From: Campylobacterales bacterium
Lineage (GTDB): Bacteria > Campylobacterota > Campylobacteria > Campylobacterales > QNZT01
Direction of reading: 5' to 3'
Assembly: GCA_029935075.1 (NCBI GenBank)
Contig: JAOZKZ010000004.1
Location: forward strand, 1-33,201
Length of the DNA stretch: 33,201 nucleotides
Under the pieces are notes generated by a model. The model had not been told where the DNA came from. It saw only the letters and a list, made by a program, of their open reading frames with translations, and ran no database searches. Positions within the stretch are counted from its first letter, which is position 1. Each line of letters opens with the position of its first letter. The position numbers and the translations under genes are program-made. Shown in pieces: positions 1 through 33,201 of this stretch.

Positions 1-25
1 TTTCCGTGAACATCTCTTTAAACAT
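1..25 (-). CDS. 5' end of a gene running off the window (MFKEMFTE...), possible capsid-targeted protein
   Basis: ATG at 25 with upstream AAGGA SD; late (43-50) and early (50-72) promoters directly upstream; only 8 codons visible. Confidence 0.5.
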
Positions 26-42
26 TTATTATCCTTTTCTTA

Positions 43-72
43 TATTTATATTATACCATAAAAGGGCTTAAA
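43..72 (-). promoter_or_regulatory. Tandem early promoter (TTTAAG-N8-TGGTATAAT) and late promoter (TATAAATA)
   Basis: Both consensus motifs read directly on the minus strand. Confidence 0.7.
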
Positions 73-86
73 AGGGACTGAAAAGA

Positions 87-166
87 ATTTATGTTATAGT
101 GTAAATACACCCGTTTTACCAAAGAAAACACCCCAAAAAGAGGGGTATTTATGTTATGGTGTAAAT
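87..166. repeat. 20-bp direct repeat ATTTATGTTATRGTGTAAAT, two copies with 60-bp period
   Basis: 87-106 and 147-166 match at 19/20 positions; a short CCCC/GGGG hairpin lies between them. Confidence 0.75.
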
Positions 167-1050
167 CAAGCGGAGAAAATACCCAAGGCTTCTGAATACC
201 TTGATAGCAATTCTTCATCTAATTTGTCTATCTCTGTTTGAGCTTCTTGTGCTAATTTATCATAGTTAATAGTAGCCCCACCAATAAGGCTCTGAGAATA
301 CTTGCCAACATTTCCTGACCAGACCCTTTTAGCCAAATTTAGGCTATAAGCCTTAATCCATGGATGACCATAAGCGTCATCAAAGTCAGGGTTTGGTCTG
401 TACTCCAGAGCCGCTTCTATAAAGACATTGGCACCAACGGATTCAAATATTCTTAGTATATGTGTTTGATTATTAAAATCAAAAGCCACTGAAGACCCAA
501 ACATTGAACCCATCATTTGAGATTGAACCATCTGTGTATAGGCTACTTCCATTTGTTCCAATGGATTCCCAGAGGTAGCAGGACCACCTGTGACACCACC
601 TGCCACACCAGTAGCAGAATAGTTCCCTGAACCAGAGCCTGTTTCTAATGATGATACATTACCTTGAAGGTCAACATAAGGGATATAAGATATACCTATT
701 TCACCGAAACCACCAAGGGATATCCCTGCTCCCCCGGCATTATTGTAGCTTGATGTAGAATCCGCTATATTAATACCATAGATAGCCGTAATCCTGTCGT
801 CTATGTAGTAATCCTGTATATCAGAGGTACAAGGGATAACAAACCCCATGTTTTGTTGACCGTCCAGGGCGAAGGCGGAAAATTTGTCGAAACTGTCGTC
901 AATGCAATTCAGGATTTGTTTCCTTGAGATATCTATTGTGATCATTCCTGAGCCAAGCTGTGTTTTAATGTAATCTACTAAACGAGCTTCAGTGTTTACT
1001 CTTCTTGAGTTCTGGGCAAGGTTGATGTTTTTTGGTTGATTTCTAGTCAT
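166..1050 (-). CDS. gp13: T4 gp13-like neck (head-tail adaptor) protein
   Basis: N-terminal YIKTQLG..ITIDIS..QILNCIDDS and C-terminal WIKAYSLNLAKRVW..NVGKY..L.GGATIN....QEAQTEI..L.EEL are typical of gp13; head-module context. Confidence 0.85.
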   Translation of the reverse strand: MTRNQPKNINLAQNSRRVNTEARLVDYIKTQLGSGMITIDISRKQILNCIDDSFDKFSAFALDGQQNMGFVIPCTSDIQDYYIDDRITAIYGINIADSTSSYNNAGGAGISLGGFGEIGISYIPYVDLQGNVSSLETGSGSGNYSATGVAGGVTGGPATSGNPLEQMEVAYTQMVQSQMMGSMFGSSVAFDFNNQTHILRIFESVGANVFIEAALEYRPNPDFDDAYGHPWIKAYSLNLAKRVWSGNVGKYSQSLIGGATINYDKLAQEAQTEIDKLDEELLSRYSEALGIFSA

Positions 1051-1067
1051 TCCTTTTCCTTTTTAAA

Positions 1068-1079
1068 TATTTATAAATA
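1068..1079. promoter_or_regulatory. Overlapping divergent T4-type late promoters (palindrome TATTTATAAATA)
   Basis: TATAAATA on minus (1068-1075, drives gp13) and on plus (1072-1079). Confidence 0.8.
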
Positions 1080-1157
1080 AAGTGTAAGTTGATGAGATTA
1101 ATTACCTTTCTTGATTCCTGGTTGAGATAGCCTTACAATACTTAAAACAGGAACTTA
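1080..1157 (+). ncRNA. Conserved structured 5' leader, copy 1 (multi-stem, loop-RBS pseudoknot)
   Basis: AAGTGTAAGTTGATG...AGATAGCCTTACAA shared with 6603-6679(-) and 31851-31932(+); loop TCCTG (1116-1120) is complementary to CAGGA (1148-1152). Confidence 0.7.
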
Positions 1158-2234
1158 ATGAATAAAAGAAAAACCACTAATCAATTTATAAAAGAAGCTC
1201 AAGTTAAACATAACAATTTCTACGGCTATAAAAAAGTTTTTTATAAAAATAATTACACACCAATAACCATAACATGCCCCGTGCATGGTGATTTTGAGAA
1301 AAGACCATCACATCATTTAACGGGCTCTGGGTGTCCAAGTTGTTTAAAGTGTCACAAAAGAAAAACCACTACTCAATTCATAAAAGAAGCTCAAGCTAAA
1401 CATAACAATTTTTACGGCTATGATAAAGCAGTATATATTACTAATAGAACATCAATAACCATAACATGCCCCGTGCATGGTGATTTTGAACAAAGACCAT
1501 CACATCATTTAAAAGGTTCTGGTTGTAAATGTTGTTCAGACACAAAACGAAACAATGATCAAAAAGATACTGTTTTGTCTTTTGTTGAAAAGGCAAACAT
1601 AAAACATAAAAACCATTACGGTTATGATAAAGTAATCTATATATCATCATCAGAGAAGGTAAAAATAACATGCCCCGTGCATGGTGATTTTGAACAAATA
1701 CCTAACTCCCATTTAAGGGGGTCAGGTTGTCCAAGTTGTGGTGTTAAAAATACACCTATAAAAAATTTCATAAAAAGATGTCAAAAAATCCACAACAATT
1801 TTTACAACTATGACAAGGTTTTATACAATATACTATCTGATAAAGTAACTATAACATGCCCCGTGCATGGTGATTTTGAACAAAATGGTAATTGTCATTT
1901 AAGGGGTCAGGGTTGTCCAAGTTGTGGAAATACAAAGAGCATCATTAGTAAATACAAGGATAAACAAACTACTATATACTATATATATTTTCCAGAGTTT
2001 AATTTGTATAAGATTGGTTTAACCCAATCAAGCATAAAAAGAAGATATGAGCAAGACAATATAAAAATAGAAACAATATCAACAAAAATATTTAAGGATG
2101 GTTCAGATGCTCTTAAACTTGAACAAAATGTTTTAAAATACTATAAAAAATACCAGTACAAAGGGAAGAAAATACTTAAAGGTGGAAATACTGAATTGTT
2201 TACTGAGGATGTTTTGTCAGACTTTTATAAATAA
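1158..2234 (+). CDS. Putative homing endonuclease: four Zn-ribbon repeats (DUF723/CapR-like) plus C-terminal GIY-YIG-like domain
   Basis: 4x ITCPVHGDFEQ..HL.G.GC..C; C-terminal TIYYIYF..NLYKIGLT..IKRR..LEQ..GNTELF. Confidence 0.75.
   Translation: MNKRKTTNQFIKEAQVKHNNFYGYKKVFYKNNYTPITITCPVHGDFEKRPSHHLTGSGCPSCLKCHKRKTTTQFIKEAQAKHNNFYGYDKAVYITNRTSITITCPVHGDFEQRPSHHLKGSGCKCCSDTKRNNDQKDTVLSFVEKANIKHKNHYGYDKVIYISSSEKVKITCPVHGDFEQIPNSHLRGSGCPSCGVKNTPIKNFIKRCQKIHNNFYNYDKVLYNILSDKVTITCPVHGDFEQNGNCHLRGQGCPSCGNTKSIISKYKDKQTTIYYIYFPEFNLYKIGLTQSSIKRRYEQDNIKIETISTKIFKDGSDALKLEQNVLKYYKKYQYKGKKILKGGNTELFTEDVLSDFYK
2226..2233 (+). promoter_or_regulatory. Late promoter TATAAATA for portal gene
   Basis: Exact consensus about 20 bp upstream of the portal ATG; overlaps the stop of the upstream endonuclease. 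Confidence 0.8.
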
Positions 2235-2252
2235 CCAAAAAGAAGGAAATTA

Positions 2253-3788
2253 ATGACCTTATTTGAGAAATTAAAAAAATCTTTTACCAGAGATGATACC
2301 TCTATTAAGAACCCTAGTTCTGAAACAGACCTGATTCACAGAACCAAGGAACTAACCAACGATCCTTTTGGCGGAAGTATGGTACTTTCACAGGTAGACA
2401 ACCAGGACTATAACTTCAACCAGGGATTAGATGTACAGACATTCCAGAACTCTATTATCGAAAGATACAGGGAACTAGCAACTGATTCTGAAGTTTCTTC
2501 AGGCATAGACATCATAATCATGGAAATGATATACACTATCAATAAAGACACCTTCAAGATAGACATAGACGAAGAAAACGACAAAATTAAAGACCTTTTA
2601 TCTAAGACCTTTGATGATGTCTTGGCTTTATTGAATATAAAAGAAAACATTTTCAATATATGTAGACAATGTTATATAGATGGTCAGTTAAATGTAGCAT
2701 TGGTTTATCAACAAGGCAAGGTAAAAGAAGGAATAAAAAAATCATATCTCCTGGAACCCCAAGGGCTTTATTACGACAAAGCCTCTGAATCTTGGAAGTA
2801 CTCAGAGGATACTAATAACAACAGTCTTTATCAACAAGACGACACCAAAGGCGAAGTGTATTCAGAATCTGAATTAGTCCATGTTGACTTCGGTTTGTAT
2901 AGTAAATTCATAGATGATTCCAAACAGACTACTCAGATTAACCTTGGGTACCTTGAAGGTGTCTTCAAGAATGCCAATATGCTTCAGACCCTTGAAAATA
3001 TGCTTGTGCCTATGCGTTACTCTAGGTCAGTTTCAAGAAGAATGTTCAATATAGATGTTGCCGATCTGCCCCCAAAGCAAGCCAAAGAACTAATGGATAA
3101 AATCCGTAATGAGTTCAGGTATAAAAAATCTTATGACCCAAGTACAGGTGTTATCAAAAACATCAAGAGTACCCAGCCAATGGTAGAGGATTACTGGATG
3201 AGCAACCGTTCAGGGGCAAGAGGAACCACCGTAGATACCATGGATGAAAAGGGTGGTTTAATGGACATGGAAGACATCAGATACACTGCCAAAAAACTAT
3301 ACCAGAGTATGAAAATTCCATCATCAAGGAACCCTTATTCAGAAGAACAGCCGTCTTTTAGCTTTGATGACACCAGTATCACCCAAGAAGAACTATCTTT
3401 TTATATATTTGTATCCAGGCTGAGAATACCTATTACAAAGATGATTAAAGAAATCATGCGTAGACAACTAGTATCTACTGGTCAAATGACAGACACAGAG
3501 TGGAAAAATTTCGAGAAAAAAATAAATGTGTCTTTTACTAATGATGCTATTTTCCTAGAGAATATGAAAGCAGAGTTGTTCTTAAAGGCGATAGAAAACT
3601 TCGCTGGAATAAAAGACAACATAGGTGAGACAATCTCGTTACAAACAGCCGTAGAAAACACCTTTGGTTGGAGCACTGAACAACTCGATACAGAGTTAGA
3701 GAAAATGCTAAAAGAGCAAGAAAATCCCCTTTATTCTGCATTTTATGGTAGAAATGAAGAGGGTGATAATGACCCTTGGGCTTCTTAA
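2253..3788 (+). CDS. gp20: Portal vertex protein
   Basis: YRELA..EV..GID.I, YIDG, R.SR...RRMFNIDVADLP..QA, MVEDYW...RSG.RGT.VDT, DI.Y..KKLY.SMKIPSSR, ITQEEL.F..FV.RLR motifs of T4 gp20. Confidence 0.95.
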   Translation: MTLFEKLKKSFTRDDTSIKNPSSETDLIHRTKELTNDPFGGSMVLSQVDNQDYNFNQGLDVQTFQNSIIERYRELATDSEVSSGIDIIIMEMIYTINKDTFKIDIDEENDKIKDLLSKTFDDVLALLNIKENIFNICRQCYIDGQLNVALVYQQGKVKEGIKKSYLLEPQGLYYDKASESWKYSEDTNNNSLYQQDDTKGEVYSESELVHVDFGLYSKFIDDSKQTTQINLGYLEGVFKNANMLQTLENMLVPMRYSRSVSRRMFNIDVADLPPKQAKELMDKIRNEFRYKKSYDPSTGVIKNIKSTQPMVEDYWMSNRSGARGTTVDTMDEKGGLMDMEDIRYTAKKLYQSMKIPSSRNPYSEEQPSFSFDDTSITQEELSFYIFVSRLRIPITKMIKEIMRRQLVSTGQMTDTEWKNFEKKINVSFTNDAIFLENMKAELFLKAIENFAGIKDNIGETISLQTAVENTFGWSTEQLDTELEKMLKEQENPLYSAFYGRNEEGDNDPWAS

Positions 3789-4522
3789 CTTAAAAACCCC
3801 TTTAAGAAATTCTTTATCACCTTGCCTTGCTTTGGATATTTTTTCTTAATCAAGGTGTAAATCAAAGAACCACCGAATAAAATAGGTGTGCTCCCAGGCC
3901 AAGGAAATGATAACCCCAAGAGACCCCCAGCAGTAACAAATGTCAAGAACTTGGCACCCTCTGGTCCAGTCAAGAGATCAACAAGGTTAACATTACCTCT
4001 GATTGCCTGAAACAGGGCTTCTTGATCAAAATCAAAATCAACATCCCCAGTGAATGCTATTGTATTAGTCCATACATAAATTAACAGCCCTGCCAGAACA
4101 AGCCCTGATATTTTCTTTATTTTAGGGTTATTGTCCAGGAACACTTGGAGTTTTCTAATTTGCTCTTCAGAGGCATTAAAAGCCTTGTTCTTGGAGATAA
4201 AAATACCTATTTCATTTATAAGGGTCTTGTATCCTTGGTAGCCTTTTTTGACATACCCCAGGACTTTGTTTAAGTCCCAGTTGAACTCCTTGAACAACTC
4301 AAATATACTCTTCTCTTTAAATATCTTCAAGACATCCAAGAAACCCATGCCTATTTTTTGACTAAAGTTTTTGATAAACCCGAAGGCTTCCTTTAGCTTA
4401 TCAGGGATTTTGAGGTCTTGTAGGTTTCCTTCTAATAACAAGGTTTCGTATTCATTAGAAACCTCAAGGAATAGCTCGTACTCTGATATCTGGGGTTCTT
4501 TAAGGTATTGTTTAAAAGTCAT
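3785..4522 (-). CDS. Late hypothetical protein with CTS-like N-terminus (MTFKQYLKE) and hydrophobic C-terminal segments
   Basis: Long ORF; TATAAATA at 4546-4553 (-); start is 4522 (ATG) or 4528 (GTG). Confidence 0.7.
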   Translation of the reverse strand: MTFKQYLKEPQISEYELFLEVSNEYETLLLEGNLQDLKIPDKLKEAFGFIKNFSQKIGMGFLDVLKIFKEKSIFELFKEFNWDLNKVLGYVKKGYQGYKTLINEIGIFISKNKAFNASEEQIRKLQVFLDNNPKIKKISGLVLAGLLIYVWTNTIAFTGDVDFDFDQEALFQAIRGNVNLVDLLTGPEGAKFLTFVTAGGLLGLSFPWPGSTPILFGGSLIYTLIKKKYPKQGKVIKNFLKGFLS

Positions 4523-4548
4523 TGGCACAGGATAGCCTTTTTGGTTAT

Positions 4549-5610
4549 TTATACCTCGTGTGATTGGTGTATCATATCAAATTCCGTATAGTCAGGGTAA
4601 ACGAACCTCTGCATCATGTTGTCATAGACCTCTTCAGGAATTTTTTTATCTTTAGTATTTCTACCGAGACATGTATCCTTGGACTCCAAAAAGACTATAC
4701 ATTTCTTAAAATAACCTTTTAGTTTACTGTCGTGGAGCCATTTCTTACGGCTTTTTTTAGACATATTCGTCATGTCTATTACTATATCCTTCTGGTCTCT
4801 AAGGGCACCTTGAAAATCTTGTTGTATCTTTTTATCTATCTCTTTATGCTCTTCTTTCCCGAGCCTTAAGAAAACTTCATTGTAAGTCTCATTATTAGAA
4901 TATTCCATCAGGGTGTCATCCCTTGATATAATTACCACCCCGCTATCAGGGTTTTGTTCCTTGAGGTATCTTGCCTTGGTACTCTTACCGCTACTGGGTA
5001 AGCCTACCAAGAGAGTGATCATCCTTGGGGGTAGAACCTTAGTTTGGTCTTCTTTATACCATCTCAGGATATCATCAAAGTCATGGTATACCTCGTGATT
5101 ATCCTTTGCATTGTTTACCCTGCCTTGGTGGTCGTATCGGTAAAACCTGAACATATCCTTCAGGTCTTCTTTTCTGAATCTTTCCCTGATTTTTTTAAAG
5201 TGTTTCTCAGGAATTCTTTGGTCTTCAAAAAAGTTATACAAGGCACCATGGTTGGCTATCACCTTAAGGATTCTTGCTTTATCCCATGGCTCAAGCTCAG
5301 GGAAGCTTTTTATTACCCCTGCGGCATAGAATGTGCTCACTGCTTCATGGTTATTGAATCTTCGTCTTTGGTTACTAAAGTTGTCCTGAAAGACAAAGAC
5401 CTTACCTATATCATGACACAAACAAGCCACCTTCATCCAGAGGTCGCTTTGCTCTGCTTCTTTTAAGACCATTAGGGTGTGAGCCCAGACATTTTCGGCA
5501 TGCATAGGGTTTAAATGAATACCCAAGTAACCGTGTTCGGTTTCCTTCATCAGTTTATACAAATCGTAATGATTCTCGTAAAAACGCTCTATAACTTCAT
5601 AAGTAGTCAT
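4549..5610 (-). CDS. HD-domain phosphohydrolase fused to P-loop (AAA_33/Pnk-like) kinase
   Basis: H.ENVWAHT..V, CLCHDIGK, NHEAVS, ANHG, DHQGR; then LLVGLPSSGKST, ISRDD, IVIDMTN; ATG at 5610 with GGAG SD. Confidence 0.85.
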   Translation of the reverse strand: MTTYEVIERFYENHYDLYKLMKETEHGYLGIHLNPMHAENVWAHTLMVLKEAEQSDLWMKVACLCHDIGKVFVFQDNFSNQRRRFNNHEAVSTFYAAGVIKSFPELEPWDKARILKVIANHGALYNFFEDQRIPEKHFKKIRERFRKEDLKDMFRFYRYDHQGRVNNAKDNHEVYHDFDDILRWYKEDQTKVLPPRMITLLVGLPSSGKSTKARYLKEQNPDSGVVIISRDDTLMEYSNNETYNEVFLRLGKEEHKEIDKKIQQDFQGALRDQKDIVIDMTNMSKKSRKKWLHDSKLKGYFKKCIVFLESKDTCLGRNTKDKKIPEEVYDNMMQRFVYPDYTEFDMIHQSHEV

Positions 5611-5612
5611 TG

Positions 5613-6602
5613 TTAAATCTCCCACATTTTTAAATTTTTTGTTATCGGTTTTGAAAATACTCTCATATTACTTAAATGTTTATATTTAACGATAGATGTA
5701 TTCTTATTGATTCTATTTTTTATAAACTTCGATGTTGTGCCTATAGTTTTAGCAAATATTTCAAGTATATATTCATTAATAAATCTATATGTATTTTCAC
5801 CAATCTCAATAACAGTGACATTTCTTTTACTACACCCTGTCACATAGGGATTGTTCATAAATTCATCTAAATCGACTCTACGATATTCCATAGTTTTTAT
5901 ATTCAAAGATGATATAGTGTGTTTAGACAAAGTTGATAATTTGTCATGCCTATGTTGTTTCGTTTCTTTTGTTTCGTTTAGAAACTGGTTTTTAGCAGAA
6001 ATACTTCTAAAATTACTCCATGATTTTAGCTCATCTTGAGTCTTATTCTTCCAACATAGTGTTATTTTATCATTTCGTTTATCTTTATCATCTTGAGTCT
6101 TATTATTCCAATTTTCCTTAAGTTTTTGTGCACTCTCTTCTATCCTAGTCAATCCATTTTCTTGTACTGTTTTCATTGTTTTTTGTCGTTTCAATATACC
6201 TATTTTATCAGTACCACGGATTCTCATTGTTTCCCAAGCTTTTTTTGATGATCTTTGATAATCATTAATCCCGTTTTCATCCGGTGTTAATCTCCTTAAT
6301 ACTGTTTCTGGTTTTTCTCCTCCTCTTACACCACCATTACCACCCACACATAAATTATATGAAGTTCTATCTTGTACTATTGTTTCATCAACTATCATTC
6401 TTTCTATCCAAAACATTATCTCAGATGAGCGAAAAACACCTAGTACCAATTTCTCAAAATTTTCTTTTTTATATTTTAATACAGCTTGTTTTATTAGCAA
6501 TCCAGACCCTAAATATTCATCATTTATATCCAATGTTTGGTGAGCCCCAATGTAGTAATTATTGTTTATTTTATTTTTTGTTTCGTATATAGTATAATAC
6601 AT
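5613..6602 (-). CDS. Seg-like GIY-YIG homing endonuclease
   Basis: N-terminal YTIYETKNKINNNYYIGAH...YLGSG..I..A..KY..ENF.K...E......YNL..GG.GG. Confidence 0.85.
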   Translation of the reverse strand: MYYTIYETKNKINNNYYIGAHQTLDINDEYLGSGLLIKQAVLKYKKENFEKLVLGVFRSSEIMFWIERMIVDETIVQDRTSYNLCVGGNGGVRGGEKPETVLRRLTPDENGINDYQRSSKKAWETMRIRGTDKIGILKRQKTMKTVQENGLTRIEESAQKLKENWNNKTQDDKDKRNDKITLCWKNKTQDELKSWSNFRSISAKNQFLNETKETKQHRHDKLSTLSKHTISSLNIKTMEYRRVDLDEFMNNPYVTGCSKRNVTVIEIGENTYRFINEYILEIFAKTIGTTSKFIKNRINKNTSIVKYKHLSNMRVFSKPITKNLKMWEI

Positions 6603-6687
6603 GTATTCTCCATTTTAAGATTGTAAGGCTATCTTCATCGGAGAATGAAGAGGGTTCCGAACCCCATCAACTTACACTTTATTTATA
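6603..6687 (-). ncRNA. Late promoter plus conserved structured leader, copy 2
   Basis: Minus strand reads TATAAATA AAGTGTAAGTTGATG GGGTTCGGAACCC TCTTCAT-TCTCCG-ATGAAGA TAGCCTTACAA...TGGAGAATACATG. Confidence 0.7.
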
Positions 6688-6746
6688 AAGTTATACAATT
6701 CGTAATGATTTTCGTAAAATCTGTTAATAATTTCGTATGTGGTCAT
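6672..6746 (-). pseudogene. 24-codon stub duplicating the N-terminus of the HD/kinase gene
   Basis: MTTYEIINRFYENHYELYNFINKV* vs MTTYEVIERFYENHYDLYKLMKE at 5610; has its own AAGGA SD. Confidence 0.8.
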
Positions 6747-6771
6747 TTTATTTCCTTTTTGTTAAAAGTGC

Positions 6772-6960
6772 TTATAAAAAGTACTCAGGGTAATTTTCTA
6801 TTTGTTCCTCTGGGGTCATTCTTCTTACACTATCGGCATAATTTTTTGAGTTGGTATATGCATAATCATCAATGATGTTAAACTTCTTGTGTAATTTGTG
6901 ATTAAAAAACACACACTTCTCATCACCTATCAACATCACGGTTACTTGGAGTCTTTTCAT
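6772..6960 (-). CDS. Small protein with C-terminal YPEYFL tag
   Basis: ORF with SD; ends ENYPEYFL*. Confidence 0.75.
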   Translation of the reverse strand: MKRLQVTVMLIGDEKCVFFNHKLHKKFNIIDDYAYTNSKNYADSVRRMTPEEQIENYPEYFL

Positions 6961-6968
6961 TTTATCCC

Positions 6969-7124
6969 TTAGAGGTTATTAGTAAACTTAATCCTGCCAC
7001 ATTTGGTACATCTTGTGGTAAATTCTATGCCTATTTTTTCATCACCTTCATAAATTTCTGTTTTGCCTATAATCACATCGGTATGAAAACACCCTTGAAA
7101 AAGGAACACCAAAAGCCTAAGCAT
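6969..7124 (-). CDS. Small Zn-ribbon-like hypothetical protein
   Basis: C.H...CTKCG; start trimmed to ATG 7124 (AAGGA SD). Confidence 0.55.
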   Translation of the reverse strand: MLRLLVFLFQGCFHTDVIIGKTEIYEGDEKIGIEFTTRCTKCGRIKFTNNL

Positions 7125-7389
7125 TTTTATCCTTCTGGTTGAACCAGCTACAGTAATCGGAGTCATCTAGGATATCCCCCGAGATTGGACATTCGTGTGT
7201 GTCTCTTAGTTGACATTCTTTACAAGAACCTACTAAGGATACTATAGTTTCCATGCCTTTTACTTCAGCCTCGGTTGTCAAGTAGTGTAAGTTGTATTCA
7301 CTGTATTCATTAAACTCCCCAGAAGGTGCTTGTTGAATTTCTGGGGAGTTTAAATAATCTTGAAGTTTTTTTAGTGTTTTGTGTATCAT
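7117..7389 (-). CDS. Hypothetical protein (Cys-rich C-terminus)
   Basis: ORF with SD; CKEC..C....YCS.F. Confidence 0.65.
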   Translation of the reverse strand: MIHKTLKKLQDYLNSPEIQQAPSGEFNEYSEYNLHYLTTEAEVKGMETIVSLVGSCKECQLRDTHECPISGDILDDSDYCSWFNQKDKNA

Positions 7390-7398
7390 TATTTTTCC

Positions 7399-7587
7399 TT
7401 ATTCCTTGTAATCACTTAAAATTTCTGCTCTGATTTCATCGGGGCTTAGGACTCTTGTCATGACTCTTAAGACACCATTAAAATTAAGTGTTACTTTATG
7501 AACAAAGGTATCTTTAAGCATCGTGTTAGCAAGGTCTACCTGGTCTTGAAATTTATCACCAGCCTGGGGCTCTATTACTATATACAT
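7399..7587 (-). CDS. Hypothetical protein
   Basis: First gene after early promoter 7615-7637; start trimmed to ATG 7587. Confidence 0.65.
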   Translation of the reverse strand: MYIVIEPQAGDKFQDQVDLANTMLKDTFVHKVTLNFNGVLRVMTRVLSPDEIRAEILSDYKE

Positions 7588-7614
7588 ATCTTTCCTTTTT
7601 CTTAAATATGTCCT

Positions 7615-7637
7615 ATTATACCACACTTTGCCTTAAA
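7615..7637 (-). promoter_or_regulatory. Early (host sigma70-type) promoter TTTAAG-N8-TGGTATAAT
   Basis: Same motif at 50-72, 9859-9881, 11795, 12146-12168, 13190-13212, 14664-14686, 15764-15786, 16744-16766, 17359-17381, 18890-18912, 19312-19333, 29156-29178, 29648-29669 (all minus) and 25160-25181 (plus). Confidence 0.85.
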
Positions 7638-7674
7638 AGGAGGTTAAAATTTTGGACTAATACTGGACTAATAA

Positions 7675-8184
7675 CTAATACTGAAACACATACCCTGCTA
7701 AAATCCAGATACTTTTCCAGTCATTATTTTTCATTAGCTCTTCATGACTAAGCCACACGACTCTTTTTTTATGTTTATCATTTAGTCCATTACAATCTAT
7801 CATGTACCCGTGGCAGTACTGGTTCATCTGGGTGGATACTAGTGTCTTTCCTATGTAATTGATACAATGCCCCGGGACATCAAACCCTGATTCCTCAAAG
7901 ACCTCTACCTTGGTTATTTCCTCTGGGTTTTTCCCAGGCATGTCAAAAGACCCACCAAAAGCAGTAGTCATTTTTACTCTTTTGTTTTCTCTTTCATCCA
8001 AGGGTGGCTTGGACTCGTTAATCAACCCGAACTTCCCGTCTCGGTAAAGAATAAATGCTACTGAGTCTTTCCCTGCCCTTTCTCCGTAGATATAGTACGA
8101 TTGGGCTCGCTTTACCGTGAAGTAAGGCTCGTTTTGGTGGTTCTTTTCCTCGGATTCGTAGAGAATTTCTGCTGTTCTTTTCAT
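7675..8184 (-). CDS. Nudix hydrolase
   Basis: Nudix-box variant GGSFDMPGKNPEEITKVEVFEESGFDV; SVAFILY upstream. Confidence 0.75.
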   Translation of the reverse strand: MKRTAEILYESEEKNHQNEPYFTVKRAQSYYIYGERAGKDSVAFILYRDGKFGLINESKPPLDERENKRVKMTTAFGGSFDMPGKNPEEITKVEVFEESGFDVPGHCINYIGKTLVSTQMNQYCHGYMIDCNGLNDKHKKRVVWLSHEELMKNNDWKSIWILAGYVFQY

Positions 8185-8191
8185 AATCCCT

Positions 8192-8404
8192 TTATCCTTT
8201 GTTTAAATTCATATCGTTTCTGTATACAACCCCACCAAGGACACTAACCCCTATAACAAAAAACAAAGGCACCAAGGCTTCACCAAAAATAGGCATGAGT
8301 ATAAAAAATAACCCTAAGCCTATTGTACCAAGAATACCAAAAAACAACCCTGTGGTCACAACAACCGTAAAAACTATCCCTGTGCCTGTTAAAAAATCTC
8401 TCAT
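8192..8404 (-). CDS. Small membrane protein (2 TM)
   Basis: Hydrophobic ORF with SD. Confidence 0.65.
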   Translation of the reverse strand: MRDFLTGTGIVFTVVVTTGLFFGILGTIGLGLFFILMPIFGEALVPLFFVIGVSVLGGVVYRNDMNLNKG

Positions 8405-8413
8405 TATTTTCCT

Positions 8414-8521
8414 TTATTCAAAACTACCCACTAATGTAGGGTTTACCATAGCATGCTTAAGTGACCAATAACTAGAGAATATCACTATTACTATAATCAC
8501 TGCTATTACAAATTTATTCAC
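8414..8521 (-). CDS. Small membrane peptide (35 aa, not in ORF track)
   Basis: GTG start overlapping the rnl2 end; VNKFVIAVIIVIVIFSSYWSLKHAMVNPTLVGSFE*; fills the gap exactly. Confidence 0.5.
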   Translation of the reverse strand: MNKFVIAVIIVIVIFSSYWSLKHAMVNPTLVGSFE

Positions 8522-9590
8522 CAGACCCCCCGAGGGCCTCTCTTAGTATCTCAGCTTTTATATAATCTCTTGTTATGTTACTGATGTATTTCTGGATGTC
8601 TTTAATCTCAAGATCATATTCCACAAAGCCTTGGGTTTCTTCTTTGATTACATCATTCAAGACCCATTTGATTATATTACCCATCATTTTAATTTCTAAT
8701 CTACCGCCATTATTAAGGTCTGCTACCTCTTGAATTCCCTGATTGAGTCTACAAACAGGCGTTACCTTCTCGGCTAGTTCTTGCTTTACCTGTTCAAGGG
8801 GGTCTTTTACCTTGGGTTGTTTTTCTTTGGTTCCTTTGGAATGAGATTCGCCTTTAACCTTGAAAATATACCTCTGGTTGTTATTATACCCTACAAAAAC
8901 TCCGCCTTCTCCAACACCGATATATCCCAATTCTCTGGCTACCGGGCACTCTTTATCCACCTTAAGGATGTATTCATTAATTTTGTTGTAGGCTTCCTTA
9001 GGGTCGTTAAAGTCTATAACGAACTTTTTTGTTTCAAAATCAAATAGATTATAGATACCTTTTTCAGGGTCGGTGAATTTTTCAATAATCTCTTTGGGGT
9101 TTTTTTCCCATGAGCCTTCTGTGGTATCCTCGTCATAGTTAACACTGGTGTATTTAACCCCAAAGACAAAGAAAGACTTTTTTAAGAGTTTGTTAATCCC
9201 TGTGTTTTTTTGAATCCCTGGTCCTGCGAACTCTCCCATCAAGGATACCTCTATTATACTACCGTCTCTTCTAATAGAATTTTCAAAAAGATCGTTTAAT
9301 TTCTCCGTGAAATAGTCTTCATTTTTCTGGACAAACATAGCAAACCCTGCGTTGTCCTTCATAGGGGTTATCTTTGAGCCTTTTGAATAAACCTTAAGGA
9401 AAATTCCATCATAAGCAACCCTGGCAAAAGTCCCGTGTAGTTTTACCGTGCTTTTGAACTCTATTTCAGGCAAAGGCAGGGTTTCGTCTGTAATGACAGT
9501 CCCGTCTACTTCTGTCCTGATGTAATAAGTCTCTCTTTTGATATCAAAAACGGTGTCCTCGAATTTACCAATACTTGTCATATTTGCCAT
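8514..9590 (-). CDS. RNA ligase, Rnl2 family
   Basis: Motif I TVKLHGT, DNAGFA, GEFAGPGIQK (III), FFVFGV (IIIa), GEGGVF (IV), FKVKGE.HS (V); Rnl2-type C-terminal domain. Confidence 0.88.
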   Translation of the reverse strand: MANMTSIGKFEDTVFDIKRETYYIRTEVDGTVITDETLPLPEIEFKSTVKLHGTFARVAYDGIFLKVYSKGSKITPMKDNAGFAMFVQKNEDYFTEKLNDLFENSIRRDGSIIEVSLMGEFAGPGIQKNTGINKLLKKSFFVFGVKYTSVNYDEDTTEGSWEKNPKEIIEKFTDPEKGIYNLFDFETKKFVIDFNDPKEAYNKINEYILKVDKECPVARELGYIGVGEGGVFVGYNNNQRYIFKVKGESHSKGTKEKQPKVKDPLEQVKQELAEKVTPVCRLNQGIQEVADLNNGGRLEIKMMGNIIKWVLNDVIKEETQGFVEYDLEIKDIQKYISNITRDYIKAEILREALGGSGE

Positions 9591-9599
9591 TATTTTCCT

Positions 9600-9830
9600 T
9601 TAGTCTCTATAAGAAGCATTTATTTTATCCACTTCTATGCGTCTTTTTATCTCTTTGAATTTATCTTTCATCTCTTGTTTAAATGTCTCGATTTCAGCAA
9701 GAGTCTCCTCTTCTTGGAGTCTTGATCTATATCTGTACTTGGTCTCATAAAAGGCTACTTCTATTTTAGTGAGTTTTTTATGGACTTCTTTGTACTCTTT
9801 AAATGACAGATCTGCATCTTCCTCATCCAT
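9600..9830 (-). CDS. Hypothetical protein
   Basis: SD AGGAGAG; early promoter 9859-9881. Confidence 0.7.
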   Translation of the reverse strand: MDEEDADLSFKEYKEVHKKLTKIEVAFYETKYRYRSRLQEEETLAEIETFKQEMKDKFKEIKRRIEVDKINASYRD

Positions 9831-9887
9831 GGTCTCTCCTTTTCTTTAAATATACCCTATTATACCATAAACTTGCTTAAAAAGACC

Positions 9888-10175
9888 TTAACCTTTCATT
9901 TTGTCAATCACGAAACCTAGTGCCTTAAAAATAGCCTCTGGTTCTGTTTTGCCTGTGAATGTTCTATTAATACTGTCTGTAGAAATATACTTCACTTGGC
10001 AAAAATAGTCAAAAGTATGGTCTATAAAAGACGAAATGTACCAACCTTGGTCGGCTATGTGGTCTTTTGAAAGACTAGCAATTTCGTGTATATTTGTAGC
10101 ATCGGTTTTTATTAATTGAGTTATCTCATTTAGGGTCATTTCAGGTGTCATTTCAGGGGTCATTTCAGGGGTCAT
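9888..10175 (-). CDS. Divergent member of the TEPEAIFKA paralog family; N-terminal MTPE repeats
   Basis: NIHEIA...FTGKTEPEAIFKA; 12-bp tandem repeat at about 10134-10175. Confidence 0.7.
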   Translation of the reverse strand: MTPEMTPEMTPEMTLNEITQLIKTDATNIHEIASLSKDHIADQGWYISSFIDHTFDYFCQVKYISTDSINRTFTGKTEPEAIFKALGFVIDKMKG

Positions 10176-10468
10176 TCTTTACCCTTTGCTTTTTTTATCA
10201 ACACCCTGATATCTAAAAATACCTCATGAATATGATACTCCTCAGAAAACGGGTACATACTGAGGGTTTTGTCTGCTTGTTTTAATGTAGAACAAATATC
10301 AGGACTGATACTAGTACTAGTGGCTTTGGTACTATTTTGTAGAATGATATAAACTTTCTGGGCATTTGCCCTTGCCTCGTGAATCAGACATTCCGTTTCT
10401 GTCTTGAACTCTTCTCCATCAAAAGCCTCATAAATAGTCTCTTTTATCTCTCTTGTTTTTTCAATCAT
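10172..10468 (-). CDS. Hypothetical protein
   Basis: IYEAFDGEEF..E.EC..HE phage-type motif; start trimmed to 10468. Confidence 0.65.
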   Translation of the reverse strand: MIEKTREIKETIYEAFDGEEFKTETECLIHEARANAQKVYIILQNSTKATSTSISPDICSTLKQADKTLSMYPFSEEYHIHEVFLDIRVLIKKAKGKE

Positions 10469-10685
10469 TTTGTACCTTTTTCTGAACATTTTCCCACCAC
10501 CTTGGCGTATTCAGGTAGTTATACATCCCTGTGCCTTCATCGGGGAATGCTTTACTAAGCCTGTGAAAATTCTTAATATCCGCCTTGGTGAACACTTCTG
10601 CCAAAGCGGTATTAAAATCCCCTGCCAAGCTATACTGCCATTCATAGACAAATCTCTCTTGGCTGTTAAGGTTATTTAATGTCAT
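10461..10685 (-). CDS. Hypothetical phage protein
   Basis: GDF..ALA.....AD..N..RL..AFP pattern; coupled overlaps with neighbours. Confidence 0.65.
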   Translation of the reverse strand: MTLNNLNSQERFVYEWQYSLAGDFNTALAEVFTKADIKNFHRLSKAFPDEGTGMYNYLNTPRWWENVQKKVQND

Positions 10686-10917
10686 TTATTTCCTTTGCTT
10701 CTTTCAAAAAAGACACACAATCTTTTACCCAAATTGTATCATTAGGTTTAAAGCTTAGAGTATCGGGGCATTGTTCTAGCCCTGTTTTGATTGCCAATTT
10801 ATCGAGGTTGCTTTTATTGGTATCGTATATTACTACTGATGTTATTACTATAAACAAAATACACAACACAGACACACTCAGTAGCACATCTTTATCTATT
10901 TTTTTCTTTTCATTCAT
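10672..10917 (-). CDS. Small membrane-anchored protein
   Basis: N-terminal TM helix, two Cys. Confidence 0.65.
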   Translation of the reverse strand: MNEKKKIDKDVLLSVSVLCILFIVITSVVIYDTNKSNLDKLAIKTGLEQCPDTLSFKPNDTIWVKDCVSFLKEAKEINDIK

Positions 10918-11101
10918 TTCTTTTCCTTTCCTGTAGGCTTAAAAACACTACACCACCAAATAAAGACACTCCTAATAAAGAGGTAAACCAGATGCCCAAA
11001 AGTGGTGTCAATAAAACAAGCATCTCAATAAGCCCAAGAACAGCAAAGGACACCACCAGGACCAAGAATGCCACAACACCAGCACTGGTTAAATCCTTCA
11101 T
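10910..11101 (-). CDS. Small membrane protein (2 TM)
   Basis: Start trimmed to ATG 11101 (ATGA overlap). Confidence 0.6.
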   Translation of the reverse strand: MKDLTSAGVVAFLVLVVSFAVLGLIEMLVLLTPLLGIWFTSLLGVSLFGGVVFLSLQERKRNE

Positions 11102-11301
11102 ACCTTTCCTTGCTTCTGGTATTCGTTCCATGTGTTCTTTACGGCATAAACAACAGCCAGGTGCCTTGAGCGGTCTTCTGCCATGTGATTTTGGGCAAGG
11201 AACCTAAAATGAATTTTATAAATCTTGTTATACATCTGCTCTGGTGTTAGCTTCTCTTGTTTCTCGTTCTGCTTTTTCTCTTGCGTCTCTGTTTCTTTCA
11301 T
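11098..11301 (-). CDS. Hypothetical protein
   Basis: Start trimmed to ATG 11301 (AAGGA SD). Confidence 0.6.
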   Translation of the reverse strand: MKETETQEKKQNEKQEKLTPEQMYNKIYKIHFRFLAQNHMAEDRSRHLAVVYAVKNTWNEYQKQGKV

Positions 11302-11449
11302 ATTCTTTCCTTTTTCTTTTCTGGACGATATTAAATAAAGCATCCCCTGCCCCGTAACCTGCTGGAATAGACCATGCCAAAACAGCAAGGTAAGGGTTGA
11401 TAAACAAAAGCCCTAACCCTAAGACCCACAAACCAAATAATATATACAT
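11228..11449 (-). CDS. Small membrane protein
   Basis: Start trimmed to ATG 11449; MYILFGLWVLGLGLLFINPYLAVLAW. Confidence 0.5.
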   Translation of the reverse strand: MYILFGLWVLGLGLLFINPYLAVLAWSIPAGYGAGDALFNIVQKRKRKEYERNRDAREKAERETREANTRADV

Positions 11450-11453
11450 TTGA

Positions 11454-11765
11454 TTATACTTCTTTGTAAGAGACGGTGCCATCATCATGAAGAGTGTATT
11501 CATAATCCTCACCACAATCTGAGTCATAAGGGACAACACCCCAGCCTGTGTACTTAGAATCATCAAGCTCGTATTCCTTGGCAGCCCTAGCAGAGCTTCT
11601 CAAGACCTGAGCAAATTTATATTCAGGATCAATGCCTCTATTTTTTGTAAAGTCCTTGTTGAACTCCTCAAGCCATGGGAGAGTGTCCTCAGGACTGGAA
11701 TCCCAATGCTTATATATTTTCACTTGGTTCTGACCTTCTACTTTAATTGTACCTCTTGTTGCCAT
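11454..11765 (-). CDS. Conserved phage hypothetical protein
   Basis: MATRG.I......IY.HWD..PE...EYEY pattern; early promoter at 11795. Confidence 0.75.
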   Translation of the reverse strand: MATRGTIKVEGQNQVKIYKHWDSSPEDTLPWLEEFNKDFTKNRGIDPEYKFAQVLRSSARAAKEYELDDSKYTGWGVVPYDSDCGEDYEYTLHDDGTVSYKEV

Positions 11766-11807
11766 CTTTTGTCCTTTTCTCTTTAAGATATACTATTATA
11801 CCATAAC

Positions 11808-12119
11808 TTAACTTAGGTCCTGCTGAATCAGCTCAAAAATATACTCGCACGCATCTATATCATTCAAGGAGCCGTCTTTGTTGTAAAATCTTGTCTTGTA
11901 TATATCATGGTAATATACACTACAACCGTACCAATCAGTCTTTAGTTCAAAACCCTTTCGGTTGGCATATTTTTTACACCTCTGTGCCAGCTCGAATATA
12001 TTAATCACCTTGGTGCCGTTTTCAGCCAAATATACCAAATTAGTATCAGGGATGGTAGCCAGCCTAGGGTTCGAGGCTTTTTCTTGAAGTATTTCGCTTA
12101 ATAATTTTTCTGAGATCAT
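11808..12119 (-). CDS. Paralog family member (MISxxLL...INIxELA.xCK), possibly Phage ABA-sandwich-like
   Basis: MISEKLLSEIL, INIFELAQRCKKYA, ACEYI. Confidence 0.75.
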   Translation of the reverse strand: MISEKLLSEILQEKASNPRLATIPDTNLVYLAENGTKVINIFELAQRCKKYANRKGFELKTDWYGCSVYYHDIYKTRFYNKDGSLNDIDACEYIFELIQQDLS

Positions 12120-12187
12120 ATTTTCTCCTTCTTTAAATATACCCTATTATACCACACTTTGCCTTAAAAGAGGGTTAAACTTTAAGG

Positions 12188-12673
12188 CTAAAGTAAAAAC
12201 TCAGGATACTTTGAACCTATCTCTTGGTATTTATTTCTTAATTCACCTTGGTTTTCTATGACTATTTTCCCGTCTTTATTAAAAATCCCTGATGGTACTT
12301 CATCATCTTCGTATCTATAATTACCAATCCAGCCCTCGGTTTCTATCCAAGGCTCTAGTACCTTAAGAAAATTTTCTATCTCCTCTTGGTAATTTTTAAT
12401 ATCAAAACGAGTAGTCAAAAAATACATAGGCTCATCGGGGTGTAAATCGTCTATTTCAAACTTAATAAAAGGAATCCCAGAGAAGTAATAAGAACTAGAG
12501 TTTCCTATGGTGCTGAGCCTTCCTTTTAATCCCTCCGGGGCTAATGATTCAGCTATTTCCCACCATCCTTCACTAAACCCTGTATTTGCCTGATAATCAA
12601 GCCATTTGAGTATCCCTTCAGGGGTGTCTTTTTTAAGTTCCGTTGCCAGGTAAAGTTCTGTGTACATTCCCAT
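12188..12673 (-). CDS. Hypothetical phage protein (MGMYTEL family) with C-terminal YPEFLL tag
   Basis: ORF with SD; ends KYPEFLL*. Confidence 0.75.
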   Translation of the reverse strand: MGMYTELYLATELKKDTPEGILKWLDYQANTGFSEGWWEIAESLAPEGLKGRLSTIGNSSSYYFSGIPFIKFEIDDLHPDEPMYFLTTRFDIKNYQEEIENFLKVLEPWIETEGWIGNYRYEDDEVPSGIFNKDGKIVIENQGELRNKYQEIGSKYPEFLL

Positions 12674-12706
12674 ATTAATCCTTTTTGTAAAAATCCCCAG
12701 AGGGGT

Positions 12707-12967
12707 CTAAAAACTATAAGTCTTGTTATTTACCGTAAGACTGGTACATGTATCAAGGTTAATGTTCCTGTACCCCTGGGCATCATGATCAAAAACAGTC
12801 ATATAAGGTCTGTCTGCTCGTTCTACTTTATTCACGGAACCTTTAAGATTATATTCAATCCCAAGCTCGGCATGCATAGTTCTTTCTGTTTGGTCTTGCT
12901 TGATAAATGTAACATCAAACGCCCCGTTTGCACTCTTGATTAGTCTTTTTAGGTTTTCTCTTTTCAT
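12707..12967 (-). CDS. Small SH3/Sm-like beta-barrel protein (WYL_2-like)
   Basis: F.VTF.K.D.T.R.M.A......V.D....GYR.INL pattern. Confidence 0.65.
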   Translation of the reverse strand: MKRENLKRLIKSANGAFDVTFIKQDQTERTMHAELGIEYNLKGSVNKVERADRPYMTVFDHDAQGYRNINLDTCTSLTVNNKTYSF

Positions 12968-12978
12968 GTCTTTCCTTT

Positions 12979-13170
12979 TTATTTGTTAAAATAACGGTCT
13001 TCGTTAAGTTCCCATAGAGCATCTACTACATTGGTTTCGTCTTCATCAGCGGTTATAGAATACCATTCATTTACACCTCGAAAAACTTTTCCAAAAGAGA
13101 TATTGTGTTCTTTCATGAGTATATTAGCATACTCTGAAAAACTCAACCTCCTTGCTTCTTCTAGTCTCAT
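12979..13170 (-). CDS. Hypothetical protein
   Basis: Start trimmed to 13170 (GGAGAGG SD); promoter 13190-13212. Confidence 0.6.
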   Translation of the reverse strand: MRLEEARRLSFSEYANILMKEHNISFGKVFRGVNEWYSITADEDETNVVDALWELNEDRYFNK

Positions 13171-13207
13171 ATCCTCTCCTTCTTTATATATCATACCACA
13201 TGTTACC

Positions 13208-13792
13208 TTAAAAGGACATTAAACCCAAGAAACTCAAATCCAACGGTTCTTTTTTGGTGTTGTCTATGGTATAATCAAACTTGAAATCTTTAAGTTCATT
13301 CTCTGAACTGTGGGTATCAAGGTTGTTAATACCATCGTCTTGTATTCTAATTGTAATGACCTTATACTCTAGGTCATTTTTAAACACATCGTATTCAACC
13401 TTGAATCTAAAATCAGGGATAATACTAAGAGCTTCATTGAGGGTTCTTTGTTTGGTAAGCATAGCCCATACATCATTACCAAAGACTGGCTTCATCCCCT
13501 CTGTTCCGAAGTTTTGAAGAATTTCCCTAAAATTGATGTATTTAATAACCCCTTGGGGCTGATTATTAGGGTATACCTTGATTTCTAAACCGTACTCATC
13601 AGGGGTGTTTTTATACTCATTAAGGGCTTCCTTGGTAATCCCGAAGGTGTTCTGTATGATTTCTTTCATAGGGTCAGCAAAGCTAAGAACCTTCCCCTTC
13701 CCTTTTAGGATTTTGTTTATCTCATTTGCTATGTAGTCCTTGCCTGACCTTTTATAGCCAGATATTAGTATTACTGTTTTTGCTGTTTTCAT
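13208..13792 (-). CDS. Deoxynucleoside monophosphate kinase (T4 gp1-like)
   Basis: ISGYKRSGKD, SFADPMK, REILQNFGTE, IIPDFRF..E, HSSE, IDN. Confidence 0.88.
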   Translation of the reverse strand: MKTAKTVILISGYKRSGKDYIANEINKILKGKGKVLSFADPMKEIIQNTFGITKEALNEYKNTPDEYGLEIKVYPNNQPQGVIKYINFREILQNFGTEGMKPVFGNDVWAMLTKQRTLNEALSIIPDFRFKVEYDVFKNDLEYKVITIRIQDDGINNLDTHSSENELKDFKFDYTIDNTKKEPLDLSFLGLMSF

Positions 13793-14190
13793 CCAAACTC
13801 TTTTTCACACTCTGAGCATGTTACCCTGTACCACCCATCGGCTTTAAATGTCCCAGGGTTACCACATTTTTCACAATTCTTTGAGCAATCTTCCTCTATT
13901 TGATCAATAATAAAATCGGTCTGATCATAGTAGCCATCACTATATATGCTCAAGGAACCGAATTTCTCTTTTACCTGGAGTATCCTATAATTTAGGTTGT
14001 TTTCCTTTACTGTCTTGGAAAGCCTTGGAAGATAACTGACTATAATATCTCTCCATCCTTTGCCTACCTCGAAGCCGAATCCCATCAGGCTAACCCTTGG
14101 GTCGAAATCAGTCCCGAATAATTCAGGGTATTTTTCCAGGATTTCTTTTGTTGTTTCTGGTTTTGTTTCTGGTTTTGTTTCTTTAGACAT
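13789..14190 (-). CDS. Conserved phage hypothetical protein with C-terminal Zn ribbon
   Basis: GFEVGKGW, QVKEKFG.L..Y, CEKCG.PG....GW..VTC..C; start trimmed to 14190 (AAGGAG SD); short 12-bp KPET repeat. Confidence 0.75.
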   Translation of the reverse strand: MSKETKPETKPETTKEILEKYPELFGTDFDPRVSLMGFGFEVGKGWRDIIVSYLPRLSKTVKENNLNYRILQVKEKFGSLSIYSDGYYDQTDFIIDQIEEDCSKNCEKCGNPGTFKADGWYRVTCSECEKEFG

Positions 14191-14635
14191 AATCAATATA
14201 CTCCTTGTAATTTTCGTAATTATGGATGTTTTGTTTTTGGTCTTTGACCAGAACCCCAAGTCTGCTAAAAAATGTGTTAAGGGTCTTGTCGAGTTTAGAC
14301 AGGTCTCCTTTGGTTTTTCTTAGCTTGGTCTTTACTCTTTTCATAGCCAGGTAAGAACCCTTTTCAGGTTTGGTCATCAAGCCTGATTGAACAGCCTCTA
14401 GTTCAGACTTGCTGAAATCTTTATTACCATGGATAAAAAGGGTATGATACATAGGGTCATTTTCTATGATACCGTGTGATACTGCACTCAAAGGTGTCAA
14501 ACCAAATTTAATAACTATGTGCTCCTCACCTAATGAATCTCTTGTTTGGGATTGAATCCAACCGTTTTTGAAAATCTTTTTGTAGTTATCCTGAACAGAT
14601 TTATTAAATTCATCCGGTGTCAGTTTGTTTTTCAT
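14183..14635 (-). CDS. Early hypothetical protein, paralog of 30339..30833
   Basis: Early promoter 14664-14686; shared motifs with the late paralog (see findings). Confidence 0.8.
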   Translation of the reverse strand: MKNKLTPDEFNKSVQDNYKKIFKNGWIQSQTRDSLGEEHIVIKFGLTPLSAVSHGIIENDPMYHTLFIHGNKDFSKSELEAVQSGLMTKPEKGSYLAMKRVKTKLRKTKGDLSKLDKTLNTFFSRLGVLVKDQKQNIHNYENYKEYIDYV

Positions 14636-14692
14636 TTTAATCCTTCTCTCTTTAAGATATACTATTATACCATAATTATGCTTAAACCAAGG

Positions 14693-15184
14693 TTAAGTAT
14701 TACAATTAGTATAGGTCAGGGTTTGTAGAGTCTCCCAATCAATTTTTTTGGTTTTAAATAACTCCAAAAGGATACAATCAATATTTCTTGCGAAGGGTGC
14801 ATTTTCAGGCTTTAGGAAATCATAGACCATGACTTGAAATCCTTTTTTTATATCGTCTTTTTTGATTTCATCTTTAGGTGTTTTCCAACTAGCCTCGTAA
14901 TACAAATCATTAAGATATCTATCATCATAGGATGTGTAATAAGACTCTTTTTGGTCAATACGAAATCCAATTTTATCGTTTTCGTTTATGTTTTCTTTAA
15001 AATCTGTAAGTACGGTTAATGTATCGTCTAAATTCAACTCATATATACTCTTAGAACGCCTTGAATTGTGGTTAAAAAAATTGAGATTAGTAAAGGGTTT
15101 TTTGTTTTCCTTGATATTCTTAAGGTCTTCTTGTACCAGTTTTTCGTATTTTTCGTATTCTTTTTGTAATAGTTCTGGTGTCAT
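14693..15184 (-). CDS. Hypothetical protein
   Basis: Start trimmed to 15184 (ATGA overlap, AGGAG SD). Confidence 0.7.
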   Translation of the reverse strand: MTPELLQKEYEKYEKLVQEDLKNIKENKKPFTNLNFFNHNSRRSKSIYELNLDDTLTVLTDFKENINENDKIGFRIDQKESYYTSYDDRYLNDLYYEASWKTPKDEIKKDDIKKGFQVMVYDFLKPENAPFARNIDCILLELFKTKKIDWETLQTLTYTNCNT

Positions 15185-15507
15185 TTTTGCTCCTTCAGTA
15201 TCCATTCACATGCCTTAAAAATAGCCTTTGGCTCAGAGTCCTCTACGAATATTTCATCAGGCTCGGAGTCAGAGCAAGCATATCTACCAAATAAGTTTAC
15301 ATAGCCTTCTCCCCATGTTAGTCCAGATTCTATGGTGTATTCATCAAGGTTCAGAGCCCAGAGCTTACACTTATTAGCAAACTCGTAATAATTAATTTTC
15401 ACGGTTTGTCCATCAGGGTGTATTCTGAAGGCTATGTGGTAGTTTTCTTCAAGGACTTTTTCTATGCTTATACCCAATACCTTTTCTAATAGTTCTTTTT
15501 TAATCAT
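15181..15507 (-). CDS. Paralog family member
   Basis: MIKKELLEKVL, INYYEFANKCKLWA, DSEPKAIFKACEWIL. Confidence 0.8.
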   Translation of the reverse strand: MIKKELLEKVLGISIEKVLEENYHIAFRIHPDGQTVKINYYEFANKCKLWALNLDEYTIESGLTWGEGYVNLFGRYACSDSEPDEIFVEDSEPKAIFKACEWILKEQK

Positions 15508-15737
15508 CTTTTATCCACCTTAAAATTGCCACAAACATTTCCTATTTTTTCTTCATCTTTGCTATAGTATCTCTTACAACCGTTTTTTGTAGTGTTACTA
15601 TACGAATACCCAAGAACTTTACCATTTTGGGTGATTTTATAATCTAGTGGTTTTGTAATTTTACATACAAAAGACATACTAATAACTACAAATGCGATAA
15701 CAGGTATCATTAATAATGCTACTGTTTTATTATCCAT
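15504..15737 (-). CDS. Small membrane-anchored protein
   Basis: N-terminal TM; early promoter 15764-15786. Confidence 0.7.
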   Translation of the reverse strand: MDNKTVALLMIPVIAFVVISMSFVCKITKPLDYKITQNGKVLGYSYSNTTKNGCKRYYSKDEEKIGNVCGNFKVDKR

Positions 15738-15781
15738 TTTCTTTCCTTCTTTAAATGTTCCTTATTATACCATAAGTATGC

Positions 15782-16246
15782 TTAAACCAAGGTTAAATAA
15801 TCTTTGTAGTCTTCCCACATTAAGTCATCTATATAAACACCTCGATTTTCTGATACTGCGTCTATGGCATTTTCAAGACTCTTCTCACCCATCTCTGAAT
15901 TTTCGTATTCTTTGAAGCTCATTTTTGACCTTTGTTTTAGATAAGAGTTCAGGTATCCTGTGATATTGGCTGAGCCTACAGGGTTTGCCGAATGTGTATT
16001 GAATTCAAACCCTTCAGGGATAAACCCTGGGTTATCAAGGTCTTGATTAACCATATACTTAACGATTACCATAGCCGTATCGTCACCGTTGAGGTCATGG
16101 TCAAAACTAATATACTCAGGGCAACCATTATTTTCAAGATATTGAATAGCCTCTACAGAAGACCTAACAATATCCCAGTTTGGTGATTTTGGGTTTCTTA
16201 TGTCATCAATATAAAGTCTTTTGAACTTTTGATCATAATTTGTCAT
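15782..16246 (-). CDS. Cyclic-phosphate-processing receiver-like domain protein
   Basis: LYIDDIR.P, ISFDHDL, HSANPVG motifs. Confidence 0.8.
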   Translation of the reverse strand: MTNYDQKFKRLYIDDIRNPKSPNWDIVRSSVEAIQYLENNGCPEYISFDHDLNGDDTAMVIVKYMVNQDLDNPGFIPEGFEFNTHSANPVGSANITGYLNSYLKQRSKMSFKEYENSEMGEKSLENAIDAVSENRGVYIDDLMWEDYKDYLTLV

Positions 16247-16390
16247 TTATTCACCTCTCCCATAATTAGCTTCTAATTCTTCCATTTCATAAAGAATATT
16301 CTTTGCAGATTCTTGCATACCGTTACTGATGAAATAATCATACTCTTTTTCCAGTTCTCTCATAATTTCTAAAAACTCATCTGGTGTCAT
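16247..16390 (-). CDS. Small acidic protein (47 aa, not in ORF track)
   Basis: MTPDEFLEIMRELEKEY...YGRGE*; ATGA overlap upstream, stop abuts the next ATG. Confidence 0.65.
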   Translation of the reverse strand: MTPDEFLEIMRELEKEYDYFISNGMQESAKNILYEMEELEANYGRGE

Positions 16391-16722
16391 TCTTGTTCCT
16401 TTAATATCCACTCACATGCTTTAAAAATAGCCTCAGGCTCGGAGTCTGCTATAAAATCAACCGAACTTGGAACCCCGAAGCCATAACCTGTTTCGGCTTC
16501 CCACATTCCTTTACCGTCATCAATGATCCTCGATGTGATACAATAAGGGAATTTTTGATTAAAAGCCCAGAGCTTACACTTATTAGCAAGCTCGTAGATA
16601 TTAATAAACATAGGCTTTTTTTGTTCTGCACTTTCAAAATATGCAGTAACTCTTGGATTTGCAAATTGACATTTGTATATATCCAGATCTAATACTTTAC
16701 TTAATAGTTTTTTACTTATCAT
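16387..16722 (-). CDS. Paralog family member
   Basis: MISKKLLSKVL, INIYELANKCKLWA, ADSEPEAIFKACEWIL. Confidence 0.8.
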   Translation of the reverse strand: MISKKLLSKVLDLDIYKCQFANPRVTAYFESAEQKKPMFINIYELANKCKLWAFNQKFPYCITSRIIDDGKGMWEAETGYGFGVPSSVDFIADSEPEAIFKACEWILKEQE

Positions 16723-16781
16723 TTCTTCTCCTTTAATATGTATATTATACCATAACTTTGCTTAAACCGAGGTTAGTCAGT

Positions 16782-16964
16782 TTATTTTTGCTTGTTTTGT
16801 TCCTTTAGCTTTTCAACAAATTCAATGATGTCATCTACATCAAACGCTGAATCATTTTCGTAATCAGGGTGTTGAGTTATAGGGTAACATCCAATTTTTC
16901 TCATTTTAGTAAGAAGTTCTTTACGCTTAACTTCTTGAGTTTCTTCCATTTCTTTATAAGTCAT
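16782..16964 (-). CDS. Hypothetical protein
   Basis: ORF coupled to upstream gene, GAGG SD. Confidence 0.6.
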   Translation of the reverse strand: MTYKEMEETQEVKRKELLTKMRKIGCYPITQHPDYENDSAFDVDDIIEFVEKLKEQNKQK

Positions 16965-17331
16965 GACCCTCTTTTATCTGATTTAGTATCCATTCACATG
17001 CTTTAAAAACTGCTTCTGGTTCTGTATCTCCTTGAAACACTGGTGGCAGTTCACCTACATCTGATACAAAATCATTTATAACAAAATTACTGTTTTCCCC
17101 AGCATAAGTATATTCAGAAACAAATCCCTGATTAAAAATCCATTCTTTACATTTATCAGCAAATTCATAGATATTGATGTACCCTCTGCCCCCATCTCTT
17201 GCGGCAACTATAGTCTTTCCAATTTTTGTTACATTATTGTATGTCCAACATATCTCGTTTTTTGGACAAAAAGATTCTATAGTTAGTATCTTAATATTGG
17301 TCACCTCACTTAATAGTTCTTTTGAAATCAT
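16954..17331 (-). CDS. Paralog family member
   Basis: MISKELLSEV, INIYEFADKCKEW, GDTEPEAVFKACEWIL. Confidence 0.8.
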   Translation of the reverse strand: MISKELLSEVTNIKILTIESFCPKNEICWTYNNVTKIGKTIVAARDGGRGYINIYEFADKCKEWIFNQGFVSEYTYAGENSNFVINDFVSDVGELPPVFQGDTEPEAVFKACEWILNQIKEGHDL

Positions 17332-17376
17332 TTAGTTTCCTTCTCTTTATATAAGTACATTATAACATAAAGTAAC

Positions 17377-17508
17377 TTAAAAAGAGTTAAATAAAATCAT
17401 TAATGAAAATATCACAGCTCCAATAAAGATAATCCATCCTAAAATATCCCCGTAGTATCCTTCTCTTACAAGATGCCTGGTCCATATGATCTGATTTTTA
17501 ATTGTCAT
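17377..17508 (-). CDS. Small membrane peptide (43 aa, not in ORF track)
   Basis: MTIKNQIIWTRHLVREGYYGDILGWIIFIGAVIFSLMILFNSF*; AAGGA SD. Confidence 0.55.
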   Translation of the reverse strand: MTIKNQIIWTRHLVREGYYGDILGWIIFIGAVIFSLMILFNSF

Positions 17509-17971
17509 ATAGTATCCTTTTGGCTTTTTCTAAATCCTGGTGTTGGAGCCCTGTTTTCATATCCACTTCTACCACAAATTCTCTGGGGATGGTGTCACAA
17601 TAATCCCCACAAACATCAATAATCTCATCCTCGAGGACTACATATTTTCCGGTGTAGTTGTTCTCATCAAGCCATGCCTGAATCTCGTCTCCTCTATACC
17701 TTAAGTCTTTGGTGTAAGGTGTACACCCTATTACTTTGTCCCAGTTCTTGAACCCGTTCTTTTCCATTTGTATTTTTAGGTCTTCCATATCCAGTCGCCA
17801 TGATGATGAAATCACTACCTCGGATTTGGTCTGATCTATAAGCCAGTCTAATCTTTTTATCAAATGGCTCTCAAACCAGATGGTATTTCCATCAGGCTGA
17901 ATCATACAGGTGTTGTAAGATTCGCTTAGTATGTTAATAATCCCGTCACAGTCAATTATCAATAGACTCAT
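17498..17971 (-). CDS. HAD-family phosphatase (Swiss Army Knife RNA-repair-like)
   Basis: LIIDCDGII, VVISSSWR, RGDEIQAWL, YVVLEDE, GL; start trimmed to 17971. Confidence 0.82.
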   Translation of the reverse strand: MSLLIIDCDGIINILSESYNTCMIQPDGNTIWFESHLIKRLDWLIDQTKSEVVISSSWRLDMEDLKIQMEKNGFKNWDKVIGCTPYTKDLRYRGDEIQAWLDENNYTGKYVVLEDEIIDVCGDYCDTIPREFVVEVDMKTGLQHQDLEKAKRILYDN

Positions 17972-18309
17972 TTGTTCTCCTGTATCCACTCTGTTGCTGA
18001 GAATATAGCATCTGGTTCACTATCCCCGTAAAATTGATTAGCATTTTTATCAGAACCTGTTCCTATTTGAACCACATAAAAATGATTAACATCTTTAAGG
18101 TCTAATATATCTGGTCTTATCTTTATATACAAAGCATACCCTTGTTCAAATGCCCACTCTTTACACTTATGGGCAAGCTCGTATATGTTAATAGAAGAGA
18201 CATTAAAAGCCCCTTTGACAAACAGTTGAATATTAACCTGCCCTTCTGTGTAATATGGCATTGTGCATTCATAGCCTAATACCTCGCTTAATAGTTCATG
18301 TTTGATCAT
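17968..18309 (-). CDS. Paralog family member
   Basis: MIKHELLSEVL, INIYELAHKCKEWA, GDSEPDAIFSATEWI. Confidence 0.8.
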   Translation of the reverse strand: MIKHELLSEVLGYECTMPYYTEGQVNIQLFVKGAFNVSSINIYELAHKCKEWAFEQGYALYIKIRPDILDLKDVNHFYVVQIGTGSDKNANQFYGDSEPDAIFSATEWIQENK

Positions 18310-18318
18310 TTTGATCCT

Positions 18319-18552
18319 TTAACTATACCCATCTGGTATCCCAGCAAATGAGCTATGGTCTTCTCCAAAAGCATCGGTGTATTCCAGTCCATTTTCATAT
18401 GGTTCATAATCCAACACAGGGATGTAAGTTTGTGATTTATGAAACAACGCTTTACCTTTTTTGTTAAACCCTTGAGCCTTCTCACCCCTAAAAATATACC
18501 TACCTTTTTTGTTCCACTTTTTAAATGTTTTCATATTTTCCTTATAGTTCAT
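18319..18552 (-). CDS. Hypothetical protein
   Basis: TF..WN..G..I..GEKA pattern; ATGA overlap. Confidence 0.65.
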   Translation of the reverse strand: MNYKENMKTFKKWNKKGRYIFRGEKAQGFNKKGKALFHKSQTYIPVLDYEPYENGLEYTDAFGEDHSSFAGIPDGYS

Positions 18553-18869
18553 TTTTGATCATTTTGCTCCATTATGTATTCACAGGCTTTAAAAATAGCT
18601 TCTGGTTCGGTGTCTGCTGTAAACTGTTCTTCAAAATTTTCTTGTTTAACGACTACTTGCCATTGTGTGTAGGTGTCAAACATTATTAATTTTGATAATA
18701 TAAACCCTTTCGATTTAACAGCCCATTCTTTACACTTATTAGCCAATTCGTAGATGTTAATCCCTCTAGTTTTGTGTAACCCAGTGCCATAATAGACAAT
18801 ATTTCTGGTTATTTTGAGCTGGTTTATATCCTTGTCTAAGACCTTTTGTAACAGTGCTTTTGAAATCAT
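18549..18869 (-). CDS. Paralog family member
   Basis: MISKALLQKVL, INIYELANKCKEWA, ADTEPEAIFKACEYI. Confidence 0.8.
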   Translation of the reverse strand: MISKALLQKVLDKDINQLKITRNIVYYGTGLHKTRGINIYELANKCKEWAVKSKGFILSKLIMFDTYTQWQVVVKQENFEEQFTADTEPEAIFKACEYIMEQNDQK

Positions 18870-18926
18870 TATACTCCTTTAAGTTCCTTATTATACCACA
18901 AAAGACCTTAAAAGGAGCTTAGTCCT

Positions 18927-19295
18927 TTAATACCCTTGTATCTCTGATTCAAATTTTTGTTTCAATGTGTCAAGGGTTTCCATCTTTTGAGCCACATAGT
19001 TATAGCAAAAACCTAAAAGAACATCCTTGGTGTATTCTCTATTCAGGTTGCTTACCTTGGTCTCAAGGGCTCTTCCGTGTTCATAGATATTATACATCTC
19101 TTTTAGGGTATTTTTTAACTCTTTTGTGTTTTTCTGGTCTACCTTATCCAAGAGTAACTTTACCTCTTTAAGCTGGTCTTCTTTCTTGATAATATTTTTA
19201 CCTTGCTTTGAACCTTCCAGGAATAATCTCTTTATTTCTGTGGGGTCGTGTAGGCTCTTTTGGTTATCAAACATATCTTCTAGTGTTTTTTTCAT
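18927..19295 (-). CDS. Hypothetical helical protein
   Basis: First gene after early promoter 19312-19333. Confidence 0.7.
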   Translation of the reverse strand: MKKTLEDMFDNQKSLHDPTEIKRLFLEGSKQGKNIIKKEDQLKEVKLLLDKVDQKNTKELKNTLKEMYNIYEHGRALETKVSNLNREYTKDVLLGFCYNYVAQKMETLDTLKQKFESEIQGY

Positions 19296-19350
19296 CTTTT
19301 TCCTTTAAGTTATTATACCACAAGAACCTTAAAATTAACTTTCAAAGTTT

Positions 19351-19358
19351 TATAAATA
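19351..19358 (+). promoter_or_regulatory. Late promoter TATAAATA (head operon)
   Basis: Exact consensus; the same motif occurs at 22624, 23491, 29686, 31222 and 31843 ahead of late genes. Confidence 0.85.
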
Positions 19359-19376
19359 AAAGAAAAAAGGAACAAC

Positions 19377-19685
19377 ATGTCAGACACACTTATTCAAACA
19401 GCCCAAAACAAAGAGTATACAAAATTTGAGGAAATTGCCAAAGAGAAGCTCCAGGCAAAAGTAGCCGAAAAGCTAAGTCAGAAGGGTTATTTTAAAAGAT
19501 TAGATGTAGCCAAAGCAGAGCTAACGGAATCCAAAGAAGAGTATCAAAAGTTCTTTCAAAAGACACTTAAGGAATTTGGTGTTAAGAGCCAGTCAGAATT
19601 ATCAGACGATAAGAAAAAAGAATTCTATGATGCCATAGACGCTGGATGGAAAGGCAAAGACGAAAAGCCAGAAAAGGGTGAATAA
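19377..19685 (+). CDS. Putative prohead core protein (gp67/gp68 position)
   Basis: Late promoter; immediately precedes gp21; charged; LTES cleavage-like site. Function inferred from position only. Confidence 0.6.
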   Translation: MSDTLIQTAQNKEYTKFEEIAKEKLQAKVAEKLSQKGYFKRLDVAKAELTESKEEYQKFFQKTLKEFGVKSQSELSDDKKKEFYDAIDAGWKGKDEKPEKGE

Positions 19686-21055
19686 TGGAATCAGAATTCG
19701 GTAAATTGAAAGCCAAAGACCCAAAGAAAGACAAGGACAAAGAAAAAGAAGAACTCCTTAAAAGAGCTGAAAAGAAATTTGAAGAAGACCCTGAAGACCC
19801 TGAAGAGGAAGAAACCGAAGAAAAGGACTCTAAGGACCCCGAAGACTCTGAAGACCCCGAAGAGGAATGTGATCCTGAAAAAGAGGATTGTAAAAAGAAA
19901 AAAGATATAAAAGAGAGCATATCAAAGATGAAATTATTAGTAGAAGACGCTTATGAAATGGAAACGGAAATCCTAGAAGAGCTTAACGAAAGCTCAACCA
20001 AGGAAAAGAATTACTACATATATGGTACATTTTCTACACCTGATAAGAAAAATCGTAATGGTCGTATATATAGTTCAAAATTATGGGAAGAAAATGTAAA
20101 CAATTATCAAGACCATATTAAAAACAATACTATCAATTCATTAGGTGAAATGGAACACCCTAGTCGTGTTAACCCTGACCCTATGAAAGCCGTAATGAAA
20201 ATCACTGAACTAAAAATGGAAGATAATCTTGTAAAAGGTAGAGCCCAAATCTTGAATAATAACTCACCAGATACCAATCAAATCAAAGCCTTGATAGACG
20301 AGGGTATTAAAATTGCGGTTTCATCACGCGGCACTGGGAGGATGAAAGGCTCAATAGTAGAAGAATTTGTCCTAAGCACTTTTGATGCGGTGAATTCTCC
20401 GAGTGATTACAATGCCAACTTAACAGGTATTAGAGAATCAGTAGAAGAGGCTGTCCTTTTGACCGAAAGTGGTTATAAATGCACCTCAGAAGGTTGTATA
20501 TTAGAAGGTACAGGCTCAGGTGATATCGCCCAGGACCCAGAATGTATCAACAATCTAATCAAAGAGATGAATATATTTTCAAGAGAAGTAAAAGACCTTA
20601 AAGAATCTGAAATCAAGGCTGTTATTTTAATGACCGAGGATGACCTTCAAACGGCCACAAAGCTTATTAAAAAGATGGGTATTGATTCCAGTGATATCGA
20701 GCTTAAGGGCAAGGCTGTCACAGTCACATTAAAGAACAAAGACGAAGCCCAAAAGGTCTTTAAAACCATGACTACTCTTGCCGGACAGCTTAAGGACAAG
20801 CCAGTTATTGTTAAAAAAGACAACAAAGTAACCATTTCAATGAATAAAGACATAGCCCTTGAATCCGAAGAAGTAGACGAAAGCGCTGTTGGGCTTGTGG
20901 GACGAAGCGGAACAGTTGATGCTGAAAATCACATCAACCAAAATCCAGATTTGATTAAAAGATTTAAAAAAATGATCAAAGAATTAGGTGGATTAACCGC
21001 TACTAGACAATTATTAAATACATTTGACCCTAAATTAAAAGGCATAGGTGAATGA
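19685..21055 (+). CDS. gp21: Prohead protease with long N- and C-terminal extensions
   Basis: YYIYGTF....KKNRNGRIY, LGEMEHP, VSSRGTG, DAV..PS..NA motifs. Confidence 0.92.
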   Translation: MESEFGKLKAKDPKKDKDKEKEELLKRAEKKFEEDPEDPEEEETEEKDSKDPEDSEDPEEECDPEKEDCKKKKDIKESISKMKLLVEDAYEMETEILEELNESSTKEKNYYIYGTFSTPDKKNRNGRIYSSKLWEENVNNYQDHIKNNTINSLGEMEHPSRVNPDPMKAVMKITELKMEDNLVKGRAQILNNNSPDTNQIKALIDEGIKIAVSSRGTGRMKGSIVEEFVLSTFDAVNSPSDYNANLTGIRESVEEAVLLTESGYKCTSEGCILEGTGSGDIAQDPECINNLIKEMNIFSREVKDLKESEIKAVILMTEDDLQTATKLIKKMGIDSSDIELKGKAVTVTLKNKDEAQKVFKTMTTLAGQLKDKPVIVKKDNKVTISMNKDIALESEEVDESAVGLVGRSGTVDAENHINQNPDLIKRFKKMIKELGGLTATRQLLNTFDPKLKGIGE

Positions 21056-21870
21056 ATACATTGTTAAATGATCGGCATTTTAAAGGTTATAATAGATTGA
21101 TAGATAATGCTTTATCTAAAAATAGGTCTAAAAAAGATGATATATATTATGAAAATCACCATATAATTCCTAGTGCTTTTGGTGGTAAGAATGAAAAGTC
21201 CAATATGGTATTGTTGACCGCTAAAGAACACTATATATCTCATTATTTAATATCTAAATTTGCTACTCATATTAGTGGTGCTGGATATCATAAAGCAATT
21301 CGAGGCTTTAAAATGATGCATACTATATCATCAAGCCATGATACTCGTTTTATAAATGCTTGTATGTATGAAAAATTGAAAATTAAGTATGCTGATATAT
21401 TAACAGGGCGTAAACTTTCGGATAAAACCAAAGAAAAAATTAGACAGGCTAATCTCGGCAAAACACTTTCAGATGAAACCAAAAGTAAAATATCATTAGG
21501 ATTAAAACAATACAACGAAAATAACATCCGTAAACCCCTTTCAGATGAAACCAAAGAAAAAATTAGACAGGCTAATCTCGGCAAAACTTATTCTGATGAA
21601 GTTAATGCTAAAAAAGGATTAAGTGGGAATAAAAACCCCTTTGCTAAATTAATATTGATATATGACAACAATGATAATATAATGTTCAAATGCTATGGTG
21701 ATTTTAAAAAAGTATGTTTAGATAATGAACTACCTTTTGTTACTTTAACAAAAAGTAAATCAAAAGGTGGAAAAAAAATATATATAAATTCAAAACCAAA
21801 AAATGAAAATTTTTTGAAATATGTTGGTTGGTATAGCAAAACAATGAACGCCAAACCAGAAAACGATTAA
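21052..21870 (+). CDS. HNH homing endonuclease with NUMOD3 repeats
   Basis: YYENHHIIP..FGG.NE..N.V.LTAKEHYISH; repeated LSDETKEKIRQANLGK. Confidence 0.88.
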   Translation: MNTLLNDRHFKGYNRLIDNALSKNRSKKDDIYYENHHIIPSAFGGKNEKSNMVLLTAKEHYISHYLISKFATHISGAGYHKAIRGFKMMHTISSSHDTRFINACMYEKLKIKYADILTGRKLSDKTKEKIRQANLGKTLSDETKSKISLGLKQYNENNIRKPLSDETKEKIRQANLGKTYSDEVNAKKGLSGNKNPFAKLILIYDNNDNIMFKCYGDFKKVCLDNELPFVTLTKSKSKGGKKIYINSKPKNENFLKYVGWYSKTMNAKPEND

Positions 21871-21878
21871 GGAAACTA

Positions 21879-22190
21879 ATGGAAGAGCCAGAGATCATCA
21901 CACAAGAAATGAAACAAGCCCTTGGTACCCTTGCTAAAGTCAACGAAGATGACTATAAGTTTACCCCTAGAGGGGTGGAGTTCTTTTTTGAGAATTCATT
22001 AAGAGCCAATAGATGCAAGGTAATAAAATACCACAATCAAGTTATAGTAGAGTTTAGGAAAATAACAAATAATCCATTAGAAGGCAAGCAAGATATCTTG
22101 TTATCCGAAAGAATTATTAACCCTGACGAATTGATGGATCATTTTGAAACCGAAACAGGCATATATCTTAATTACATAGAGTGGAAATAA
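21879..22190 (+). CDS. Hypothetical protein
   Basis: AAGGA SD; ends L..HFETETG.YL. Confidence 0.7.
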   Translation: MEEPEIITQEMKQALGTLAKVNEDDYKFTPRGVEFFFENSLRANRCKVIKYHNQVIVEFRKITNNPLEGKQDILLSERIINPDELMDHFETETGIYLNYIEWK

Positions 22191-22603
22191 TGAATTTCAA
22201 GATGTTTAACCTGCCTTTGGCGGAAGGTGTCACAGAAAAATCCTTTATTACTGCCTTAAAAGGGTACAGCAACATTGATGATGCCATGGCTCATTTAGAC
22301 GATGAGTACATAGAGTATTATCTAATAAACATGGATAAAAAATCATTAAAAAATGCCCTTAAAAAATACAACATCCATATCAAAGAGAGTATCAAAGAGA
22401 GCTATGAAGACCCTGAAATAACACTTGGTTATGCTCCACAAGACGGAACCATAGTTAAAAATATTAAGTACAAAGGCCAGTATATTACCTTGACTTATAA
22501 CAAAGAACTTGGTACATGGAACCCTGAGATTAGATTTAGGAGTGTAATGACCGCTCTGAAATATATAAAGGCACAGGTTAATTACAACCAAAGTGATGTT
22601 TAA
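22190..22603 (+). CDS. Putative head-processed/internal protein
   Basis: TAATG coupling; MNFKMFNLPLAE leader; internal IKES IKES. Confidence 0.6.
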   Translation: MNFKMFNLPLAEGVTEKSFITALKGYSNIDDAMAHLDDEYIEYYLINMDKKSLKNALKKYNIHIKESIKESYEDPEITLGYAPQDGTIVKNIKYKGQYITLTYNKELGTWNPEIRFRSVMTALKYIKAQVNYNQSDV

Positions 22604-22728
22604 ACTTAATATATTCTTGGGTTTATAAATAAAGTAAATTAAGTAAGTCAGTTTAAAAAGCTGTATGAAATAATATCTGAAATCGCAAGATACTTAATAA
22701 AACGGGCACAGACCCAAAAGGAATTAAA

Positions 22729-23478
22729 ATGGAAATGAACCCTATGTTCGAGTCAATGGATATTGACCTAGAAAAGAAAATTGAGTTGACAGAAGCTTTT
22801 GATAAAGCAGTCTTGGCTAAAACTACAGACATGATGGAAAATTATGTTGAAGAAAAAATCACAGAAAAAGAAGAAATCTTGAAAGAAGAGTACCAAGAGA
22901 AGGTACTTATGCTTGAAGATTCTCTTGATGGTTATCTTGACACTGTAGTAGAAGAGTTTATCTCTGAAAATGCACCTTCTTATGAAGCACAAATTACTGA
23001 CGAAAGATCAAAAAGCCTTCTTGAAATGTTTGACCAAATGATCAAAGTAGTAGGCATGGATATGTTGACTATTACTGAAGGTAAAGAAGAAAGAGACCAA
23101 GAAAATCTTGAGAATTCTGACCTATATATTGCTGAATCTTCAGTAGATACTTTGACTCAAAAAGTAGCAGACATGGCTGATAAGCTAGTAGAAGCTAAAA
23201 GAGAAGCAGATAAGTATCTTCAGAGTGGTTTGATGAATGAAATGAAAACAGACTTGACTATCCTTGAGGGTGAGAAGTTTGAAAAAATTGCTCAGATGAT
23301 GCCTTTTGAAAGAAGTTCTTCTTATCTTGATAAATTAGAAACACTTAAAGAATCTATTATTGATTCAAGAGCGGAAGATTTCGAGGTAGATAAAACTACT
23401 GCTTTGCCTACTGCGGCATTTAAGCAACCAGAAATAATTAGTGTAGATGATGCTTTGAATTTTGAAAAGTATGTCTAA
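22729..23478 (+). CDS. gp22: Prohead core scaffolding protein
   Basis: Acidic coiled coil with LDGYLD.VVEEF..EN motif; directly upstream of the major capsid gene; late promoter 22624. Confidence 0.85.
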   Translation: MEMNPMFESMDIDLEKKIELTEAFDKAVLAKTTDMMENYVEEKITEKEEILKEEYQEKVLMLEDSLDGYLDTVVEEFISENAPSYEAQITDERSKSLLEMFDQMIKVVGMDMLTITEGKEERDQENLENSDLYIAESSVDTLTQKVADMADKLVEAKREADKYLQSGLMNEMKTDLTILEGEKFEKIAQMMPFERSSSYLDKLETLKESIIDSRAEDFEVDKTTALPTAAFKQPEIISVDDALNFEKYV

Positions 23479-23609
23479 GAGTTAATGGATTATAAATAAA
23501 GAAATCTTACGATAGAGCTGAAAAGAGATTGAAACCTTAAAAATTTAAGGATTGTAAGATGCTTGTCCTAGTGAAAAATAGGACTAAACAAAAATAAAAA
23601 GGAAATGAT

Positions 23610-25124
23610 ATGAACAAAAAATATCAAAGTTTGATTGAATCAACTAAATACGCACCCCTTGATGAAGGGCAACAAAACACACTAGCCGCTGTAATGGAAG
23701 CTACTGCTAAAGAAACTGAAAGAATGATCGCTGAGGGAACAATCGCAGCGGATGTGGCCCAGTTTACGCCATTTTTAATGCCTATGCTAAGAAAAGTATA
23801 CCCAGCATTAGTAGCTAATGAACTCCTTGGTGTACAACCATTGAGTGGTCCTACTGGATTTATTTACTCATTGACTAACAGACTAGTCGGTAGTGCTAAC
23901 AATGGTCTTACTAAGCCAGGAACAAACGAGGGGCTTAACGGACCTAGTATGTATAACAAAACTAACGCGGCTACTCAGATTCTATTGGTAGATGCTTTTA
24001 CAGCGGCTGACCTTGGTAAAACAATCATCGTTGGTGGTATTACTGCTACTGTTGTATATGGTGAACCTGCTGCACACGGTGCTCTTGGTAGTAACTATCC
24101 TGCTGGTCAAATTGTAGGAAATAGTGTTGGTGGTGCTGAGGTTGGTGCTCAAGATGGTACTTCATTTGGTATCTTGGTAGAACTTCCAGCTAATACTTAC
24201 TATGGTAGAACTGGTGTAATCGTTCCTGCTAGTGGTGGTGATGTTACTGGTACTGCTACTGCTACTGCTGTTATTGCTTCATTTACTGGACTGGCAGCAT
24301 GGGACAAAATTCTTCCTAACTATAGTGGTTCTTATGTTACTGCTAATGGTGAGACAAGAGGTGTAGTCGGTAACGAAATGAACGAAGTAGGAATCGCTGT
24401 TGAGCGTACTCAAGTAGAAGCGAAGACTAGAAAGCTCAGAGCCGAGTATACAATCGAAATGTATCAAGACTTGAAAGCAATGCATGGTGTACTAGCGGAT
24501 CAAGAGCTTATGAGCCTTATGGGATACGAAATCAAAGCTGAAACAGACCGTGAAGTAGTAGATTTCGTTAACTCAAGAGCAGGCATCGAAGGCGACTTCT
24601 TTATGGATGGTTCTTATGATGGTACTGTTGGCACTCCTGCTATTTCTTCAGGTAGATGGGAAATTGAGAGATACAGAGCACTAGCGATTAAAATTGCTGA
24701 TATGTCAAGAAACATTGGTAGATTGAACAAAAGAGGCGCGGCTAACAAGCTTCTAGTTTCTCCTAAAGTTCTTACAGCACTTGAAGCAATGGGTTCTTTT
24801 ACTACTGCTCCTATTGATACTACTGTTAGTACTCAGAACTTGAACCCTGTTGCTGGTAGATTTGACAACAAGTATAATGTTATTGTTGATAATTATGCTG
24901 ATAATGGTGACTATGTTACTGCTATCTACAAAGGATCCAATCAGGACAGTTTGGGTGTTTATGCTCCTTATACTCCTGTTCAGATTCAGAAAGTGACTCA
25001 TGTAACGACTGGTCAGCCAGCATTGATTGCAATGTCGCGCTATGGTTTAGCCGAAAATCCATGGGGTGGTCAGAATTATGCGACTTCAATGGGAATTCAA
25101 TTCCAAAATACCGTACTTCAGTAG
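23610..25124 (+). CDS. gp23: Major capsid protein
   Basis: L.PMLRKVYP.LVANELLGVQPLSGPTG.IY, VEAKTRKLRAEYT.EMYQDLKAMHG, EI.AE.DRE, YAPY, QP.....SRYGL..NP. Confidence 0.97.
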   Translation: MNKKYQSLIESTKYAPLDEGQQNTLAAVMEATAKETERMIAEGTIAADVAQFTPFLMPMLRKVYPALVANELLGVQPLSGPTGFIYSLTNRLVGSANNGLTKPGTNEGLNGPSMYNKTNAATQILLVDAFTAADLGKTIIVGGITATVVYGEPAAHGALGSNYPAGQIVGNSVGGAEVGAQDGTSFGILVELPANTYYGRTGVIVPASGGDVTGTATATAVIASFTGLAAWDKILPNYSGSYVTANGETRGVVGNEMNEVGIAVERTQVEAKTRKLRAEYTIEMYQDLKAMHGVLADQELMSLMGYEIKAETDREVVDFVNSRAGIEGDFFMDGSYDGTVGTPAISSGRWEIERYRALAIKIADMSRNIGRLNKRGAANKLLVSPKVLTALEAMGSFTTAPIDTTVSTQNLNPVAGRFDNKYNVIVDNYADNGDYVTAIYKGSNQDSLGVYAPYTPVQIQKVTHVTTGQPALIAMSRYGLAENPWGGQNYATSMGIQFQNTVLQ

Positions 25125-25132
25125 GGTATAAA

Positions 25133-25162
25133 GGCTTGACCCTTCGGGGTTAAGTTTACTTT
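25133..25162 (+). terminator. Rho-independent terminator with cUUCGg tetraloop after gp23
   Basis: GGCTTGACCC-TTCG-GGGTTAAGTT followed by TACTTT. Confidence 0.8.
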
Positions 25163-25188
25163 AAGAATAAAATGGTATAATAAAGAAA

Positions 25189-25246
25189 TGGTTTACAAGA
25201 GCATCTCCCTACAGGTGTTCTTGTAAACTATAGGAGGTAGGGCTCA
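25189..25246 (+). promoter_or_regulatory. 18-bp hairpin with loop complementary to the RBS region (H-type pseudoknot leader)
   Basis: Stem 25189-25206/25213-25230; loop CCCTAC pairs with GTAGGG 25237-25242; early promoter 25160-25181. Confidence 0.7.
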
Positions 25247-26938
25247 ATGATAACCAACACAGAAGATTTTATTAAGAAAAGCAATATTGTTCATAAAAAT
25301 AAATATACATATAACAAAACATCATACATAAATACACACACAAAAGTAACCATAACATGCCCTGTGCATGGTGATTTTGAACAAAAACCCGTAAATCATT
25401 TAAATAGTAATGGGTGTTCCAAATGCTCTAATAAATACAAAAGAACACAAGAAGAATTTATAAATGAGTGTTTAATAAAACACCAAGGTTTTTATAGTTA
25501 TGGTGATGTGGTATATAAAAACCAAAAATCAAAAATAACCATAACATGCCCTGTGCATGGTGATTTTGAACAAACAGCATCAGATCATCTTTCTGGTTCT
25601 GGTTGTAGTGAATGTAGAAAAATCTATTTATCTAATAAATTTAAAAAGAGTCAAGAAAAATTTATAAATGAGTGTTTAATAAAACACCAAGGTTTTTATA
25701 GTTATTTACATACTAATTACGATAATTCATACTCAAAAATAACAATAACATGCCCTGTGCATGGTGATTTTGAACAAGTCGCCAAGGATCATCTTTCTGG
25801 TTCTGGTTGTAGTGAATGTGCACAAATTAAATTAAATAGACAATATATAAATCAGGGGTCCAATACACAAGAATTTATCCAAAAAGCAAAAATAACACAT
25901 AAAAACAAGTATAATTATGATAAAGTGGAATACAAATCTAGCCAAGAAAAGGTTTGTATTACTTGCCCAAAGCATGGTGATTGGGATACAAGACCAGATA
26001 ATCATATTAATGCAGGCTCTGGTTGTCCAAAATGTTCCAATAATATCTCAAAACCAGAGCAAGATATAGCAGATTTTATCAGGGATAATTACAAAGGAAC
26101 GGTAATTCAAAATGACAGGGTTGTTTTGAATGGTAAAGAATTGGATATTTATCTGCCTGATCTTGGGTTTGCCATAGAATATAATGGGCTGATGTGGCAT
26201 AGTTTCGGTAAACACAAGTCTGAAAAATTTGATAATTATTCTCTTGTACATGGGAATAAAAACAACCACTTAATCAAGACCAAAGAATGTGAAAAAAAGG
26301 GTATTCAGTTGTTTCATATTTTTGAAAATGAATACACCCAGAAGCAGGATATATGGTTGAATATAATCAAGGATAAACTACAAAAAAACCAAAAAATCGG
26401 GGCAAGAAAAACCACAATAAAAGAAATAACCCCGAAAGAACAAAGAGATTTTGAGAACAATAACCACTTACAGGGACAAGGCTTAAGCAGTATACGAATA
26501 GGTCTATTTTATGAACAAGAGTTAGTATCTTTAATGACATTTGGCAAGGCAAGGTTATCAAAAAAATATCAATACGAGATGATTAGATTTTGCTCAAAGA
26601 TAGGGTATACTATTCAAGGAGCAGCTTCAAAAATATTAAATTATTTTGAAAAAAAATACAACCCCTTGAGTATAGTATCTTATGCCAATAGAAGATACTC
26701 TGTGGGTAATTTATATAACCAATTAGGGTTTAAACTAGAGCATACATCCAAGCCAAATTTTTTCTATTTTGACAGGGAATATATACTATATAGTAGACAA
26801 AAATTTCAAAAACATAAACTTAAAAAAGAGTTAGAATTTTTTGATAATAACAAAACAGCCCTGATGAATATGTTTGATAATGACTACAGAGTTATCTACG
26901 ATTCTGGAAATATGGTGTTTGTGAAAGAATATTCATAA
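25247..26938 (+). CDS. Hef-like homing endonuclease (Zn-ribbon repeats, PD-(D/E)XK/Vsr-like domain, C-terminal domain)
   Basis: 4x ITCPxHGD; SKPEQ, ELDIYLP..GFAIEYNGLMWHS, LFHIFENE; NHLQG, RFCS....QGAASK, SYANRRYS.GNLY..LGF, IYDSG. Confidence 0.82.
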   Translation: MITNTEDFIKKSNIVHKNKYTYNKTSYINTHTKVTITCPVHGDFEQKPVNHLNSNGCSKCSNKYKRTQEEFINECLIKHQGFYSYGDVVYKNQKSKITITCPVHGDFEQTASDHLSGSGCSECRKIYLSNKFKKSQEKFINECLIKHQGFYSYLHTNYDNSYSKITITCPVHGDFEQVAKDHLSGSGCSECAQIKLNRQYINQGSNTQEFIQKAKITHKNKYNYDKVEYKSSQEKVCITCPKHGDWDTRPDNHINAGSGCPKCSNNISKPEQDIADFIRDNYKGTVIQNDRVVLNGKELDIYLPDLGFAIEYNGLMWHSFGKHKSEKFDNYSLVHGNKNNHLIKTKECEKKGIQLFHIFENEYTQKQDIWLNIIKDKLQKNQKIGARKTTIKEITPKEQRDFENNNHLQGQGLSSIRIGLFYEQELVSLMTFGKARLSKKYQYEMIRFCSKIGYTIQGAASKILNYFEKKYNPLSIVSYANRRYSVGNLYNQLGFKLEHTSKPNFFYFDREYILYSRQKFQKHKLKKELEFFDNNKTALMNMFDNDYRVIYDSGNMVFVKEYS

Positions 26939-26939
26939 G

Positions 26940-27227
26940 CTATAAGTAATACTCAGGGTATTCCTTGATTCCTTCCTCTTCCGTAAAAAACTTCAAAATC
27001 AGGTTATTAGGTATAAGATGACCCGTTTTCTTTTCTGTGTTGACTAGTCTTGCTAATTTTTGGCTGAATTTTCTCCTGTGTATCCAGAACAACCCATCCA
27101 AGAAATCCTTATGGTAATCGTAGATTTCTTCAGGGGTTTTCCTAAACACAAGAAGATTTTCAAGCCGTTTTTTATAGAGCTTTTTTGATATGGTCTTGAT
27201 AAGATACTTGCCTTTTTTTGTTTCCAT
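26940..27227 (-). CDS. PE-tag array protein (ends EYPEYYL)
   Basis: AGGAG SD; C-terminal tag. Confidence 0.8.
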   Translation of the reverse strand: METKKGKYLIKTISKKLYKKRLENLLVFRKTPEEIYDYHKDFLDGLFWIHRRKFSQKLARLVNTEKKTGHLIPNNLILKFFTEEEGIKEYPEYYL

Positions 27228-27236
27228 TTCTTCTCC

Positions 27237-27485
27237 TTATAAGTAATACTCAGGGTGGTCTTCTATGGGAACTTCTCTTACTAAGTTAAACCTAGCCATG
27301 TCTTGGTCAAGATTCATCGTTATTATATATGCCCCATCATCCCATGTGTCTTGTGTCTTGTTTAATCCAGGGTCAGAGGCATGGACAAATTCTCCTAGTA
27401 TACCCCATTCTATGTGTTTTTTTGATATGATTTTCACCACAGAGTTATCCTCGGTGTAATAAAACCGTTTTGCTTTTATTTCCAT
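27237..27485 (-). CDS. PE-tag array protein (ends DHPEYYL)
   Basis: AAGGA SD; C-terminal tag. Confidence 0.8.
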   Translation of the reverse strand: MEIKAKRFYYTEDNSVVKIISKKHIEWGILGEFVHASDPGLNKTQDTWDDGAYIITMNLDQDMARFNLVREVPIEDHPEYYL

Positions 27486-27495
27486 TTAGTTCCTT

Positions 27496-27735
27496 TCATA
27501 GGTAGTACTCCGGGTATTCTCCTGGGGTGATTTTTCTTATCACTGAATTATCAATAAAAAACTCAAAGTAGTGTAGCTCTTGCTCGTTCAATACACCTTT
27601 TAAGACCTTTTTTATGGTTATGGTCTCGTATTCATCCTTTTGGCAGATAAAACCGTACTCAGGGTTTGTAAAAAGGTAGTCCTGCCGGGGTTCCATATCA
27701 TTGTGTGTCTGTATATCCTCTGGTATATTTGTCAT
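27496..27735 (-). CDS. PE-tag array protein (ends KITPGEYPEYYL)
   Basis: ATGA overlap; C-terminal tag. Confidence 0.8.
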   Translation of the reverse strand: MTNIPEDIQTHNDMEPRQDYLFTNPEYGFICQKDEYETITIKKVLKGVLNEQELHYFEFFIDNSVIRKITPGEYPEYYL

Positions 27736-27944
27736 AGGTAGTACTCCGGGTATTCTCCCGGGGTGATTTTTTTAATCACAATATCATCCTTTATTAACAC
27801 ATACCCTTTGTCTTTACCCTTGATATATAATCGTTTATTCATTAGTCTTGTTATTACACATATATTGTTACTCAGGTGTCCTTCTTTACATACCCAGGTG
27901 AACTCGGCATTTACTAGGTCAAGGGCTTTCATTTTAATACACAT
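27732..27944 (-). CDS. PE-tag array protein (ends KITPGEYPEYYL)
   Basis: AGGAG SD; C-terminal tag. Confidence 0.8.
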   Translation of the reverse strand: MCIKMKALDLVNAEFTWVCKEGHLSNNICVITRLMNKRLYIKGKDKGYVLIKDDIVIKKITPGEYPEYYL

Positions 27945-27966
27945 CTGTTCTCCTATAAGATCTCTT

Positions 27967-28188
27967 TCAAAGAAAGTATTCAGGGTTGTCTTTAACAGTG
28001 ACTCTTTTTACAAGGTCAAAATGATGTTCTTGTTCCCAATACTTGCCTTGTAGGGTAAAAGCATATTGTTTCTCATTGGTGTTACATATTACAGGATAAC
28101 TAATACCGTCTTGTATTTCTGTTACTTGGAGTAGTTCGTTCTGCCTTGTTACATAATACTCATTTACTTTAATATTCATATCTTTCAT
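27967..28188 (-). CDS. PE-tag array protein (ends DNPEYFL)
   Basis: ATGA overlap; C-terminal tag. Confidence 0.8.
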   Translation of the reverse strand: MKDMNIKVNEYYVTRQNELLQVTEIQDGISYPVICNTNEKQYAFTLQGKYWEQEHHFDLVKRVTVKDNPEYFL

Positions 28189-28484
28189 AGGTAGTACTCT
28201 GGGTACAAGGACATCACCATGTCCTTTGCTGTAGGGTGGTTCATAATAATTTTAATGAGCCTGAATGCCCTCATGTCCGCTTCGCCATTGATATCAAGAT
28301 GTATACTCGTTTCTATCTGGTTGGGGTTTTTACATGCTATGTCATCTATCTCAACACTATTTTGGTCTTTGTCCGTGACTATTGCTATGGTAACAGCATC
28401 ATTTGAATCCTCCCCATCATTATACATGTACATTACTATGTCATTTATTTTCACATCGTGCCAGCTTGGTGATTTTGGGGTCAT
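28185..28484 (-). CDS. PE-tag array protein (ends LYPEYYL)
   Basis: AGGAG SD; C-terminal tag. Confidence 0.8.
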   Translation of the reverse strand: MTPKSPSWHDVKINDIVMYMYNDGEDSNDAVTIAIVTDKDQNSVEIDDIACKNPNQIETSIHLDINGEADMRAFRLIKIIMNHPTAKDMVMSLYPEYYL

Positions 28485-28492
28485 TTGTTCTC

Positions 28493-28777
28493 CTATAGGT
28501 ACATCTCGGGGTACTTTTCAATATCAAAGTAAATAAAACTATAATAATCTTTTATATGACTTAGGCTTTTCTTGTGTACTGTCCATCTTTCTCTGGTATT
28601 AGCTGAGTTTGGTCCCCAATCGGGTATATCAATGTCTTTAAAACACACCTCTTCAGGGTCAAGGAAATACATATCACTATTTTTTTCCCATTTCGTTTTG
28701 CCAGTCAGGCTAGAATATTTAATAAGATACATCCCTTCTTTGAAGTCTTTGAACTCATTTATTCTTGTGCCTTTCAT
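28493..28777 (-). CDS. PE-tag array protein (ends KYPEMYL)
   Basis: ATGA overlap; C-terminal tag. Confidence 0.8.
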   Translation of the reverse strand: MKGTRINEFKDFKEGMYLIKYSSLTGKTKWEKNSDMYFLDPEEVCFKDIDIPDWGPNSANTRERWTVHKKSLSHIKDYYSFIYFDIEKYPEMYL

Positions 28778-29130
28778 AGAAAATACTCGGGGTATCGCTT
28801 AATCATACCTTTTGTGCAAAAATTGTAAAAATGTTTTATGTTTTTTAGTTCGTTTTTAACTATGTCTCTGTTGAAATACATCTCATCATCAGTCTCATTA
28901 TACCTATAACCCCTTACGAAAAAATCATTAGGATATCGGCAGAATTCGTTTACTTTATGAAAAATAGTAAACCCTTTGGTGTAATATATGGATTTAGTAA
29001 GCTTTAGGGACAAGTATTCTTGTCCCTTTACTTTTACTATACACATAGGCACAACGGTGTTTTCTGCTTTGACATCCAATAATCCATAGTAATCTGAATC
29101 ATTCAGGCTGAATATTCTATCCTCATGCAT
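28774..29130 (-). CDS. PE-tag array protein (ends RYPEYFL)
   Basis: Early promoter 29156-29178; C-terminal tag. Confidence 0.8.
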   Translation of the reverse strand: MHEDRIFSLNDSDYYGLLDVKAENTVVPMCIVKVKGQEYLSLKLTKSIYYTKGFTIFHKVNEFCRYPNDFFVRGYRYNETDDEMYFNRDIVKNELKNIKHFYNFCTKGMIKRYPEYFL

Positions 29131-29184
29131 CTTAATCCTTCTTTAAATATACCTTATTATACCACAAAAAAGCTTAAAAAGAGC

Positions 29185-29436
29185 TTAAAGGAACCTTTCT
29201 GGGTAATTTTGTATTAACAAGTCTCTTAACATATCATCGGATAACCAAGGGTACTCATGTCCTTTTAAAAAATTCTCGAAGTCTTCTATTGATTTGATGC
29301 CCTTGGTCTCGTATACCTCTATTGTACAGTCTACTTCTAAAGACTTCAGAGAAGGTACTGAGATATTAGATCCAAGGCAAGAGTATTGGTTAACATCACG
29401 GGTATTTATTGATATATCTTTTACTCTGTAATTCAT
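29185..29436 (-). CDS. PE-tag array protein (ends NYPERFL)
   Basis: ATGA overlap; C-terminal tag. Confidence 0.8.
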   Translation of the reverse strand: MNYRVKDISINTRDVNQYSCLGSNISVPSLKSLEVDCTIEVYETKGIKSIEDFENFLKGHEYPWLSDDMLRDLLIQNYPERFL

Positions 29437-29624
29437 AGCAAGTACTCCGGGTGTTCTTTTACAAGGCTTTTATGAGTCATTTTGAACCCCCTGTCATTAA
29501 GCTCCAGCAAGACCAGTCTCATCACGGTGGTAAACAGACCCCTGGTGTAGTCGATAAAATACTCATTGATAAGTTCTTTTTTACTCAGTGTTTTCATTGT
29601 TTTTGTTGTTTGTCTTGACCTCAT
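29433..29624 (-). CDS. PE-tag array protein (ends EHPEYLL)
   Basis: Early promoter 29648-29669; C-terminal tag. Confidence 0.75.
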   Translation of the reverse strand: MRSRQTTKTMKTLSKKELINEYFIDYTRGLFTTVMRLVLLELNDRGFKMTHKSLVKEHPEYLL

Positions 29625-29709
29625 CTTGTTCCTTTGTTCTCTGTTGTATTATACCACAATAACCTTAAAACACCCTTATTAGTTTTATAAATACTATAAA
29701 AGGAGAAGA

Positions 29710-30150
29710 GTGAACACAGCAATAATAGCATTTGAAAAGGGCAATTCGTTTTCCGCCAAGGTAATAAAATACATTACCAAATCAAAGTACAGTCATTGTG
29801 AACTAATCATAGATAATAAGTGGATATCCTCAGACCCTAAAGTGGGCGGTGCTTATGTTAATGACCTAAGACCCCTTACAGACAAATACGATTATATAAC
29901 AGTATATGTAGACGGGGCAACAAAAAGAAAAGCCCTAGGGTTTGCCAATAATCAAGTAGGTAAAAAATACGATTGGTGTGGTGTTTTGTGTACTCATCTG
30001 TTCAAGATAGACAGAGAAAATAACGACAAGTGGTTTTGTTCTGAATTGGTATGTACTTTACTTCAAAAGATGGAAAATCCCCAGGTAAAAGGAGCAAAAC
30101 CAGCAGACCTGACACCACAAGACCTCTACGAGATTTTTAGAGGTGTTTGA
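29710..30150 (+). CDS. Permuted papain-like (YiiX/YaeF, permuted NlpC/P60) enzyme
   Basis: I...T.SKYSHCEL (His first), GKKYD, WFCSELV (Cys second), TP.DL; late promoter 29686. Confidence 0.82.
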   Translation: MNTAIIAFEKGNSFSAKVIKYITKSKYSHCELIIDNKWISSDPKVGGAYVNDLRPLTDKYDYITVYVDGATKRKALGFANNQVGKKYDWCGVLCTHLFKIDRENNDKWFCSELVCTLLQKMENPQVKGAKPADLTPQDLYEIFRGV

Positions 30151-30349
30151 CTTAAAGGATATTTTTATGAAGATTGTATCGTCTTTGGTAATCATGGGTA
30201 TATCATGGATGGTATATACCACGGTAGAAACCAAAGGACACCTCAGGTTAATCGAATACAAACTAGACCAGAACAATATAATCTTACAAAATTTATATGA
30301 AACAAAACAAAACAAAACAAAACAAAACAAGGAACAAAATGACATTTAA
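30143..30349 (+). CDS. Small single-TM coiled-coil protein (possibly lysis-related)
   Basis: TM segment IVSSLVIMGISWMVY followed by heptads; 3' end crosses the AAAAC repeat. Confidence 0.55.
   Translation: MFDLKDIFMKIVSSLVIMGISWMVYTTVETKGHLRLIEYKLDQNNIILQNLYETKQNKTKQNKEQNDI
30300..30330 (+). repeat. Pentanucleotide simple sequence repeat (AAACA)x6
   Basis: Read directly from the sequence. Confidence 0.9.
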
Positions 30350-30833
30350 AAACTACATCAAGCAGAACATACAAGAAGATACAAACAAACAAGAGTTCAT
30401 AGAAAATGTGACCAAAAGCTTCAAGAAGCACTTTCCGAATGGATTTATAAGCCTTAGTGATAAAAGCCAATTTGGGAGTGATTTGATCTCTGGGACTTTT
30501 GGAATGATTGGGAACCTTAAGGACAATACCTCAGGCATCCCTGGTAATGATAAAATGAAGCACTCTTTTATGATGTTTAAGAACCCCGGGACAGAGCCAG
30601 AGACATATAAGTTTGAAGGTCAAGGCAGGATTTACACCAATCCTGAAAAGGGCTCCTTTAATGCCATGGATTCAATCAAGACCAAGTTAGGCAACAATTC
30701 CAAGATTACATTAGAAAAAGCCCAGATAAAATTAGAGAAATTCTTTAAAAAGCTCTCTGGGTTAATGAAAGACAACAAAGATAACATATTCGGTGTTGAA
30801 GATATAGACAAGAAATACCTTGTGTTTAAATGA
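30339..30833 (+). CDS. Late protein with CTS-like leader (MTFKNYIKQNIQE), paralog of 14183..14635
   Basis: AAGGA SD before ATG 30339; homology visible along the whole length. Confidence 0.8.
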   Translation: MTFKNYIKQNIQEDTNKQEFIENVTKSFKKHFPNGFISLSDKSQFGSDLISGTFGMIGNLKDNTSGIPGNDKMKHSFMMFKNPGTEPETYKFEGQGRIYTNPEKGSFNAMDSIKTKLGNNSKITLEKAQIKLEKFFKKLSGLMKDNKDNIFGVEDIDKKYLVFK

Positions 30834-31240
30834 TAAATTTTAAAAAATACCTGAAAGAAGTTGTCAGCCAAGATTGCTCAACAGGTTCAGGGGTAATACC
30901 AGATGGTCCTTATCAAAGTTGGGTAGTCATTCGGACAAACCACCTTGATTCTCCAAGACCACCATCCGAAAGACCAAGAGACTACGGTTGGGAATGTGAT
31001 GATTTTGAAGATGTAGTAACAGCATTTTTGAAAAAACGACCAATGGGCATCAAAGACGGCAAATATCTTATAGAATGGAAAAATAAAAAAGGATATCAAT
31101 GTTTAGTAATGAATATAGACAATAAAAGGAAAGAAATGACCGTTATTACTATGATTCAACTTAACAAAAAATCCTCAGGGGGTTATAATGCTTCAGGGGC
31201 TAAGTTTATAGGGATAGGTAATATAAATATTCCAGACTAA
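30830..31240 (+). CDS. Late protein with CTS-like leader (MINFKKYLKE)
   Basis: ATGA overlap with the upstream gene. Confidence 0.75.
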   Translation: MINFKKYLKEVVSQDCSTGSGVIPDGPYQSWVVIRTNHLDSPRPPSERPRDYGWECDDFEDVVTAFLKKRPMGIKDGKYLIEWKNKKGYQCLVMNIDNKRKEMTVITMIQLNKKSSGGYNASGAKFIGIGNINIPD

Positions 31241-31258
31241 GAGCCTAAAAGGAAAGAG

Positions 31259-31837
31259 ATGAAACAGACTAAACACACAAATGAAAATGTCGTAATAACA
31301 GAAACAACGAAATTTTACGAGGGAAATTTTTTAAAAAATGCCATGAAAAAAGCAAAATCTTTTGTTAAAGACACCTACCGAGATGTCAAAAGAAATGCCA
31401 AAGGGATAATAAAAGACCTTAAGAAGAAATACTCCCAGTCTAAAAAACCAGAGAATTTCATAGCAGGCAAGATGATAGCATTCCAATACAAGGCAAAAGA
31501 TGCCACGAAAAAATACGATGCTTCTCCTTTGGTGATATCACTGGGGTATTCTCAGAACCCTAAATACAGACAGACACACTTCATCGGGTTAAACTGCCAT
31601 TGGCTTCCGATGAACGACAGAGTAAAAATTTCTTCTTTTTTTGTAGAACTAAGCGAAAAAAGAAACGGCAAGTTATTGTATTCTGATGTCAAACCATTCT
31701 TAAGCAAGTTCAAAGGACACCCAGTCCTAAGACAATATATAATAAAAAATGTGGGCCCTAAGGTAATAGAAATGCCTTCTGATGTTTTCATGACAGCAGC
31801 GGCCGTACCATCTGAAAATTGGATGGGTGGAAGATAA
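31259..31837 (+). CDS. gp2: DNA end protector protein (T4 gp2-like)
   Basis: GKM..F.Y.AK....YD..PLVI.L......F.GLN.HWLP...R, ..RQYI...V; adjacent to gp4. Confidence 0.8.
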   Translation: MKQTKHTNENVVITETTKFYEGNFLKNAMKKAKSFVKDTYRDVKRNAKGIIKDLKKKYSQSKKPENFIAGKMIAFQYKAKDATKKYDASPLVISLGYSQNPKYRQTHFIGLNCHWLPMNDRVKISSFFVELSEKRNGKLLYSDVKPFLSKFKGHPVLRQYIIKNVGPKVIEMPSDVFMTAAAVPSENWMGGR

Positions 31838-31842
31838 GGAAT

Positions 31843-31932
31843 TATAAATAAAGTGTAAGTTGATGGTGTCGAAACCCTCTTGATTACCTATAGTCAAGAT
31901 AGCCTTACAAATTCTTCATATAGGAAAACAAA
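31843..31932 (+). ncRNA. Late promoter plus conserved structured leader, copy 3
   Basis: TATAAATA AAGTGTAAGTTGATG GTGTCGAAACCC TCTTGATT-ACCTAT-AGTCAAGA TAGCCTTACAA...ATAGGAAAACAAAATG. Confidence 0.7.
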
Positions 31933-32724
31933 ATGATAATATACAAAGCTACTTCAAACACATCAGGTAAAAGTTATATTGGCGCTACAAGCAGAACCAT
32001 AGAACTTAGACAAAAAGAACATGAAAAATTAGCAAATTTAAACCCCAAAAATAAACATTTTTATTACGCTTTACTAAAATACGGATACAACGATTTTGAT
32101 TGGTGTGTTTTAGAAGAAGCAGAAACACAAGAATTAATGTATATAAAAGAAAAAGAATATATTAAAAAATTTAACACATATTCTAAAGGATACAACATGA
32201 CACCAGGTGGAGAAGGAGGCAGATCTGGAAAATATTCAGAAGATGATAGAAAAAGACTTTACTCTAATAGAAAATATAATTCTGATAGCACGGGCAAAAA
32301 ATCAATGTACTTCTTAGGCATAAATAAGTGTAGATTTGTTGATAAAAAAGATATACCTTATTATCTTGAACAAGGGTGGATGATGGGATCGAAAAAAAGG
32401 TCTCTTAAAAAACATACTTGTAAACTACCACCCAAAAAAAAATATAGTACTAAGCCTTTTTTGACCGGATTAAATAACCCATCTGGGATGATAATAGAAA
32501 TCTACGACAATAATCACAACCTTGTAGTGACCTCCGAAGGGAGTTTAAAAAATGTTTGTAAAAAATTAGGTGTGCCTTATGGTCAAATAGCAAACAGTTT
32601 TAAAACGGGGGTGCCCTTATATCACAATACAAAAGACAATGTGATGACAAGGTTAAAAAACAATGGCAATATAAAATTCAAAGGTTGGTATGCGATTAAA
32701 ATACAAGATAAGGAAAGAAAATGA
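31933..32724 (+). CDS. GIY-YIG homing endonuclease
   Basis: IIYKAT...SGKSYIGAT....R..EH, AL.KYG..DF.W.VLE, KE.EYI....T...GYNMT.GGEG. Confidence 0.88.
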   Translation: MIIYKATSNTSGKSYIGATSRTIELRQKEHEKLANLNPKNKHFYYALLKYGYNDFDWCVLEEAETQELMYIKEKEYIKKFNTYSKGYNMTPGGEGGRSGKYSEDDRKRLYSNRKYNSDSTGKKSMYFLGINKCRFVDKKDIPYYLEQGWMMGSKKRSLKKHTCKLPPKKKYSTKPFLTGLNNPSGMIIEIYDNNHNLVVTSEGSLKNVCKKLGVPYGQIANSFKTGVPLYHNTKDNVMTRLKNNGNIKFKGWYAIKIQDKERK

Positions 32725-33164
32725 ACCGAAAAAGAGATAAGAAGAAACGAAAAAGAACATCAAGATACAAACAAGGGTTTTATAAGCCAATAAATGAAGA
32801 TAAATATAAGCAACCAGTAGACCGCACTATGAACAAGACTGAGTATCCAGAATACCGCTCGAGCTGGGAATTAGCATTTTATAAATTTTGTGATTTATCG
32901 GAAAAAGTAGAGTACTGGGGAACAGAAAGTTTCGCAATCAGATATCTATCACCAAAGGATAACAAAGTTCATCGTTATTATGTGGATATAGTAATGAAAA
33001 TGAAATCAGGGGAGAAACACCTCGTGGAAATCAAGCCAGAAAAGCAGACCCTTGATCCAGTAAACCTGGCGAAATTTCAGGCAGCGGAGGAATATTGTAA
33101 ACAAATACAGGCTACCTTTACCGTGGTCACAGAAAAAAATCTCAAATCTTGGGGGATGATTTAA
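32721..33164 (+). CDS. gp4: Head completion nuclease (T4 gp4-like, TnsA-like fold)
   Basis: G.YKP.N.DKY, YRSSWE..F..FCD, W..E...I.Y.SP.D.KVHRYY.D, LVEIKP, AK..AA..YC......F.VVTE. Confidence 0.9.
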   Translation: MNRKRDKKKRKRTSRYKQGFYKPINEDKYKQPVDRTMNKTEYPEYRSSWELAFYKFCDLSEKVEYWGTESFAIRYLSPKDNKVHRYYVDIVMKMKSGEKHLVEIKPEKQTLDPVNLAKFQAAEEYCKQIQATFTVVTEKNLKSWGMI

Positions 33165-33201
33165 CCTCGTCTAGCCTGCCATAGACCCAGCCTTGTTTAA
33201 G

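What the first reader, a model, noticed from the sequence alone, without database searches (positions are those of the whole stretch)
1072..1160. Conserved structured RNA leader with a covarying loop-RBS pseudoknot upstream of three different GIY-YIG genes
Seen: copies at 1072-1157(+), 6603-6687(-) and 31843-31932(+) all read TATAAATA-AAGTGTAAGTTGATG-[small variable hairpin]-TCTT..stem-loop..AGA-TAGCCTTACAA-linker-RBS-ATG. The outer stem TGTAAG/CTTACA is invariant. The inner stems differ but stay paired (TCTTGAT/GTTGAGA, TCTTCAT/ATGAAGA, TCTTGATT/AGTCAAGA). Each loop matches its own SD region: TCCTG/CAGGA, TCTCCG/TGGAGA, CCTAT/ATAGG. The three downstream proteins have different architectures, so the RNA is more conserved than the ORFs. 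Established: T4 endonuclease genes such as I-TevI use simple RBS-occluding hairpins that late transcripts bypass. Here the whole element lies downstream of the late promoter. Inference: an undescribed cis-regulatory RNA (riboswitch-like or protein-responsive translational switch) or a nuclease-associated ncRNA; the invariant junction bases UUGAUG/UAGC suggest a binding pocket.
Basis: partly seen in the sequence, partly recalled or inferred. Interest (0 to 1): 0.88.

Follow-up and report, generated by a model that had tools for sequence, protein, structure and literature searches.

The report
Ribosome-site-masking leader of phage homing endonucleases
A T4-like phage from a hydrothermal-vent sample puts the same folded ~80-base RNA leader in front of several unrelated selfish nuclease genes, and a hairpin tip in that leader pairs with each gene's own ribosome binding site, most likely to hold down translation.

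Summary
Three copies lie in the window. Three more lie on other phage contigs of the same metagenome-assembled genome (MAG), and two lie in a diverged relative phage from another metagenome. Every copy reads: TATAAATA (T4-type late-promoter box), an invariant 12 nt, a variable hairpin P2, a covarying hairpin P3, an invariant 11 nt, a linker, the Shine-Dalgarno (SD) site, then the start codon. The tip of P3 pairs with its own SD in five different sequence versions. Own pairs average -8.0 kcal/mol against -4.25 for swapped pairs, and only the true assignment among 120 permutations scores that well. P3 and P2 show compensatory changes. P1 is invariant and therefore unproven. All eight downstream genes encode homing endonucleases of three nuclease types (GIY-YIG, T5orf172 with zinc ribbons, HNH). 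Two identical leaders precede unrelated proteins. Ordinary late genes of this phage have 10-25 nt unstructured leaders. There is no Rfam match and no copy in cultured phages or IMG/VR.

Best reading: a portable late-promoter-plus-leader cassette that masks the SD and damps nuclease translation. This is a new variant of the known T4 control of homing endonucleases by hairpins that hide the ribosome binding site. Here the masking arm lies downstream of the promoter. A switch that senses a ligand or a protein is neither excluded nor supported.

The parts
1072..1079 (+). TATAAATA, T4-type late-promoter box of leader copy 1. It overlaps a divergent box at 1068-1075(-) that serves gene 166-1050.
   Evidence: There are 66 such boxes on 7 phage contigs, and most sit directly before an SD and a start codon.
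1080..1160 (+). Leader copy 1. P1 is 1083-1088 paired with 1132-1137. Junction UUGAUG is 1089-1094. P2 is 1095-1107. P3 is 1109-1127. Junction UAGC is 1128-1131. The linker is 1138-1147. The start codon is 1158-1160.
   Evidence: Covariance-model E-value 1e-16.
1115..1120 (+). Anti-SD UUCCUG at the tip of P3, copy 1.
   Evidence: 6 bp with CAGGAA, -8.3 kcal/mol.
1148..1153 (+). Shine-Dalgarno CAGGAA of copy 1.
1158..2234 (+). Homing-endonuclease gene with four zinc-ribbon repeats and a C-terminal T5orf172 domain. The late-promoter box for the portal gene (2226-2233) is embedded in its 3' end.
   Evidence: DUF723, DUF4379, T5orf172; phrog_681, E 1e-78.
6600..6687 (-). Leader copy 2. The box is 6687-6680. 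P1 is 6676-6671 paired with 6627-6622. P3 is 6651-6632. The anti-SD UUCUCCG is 6645-6639. The SD UGGAGAA is 6612-6606. The start codon is 6602-6600.
   Evidence: -8.6 kcal/mol; E 5e-13.
5613..6602 (-). Homing-endonuclease gene with a GIY-YIG-like N-terminus.
   Evidence: phrog_314, E 4e-26; no Pfam hit.
31843..31935 (+). Leader copy 3. The box is 31843-31850. P1 is 31854-31859 paired with 31904-31909. P3 is 31878-31899. The anti-SD CCUAUA is 31887-31892. The SD UAUAGG is 31919-31924. The start codon is 31933-31935.
   Evidence: -5.9 kcal/mol; E 2e-11.
31933..32724 (+). GIY-YIG homing-endonuclease gene.
   Evidence: PF01541, E 1e-7; phrog_314, phrog_7168, phrog_5123.

Best explanation
The element is a portable expression cassette for free-standing homing-endonuclease genes of a T4-like phage lineage. 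It consists of a late-promoter box followed by a ~75-80 nt 5' leader. The leader folds into a variable hairpin (P2) stacked on a hairpin (P3), probably closed by a short helix (P1) at or near the 5' end of the late transcript. The tip of P3 is an anti-Shine-Dalgarno sequence that pairs with the gene's own SD. This pairing could form a pseudoknot on the three-way junction or a nested long-range helix. Either way it lowers ribosome access, so a nuclease gene driven by a strong late promoter is translated only weakly.

Shown here: the conservation, the covariation of P3 and P2, the covariation of P3 tip with SD, the exclusive link to homing-endonuclease genes, and the contrast with ordinary late leaders.
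Inferred: that TATAAATA is an active late promoter, where transcription starts, that SD pairing lowers translation, and that P1 forms.

The invariant 12 + 11 nt around the junction are under purifying selection for a reason not yet known. They may serve the tertiary fold or a trans-acting factor.
For: (1) There are eight copies, seven of them distinct. Six are in the MAG and two are in L131 and L132.
(2) P3 tip against SD: there are five distinct versions (UUCCUG/CAGGAA, UUCUCC/GGAGAA, UCCCGU/ACGGGA, CCUAUA/UAUAGG, UCCUC/GAGGA). Own duplexes average -8.0 kcal/mol against -4.25 for swapped pairs. Each own pair is the best in its row and column, and 1 of 120 permutations (the true assignment itself) scores as well.
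(3) Pair counts: 97.0% of cells are paired against 86.8% in shuffles (0 of 500 shuffles reach the observed value). Six pairs have changes on both sides, three of them in P3 and three in P2. Partners slid by 1-3 columns give 28-55% paired.
(4) All 8 downstream ORFs are homing endonucleases of three nuclease types.
(5) The C63a and C63b leaders are identical over 82 nt apart from the start codon. Their proteins share nothing (best E 1.4).
(6) Ordinary late genes of the same phage have short A-rich leaders with an AAAGGA-type SD. The energy needed to open positions -14 to +3 is 3.8-8.3 kcal/mol in 7 of 8 leader copies, against a median of 1.5 for 39 other late genes. The copies are related, so the test p-value overstates the case.
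(7) L131 and L132 come from a phage whose flanking genes are only 55-62% identical in protein to the window's genes. TGTAAGTTGATG and AGATAGCCTTA are nevertheless invariant, while P2, the top of P3, the tip and the SD differ.
(8) Contigs of the source sample show at least three further variants that keep the AGATAGCCTTAC block. One has a new P3 pair type (loose ends only).
(9) Precedent: T4 I-TevI, I-TevII, I-TevIII, segB and Aeh1 mobE hide their ribosome binding sites in RNA structure next to late promoters (PMC2988022, passages read).
Against: - There are no expression, structure-probing or translation data, and no RNA run holds the sequence.
- P1 has no covariation, so the three-way junction is not proven.
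- MFE folds are not more stable than shuffled sequence, with z-scores from -1.35 to +1.13.
- The free MFE contains P1 in only 1 of 7 variants and P3 in 4 of 7.
- For copy C1, nested folding predicts an open ribosome binding site (1.15 kcal/mol).
- The anti-SD overlaps the top pairs of P3 in several copies, so the pseudoknot and the full P3 compete.
- Six other endonuclease-like genes on the phage contigs lack the leader, so it is not needed by every such gene.
- A plain damper does not explain why 23 junction/P1 bases are invariant.
- The family is small and its members are related, so the shuffle statistics overstate independence.
- The alignment used for the pair counts was fitted to the model structure.
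Confidence: 0.55

Rival explanations
1. Regulated switch. The invariant junction (UUGAUG and AGAUAGC plus P1) would be a binding site for a small ligand or for a phage or host RNA-binding protein. Binding would stabilise or open the pairing of tip and SD, so nuclease translation would be conditional. This is riboswitch-like, or operator-like in the manner of the T4 gene 32, regA and gene 43 operators.
For: - 12 + 11 nt are invariant across two phages whose flanking proteins are 55-62% identical, while the neighbouring helices drift and compensate.
- The architecture resembles riboswitch expression platforms, with a multi-helix junction and a loop that takes the SD.
- A plain damper would not need an invariant junction.
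Against: - No Rfam family matches, even at E up to 10, over the six MAG loci.
- The downstream genes are selfish nucleases, not metabolic or transport genes, so no ligand suggests itself.
- No candidate binding protein was identified.
- Invariance could equally serve tertiary packing, or the initially transcribed region of the promoter for the 5' block.
- There are only 7 distinct sequences.
Confidence: 0.2
2. T4-style temporal bypass. Late transcripts would start about 6 nt after the box and so lack part of the P1 5' strand. They would fold differently from read-through transcripts made from upstream promoters, and only one class would be translated.
For: - The T4 late box sits at the -10 position, about one helical turn before the start site (PMC2988020 passage). 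That places the start at or near the GU of GUGUAAG, inside P1.
- Five of the six MAG copies follow a co-directional upstream ORF.
- This mechanism is documented for I-TevI, segB and mobE (PMC2988022).
Against: - The anti-SD lies downstream of the box in every copy, so both transcript classes carry it.
- Nested folding shows no consistent change in opening energy between 5' ends at box+6 and at 60 nt upstream: it rises in 2 of 6 copies and falls in 4 of 6.
- Copy 1 faces a divergent gene, so no upstream read-through is expected there.
Confidence: 0.1
3. Leader-ORF coupling. The invariant AUG in UUGAUG would open a short upstream ORF that runs through P2 and P3. Ribosomes translating it would melt the anti-SD and so free the SD.
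For: In 5 of 7 distinct copies the AUG is in frame with the invariant UAG of AGAUAGC or with an earlier UGA, giving ORFs of 9-12 codons. In copy 3 the ORF ends after 6 codons. I read this from the sequences.
Against: - There is no usable SD before this AUG, only about 9 nt of transcript by inference.
- The peptides are unrelated in sequence and differ in length.
- In copy C1 the frame runs into the nuclease ORF.
- Frame agreement follows from the shared length of related copies.
Confidence: 0.05
4. DNA-level element only. The repeat would be a recombination or promoter cassette, comparable to PeSLs, with no RNA function.
For: - Identical leaders precede unrelated genes on one contig.
- The repeat begins exactly at the promoter box and ends at the start codon.
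- PeSL cassettes mediate module shuffling in T4-like phages (PMC4122927 abstract).
Against: - The compensatory changes in P3 and P2 and the covariation of tip with SD are RNA-level signals.
- A role in shuffling may well exist in addition, but it cannot be the whole story.
Confidence: 0.05

Closest known systems
Hairpins that sequester the ribosome binding site of T-even homing-endonuclease genes (I-TevI, I-TevII, I-TevIII, segB, Aeh1 mobE)
   Same: A T4-type late promoter sits directly upstream of a homing-endonuclease gene, the SD is held in RNA structure, and the presumed purpose is to limit or time nuclease synthesis (PMC2988022 passages).
   Different: - In those cases the late promoter lies inside the hairpin, so late transcripts lose the masking arm. 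Here the masking arm (the P3 tip) is 37-44 nt downstream of the box.
- Those hairpins are gene-specific. This leader is one conserved multi-helix design shared by 8 genes of 3 nuclease types, with 23 invariant bases.
PeSL (promoter-early stem-loop) cassettes of T4-like phages
   Same: Both are short conserved regulatory cassettes repeated across a T4-like genome at the borders of variable genes, and both are plausible substrates for module exchange (PMC4122927 abstract).
   Different: - PeSLs combine a terminator with an early promoter. This element has a late-type box and a 5' UTR fold with no terminator-like site.
- This element is restricted to homing-endonuclease genes and carries RNA-level covariation.
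Riboswitch pseudoknots that sequester the SD (preQ1-II, preQ1-III, SAM-II, SAM-V, SAM/SAH)
   Same: A hairpin loop or junction pairs with the SD to control initiation. This comparison is recalled knowledge, not a test.
   Different: There is no Rfam match at gathering score or at E up to 10. There is no evidence for a ligand, and the gene context is non-metabolic.
T4 translational operators (the gene 32 pseudoknot, and the regA and gene 43 operators)
   Same: These are structured phage leaders next to the ribosome binding site, bound by a phage protein to repress translation. I recall this; review PMC3014915 was seen only in a search listing.
   Different: No binding protein is known here. The sequence and fold are unrelated, and the element is present on many genes rather than one.

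Membership tests
T-even homing-endonuclease hairpin with embedded late promoter | The SD of the endonuclease gene is base-paired in a conserved RNA helix | tested here: met
   5-6 bp of tip/SD pairing in all 7 distinct copies. The pairing covaries: own pairs -8.0 against swapped pairs -4.25 kcal/mol, and 1 of 120 permutations scores as well.
T-even homing-endonuclease hairpin with embedded late promoter | A T4-type late promoter lies directly upstream of the endonuclease ORF | tested here: met
   TATAAATA sits 78-90 nt before the start codon in all 8 copies. The same box precedes most late-type genes. Promoter activity is inferred.
T-even homing-endonuclease hairpin with embedded late promoter | The late promoter lies inside the inhibitory structure, so late transcripts lack the masking arm | tested here: not met
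   The anti-SD lies 37-44 nt downstream of the box. Opening energies do not change consistently with the 5' end.
T-even homing-endonuclease hairpin with embedded late promoter | Translation is delayed to late infection | not testable with these tools
   No RNA or protein data are available; no RNA holder was listed.
Any Rfam 15 family (riboswitches, ribozymes, leaders) | A covariance-model score at or above the family's gathering threshold | tested here: not met
   0 matches in the window; 9 matches with E up to 10 in six loci, none overlapping a leader.
PeSL cassette | An early sigma-70-type promoter joined to a terminator stem-loop | tested here: not met
   The box is the late type. The scan of 900-2400 lists no terminator-like site at 1072-1160. 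It does list one sigma-70-like match that lies inside the leader (1111-1139, 9 of 12 positions), but such matches are no more frequent than in shuffles: 6 found against a mean of 7.3.
PeSL cassette | Repeated copies at the borders of variable or mobile genes | tested here: met
   There are 6 copies on 3 contigs of one phage, each at the 5' border of a homing-endonuclease gene.
Riboswitch (generic) | A conserved ligand-binding core and a ligand-dependent change of structure | not testable with these tools
   Invariant junction bases exist, but binding cannot be computed.

The most novel reading that the evidence does not exclude
The invariant three-way-junction core would be the sensor of a new class of translational switch dedicated to selfish nuclease genes. 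A phage or host factor, or a metabolite or physical cue such as temperature in a vent setting, would bind or melt it and release the SD from the P3 tip. All homing endonucleases carrying the cassette would then be switched on together at a defined moment of infection.
Probability: 0.2. Interest if true: 0.8.

Novelty: new variant of a known kind. Interest (0 to 1): 0.5.

Why it matters
Homing endonucleases must be expressed enough to spread but not enough to harm the phage. In T4 this balance is achieved gene by gene, with individual hairpins. Here one conserved leader is reused by at least eight nuclease genes from three nuclease types, and each copy keeps a private, covarying pairing between anti-SD and SD. 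That gives a natural set of compensatory variants with which to test how SD masking tunes translation. It also shows that regulatory 5' UTRs can travel as modules between unrelated mobile genes. Finally, the invariant junction is unexplained and may be a handle for a trans-acting regulator. The family is small, known from one phage lineage in vent samples, so its generality is unknown.

Tried and rejected
Searches for more members:
- IMG/VR viral contigs were scanned six times. The strict two-block pattern gave 0.
I examined 118 matches by script and none had leader features. This scan was truncated, so it is not exhaustive.
- A medium pattern gave 3 stretches, all chance.
- A three-block pattern that leaves P1 free gave 63 stretches. 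None scored at E up to 1 at the matched site with model R2.
- The promoter plus the 5' block gave 0.
- The portal protein gave no related locus.
- GTDB genome contigs gave 3 stretches, all chance.
- JGI metagenome contigs gave 8 stretches, of which 2 are real and 6 are chance.
- Cultured phages gave no match by megablast or blastn.
- In 150 relatives of the MAG there was one hit (G137, E 0.017). It lies inside a 226-aa ORF and I rejected it as chance.

Expression: no RNA holder was listed. Laying the sample's contigs on copy 1 gave only DNA contigs.

Structure ideas considered by eye and dropped, with no tool test:
- Hammerhead: UUGAUGR resembles CUGAUGA, but there is no GAAA between P2 and P3.
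- Kink-turn or box C/D: there is no GA on the opposite strand next to P1.
- tRNA-like: ARAGORN found no tRNA or tmRNA gene in the window.

A nested alternative pairs the P3 3' strand with the linker CUU. MFE folding prefers it for 3 of 7 copies. By my reading of the sequences, that helix is not kept in L131 or L132.

Supplementary files of papers were not consulted. Searches for prior descriptions of such a leader listed none; I saw listings and abstracts only.
Full report
WHAT IS THERE

The window is one whole 33.2 kb contig (C199) of a 2.4 Mb, 34% G+C metagenome-assembled genome. It is phage DNA. It encodes a T4-type portal (Pfam Portal_T4, E 1.5e-94) whose nearest cultured relatives are Campylobacter myoviruses at only 34% identity. 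The DNA occurs in runs labelled hydrothermal vent metagenome.

The two conserved blocks each occur exactly three times in the window. A pattern search and a fuzzy script search of the whole assembly find three more copies, one on C1 and two on C63, and nothing else convincing. A scan of JGI metagenome contigs returned 8 stretches. Two of them (L131, L132) are true copies with the promoter box, both blocks, P3 and an SD. The other six are chance.

ANATOMY

All eight copies read in the same order:
- TATAAATA;
- 3 variable bases;
- the invariant TGTAAGTTGATG;
- a variable hairpin P2;
- hairpin P3, whose base UCU/AGA is invariant and whose upper part varies;
- the invariant AGATAGCCTTA;
- a linker that usually contains CUU;
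- the SD;
- the start codon (alignment A2).

I built a covariance model on two equal-length copies with the P1/P2/P3 structure. I used it to realign all eight copies and rebuilt the model from that alignment. The second model finds exactly the six known copies in the assembly, at E 3e-18 to 2e-11.

IS THE STRUCTURE REAL?

Pair counts on the model-fitted alignment:
- 97.0% of cells are paired, against 86.8% in column shuffles (0 of 500 shuffles reach the observed value) and 28-55% when partners are slid by 1-3 columns.
- Six pairs have changes on both sides, three in P3 and three in P2.
- P1 has five invariant pairs and one GC-to-GU change, so it is compatible with pairing but unproven.

These caveats apply: the alignment was fitted to the structure, and the sequences are related.

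The central claim is that the P3 tip pairs with the gene's own SD. I tested it by computing duplex energies between every tip (loop plus 2 nt on each side) and every linker-plus-SD region. There are five distinct versions, with 5-6 bp each:
- UUCCUG/CAGGAA
- UUCUCC/GGAGAA
- UCCCGU/ACGGGA
- CCUAUA/UAUAGG
- UCCUC/GAGGA

Own pairs average -8.0 kcal/mol and swapped pairs -4.25. Each own pair is the best in its row and column, and among the 120 permutations only the true assignment scores that well. The common GGA/UCC core explains the residual energy of swapped pairs. The covariation lies in the flanking bases.

Results against a simple picture:
- MFE folds are no more stable than shuffled sequence (z from -1.35 to +1.13).
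- The free MFE contains P1 in 1 of 7 variants and P3 in 4 of 7.
- For three copies MFE prefers a nested helix, anti-SD:SD plus the P3 3' strand paired with the linker.
- P3 can also close down to a 3-4 nt loop, so the anti-SD overlaps the top of P3.

Pseudoknot or nested alternative, the SD is paired in both. The tools here cannot fold pseudoknots, so this stays open.

WHAT THE GENES ARE

All eight downstream ORFs are homing endonucleases, but of different builds:
- GIY-YIG: window 31933-32724, and C1 with NUMOD3.
- A phrog_314 enzyme with a GIY-YIG-like N-terminus: window 5613-6602.
- A SegE-like GIY-YIG, below the Pfam cut-off: C63a.
- Zinc-ribbon repeats with a C-terminal T5orf172/phrog_681 nuclease: window 1158-2234, C63b and, weakly, L131.
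- HNH with NUMOD3: L132.

The two C63 leaders are identical over 82 nt except for ATG versus GTG. Their proteins show no similarity (best E 1.4). Window 1158-2234 and C63b are 34% identical in protein, while their leaders differ only in P2. The leader is therefore exchanged or homogenised independently of the ORF.

Six further endonuclease-like ORFs on the phage contigs have no such leader: C3, two on C334, C307, C199:21052 and C199:25247. Some are translationally coupled or lie behind intein-like sequence.

CONTEXT

On seven phage contigs there are 66 TATAAATA boxes. Most are followed within 10-25 nt by an A-rich stretch, an AAAGGA-type SD and a start codon. The endonuclease leader is the exception, with about 60 extra structured bases inserted between box and SD.

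The energy needed to open positions -14 to +3 is 3.8-8.3 kcal/mol for 7 of the 8 copies (1.15 for C1). The median for 39 other late genes is 1.5 and the maximum is 8.8.

In T4 the 8-bp box sits at the -10 position, about one turn before the start site (PMC2988020, passage read). By analogy, transcription would begin at or inside the 5' strand of P1. Changing the modelled 5' end gives no consistent change in opening energy. I therefore find no support for a T4-style bypass.

SELECTION

L131 and L132 come from a diverged relative phage. Their flanking genes match window genes at 55% and 62% protein identity. The 12-nt and 11-nt blocks are nevertheless invariant, while P2, the top of P3, the tip, the linker and the SD differ. 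This patchwork argues for purifying selection on the blocks and compensatory drift in the helices, not for recent copying.

Laying the contigs of the source sample on copy 1 revealed, in loose ends, at least three further variants. One keeps AGATAGCCTTAC and has a new G-C pair at the fourth position of P3. Two have other SDs (GAGGAA-like and CAGGGA-like). I could not retrieve their full sequences.

COMPARISON WITH WHAT IS KNOWN

- Rfam 15 gives no match at gathering score in the window. At E up to 10 in six loci, no match overlaps a leader.
- Cultured phages, IMG/VR, GTDB genomes and 150 relatives gave no further copies. The single hit among the relatives lies inside a coding ORF.
- The closest known system is the set of ribosome-binding-site-sequestering hairpins with embedded late promoters of I-TevI, I-TevII, I-TevIII, segB and Aeh1 mobE (PMC2988022, passages). 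This element shares their logic but fails the defining feature that the promoter lies inside the inhibitory helix.
- It also resembles PeSL cassettes in being a repeated regulatory module (PMC4122927, abstract). Unlike them it has a late box, no terminator and RNA-level covariation.
- Two literature searches listed no description of such a leader (listings only).

VERDICT

The finding is a real, previously uncatalogued cis-regulatory leader. It is best read as a portable late-promoter-plus-SD-masking cassette that damps translation of homing endonucleases (confidence 0.55). The invariant junction remains unexplained and keeps a factor-responsive switch alive (0.2). I rate it a new variant of a known kind, of moderate interest, limited by the small family and the lack of any experimental data.

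Noticed in passing
window 2226-2233, inside the 3' end of ORF 1158-2234: The late-promoter box for the portal gene (2253-3788) is embedded in the end of the homing-endonuclease ORF. T4 shows the same arrangement, which favours retention of seg and mob genes.
   Followed up: partly
window 1068-1079: Two divergent late-promoter boxes overlap as TATTTATAAATA. One serves gene 166-1050(-) and the other serves leader copy 1(+).
   Followed up: no
window 6745-6671 (-): A 24-codon ORF with its own AAGGA SD reads through the promoter box of copy 2 and stops at the UAA inside the P1 5' strand (GUGUAAG). The box plus the 5' block carries stop codons in all three frames.
   Followed up: no
window 1273-1869: The palindromic motif CATGCCCCGTGCATG followed by GTGATTTTGA is repeated four times and scores as 'terminator-like' on both strands. 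These repeats are the coding repeats (CPVHGDFE zinc-ribbon modules) of the endonuclease, not terminators.
   Followed up: partly
window 4549-5625(-) and 8514-9590(-): An HD-domain plus polynucleotide-kinase-like protein and an RNA ligase lie close together. This suggests a phage RNA-repair pair.
   Followed up: no
window 32721-33164 (+): A TnsA-like endonuclease N-terminal domain ORF overlaps the stop of the GIY-YIG gene by 4 nt. It is a second nuclease-type gene directly coupled behind leader copy 3.
   Followed up: no
G000 contigs C307 (about 5100-5300, -) and C334 (about 28030-28230, +): Leaderless endonuclease-like ORFs sit directly behind sequence that translates to intein-like motifs (for example CTEDHEF and TCTPEHK). 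This recalls intein-associated or 'fractured gene' arrangements.
   Followed up: no
G000 contig C3, 6854-6826 (-): An HNH gene has TATAAATA-AAGT followed by a short unstructured leader. The same four bases follow the box in the structured leader, so this may be a cut-down relative.
   Followed up: no
leader linker, e.g. window 1140-1147: The linker ACUUAAAA nearly repeats the P1 3' strand CUUACAA. It could pair with the P1 5' strand (UAAGU/ACUUA) in 6 of 7 distinct copies. This is a possible alternative register and remains unexplained.
   Followed up: partly

Follow-up and report, generated by a model that had tools for sequence, protein, structure and literature searches.

The prevailing view is that homing endonucleases of the free-standing type remodel the genomes of related phages by transferring the DNA that flanks them, and the evidence for this comes mostly from T-even genetic crosses. 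On the minus strand of a T4-like phage, a short frame repeating the beginning of a neighboring gene stands on one side of an endonuclease gene, and that gene itself stands complete on the other. How the gene start came to be present twice, and which of the two copies is the foreign one, is the question that this locus raises. All positions given below refer to the window, that is, the whole stretch of 33,201 nt that was analyzed.

Organization of the locus

Read along the minus strand, on which all the following features lie, the locus opens with the resident context, a 62-aa ORF ending in YPEYFL (6772..6960), for which no family match was obtained in Pfam or PHROGs. Its stop is located 25 nt before the ATG of a 24-codon ORF, hereafter the stub (6746-6672), which reads MTTYEIINRFYENHYELYNFINKV followed by a stop codon and is preceded at 4–5 nt by a good Shine–Dalgarno (SD) sequence, AAAGGAAAT. 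The ATG and codons 2–19 of the stub (6690..6746), with this SD of their own just upstream, represent a relic of the start of the gene for an HD phosphohydrolase/kinase (HD/kinase), and codons 20–24 and the stop are furnished by the promoter box and the beginning of the leader of the inserted cassette. The T4-type late-promoter box, TATAAATA (6680..6687), forms the left end of the cassette and belongs to a structured leader module (6603..6690) ahead of the free-standing ORF for a 329-aa Seg-like GIY-YIG endonuclease (5613..6602; stop at 5615-5613). The stub stop and the endonuclease ATG are separated by 69 nt, and the endonuclease stop and the ATG of the HD/kinase gene by only 2 nt; the ribosome-binding site of the latter, GGGAG (5619..5623), lies within the last endonuclease codons. 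The intact HD phosphohydrolase and P-loop kinase gene (353 aa, 4549..5610) begins MTTYEVIERFYENHYDLYKLMKE, its codons 1–19 (5554..5610) being the second copy of the duplicated segment, and an RNA ligase gene (9590-8514) is found nearby. The stub, cassette, leader, and intact gene described in the original prediction are thus all present, and the downstream gene, which it had called intact, is indeed complete, carries its own SD, and can be aligned with its relatives from residue 1.

The HD/kinase protein matches PF01966 and PF13671 as well as phrog_6931 and phrog_505 (polynucleotide kinase) of PHROGs, with additional weak matches to Pnkp, and from these family assignments its product is probably an RNA end-healing (RNA-repair) enzyme. 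A search of 5.8 billion proteins yielded 121 homologues, all at 50% identity or less, the closest one at 50%.

Properties of the endonuclease

The endonuclease matched phrog_314 at 3.8e-26, and tblastn with it retrieved 859 phage records, many of those among the 25 matches listed being annotated as Seg-like homing endonucleases. The GIY-YIG motifs are present as TIY (residues 4–6) and YIG (residues 17–19), and in an alignment of 27 sequences including the endonuclease, Y6, Y17, G19, E67, and N83 were all invariant. The profile of the N-domain alignment matched the I-TevI structures 1LN0 (E = 1.4e-5) and 1MK0 (E = 9.9e-5) over positions 1–85, and the HMMER alignment placed E67 on the second E of ERE and N83 on the N of GYN of I-TevI, whose catalytic Glu and Asn we take to be E75 and N90. 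At the place aligned with R27 of I-TevI, presumably the conserved Arg that follows the YIG motif, no Arg was found; the endonuclease and its 26 aligned relatives display D..Y.GSG instead. Since 25 of the 27 members of this alignment, the endonuclease itself not among them, nevertheless match PF19835 (SegE_GIY-YIG), the lack of the Arg appears to be a trait of a subgroup. The endonuclease searched alone gave no Pfam or NCBIfam match, and a direct search of solved structures gave 0 matches. On the strength of these motifs and matches, the protein is assigned as a Seg-like GIY-YIG homing endonuclease with putative cleavage and homing activity. Its gene is free-standing: no Rfam intron family was detected in 4000-8500, and the gene is furnished with its own TATAAATA box, leader, and SD.

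Residues 82–308 were homologous (28% identity, E = 1e-18) to the endonuclease of one distant relative, L013, which was the only other protein found with that region. When 80 IMG/VR loci encoding N-domain relatives were inspected over 2.5 kb, neither an HD/kinase gene nor the C-terminal region turned up. Two relatives of the endonuclease in named phages occur elsewhere, one beside nrdD in a Pseudotevenvirus and the other in Pseudomonas phage pf16.

Comparison of the two gene starts

The homology between the stub and the working gene extends from 1 nt before the ATG to codon 19, and its end coincides with the start of the module common to seven copies of the leader. The cassette boundary thus lies approximately 19–21 codons into the gene-start copy, in good agreement with the original prediction of an insertion about 20 codons into the gene, and the junction shows no clean microhomology, the exact boundary being uncertain by about 2–8 nt. 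The duplication stood out clearly in two comparisons: the cassette flanks, aligned locally as DNA, scored 59 against 18.6 ± 2.3 (maximum 27) in 200 shuffles, and tblastn of the stub against the 2.4-Mb assembly recovered the gene start at E = 1e-6, the HD/kinase gene being otherwise single copy in this assembly.

Over codons 1–19, 45 of the 57 bases were the same and 12 differed, and the differences were distributed quite unevenly, with nine at third, three at first, and none at second codon positions (binomial P = 0.004). Six of the ten changed codons were synonymous, so that 15 of the 19 residues were retained; pS was 0.67 and pN was 0.13. The third-position excess noticed originally is therefore borne out, and this pattern implies that both copies diverged under selection at the protein level in the manner of orthologous alleles, so that they look like diverged working alleles rather than the decayed remains of a local duplication. 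The original prediction had gone further in proposing that the working start is recoded and probably resistant to cleavage; these values, typical of orthologous alleles from diverged phages, leave no need for a purposeful recoding, and resistance to cleavage would be a putative property.

As to which copy is resident, the stub retains the resident intergenic spacing and SD. Its codon usage also fits the contig slightly better (sum of log relative codon frequency, -14.2 for the stub and -16.3 for the downstream copy), a hint that depends mainly on one codon of the working start, CGT, which accounts for 7% of the Arg codons here. A resemblance between the promoter box and codons 20–23 of the gene, considered as an operator-like site, was discarded because a match of 7 of 12 bases is within chance in AT-rich DNA.

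The promoter-leader module and its other copies

The window contains 12 late boxes of the TATAAATA type against 5.05 ± 2.14 in shuffled sequences, none of 100 shuffles reaching 12, and at least nine of them lie within approximately 120 nt upstream of an ORF start on the same strand, as judged from box positions and the ORF list. A scan for sigma-70 promoters, by comparison, remained within the shuffle range (24 versus 18.7 ± 4.6). The leader module occurs in seven copies, six in the genome and one in a metagenome contig, and the box is invariant in all seven; a search in IMG/VR returned 0 matches to the leader, and no Rfam family matched it. The leader consists of an invariant outer helix P1 (TGTAAG/CTTACA, 6676-6671 with 6627-6622) and two hairpins, P2 (6664-6652) and P3 (6651-6632), with the box upstream of all three helices. 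Complementarity links the P3 loop, ATTCTCC (6646-6640), with GGAGAAT in the SD region (6611-6605) and is maintained across four sequence variants. In a 7 × 7 matrix of predicted duplexes, the cognate pairs (-7.3 to -10.6 kcal/mol) were best or tied-best in every row. Their margin over non-cognates was clear for three variants but shrank to 0.2 kcal/mol where the commonest variant was set against the L096 SD. From this modelling, the leader looks like an SD-sequestering device. Late transcripts of T4 start about 6 nt behind the box, and a start at the corresponding position here would cost P1 no more than a portion of its 5' arm.

In addition to the endonuclease under study, the same module precedes five other endonuclease genes in the genome, none of which lies inside a gene; these are of three kinds (GIY-YIG, SegE-like GIY-YIG, and zinc-ribbon/T5orf172), and the copy in the metagenome contig precedes an HNH gene. 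At four of these five, the cassette touches or overlaps the signals with which the following gene starts, and at the fifth (C63:7443) the next ORF is on the opposite strand. None of the five showed a flank duplication above the shuffle range, although in one of them (31843-32724) the two junctions carry the same 11 nt as an exact direct repeat; the gene-start duplication hence appears to be a one-off rather than a property of the cassettes.

Relatives and the search for an empty allele

Both copies of the gene start, which the original prediction had proposed to look for in relatives devoid of the endonuclease, were present in none of the 18 full-length relatives, a result that agrees with the prediction yet is a weak test because these relatives are just 25–47% identical (best tblastn segment). 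Among them, an endonuclease-free locus (L007), whose HD/kinase is 47% identical and which is syntenic in its RNA ligase gene, has one gene start. At L013, 39 nt separate the homologous endonuclease from the intact HD/kinase gene downstream of it, whose product is 36% identical. The adjacency of endonuclease and HD/kinase gene thus recurs, L013 being the single case among 89 HD/kinase-type loci. This adjacency, together with the similar placement of the other cassettes directly before a gene start, suggests that the endonuclease probably occupies its normal place before the gene and that the stub is the oddity.

A close endonuclease-free allele was sought by several routes. The HD/kinase protein retrieved none from IMG/VR, a degenerate DNA pattern for FYENHY(E/D)LY had no match there, GTDB contigs gave only distant kinase matches, and the HD/kinase gene was found in none of the 31 genomes of the family of the bin. 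Likewise, neither joints nor an empty allele were seen in contigs of three runs from one study. Contigs of the kinase half that are 84–93% identical do co-occur in the same sample, which indicates that diverged partners for mixed infection exist.

Proposed origin of the duplication

Taken together, we consider the locus, with a probability of roughly 0.6, to be a scar left when an endonuclease homed from one T4-like phage into another, diverged one in a one-sided and half-illegitimate manner. The stub is most likely the resident copy of the recipient, and the working codons 1–19 are most likely derived from the donor, having been co-copied with the endonuclease. In the donor, the cassette comprising late promoter, structured leader, and ORF would have lain immediately upstream of the HD/kinase gene, with the last endonuclease codons overlapping the ribosome-binding site of that gene. 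A double-strand break within the first 60 nt or so of the HD/kinase gene of the recipient would have been repaired from this donor: on the gene side, homologous pairing would have allowed leftward copying of the donor gene start, the SD, and the whole cassette; on the other side, the event would have failed to resolve in homologous upstream DNA and would have ended in an illegitimate join where the promoter box begins on its left, possibly with the help of a few bases common to both sides in TAT(A/G)AC/TTTAT. Such a join would leave the SD, ATG, and first 19 or so codons of the recipient stranded upstream, in a 24-codon ORF that continues through the promoter to a stop within the leader. With a complete start provided by the donor copy, the gene would remain functional and there would be nothing to splice. 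We infer the direction of the event (stub resident, working start imported), the position of the break, and the repair pathway from the anatomy of the scar.

A more far-reaching version is also conceivable, albeit tentatively, in which the cassette is a "gene-start replacement" unit whose diverged codons confer immunity to cleavage. The unit would comprise the late promoter, the SD-masking leader, the endonuclease, the SD, and the first 19 or so codons of the target; the end of the stub would mark the break site in the resident allele, and termination of stub translation inside P1 on early RNA would open the leader, so that this cassette would be expressed with a timing not shared by the other five.

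Alternative explanations

The direction of transfer would be reversed if the stub had come with the cassette and the downstream gene were wholly resident, the donor endonuclease having lain 19 codons inside its gene and a segment of stub, leader, and endonuclease having been inserted just before the resident ATG. The duplication itself is symmetric and silent on which copy is foreign, and the empty allele that would decide was not found in IMG/VR or in the search of 5.8 billion proteins. This reading is nonetheless unlikely: it presupposes that the HD/kinase gene of the donor had been broken beforehand, whereas the stub stands at normal spacing after the resident 62-aa ORF with a good SD, and its codon usage mildly favors it as resident. 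Moreover, the working SD is embedded in the last endonuclease codons, in keeping with the arrangement at four of the five other cassettes, so that the endonuclease appears to be co-adapted with the working start as a single unit. Alternatively, the gene start could have been duplicated in situ upon insertion, as a long target-site duplication or by replication slippage, and could then have diverged within the lineage. The 11-nt repeat at the cassette 31843-32724 implies that short flank duplications do accompany insertion of these cassettes. In a stranded stub free of selection for HD/kinase sequence, however, changes would be expected across all codon positions, instead of the third-position bias, open frame, and retained residues observed, and the 21% divergence with near-saturated synonymous sites bespeaks a long separate history as coding sequence; we thus regard duplication in situ as rather improbable. 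A variant in which the working copy was later converted by a diverged phage is conceivable, and it merges into the one-sided homing event preferred here.

Two further explanations concern the insert as such. The stub could be a working leader peptide, such that read-through translation on early transcripts ends in P1, melts the leader, and controls the endonuclease or the HD/kinase gene. The stub does have a good SD, its TAA (6674-6672) falls inside the 5' arm of P1, and the leader appears to sequester the SD through the pairing kept in four variants. Against this, the first 16 nt from the box stop all three frames, including the TAA in P1, in 7 of 7 module copies, which makes the stub stop a by-product of the insertion frame; the other six copies are entered by no upstream annotated gene, and none of the 18 full-length relatives bears a stub. 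A second candidate stub at C63:7443 was rejected, the 25-codon frame that ends at the same TAA there being spurious, with a TTG start and lying out of frame over part of the preceding gene. A dedicated leader-peptide function is therefore quite doubtful; the stub stop in the outer stem is incidental, an effect on the leader being possible as a side effect. It is highly improbable that the insert is a group I or group II intron or another spliced or bypassed element, or that the arrangement is a chimera assembled from two strains. Nothing pointed to splicing: an Rfam cmscan of 4000-8500 at E ≤ 1 detected no intron family, its sole match being to an unrelated miRNA model at 0.16, in line with the unspliced insert of the original prediction; the flanks of 69 and 2 nt leave no room for a ribozyme core; and the same leader precedes genes that are not inside genes. 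A group I intron carrying the endonuclease ORF was rejected accordingly, since what would be the downstream "exon" already has a start of its own and is a whole gene in which splicing would have nothing to restore, and translational bypassing and protein splicing were dropped because this gene is complete. The diverged strain contigs in the sample could in principle have given rise to a chimera. An independent Logan contig from run X1, which may be the source sample, nevertheless bridges 5042-7400 with 0 differences, indicating that the arrangement is not peculiar to one assembler, and the bases in common at the junction are too few for a k-mer misjoin. In run X2, no single piece crossed the stub/leader junction with 31 nt on each side, and in run X3 stretches without cover carry no information.

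Implications and comparison with known systems

If the proposed origin holds, both alleles of an exchanged segment lie side by side in a natural genome, a direct record of a flank travelling with its endonuclease, from which the divergence of the partners can be estimated at about 21% at the DNA level. The scar also offers candidate positions for the break and the illegitimate junction, and the stub-type and working-type sequences constitute a ready substrate pair for mapping the target of the enzyme and the determinants of immunity.

The proposed route has an experimental precedent. According to the portion of a review considered here (PMC2988022), co-conversion of flanks is the rule in T4 homing, and homing with one-sided homology yields illegitimate junctions at microhomologies (citing Parker et al. 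1999). One-sided homology was thus sufficient in the work of Parker, Belisle and Belfort (1999), as proposed for the present locus, and a microhomology at the second junction allows an element to enter sites in which the usual flank is missing; theirs, as related in that review, was an engineered plasmid-phage intron system, whereas here a natural product with a free-standing cassette is at hand, and the route is read from the scar. The same part of the review describes intronless homing in T4, in which segE lies between inh and uvsW and targets uvsW, and segG lies beside gene 32. As at our locus, a GIY-YIG gene there adjoins a conserved gene, the one targeted in the T4 cases, and signals of the neighbor lie in the endonuclease ORF. 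Flanking markers are co-converted in these Seg cases, but the passages in question describe no duplicated, diverged gene start of the kind found here. Endonuclease genes that split others, namely mobE in Aeh1 nrdA, mobA in T4 39-60, and the case of gene 43 of phage 25 (as given in the same passages of PMC2988022), likewise sit within the former single frame of a conserved phage gene. Both halves of those genes are needed and reassemble as two polypeptides, in contrast to the present locus, where the downstream part is complete and the upstream part a redundant relic.

The leader also has counterparts in T4-type phages. RNA structures that sequester the ribosome-binding site, combined with a late promoter, are listed in the review sections cited (PMC2988022) for I-TevI, I-TevII, I-TevIII, segB, and mobE of Aeh1, and our module shares with them a late box and an SD-pairing structure before the endonuclease. 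It differs from them, as far as they are described there, in having three helices, in that the SD has its complement in a hairpin loop rather than in a simple stem, and in the location of the box upstream of the whole structure. In occurring as a short regulatory module at many sites of one T4-like genome, it further resembles the PeSLs, which the part of the report used here (PMC2839356) presents as mobile regulatory cassettes of T4-type phages; the PeSLs differ in combining an early promoter with a terminator.

In the literature searched, no description of a 5'-end gene-start replacement by an endonuclease cassette in a phage was found. The closest parallel is provided by the fungal mitochondrial mORFs with a foreign gene terminus, reported for atp6 of Allomyces macrogynus and for atp6, atp9, cox2, and nad3 of Glomus (PMC3630166, in the sections drawn on for this comparison). 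The arrangement typical of mORFs, in which two copies of a gene end flank the endonuclease ORF, one joined to the gene core and the other stranded, is found at the phage locus at the 5' end. In the mORFs, as proposed for the phage, an endonuclease ORF in a protein gene brings a diverged replacement end, the native end stays as a duplicate, and the gene is whole without splicing. The foreign copy is 64–81% identical at the DNA level with a similar protein in the mORFs of those sections, and the two phage copies are 79% identical with 15 of 19 residues retained. The mORFs described there concern the 3' end and the C-terminus in organelles, often as in-frame fusions of mostly LAGLIDADG endonucleases, whereas the phage case concerns the 5' end and involves a free-standing Seg-like GIY-YIG gene with its own promoter and leader and a separately initiated 24-codon relic. 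The native copy of the mORFs was recognized by comparison with close relatives according to the same sections, and for the phage there is a weak codon-usage hint toward the stub. If the cassette is read as the tentative gene-start replacement unit, it would be the 5'-end mirror image of the mitochondrial mORFs; in either reading, an RNA-repair gene appears to have survived the entry of an element with no intron involved, an outcome already known for the 3' ends of genes in fungal mitochondria.

Organization of the endonuclease cassette

The DNA analyzed, 33 kb, is a complete contig from a very divergent T4-like phage and was binned with a 2.4-Mb metagenome-assembled genome. On its minus strand, a 62-aa ORF (6960-6772) is followed by a 24-codon stub ORF with a good Shine-Dalgarno (SD) sequence, MTTYEIINRFYENHYELYNFINKV* (6746-6672), a TATAAATA box (6687-6680), an 85-nt leader that forms with the box a module of ~85 nt at 6603-6690, and a 329-aa endonuclease ORF (6602-5613). 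The 353-aa HD/kinase gene (5610-4549) starts two bases past the stop of the endonuclease ORF, within whose last codons its own SD, GGGAG (5623-5619), is located. The TATAAATA box, of the T4 late-promoter type, occurs 12 times in the window, versus 5.05 ± 2.14 expected, and when box positions were compared with the ORF list, no fewer than 9 of these boxes preceded an ORF start on their own strand by about 120 nt or less. Several small ORFs of the phage share the C-terminal motif (E/N)(M/Y)YPEYFL* (window 6772-6960 (-) and about 27240-27365 (-); 999-1241 and 1251-1475 of the locus L003); two ORFs of this type lie directly upstream of endonuclease cassettes, and no family match was found for them.

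The element is a free-standing endonuclease cassette rather than an intron: an Rfam search gave no relevant match, and the space is too small for a ribozyme. The 329-aa protein matched phrog_314, as well as Seg-like endonucleases from 859 phage records. Searched alone it had no Pfam match; 25 of 27 aligned N-domains matched PF19835, and the profile of these domains matched I-TevI, with the Tyr, Gly, Glu, and Asn positions conserved.

Family searches of the 353-aa protein revealed an HD domain at the N-terminus and, at the C-terminus, a P-loop kinase domain of the polynucleotide-kinase type. An RNA ligase gene (9590-8514, minus strand) lies about 3 kb upstream of the gene; in the viral contig L007 the two are adjacent. 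Judging from the HD, kinase, and ligase families, the protein would serve in RNA end-healing, and with the ligase it looks like an RNA repair pair (end-healing and sealing) in which the HD domain replaces the usual phosphatase domain.

Duplication of the gene start

The proposed duplication of the gene start around the cassette was borne out. In the whole assembly, where no further copy of the HD/kinase gene is present, a search with the stub retrieved the gene start (E = 1e-6). Aligned as DNA, the two cassette flanks scored 59, versus 18.6 ± 2.3 in shuffles, and the homology extends from 1 nt before the ATG to codon 19. Within it, 15 of 19 residues are identical and 12 of 57 bases differ, nine at third, three at first, and none at second positions (P = 0.004; pS 0.67, pN 0.13). 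Such differences are what orthologous alleles should show if each diverged while still a working gene. Local duplication followed by drift of the stranded fragment is unlikely, since a third-position-biased pattern should not survive it. The original prediction had attributed the third-position differences to purposeful recoding of the working start, which is unnecessary to explain a pattern expected of orthologous alleles. By analogy with other homing systems, it is plausible that the working copy is immune to the endonuclease.

The nearest HD/kinase homologue is 50% identical. L007, the nearest viral contig (47%), carries the RNA ligase, a small ORF, and the HD/kinase gene with a single start and no endonuclease. 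The gene's own N-terminus was duplicated upstream in 0 of 18 full-length loci. Neither the collections searched nor the sequencing runs containing DNA of the locus yielded a closer empty allele. Since same-sample contigs over the kinase half of the gene were 84-93% identical (window 4708-4897, 93%, 13 of 190 letters differing; 4930-5071, 84%, 23 of 142), diverged strains or phages co-occur.

The recurrent promoter-leader module

The promoter-leader is present in six copies on three contigs of the assembly (window 6603-6690 (-), 1069-1157 (+), and 31840-31932 (+); C63:7443-7529 (+), C63:4262-4176 (-), and C1:17340-17258 (-), C63 and C1 being other contigs), with a seventh in a metagenome contig that is unrelated (L096:62-148). 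The module always stands before an endonuclease-type gene (GIY-YIG, SegE-like GIY-YIG, zinc-ribbon/T5orf172, or HNH), the six assembly copies preceding three kinds and the L096 copy an HNH gene. Conservation of the module begins at (T)TTATAAATA, the exact point at which the resemblance between stub and gene ends. Behind the TATAAATA box, the fold of the leader comprises an invariant outer helix and two hairpins, and the loop of the second hairpin is complementary to the SD region in four covarying sequence versions. In a cross-pairing matrix, cognate loop/SD pairs were best or tied-best in every row, the commonest loop variant having a margin of only 0.2 kcal/mol over one foreign SD. This complementarity fits control by masking of the ribosome-binding site, and in this predicted masking the leader resembles T4 endonuclease genes, for which such control is known (PMC2988022). 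A scan of one copy against Rfam (window 4000-8500) gave no match to the leader. The pair of leaders on C63 is 100% identical, though before unrelated genes, which suggests recent exchange of leaders between cassettes.

The stub does stop within the outer helix, as originally noted; its use of that stop is incidental, because the stop belongs to the module itself and is invariant in it: in 7/7 copies, all three frames are closed by the module within 16 nt. As a side effect, termination there could possibly alter leader folding on read-through RNA. In this genome, the more interesting feature may be the recurrence of a structured leader before unrelated endonuclease genes.

Position of the endonuclease relative to its neighbor

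Of the five other cassettes, four adjoin or overlap the next gene's start signals; at the fifth (C63:7443), the next ORF is on the opposite strand. Beyond the catalytic domain, residues 82-308 of the endonuclease have a homologue (E = 1e-18) in a 338-aa GIY-YIG protein encoded in the 2380-3483 region of the IMG/VR contig L013, where its gene precedes a distant HD/kinase gene (36% identical to that here) by 39 nt. The L013 endonuclease gene has a plain TATAAATA box 22 nt before its ATG and lacks the structured leader. No endonuclease of this residue 82-308 type was found at the remaining HD/kinase-type loci (89 in all), nor an HD/kinase gene near N-domain relatives (0 of 80 loci). These comparisons point to a specific association, though one resting on a single case, L013. 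The endonuclease here is in an L013-like, canonical position relative to the intact gene, and the stub is the unusual element.

Two other cassettes in the window show features of their own. An exact 11-nt direct repeat, AAGATAAGGAA, which contains the upstream gene's stop and the downstream gene's SD, stands on both sides (31832-31842 and 32706-32716) of the GIY-YIG cassette 31843-32724, whose endonuclease ORF crosses the second copy and stops on the next gene's ATGA; the repeat scores not above chance, yet lies exactly at both junctions. The zinc-ribbon/T5orf172 endonuclease-type ORF 1158-2234 (+) ends on a TATAAATA box (2226-2233) that would serve the portal gene (2253-3788), so that the neighbor's putative late promoter is embedded in the endonuclease ORF, as in several T4 seg and mob genes.

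Proposed mechanism and comparison with known systems

Alignment and coordinates confirm the originally noted arrangement, a stub upstream of the cassette and an intact gene start downstream of it, and partly support the original reading that the cassette split the gene start and supplied a replacement N-terminus. We propose, with moderate confidence, that the resident HD/kinase gene suffered a break within its first ~60 nt, which was repaired from a diverged co-infecting phage in which the cassette immediately preceded that phage's HD/kinase gene. Through pairing of homologous DNA on the gene side, the donor gene start, SD, and cassette would have been copied, while the other end would have been joined by an illegitimate event at the left edge of the cassette, so that the resident SD, its ATG, and some 19 codons were stranded as the stub. 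One-sided homing with illegitimate junctions at microhomologies, as well as co-conversion of flanks, is documented in T4 (PMC2988022). The junction position is uncertain by a few bases: with Met21 invariant across the HD/kinase family, TTTAT may stem from either partner, and TAT(A/G)AC is found in front of the box at one more cassette as well. Its native context, together with a slight difference in codon usage, suggests that the stub is resident and the working start imported.

No phage example with a duplicated gene start was found by title or abstract in the subscription-free literature searched. The closest precedent for the stranded stub is that of mobile endonuclease ORFs in fungal mitochondria, which import a diverged, foreign C-terminal segment of a gene and strand the native one (PMC3630166); the present case is their mirror image, at the 5' end of a gene, in a phage, and with a promoter-bearing, free-standing Seg-like gene. 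Unlike the endonuclease insertions that split phage genes into two needed polypeptides, as described in section 17 of PMC2988022, the insertion here leaves the HD/kinase gene complete.

What the first reader, a model, noticed from the sequence alone, without database searches (positions are those of the whole stretch)
26940..29624. Array of ten unrelated small early proteins sharing a C-terminal [Y/H/N]PE[Y]xL-stop tag
Seen: ten consecutive minus-strand ORFs (63-118 aa) have dissimilar bodies but end YPEYYL, HPEYYL, YPEYYL, YPEYYL, NPEYFL, YPEYYL, YPEMYL, YPEYFL, YPERFL and HPEYLL, with the stop always right after the final Leu. Codons vary synonymously (CCT/CCG/CCA/CCC, GAG/GAA, TAT/TAC, TTA/CTA/CTT; all three stops), so selection acts on the peptide. 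Two early promoters (29156, 29648) drive the array. Established: free C-terminal hydrophobic peptides act as docking signals, e.g. the T4 gp55/gp33/gp43 tails binding the gp45 clamp, the SSB tail, and protease degrons. Inference: this is a modular system of variable cargo plus a constant docking tag, in which diverse domains are recruited to one hub (clamp, RNA polymerase, protease/adaptor or conjugating enzyme), for example for host takeover or anti-defence. I do not recognise this motif from any described system.
Basis: partly seen in the sequence, partly recalled or inferred. Interest (0 to 1): 0.9.

Follow-up and report, generated by a model that had tools for sequence, protein, structure and literature searches.

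The report
Shared C-terminal address tag on phage proteins
A group of T4-like phages, including lab-grown Vibrio phages, ends about a sixth to a quarter of its otherwise unrelated small early proteins with the same short C-terminal peptide, which looks like an undescribed address label read by one still unknown receptor.

Summary
The ten minus-strand ORFs (26940-29624) end [YHN]PExx-Leu-stop and lie behind two early promoters.

- **Extent:** this T4-like phage sits in a Campylobacterales assembly and has 46 such endings, against 3 internal matches.
- **Relatives:** five uncultured relatives carry 7-51 tagged ORFs each. The cultured Vibrio phage phiKT1024 carries 79 among 331 ORFs.
- **Motif:** a roughly 9-residue terminal motif, hydrophobic-[EK]-x-[YFH]-P-[EQ]-x-[FYL]-[LIV]-COOH, enriched 500-900-fold at termini.
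- **Bodies:** unrelated. 236 tagged proteins fall into 198 clusters.
- **Modularity:** seven outside homologues of one body lack the tag, so it is an add-on.
- **Concerted change:** the last residue (L, I or V) and the E/Q position switch genome by genome, also within orthologues. This implies one trans-acting, co-evolving receptor.
- **Clamp unlikely:** DNA polymerase and a gp33-like protein carry a different tail, [LI][DE][DE]W.
- **Expression:** 41 of 42 tagged genes have an early promoter as nearest upstream promoter, and they lack membrane segments.
- **Codons:** where the next gene overlaps (ATGA), the Pro-Glu codons are CCG-GAG, which also forms its Shine-Dalgarno.

The receptor and the outcome (turnover, remodelling or recruitment) remain unknown. 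Five literature searches found no description of the tag.

The parts
26940..27227 (-). Tagged early ORF 1, 95 aa, ends EYPEYYL; last gene of the array.
   Evidence: No homologue other than itself in the 5.8-billion-protein search. No Pfam family; only a weak phrog_20045 hit (E 0.0089).
27237..27485 (-). Tagged early ORF 2, 82 aa, ends DHPEYYL.
   Evidence: No Pfam or PHROGs family.
27496..27735 (-). Tagged early ORF 3, 79 aa, ends EYPEYYL.
   Evidence: The tag-coding stretch contains a CCGGG/CCCGG hairpin, seen as a terminator-like site on the opposite strand.
27732..27944 (-). Tagged early ORF 4, 70 aa, ends EYPEYYL. Its stop overlaps the start of ORF 3 (ATGA).
27967..28188 (-). Tagged early ORF 5, 73 aa, ends DNPEYFL.
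   Evidence: The ESM Atlas features search returned only viral hypothetical clusters.
28185..28484 (-). Tagged early ORF 6, 99 aa, ends LYPEYYL. ATGA overlap with ORF 5.
   Evidence: BLASTP relative in L004 (3353-3631) that ends KFPEYTL.
28493..28777 (-). Tagged early ORF 7, 94 aa, ends KYPEMYL.
28774..29130 (-). Tagged early ORF 8, 118 aa, ends RYPEYFL. ATGA overlap with ORF 7.
   Evidence: No usable ESM Atlas hit.
29185..29436 (-). Tagged early ORF 9, 83 aa, ends NYPERFL. It is followed by the internal early promoter.
29433..29624 (-). Tagged early ORF 10, 63 aa, ends EHPEYLL; first gene of the array. ATGA overlap with ORF 9.
29648..29656 (-). Extended -10 early promoter (TGGTATAAT) in front of the array.
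   Evidence: The window holds 16 such sites against 3.0 expected.
29156..29164 (-). Second extended -10 early promoter, between ORF 9 and ORF 8.
6772..6960 (-). Further tagged ORF in the window, 62 aa, ends NYPEYFL.
12188..12673 (-). Further tagged ORF, 161 aa, ends KYPEFLL. The body belongs to phrog_4334. The tag sits on an extension of about 20 aa that homologues elsewhere lack.
   Evidence: AF2 model with mean pLDDT 83.8: fold in residues 1-140, helix 142-155, then a short helical turn in the tag.

Best explanation
The ten ORFs belong to a proteome-wide class of soluble early accessory proteins in a clade of T4-like phages. Each carries a short C-terminal address tag: hydrophobic-[EK]-x-[YFH]-Pro-[Glu/Gln]-x-[Phe/Tyr/Leu]-[Leu/Ile/Val]-COOH.

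**Shown**
- The tag is strictly terminal and is selected as a peptide.
- It is modular, appended to bodies of independent origin.
- It is restricted to early genes.
- It is conserved from a phage binned with a Campylobacterales genome to cultured Vibrio phages.
- Its last residue and its Glu/Gln position change in concert across all tagged genes of a genome, including orthologues.

**Inferred**
- One common trans-acting receptor reads the free C-terminus, with a pocket for the last aliphatic side chain.
- The receptor co-evolves with each phage lineage and is therefore most likely phage-encoded.
- Up to about a quarter of the proteome would compete for one site. I therefore favour a turnover-type receptor that handles proteins (timed removal, unfolding or remodelling of early proteins) over a stoichiometric scaffold.
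- The only protein-handling machine conserved in all four near-complete tagged genomes is a MoxR-type AAA+ ATPase with a DUF2201 HExxH-metallopeptidase/VWA partner. It is my leading but weak receptor candidate (about 0.15).
- The sliding clamp is unlikely to be the receptor.
For: **Terminal enrichment.** It is 525-945-fold in each of six genomes, and 46 terminal against 3 internal in the assembly.

**Peptide-level selection.**
- CC and GA are invariant while third positions vary: CCT 26, CCA 10, CCC 6, CCG 6; GAG 38, GAA 10.
- Information content falls to background upstream of position -9.

**Unrelated bodies.**
- 172 tagged ORFs fall into 157 BLASTP clusters.
- 236 fall into 198 phmmer clusters.
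- The ten have no Pfam family; weak PHROGs hits for 5 of them, none better than E 0.0089.

**Add-on.** The body of 12188-12673 is phrog_4334. All seven database homologues (126-151 aa) lack both the tag and the C-terminal extension.

**Concerted switches, last residue.**

| Genome | Last residue |
|---|---|
| G000 | L 48 of 49 |
| G001 | L 23 of 23 |
| G002 | I 5 of 7 |
| G003 | I 28, V 23 |
| G004 | V 28, I 11, L 1 |
| G005 | PQ at -5/-4 in 22 ORFs, nearly all ending I |
| phiKT1024 | I 68, V 7, L 3, F 1 |

**Orthologues follow their genome.**
- Family A2 ends FPEYFL, FPERFI, NPQYIV, YPHYTI and YPEKLI.
- Family A5 ends PEYFL, PEVFI, PELFI and PFIFI.

**Breadth.** Of 61 full-length representatives of family A5 in a 1.84-billion-protein library, 52 end [PILV][EQ]xx[LIVF].

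**Early class.** For 41 of 42 tagged genes the nearest upstream same-strand promoter is TGnTATAAT. Untagged ORFs split 145 early, 146 late and 28 none.

**Soluble.** A TM-like segment occurs in 4 of 205 small tagged proteins against 109 of 682 small untagged ORFs.

**Clamp clients use another tail**.

**MoxR and DUF2201 pair.**
- Present in G000, G003, G005 and phiKT1024.
- Next to tagged genes in each genome where neighbours were listed.
- No match in 5 of 5 tag-less T4-like genomes, two of them 100% complete.
Against: - **No receptor identified.** Nothing here shows binding or any effect on stability.
- **Weak phyletic link.** The tagged genomes form one clade, so any clade-specific gene would correlate equally well with the tag.
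- **MoxR is not sufficient.** MoxR-type ATPases occur widely (595 phage records). Phage phiTE has one but shows no shared C-terminal motif in its first 50 kb.
- **G004 shows no pair.** It has 39-40 tags but no detectable MoxR or DUF2201. It is only a 44%-complete fragment.
- **The tag may pack on its own body.** In both AF2 models it is a short helical turn after the proline at moderate confidence: pLDDT block means of 78 then 54, and 88 then 69. Packing was not inspected.
- **Little or no linker.** In many small proteins the tag follows the last predicted strand directly.
- **RNA-level constraint.** Synonymous sites in the tag are biased, so some RNA-level constraint exists.
- **A host receptor is not excluded.** Lineage-specific tag variants would then track different hosts, and the hosts of G001-G005 are unknown.
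Confidence: 0.55

Rival explanations
1. The tag is a C-degron for a host protease (ClpXP, ClpAP, Lon, FtsH or HslUV type). It gives early proteins a short half-life, so they vanish once early transcription stops. Tag variants follow the preferences of different hosts.
For: - The last three residues are apolar with a free carboxylate, and the genes are early and soluble.
- From recalled literature, apolar C-termini destabilise proteins in bacteria.
- A catalytic receptor copes with many clients.
- The tagged phages appear to have very different hosts: Vibrio and, judged from binning, Campylobacterales.
Against: - The invariant Pro and the Glu/Gln four to five residues from the end, and the near-pure L, I or V usage per genome, are more specific than known bacterial C-degrons, which as recalled end in Ala-Ala or are loosely hydrophobic.
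- Host proteases are highly conserved, while the tag varies among close relatives.
- No tmRNA was found in the assembly for comparison with the host's own degron.
Confidence: 0.15
2. The tag is a cis-acting structural cap or self-association element. The helix-Pro-short-helix ending packs on each protein's own body or mediates oligomers, without a common receptor.
For: - AF2 places the tag as a short helix after a Pro break, with moderate pLDDT.
- In small proteins there is no linker.
- In family A5 the motif aligns as part of the family profile, and Pro is replaced by Ile, Val or Leu in 18 of 61 members.
Against: - Bodies differ in size (53-379 aa) and sequence: 236 tagged proteins fall into 198 clusters.
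- Seven homologues of one body fold without the tag.
- A cis-acting cap would be tuned to each protein. Instead the last residue and the E/Q position switch for all tagged genes of a genome together.
Confidence: 0.08
3. The tag recruits proteins to a replication or transcription hub, such as the gp45 clamp or RNA polymerase.
For: From recalled literature, T4 uses C-terminal hydrophobic tails on gp43, gp33 and gp55 to bind the clamp. The phage encodes gp45, gp44, gp32 and gp55.
Against: - DNA polymerase (G002, G003, G005, phiKT1024), the 80-aa protein next to gp55 (G000, G005, phiKT1024) and phiKT1024 RNase H end in [LI][DE][DE]W-type tails, not the tag.
- Twenty to 79 different clients would compete for a stoichiometric site.
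- None of phiKT1024's annotated enzymes carries the tag.
Confidence: 0.07
4. The tag is a capsid-targeting or cargo-loading peptide. Tagged proteins are packed into the head and injected with the DNA.
For: From recalled literature, C-terminal targeting peptides exist for encapsulins and for the HK97 prohead protease, both HK97-fold shells. The window's array lies beside the head genes.
Against: - For 41 of 42 tagged genes the nearest upstream promoter is early, and no late TATAAATA lies in the array.
- Dozens of different cargo proteins would be unprecedented for a T4-like head.
- The prohead protease and the scaffold do not carry the tag.
Confidence: 0.05
5. The conserved element is a nucleic-acid cassette, either for translational coupling or a PeSL-like recombination module. 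The conserved peptide is only a by-product.
For: - With an ATGA stop/start overlap the tag uses GAG 57 to GAA 6 and CCG in 34 of 63. Without overlap it uses GAG 52 to GAA 85 and CCG in 6 of 137 (Fisher p 4e-13 and 3e-15).
- Tags at operon ends run into promoter and stem-loop sequence.
Against: - First and second codon positions are fixed while third positions vary.
- 137 of 200 PE tags have no overlapping downstream start.
- G003 and G005 keep the peptide with near-background codons and almost no overlaps: 1 of 50 and 2 of 20.
- A Shine-Dalgarno requirement does not explain the Pro, the aromatic residues or the aliphatic last residue.
Confidence: 0.04

Closest known systems
T4 sliding-clamp-binding C-terminal tails (gp43, gp33, gp55, RNase H); recalled from the literature
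   Same: A short hydrophobic or acidic peptide at the extreme C-terminus, shared by unrelated proteins of a T4-type phage and read by one partner.
   Different: In this clade those clients carry a separate tail, [LI][DE][DE]W. The PE tag sits on 20-79 small early proteins of unknown function, not on replisome or late-transcription proteins.
ssrA-type and other bacterial C-terminal degrons (ClpXP, ClpAP, FtsH, Lon); recalled
   Same: A free C-terminus with apolar last residues, transferable to any body, and a catalytic receptor that can serve many clients.
   Different: It is encoded in the genes rather than added by tmRNA. It has an invariant Pro and a Glu/Gln and ends in an aromatic plus Leu/Ile/Val rather than Ala-Ala. 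No effect on stability has been shown.
Class II PDZ ligands and the C-terminal tail of PP2A-type phosphatases; recalled look-alikes
   Same: Acidic residue, aromatic, aromatic, aliphatic, COOH at the very end, read together with the carboxylate.
   Different: Those are eukaryotic systems. No Pfam PDZ_2, PDZ_6 or LCM methyltransferase match was found in G003-G005. In the tag, position -2 is more conserved than position -3, the reverse of what I recall for PDZ ligands.
C-terminal sorting signals (peroxisomal PTS1, encapsulin cargo-loading peptides, the HK97 protease targeting tail); recalled
   Same: One short terminal peptide marks many unrelated proteins for one receptor, and lineage-specific variants occur.
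   Different: No compartment is known in T4-like infections, and the tagged genes are early rather than co-expressed with the capsid.
PeSL promoter-early stem-loop cassettes of T4-type phages (Arbiol et al. 2010); recalled, not read here
   Same: Associated with arrays of novel small early ORFs and early promoters in hyperplastic regions.
   Different: PeSLs are intergenic DNA elements. Here a coding peptide is conserved while its synonymous sites vary.
MoxR AAA+ / VWA partner systems; recalled examples are CbbQ-CbbO and RavA-ViaA
   Same: The phage clade conserves a MoxR ATPase and a VWA protein with an intact DxSGS MIDAS motif and an HExxH motif. In such systems, as recalled, the VWA domain engages an acidic residue of the client.
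   Different: No link to the tag has been shown. The pair also occurs in phages without the tag.

Membership tests
T4-type clamp-binding tail | Present at the C-terminus of the DNA polymerase and of the late-transcription co-activator of the same phage. | tested here: not met
   Polymerases end DLDEW, ADEPW, EIDEW and SLDDW. The 80-aa neighbour of gp55 ends FDLDEW, NIEEW or KQEEW. None carries the PE tag.
T4-type clamp-binding tail | Binds gp45. | not testable with these tools
Bacterial C-degron (ssrA-like) | Terminal position with a free carboxylate and apolar last residues. | tested here: met
   The stop follows the last Leu, Ile or Val in every case. The last three positions are mostly Tyr, Phe or Leu, then aliphatic.
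Bacterial C-degron (ssrA-like) | Shortens the half-life through a AAA+ protease. | not testable with these tools
   Needs pulse-chase experiments.
PDZ class II ligand | Hydrophobic-x-hydrophobic-COOH. | tested here: met
   Positions -3 and -1 are Tyr and Leu/Ile/Val in most tags. This is a resemblance only.
PDZ class II ligand | A PDZ-domain receptor is present. | tested here: not met
   PF13180 and PF17820 give no match in G003, G004 or G005. The nine matches in G000 lie on contigs without tagged genes. Divergent domains could be missed.
Capsid cargo-loading peptide | Cargo is co-expressed with the capsid (late). | tested here: not met
   41 of 42 tagged genes lie behind early-type promoters. 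No TATAAATA occurs on the minus strand in the array.
PeSL-type DNA cassette | Conservation at the nucleotide level, independent of reading frame. | tested here: not met
   Conservation has three-base periodicity, and all four Pro codons and both Glu codons are used.
Single paralogous protein family with a structural C-terminal element | Detectable homology of the bodies. | tested here: not met
   236 tagged proteins fall into 198 phmmer clusters at E <= 0.01. The eight of the ten ORFs that survived my overlap filter have no neighbour. No Pfam family; weak PHROGs hits for 5 of them, none better than E 0.0089. Remote fold similarity among the small proteins was not tested.
MoxR-VWA client | Receptor pair present in every tagged genome and absent elsewhere. 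| tested here: inconclusive
   Present in 4 of 4 near-complete tagged genomes. Not found in the G004 fragment. Absent in 5 of 5 tag-less T4-like genomes. Present in tag-less phiTE and many other phages.

The most novel reading that the evidence does not exclude
These phages run a private protein-addressing system. A genetically encoded C-terminal postcode marks a sixth to a quarter of the proteome, all early accessory proteins, for one phage-encoded receptor that sorts, remodels or destroys them on schedule. The code drifts between lineages (Leu/Ile/Val, Glu/Gln), so related phages would be mutually orthogonal. This would be a new layer of temporal control in phage infection and a ready-made portable tag and receptor pair.
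Probability: 0.4. Interest if true: 0.92.

Novelty: new variant of a known kind. Interest (0 to 1): 0.86.

Why it matters
- **Function of orphan genes.** Small early phage genes are the largest pool of unknown function in phage biology. A shared, transferable tag says that dozens of them per genome pass through one common step, so one experiment (finding the receptor) would bear on the whole class.
- **Searchable marker.** The tag marks this gene class in metagenomes.
- **Experimental system.** Cultured hosts are available: the Vibrio phages phiKT1024, Pv27, phiTY18 and Va1.
- **Natural specificity series.** The L, I and V variants and the E/Q variants can be tested against each other.
- **Possible tool.** If the tag is a degron or a docking tag, it would be an orthogonal tool for bacteria.
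- **Coding economy.** The double use of the Pro-Glu codons as the next gene's Shine-Dalgarno is a compact example of overlapping protein and translation signals.

Tried and rejected
- **Complex prediction.** I ran the DUF2201 VWA-metallopeptidase (alignment A1) with Zn and Mg against the tagged family A2. The score was 0.00 against a mark of 0.32, and the tool's verdict was 'no answer'. It counts neither for nor against binding. The single job is used, so clamp, MoxR, host ClpX and DnaN were not tried.
- **Receptor domains.** Pfam PDZ_2, PDZ_6 and LCM (leucine carboxyl methyltransferase) gave no match in the phage records.
- **Polymerase and clamp in the window's assembly.** DNA_pol_B and gp45-slide_C gave no match in G000. 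The clamp was later found through PHROGs. The polymerase is missing from the bin.
- **Host degron.** aragorn found no tmRNA.
- **Other receptor candidates, not supported.**
  - Hsp20 (C1 1950-2444) has no detectable counterpart in phiKT1024.
  - The 186-aa protein that heads tagged arrays in three genomes also occurs in tag-less phages C48C1 and Paraglaciecola GD virus 1.
  - The 160-aa clade-specific protein (C1 14864-15346) always follows the primase gene, is an internal duplication, and was not found in G003. I consider it more likely a replisome factor.
  - The 137-aa protein had no match in phage records.
- **Fold searches.** The two AF2 models gave no PDB match at E <= 0.001.
- **ESM Atlas.** It gave nothing usable.
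- **DNA similarity.** Megablast of the array against 50,697 phage records found no match.
- **Literature.**
  - Five text searches found no description of the tag. The pentapeptide words hit only unrelated texts, for example on microcin J25.
  - In the Pv27 and phiTY18 papers I used 'find' only. 'C-terminal', 'C-terminus' and 'motif' occur 0 times in each.
- **ORF filter.** My greedy overlap filter dropped two of the ten ORFs (27732-27944 and 28185-28484) from the counts.
- **ORF sets.** They are mechanical, so untagged 'small ORFs' include spurious frames.

Full report
**What the window is.** The window is a whole contig, C199, of a 2.43 Mb assembly of 334 contigs.
- It encodes a T4-type head module on the plus strand: portal gp20 at 2253-3788, prohead protease gp21 at 19685-21055, scaffold gp22 at 22729-23478 and major capsid protein gp23 at 23610-25124.
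- Each of the gp20, gp22 and gp23 genes has a TATAAATA late-promoter word just upstream; gp21 follows a small ORF that has one.
- Long minus-strand blocks of small ORFs lie behind TGGTATAAT early-promoter words: 16 in the window against 3.0 expected.
- The assembly holds one copy each of gp20, gp21 and gp23, so it contains one such phage.
- Tagged genes lie on eight contigs (C1, C3, C63, C132, C199, C280, C307, C334) that total about 230 kb by my sum of the lengths.
- The rest of the assembly is a Campylobacterales bacterium. Its HtrA is 90% identical to that of a Campylobacterales MAG.
- The host link rests on binning only.

**The observation.**
- The codon variety and the three stop codons are as described.
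- The two promoters are at 29156 and 29648.
- The window holds two more tagged ORFs, 6772-6960 and 12188-12673.
- In the assembly, [YHND]PE.[YFLM]L occurs 46 times at the end of an ORF and 3 times inside one, among 9971 ORFs and 1,083,564 positions.
- Two further PE..L endings, on C150 and C243, look like chance.

**Reach of the tag.**
- I fetched loci around gp23 relatives from IMG/VR. Tags appear in 8 of the 13 loci with gp23 identity of 55% or more. L004 has 23 tagged ORFs in 15.7 kb.
- Loci L014-L054 (gp23 47% or less) show none apart from one weak single match in L034.
- Whole records give the following counts of mechanical ORFs of 50 aa or more:

| Record | Size | Tagged ORFs |
|---|---|---|
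| G002 | 18.8 kb | 7 of 49 |
| G004 | 81.7 kb | 40 of 230 |
| G003 | 235.6 kb | 51 of 800 |
| G005 | 183 kb | 22 with Pro-Gln at -5/-4, plus a further set ending P-x-x-F-I |

- The cultured Vibrio phage phiKT1024 (OM249648.1, gp23 about 45% identical) has 79 tagged ORFs among 331 after an overlap filter.
- After the same filter, 236 of 1527 ORFs in six genomes are tagged.
- Terminal enrichment over internal occurrence is 525-945-fold in each genome.
- A whole-genome pattern scan found 0-2 matches in five tag-less T4-like genomes (one of them has an in-frame stop), including Campylobacter phage CP21. It found 8-27 in G001-G004 and 1 in G005, whose Gln form the pattern excludes.
- A profile of the one tagged family found in G000 and in G003-G005, A5, found 76 representatives in 1.84 billion proteins. 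Of the 61 that are full length, 52 end [PILV][EQ]xx[LIVF].

**Anatomy of the tag.**
- Information content is high from -9 to -1 and at background before that: hydrophobic at -9, Glu/Lys at -8, Tyr/Phe/His at -6, invariant Pro at -5, Glu or Gln at -4, mostly Tyr at -3, Phe/Tyr/Leu at -2 and Leu/Ile/Val at -1. It is a short linear motif, not a domain.
- Two AF2 models were made: the 161-aa protein (mean pLDDT 83.8) and family A5 (79.7). Both show a C-terminal helix broken at the proline and followed by a one-turn helix, with confidence falling at the very end.

**The bodies are unrelated and the tag is an add-on.**
- With the last 8-9 residues removed, 172 tagged proteins form 157 BLASTP clusters and 236 form 198 phmmer clusters.
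- Sizes run from 53 to 379 aa.
- The ten have no Pfam family; weak PHROGs hits for 5 of them, none better than E 0.0089. ORF 1 has no homologue in a 5.8-billion-protein search.
- The body of 12188-12673 belongs to phrog_4334 (E 8e-20). Its seven database homologues are 126-151 aa long and end without the tag and without the 20-residue extension that carries it.

**Concerted change: the key argument.**
- The last residue is nearly pure within a genome and differs between genomes:
  - Leu in G000 (48 of 49) and G001 (23 of 23).
  - Ile in G002 (5 of 7), G005 and phiKT1024 (68 of 79).
  - Val in G004 (28 of 40).
  - Ile and Val in G003.
- Glu at -4 is replaced by Gln in G005 and in 15 of 51 tags in G003.
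- Orthologues change with their genome (families A2 and A5), so descent within a genome does not explain the pattern.
- Leu, Ile and Val are one base apart (NTA codons). A tolerant reader would give mixtures, so purity points to selection by one reader per lineage.
- A cis-acting structural role would be tuned protein by protein, not genome by genome.
- I infer a common trans-acting receptor with a pocket for the last side chain. It is probably phage-encoded because it drifts among related phages.

**What kind of genes carry the tag.**
- For 41 of 42 tagged genes in G000 the nearest same-strand upstream promoter word is early. Untagged ORFs split 145 early, 146 late and 28 none.
- Only 4 of 205 small tagged proteins have a TM-like segment, against 109 of 682 small untagged ORFs, a set inflated by spurious frames.
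- None of phiKT1024's annotated enzymes is tagged. All tagged genes there are 'hypothetical protein'.

**Not the clamp.**
- A second terminal motif, [LI][DE][DE]W, ends the DNA polymerases of G002, G005 and phiKT1024; G003's polymerase ends in the related ADEPW.
- It also ends the 80-aa protein next to the late sigma factor gp55 in G000, G005 and phiKT1024, phiKT1024 RNase H, and a few others.
- In T4 these are the clamp's clients (recalled), so this tail is the likely clamp address and the PE tag goes elsewhere.

**Candidate receptors.**
- Of 57 families shared by phiKT1024 and at least two of the other genomes, most are structural or replication proteins.
- The only protein-handling pair is a MoxR-type AAA+ ATPase (C132 8183-9307) and a DUF2201 protein (C132 32806-34089) with intact HExxH and DxSGS motifs.
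- The ATPase sits among tagged genes in G000, G003, G005 and phiKT1024.
- The pair is present in all four near-complete tagged genomes and gave no match in five tag-less T4-like genomes.
- The tagged genomes are one clade, however. MoxR ATPases are common in phages, and tag-less phiTE has one.
- I rate this candidate at about 0.15.

**Dual coding.**
- Synonymous sites in the tag are biased. The bias is tied to ATGA stop/start overlaps with the next gene:

| Context | GAG : GAA | CCG |
|---|---|---|
| ATGA overlap | 57 : 6 | 34 of 63 |
| No overlap | 52 : 85 | 6 of 137 |

- Fisher p values are 4e-13 and 3e-15.
- CCG-GAG contains GGAG about nine bases before the overlapping ATG, and the NTA last codon supplies the A of ATGA.
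- So the peptide is primary and its codons are secondarily tuned as the next gene's ribosome-binding site. G003 and G005 have almost no overlaps and keep the peptide with near-background codons.

**Verdict.**
- The modular-tag reading is supported. The hub is unknown, and the clamp is unlikely.
- The best reading is a C-terminal address tag for one co-evolving, probably phage-encoded receptor that handles early accessory proteins (confidence 0.55).
- The rivals are a host-protease degron, a cis-acting cap, hub recruitment, capsid loading and an RNA or DNA cassette.
- I found no description of the tag in print. Supplements were closed.

Noticed in passing
G000 C280 3012-3254(-), C1 4360-5598(-), C1 8248-9609(-); G002 1033-3681(-); G005 28834-31854(+), 77913-78158(+); phiKT1024 79565-79825, 150095-151225: A second shared C-terminal tail, [LI][DE][DE]W-COOH. 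It sits on DNA polymerases, on an 80-aa protein next to the late sigma factor gp55 (gp33-like) and on several other proteins. It is probably this clade's clamp or replisome docking tail.
   Followed up: partly
window 27496-27530 and 27732-27766 (tag-coding ends of ORFs 3 and 4): The sequence encoding PGEYPE forms a 9-bp GC-rich hairpin (CCGGG/CCCGG) that covers the GGAG used as Shine-Dalgarno for the next gene. The terminator scan reports it on the opposite strand.
   Followed up: no
window 1158-2234(+), 5613-6602(-), 21052-21870(+), 25247-26938(+), 31933-32724(+): Five homing-endonuclease-like genes (DUF723 zinc-ribbon repeats with T5orf172, and GIY-YIG/HNH types) are scattered through the window, four of them among the late genes. 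One lies between gp21 and gp22, and one lies between gp23 and the tagged array.
   Followed up: no
window 4549-5625(-) and 8514-9590(-): An HD-domain plus P-loop kinase fusion and an RNA ligase lie in the early block, a likely RNA-repair pair.
   Followed up: no
G003 (7 copies, e.g. 100661-101389) and G005 (10 members, e.g. 129527-130153): A multi-copy family of 180-430 aa with weak leucine-rich-repeat hits. All copies are tagged (ending FPQYFI in G003 and FPYHFI in G005). A short relative exists in phiKT1024 (140797-141054).
   Followed up: partly
G000 C93 2522-3046(-) and 3706-4449(-): A second, more distant MoxR ATPase with a DUF2201-like neighbour lies on a contig without tagged genes. It may be host-encoded or belong to another element.
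   Followed up: no
Proteins P0011, P0013, P0014, P0016 and others of family A5: In 18 of 61 full-length members of the tagged family A5, the otherwise invariant Pro at -5 is Ile, Val or Leu (endings such as YIEAFI). Whether whole genomes switch in this way could not be checked, because these proteins come without genomic context.
   Followed up: no
G000 C1 14864-15346(-); G004 10332-10793; G005 84283-84714; phiKT1024 14680-15135: A 143-160-aa internally duplicated protein always follows the primase gene. Among 50,697 phage records it is found only in the six phiKT1024-group Vibrio phages.
   Followed up: partly
window 19685-21055(+): The prohead protease homologue is 456 aa. The Peptidase_S77 match covers only residues 106-246, so it carries large extra regions of unknown role.
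   Followed up: no
phiTE (JQ015307.1) 1-50000: Two ORFs end WDDDVPF and WDDAAPF. From memory these resemble SSB-type acidic tails.
   Followed up: no
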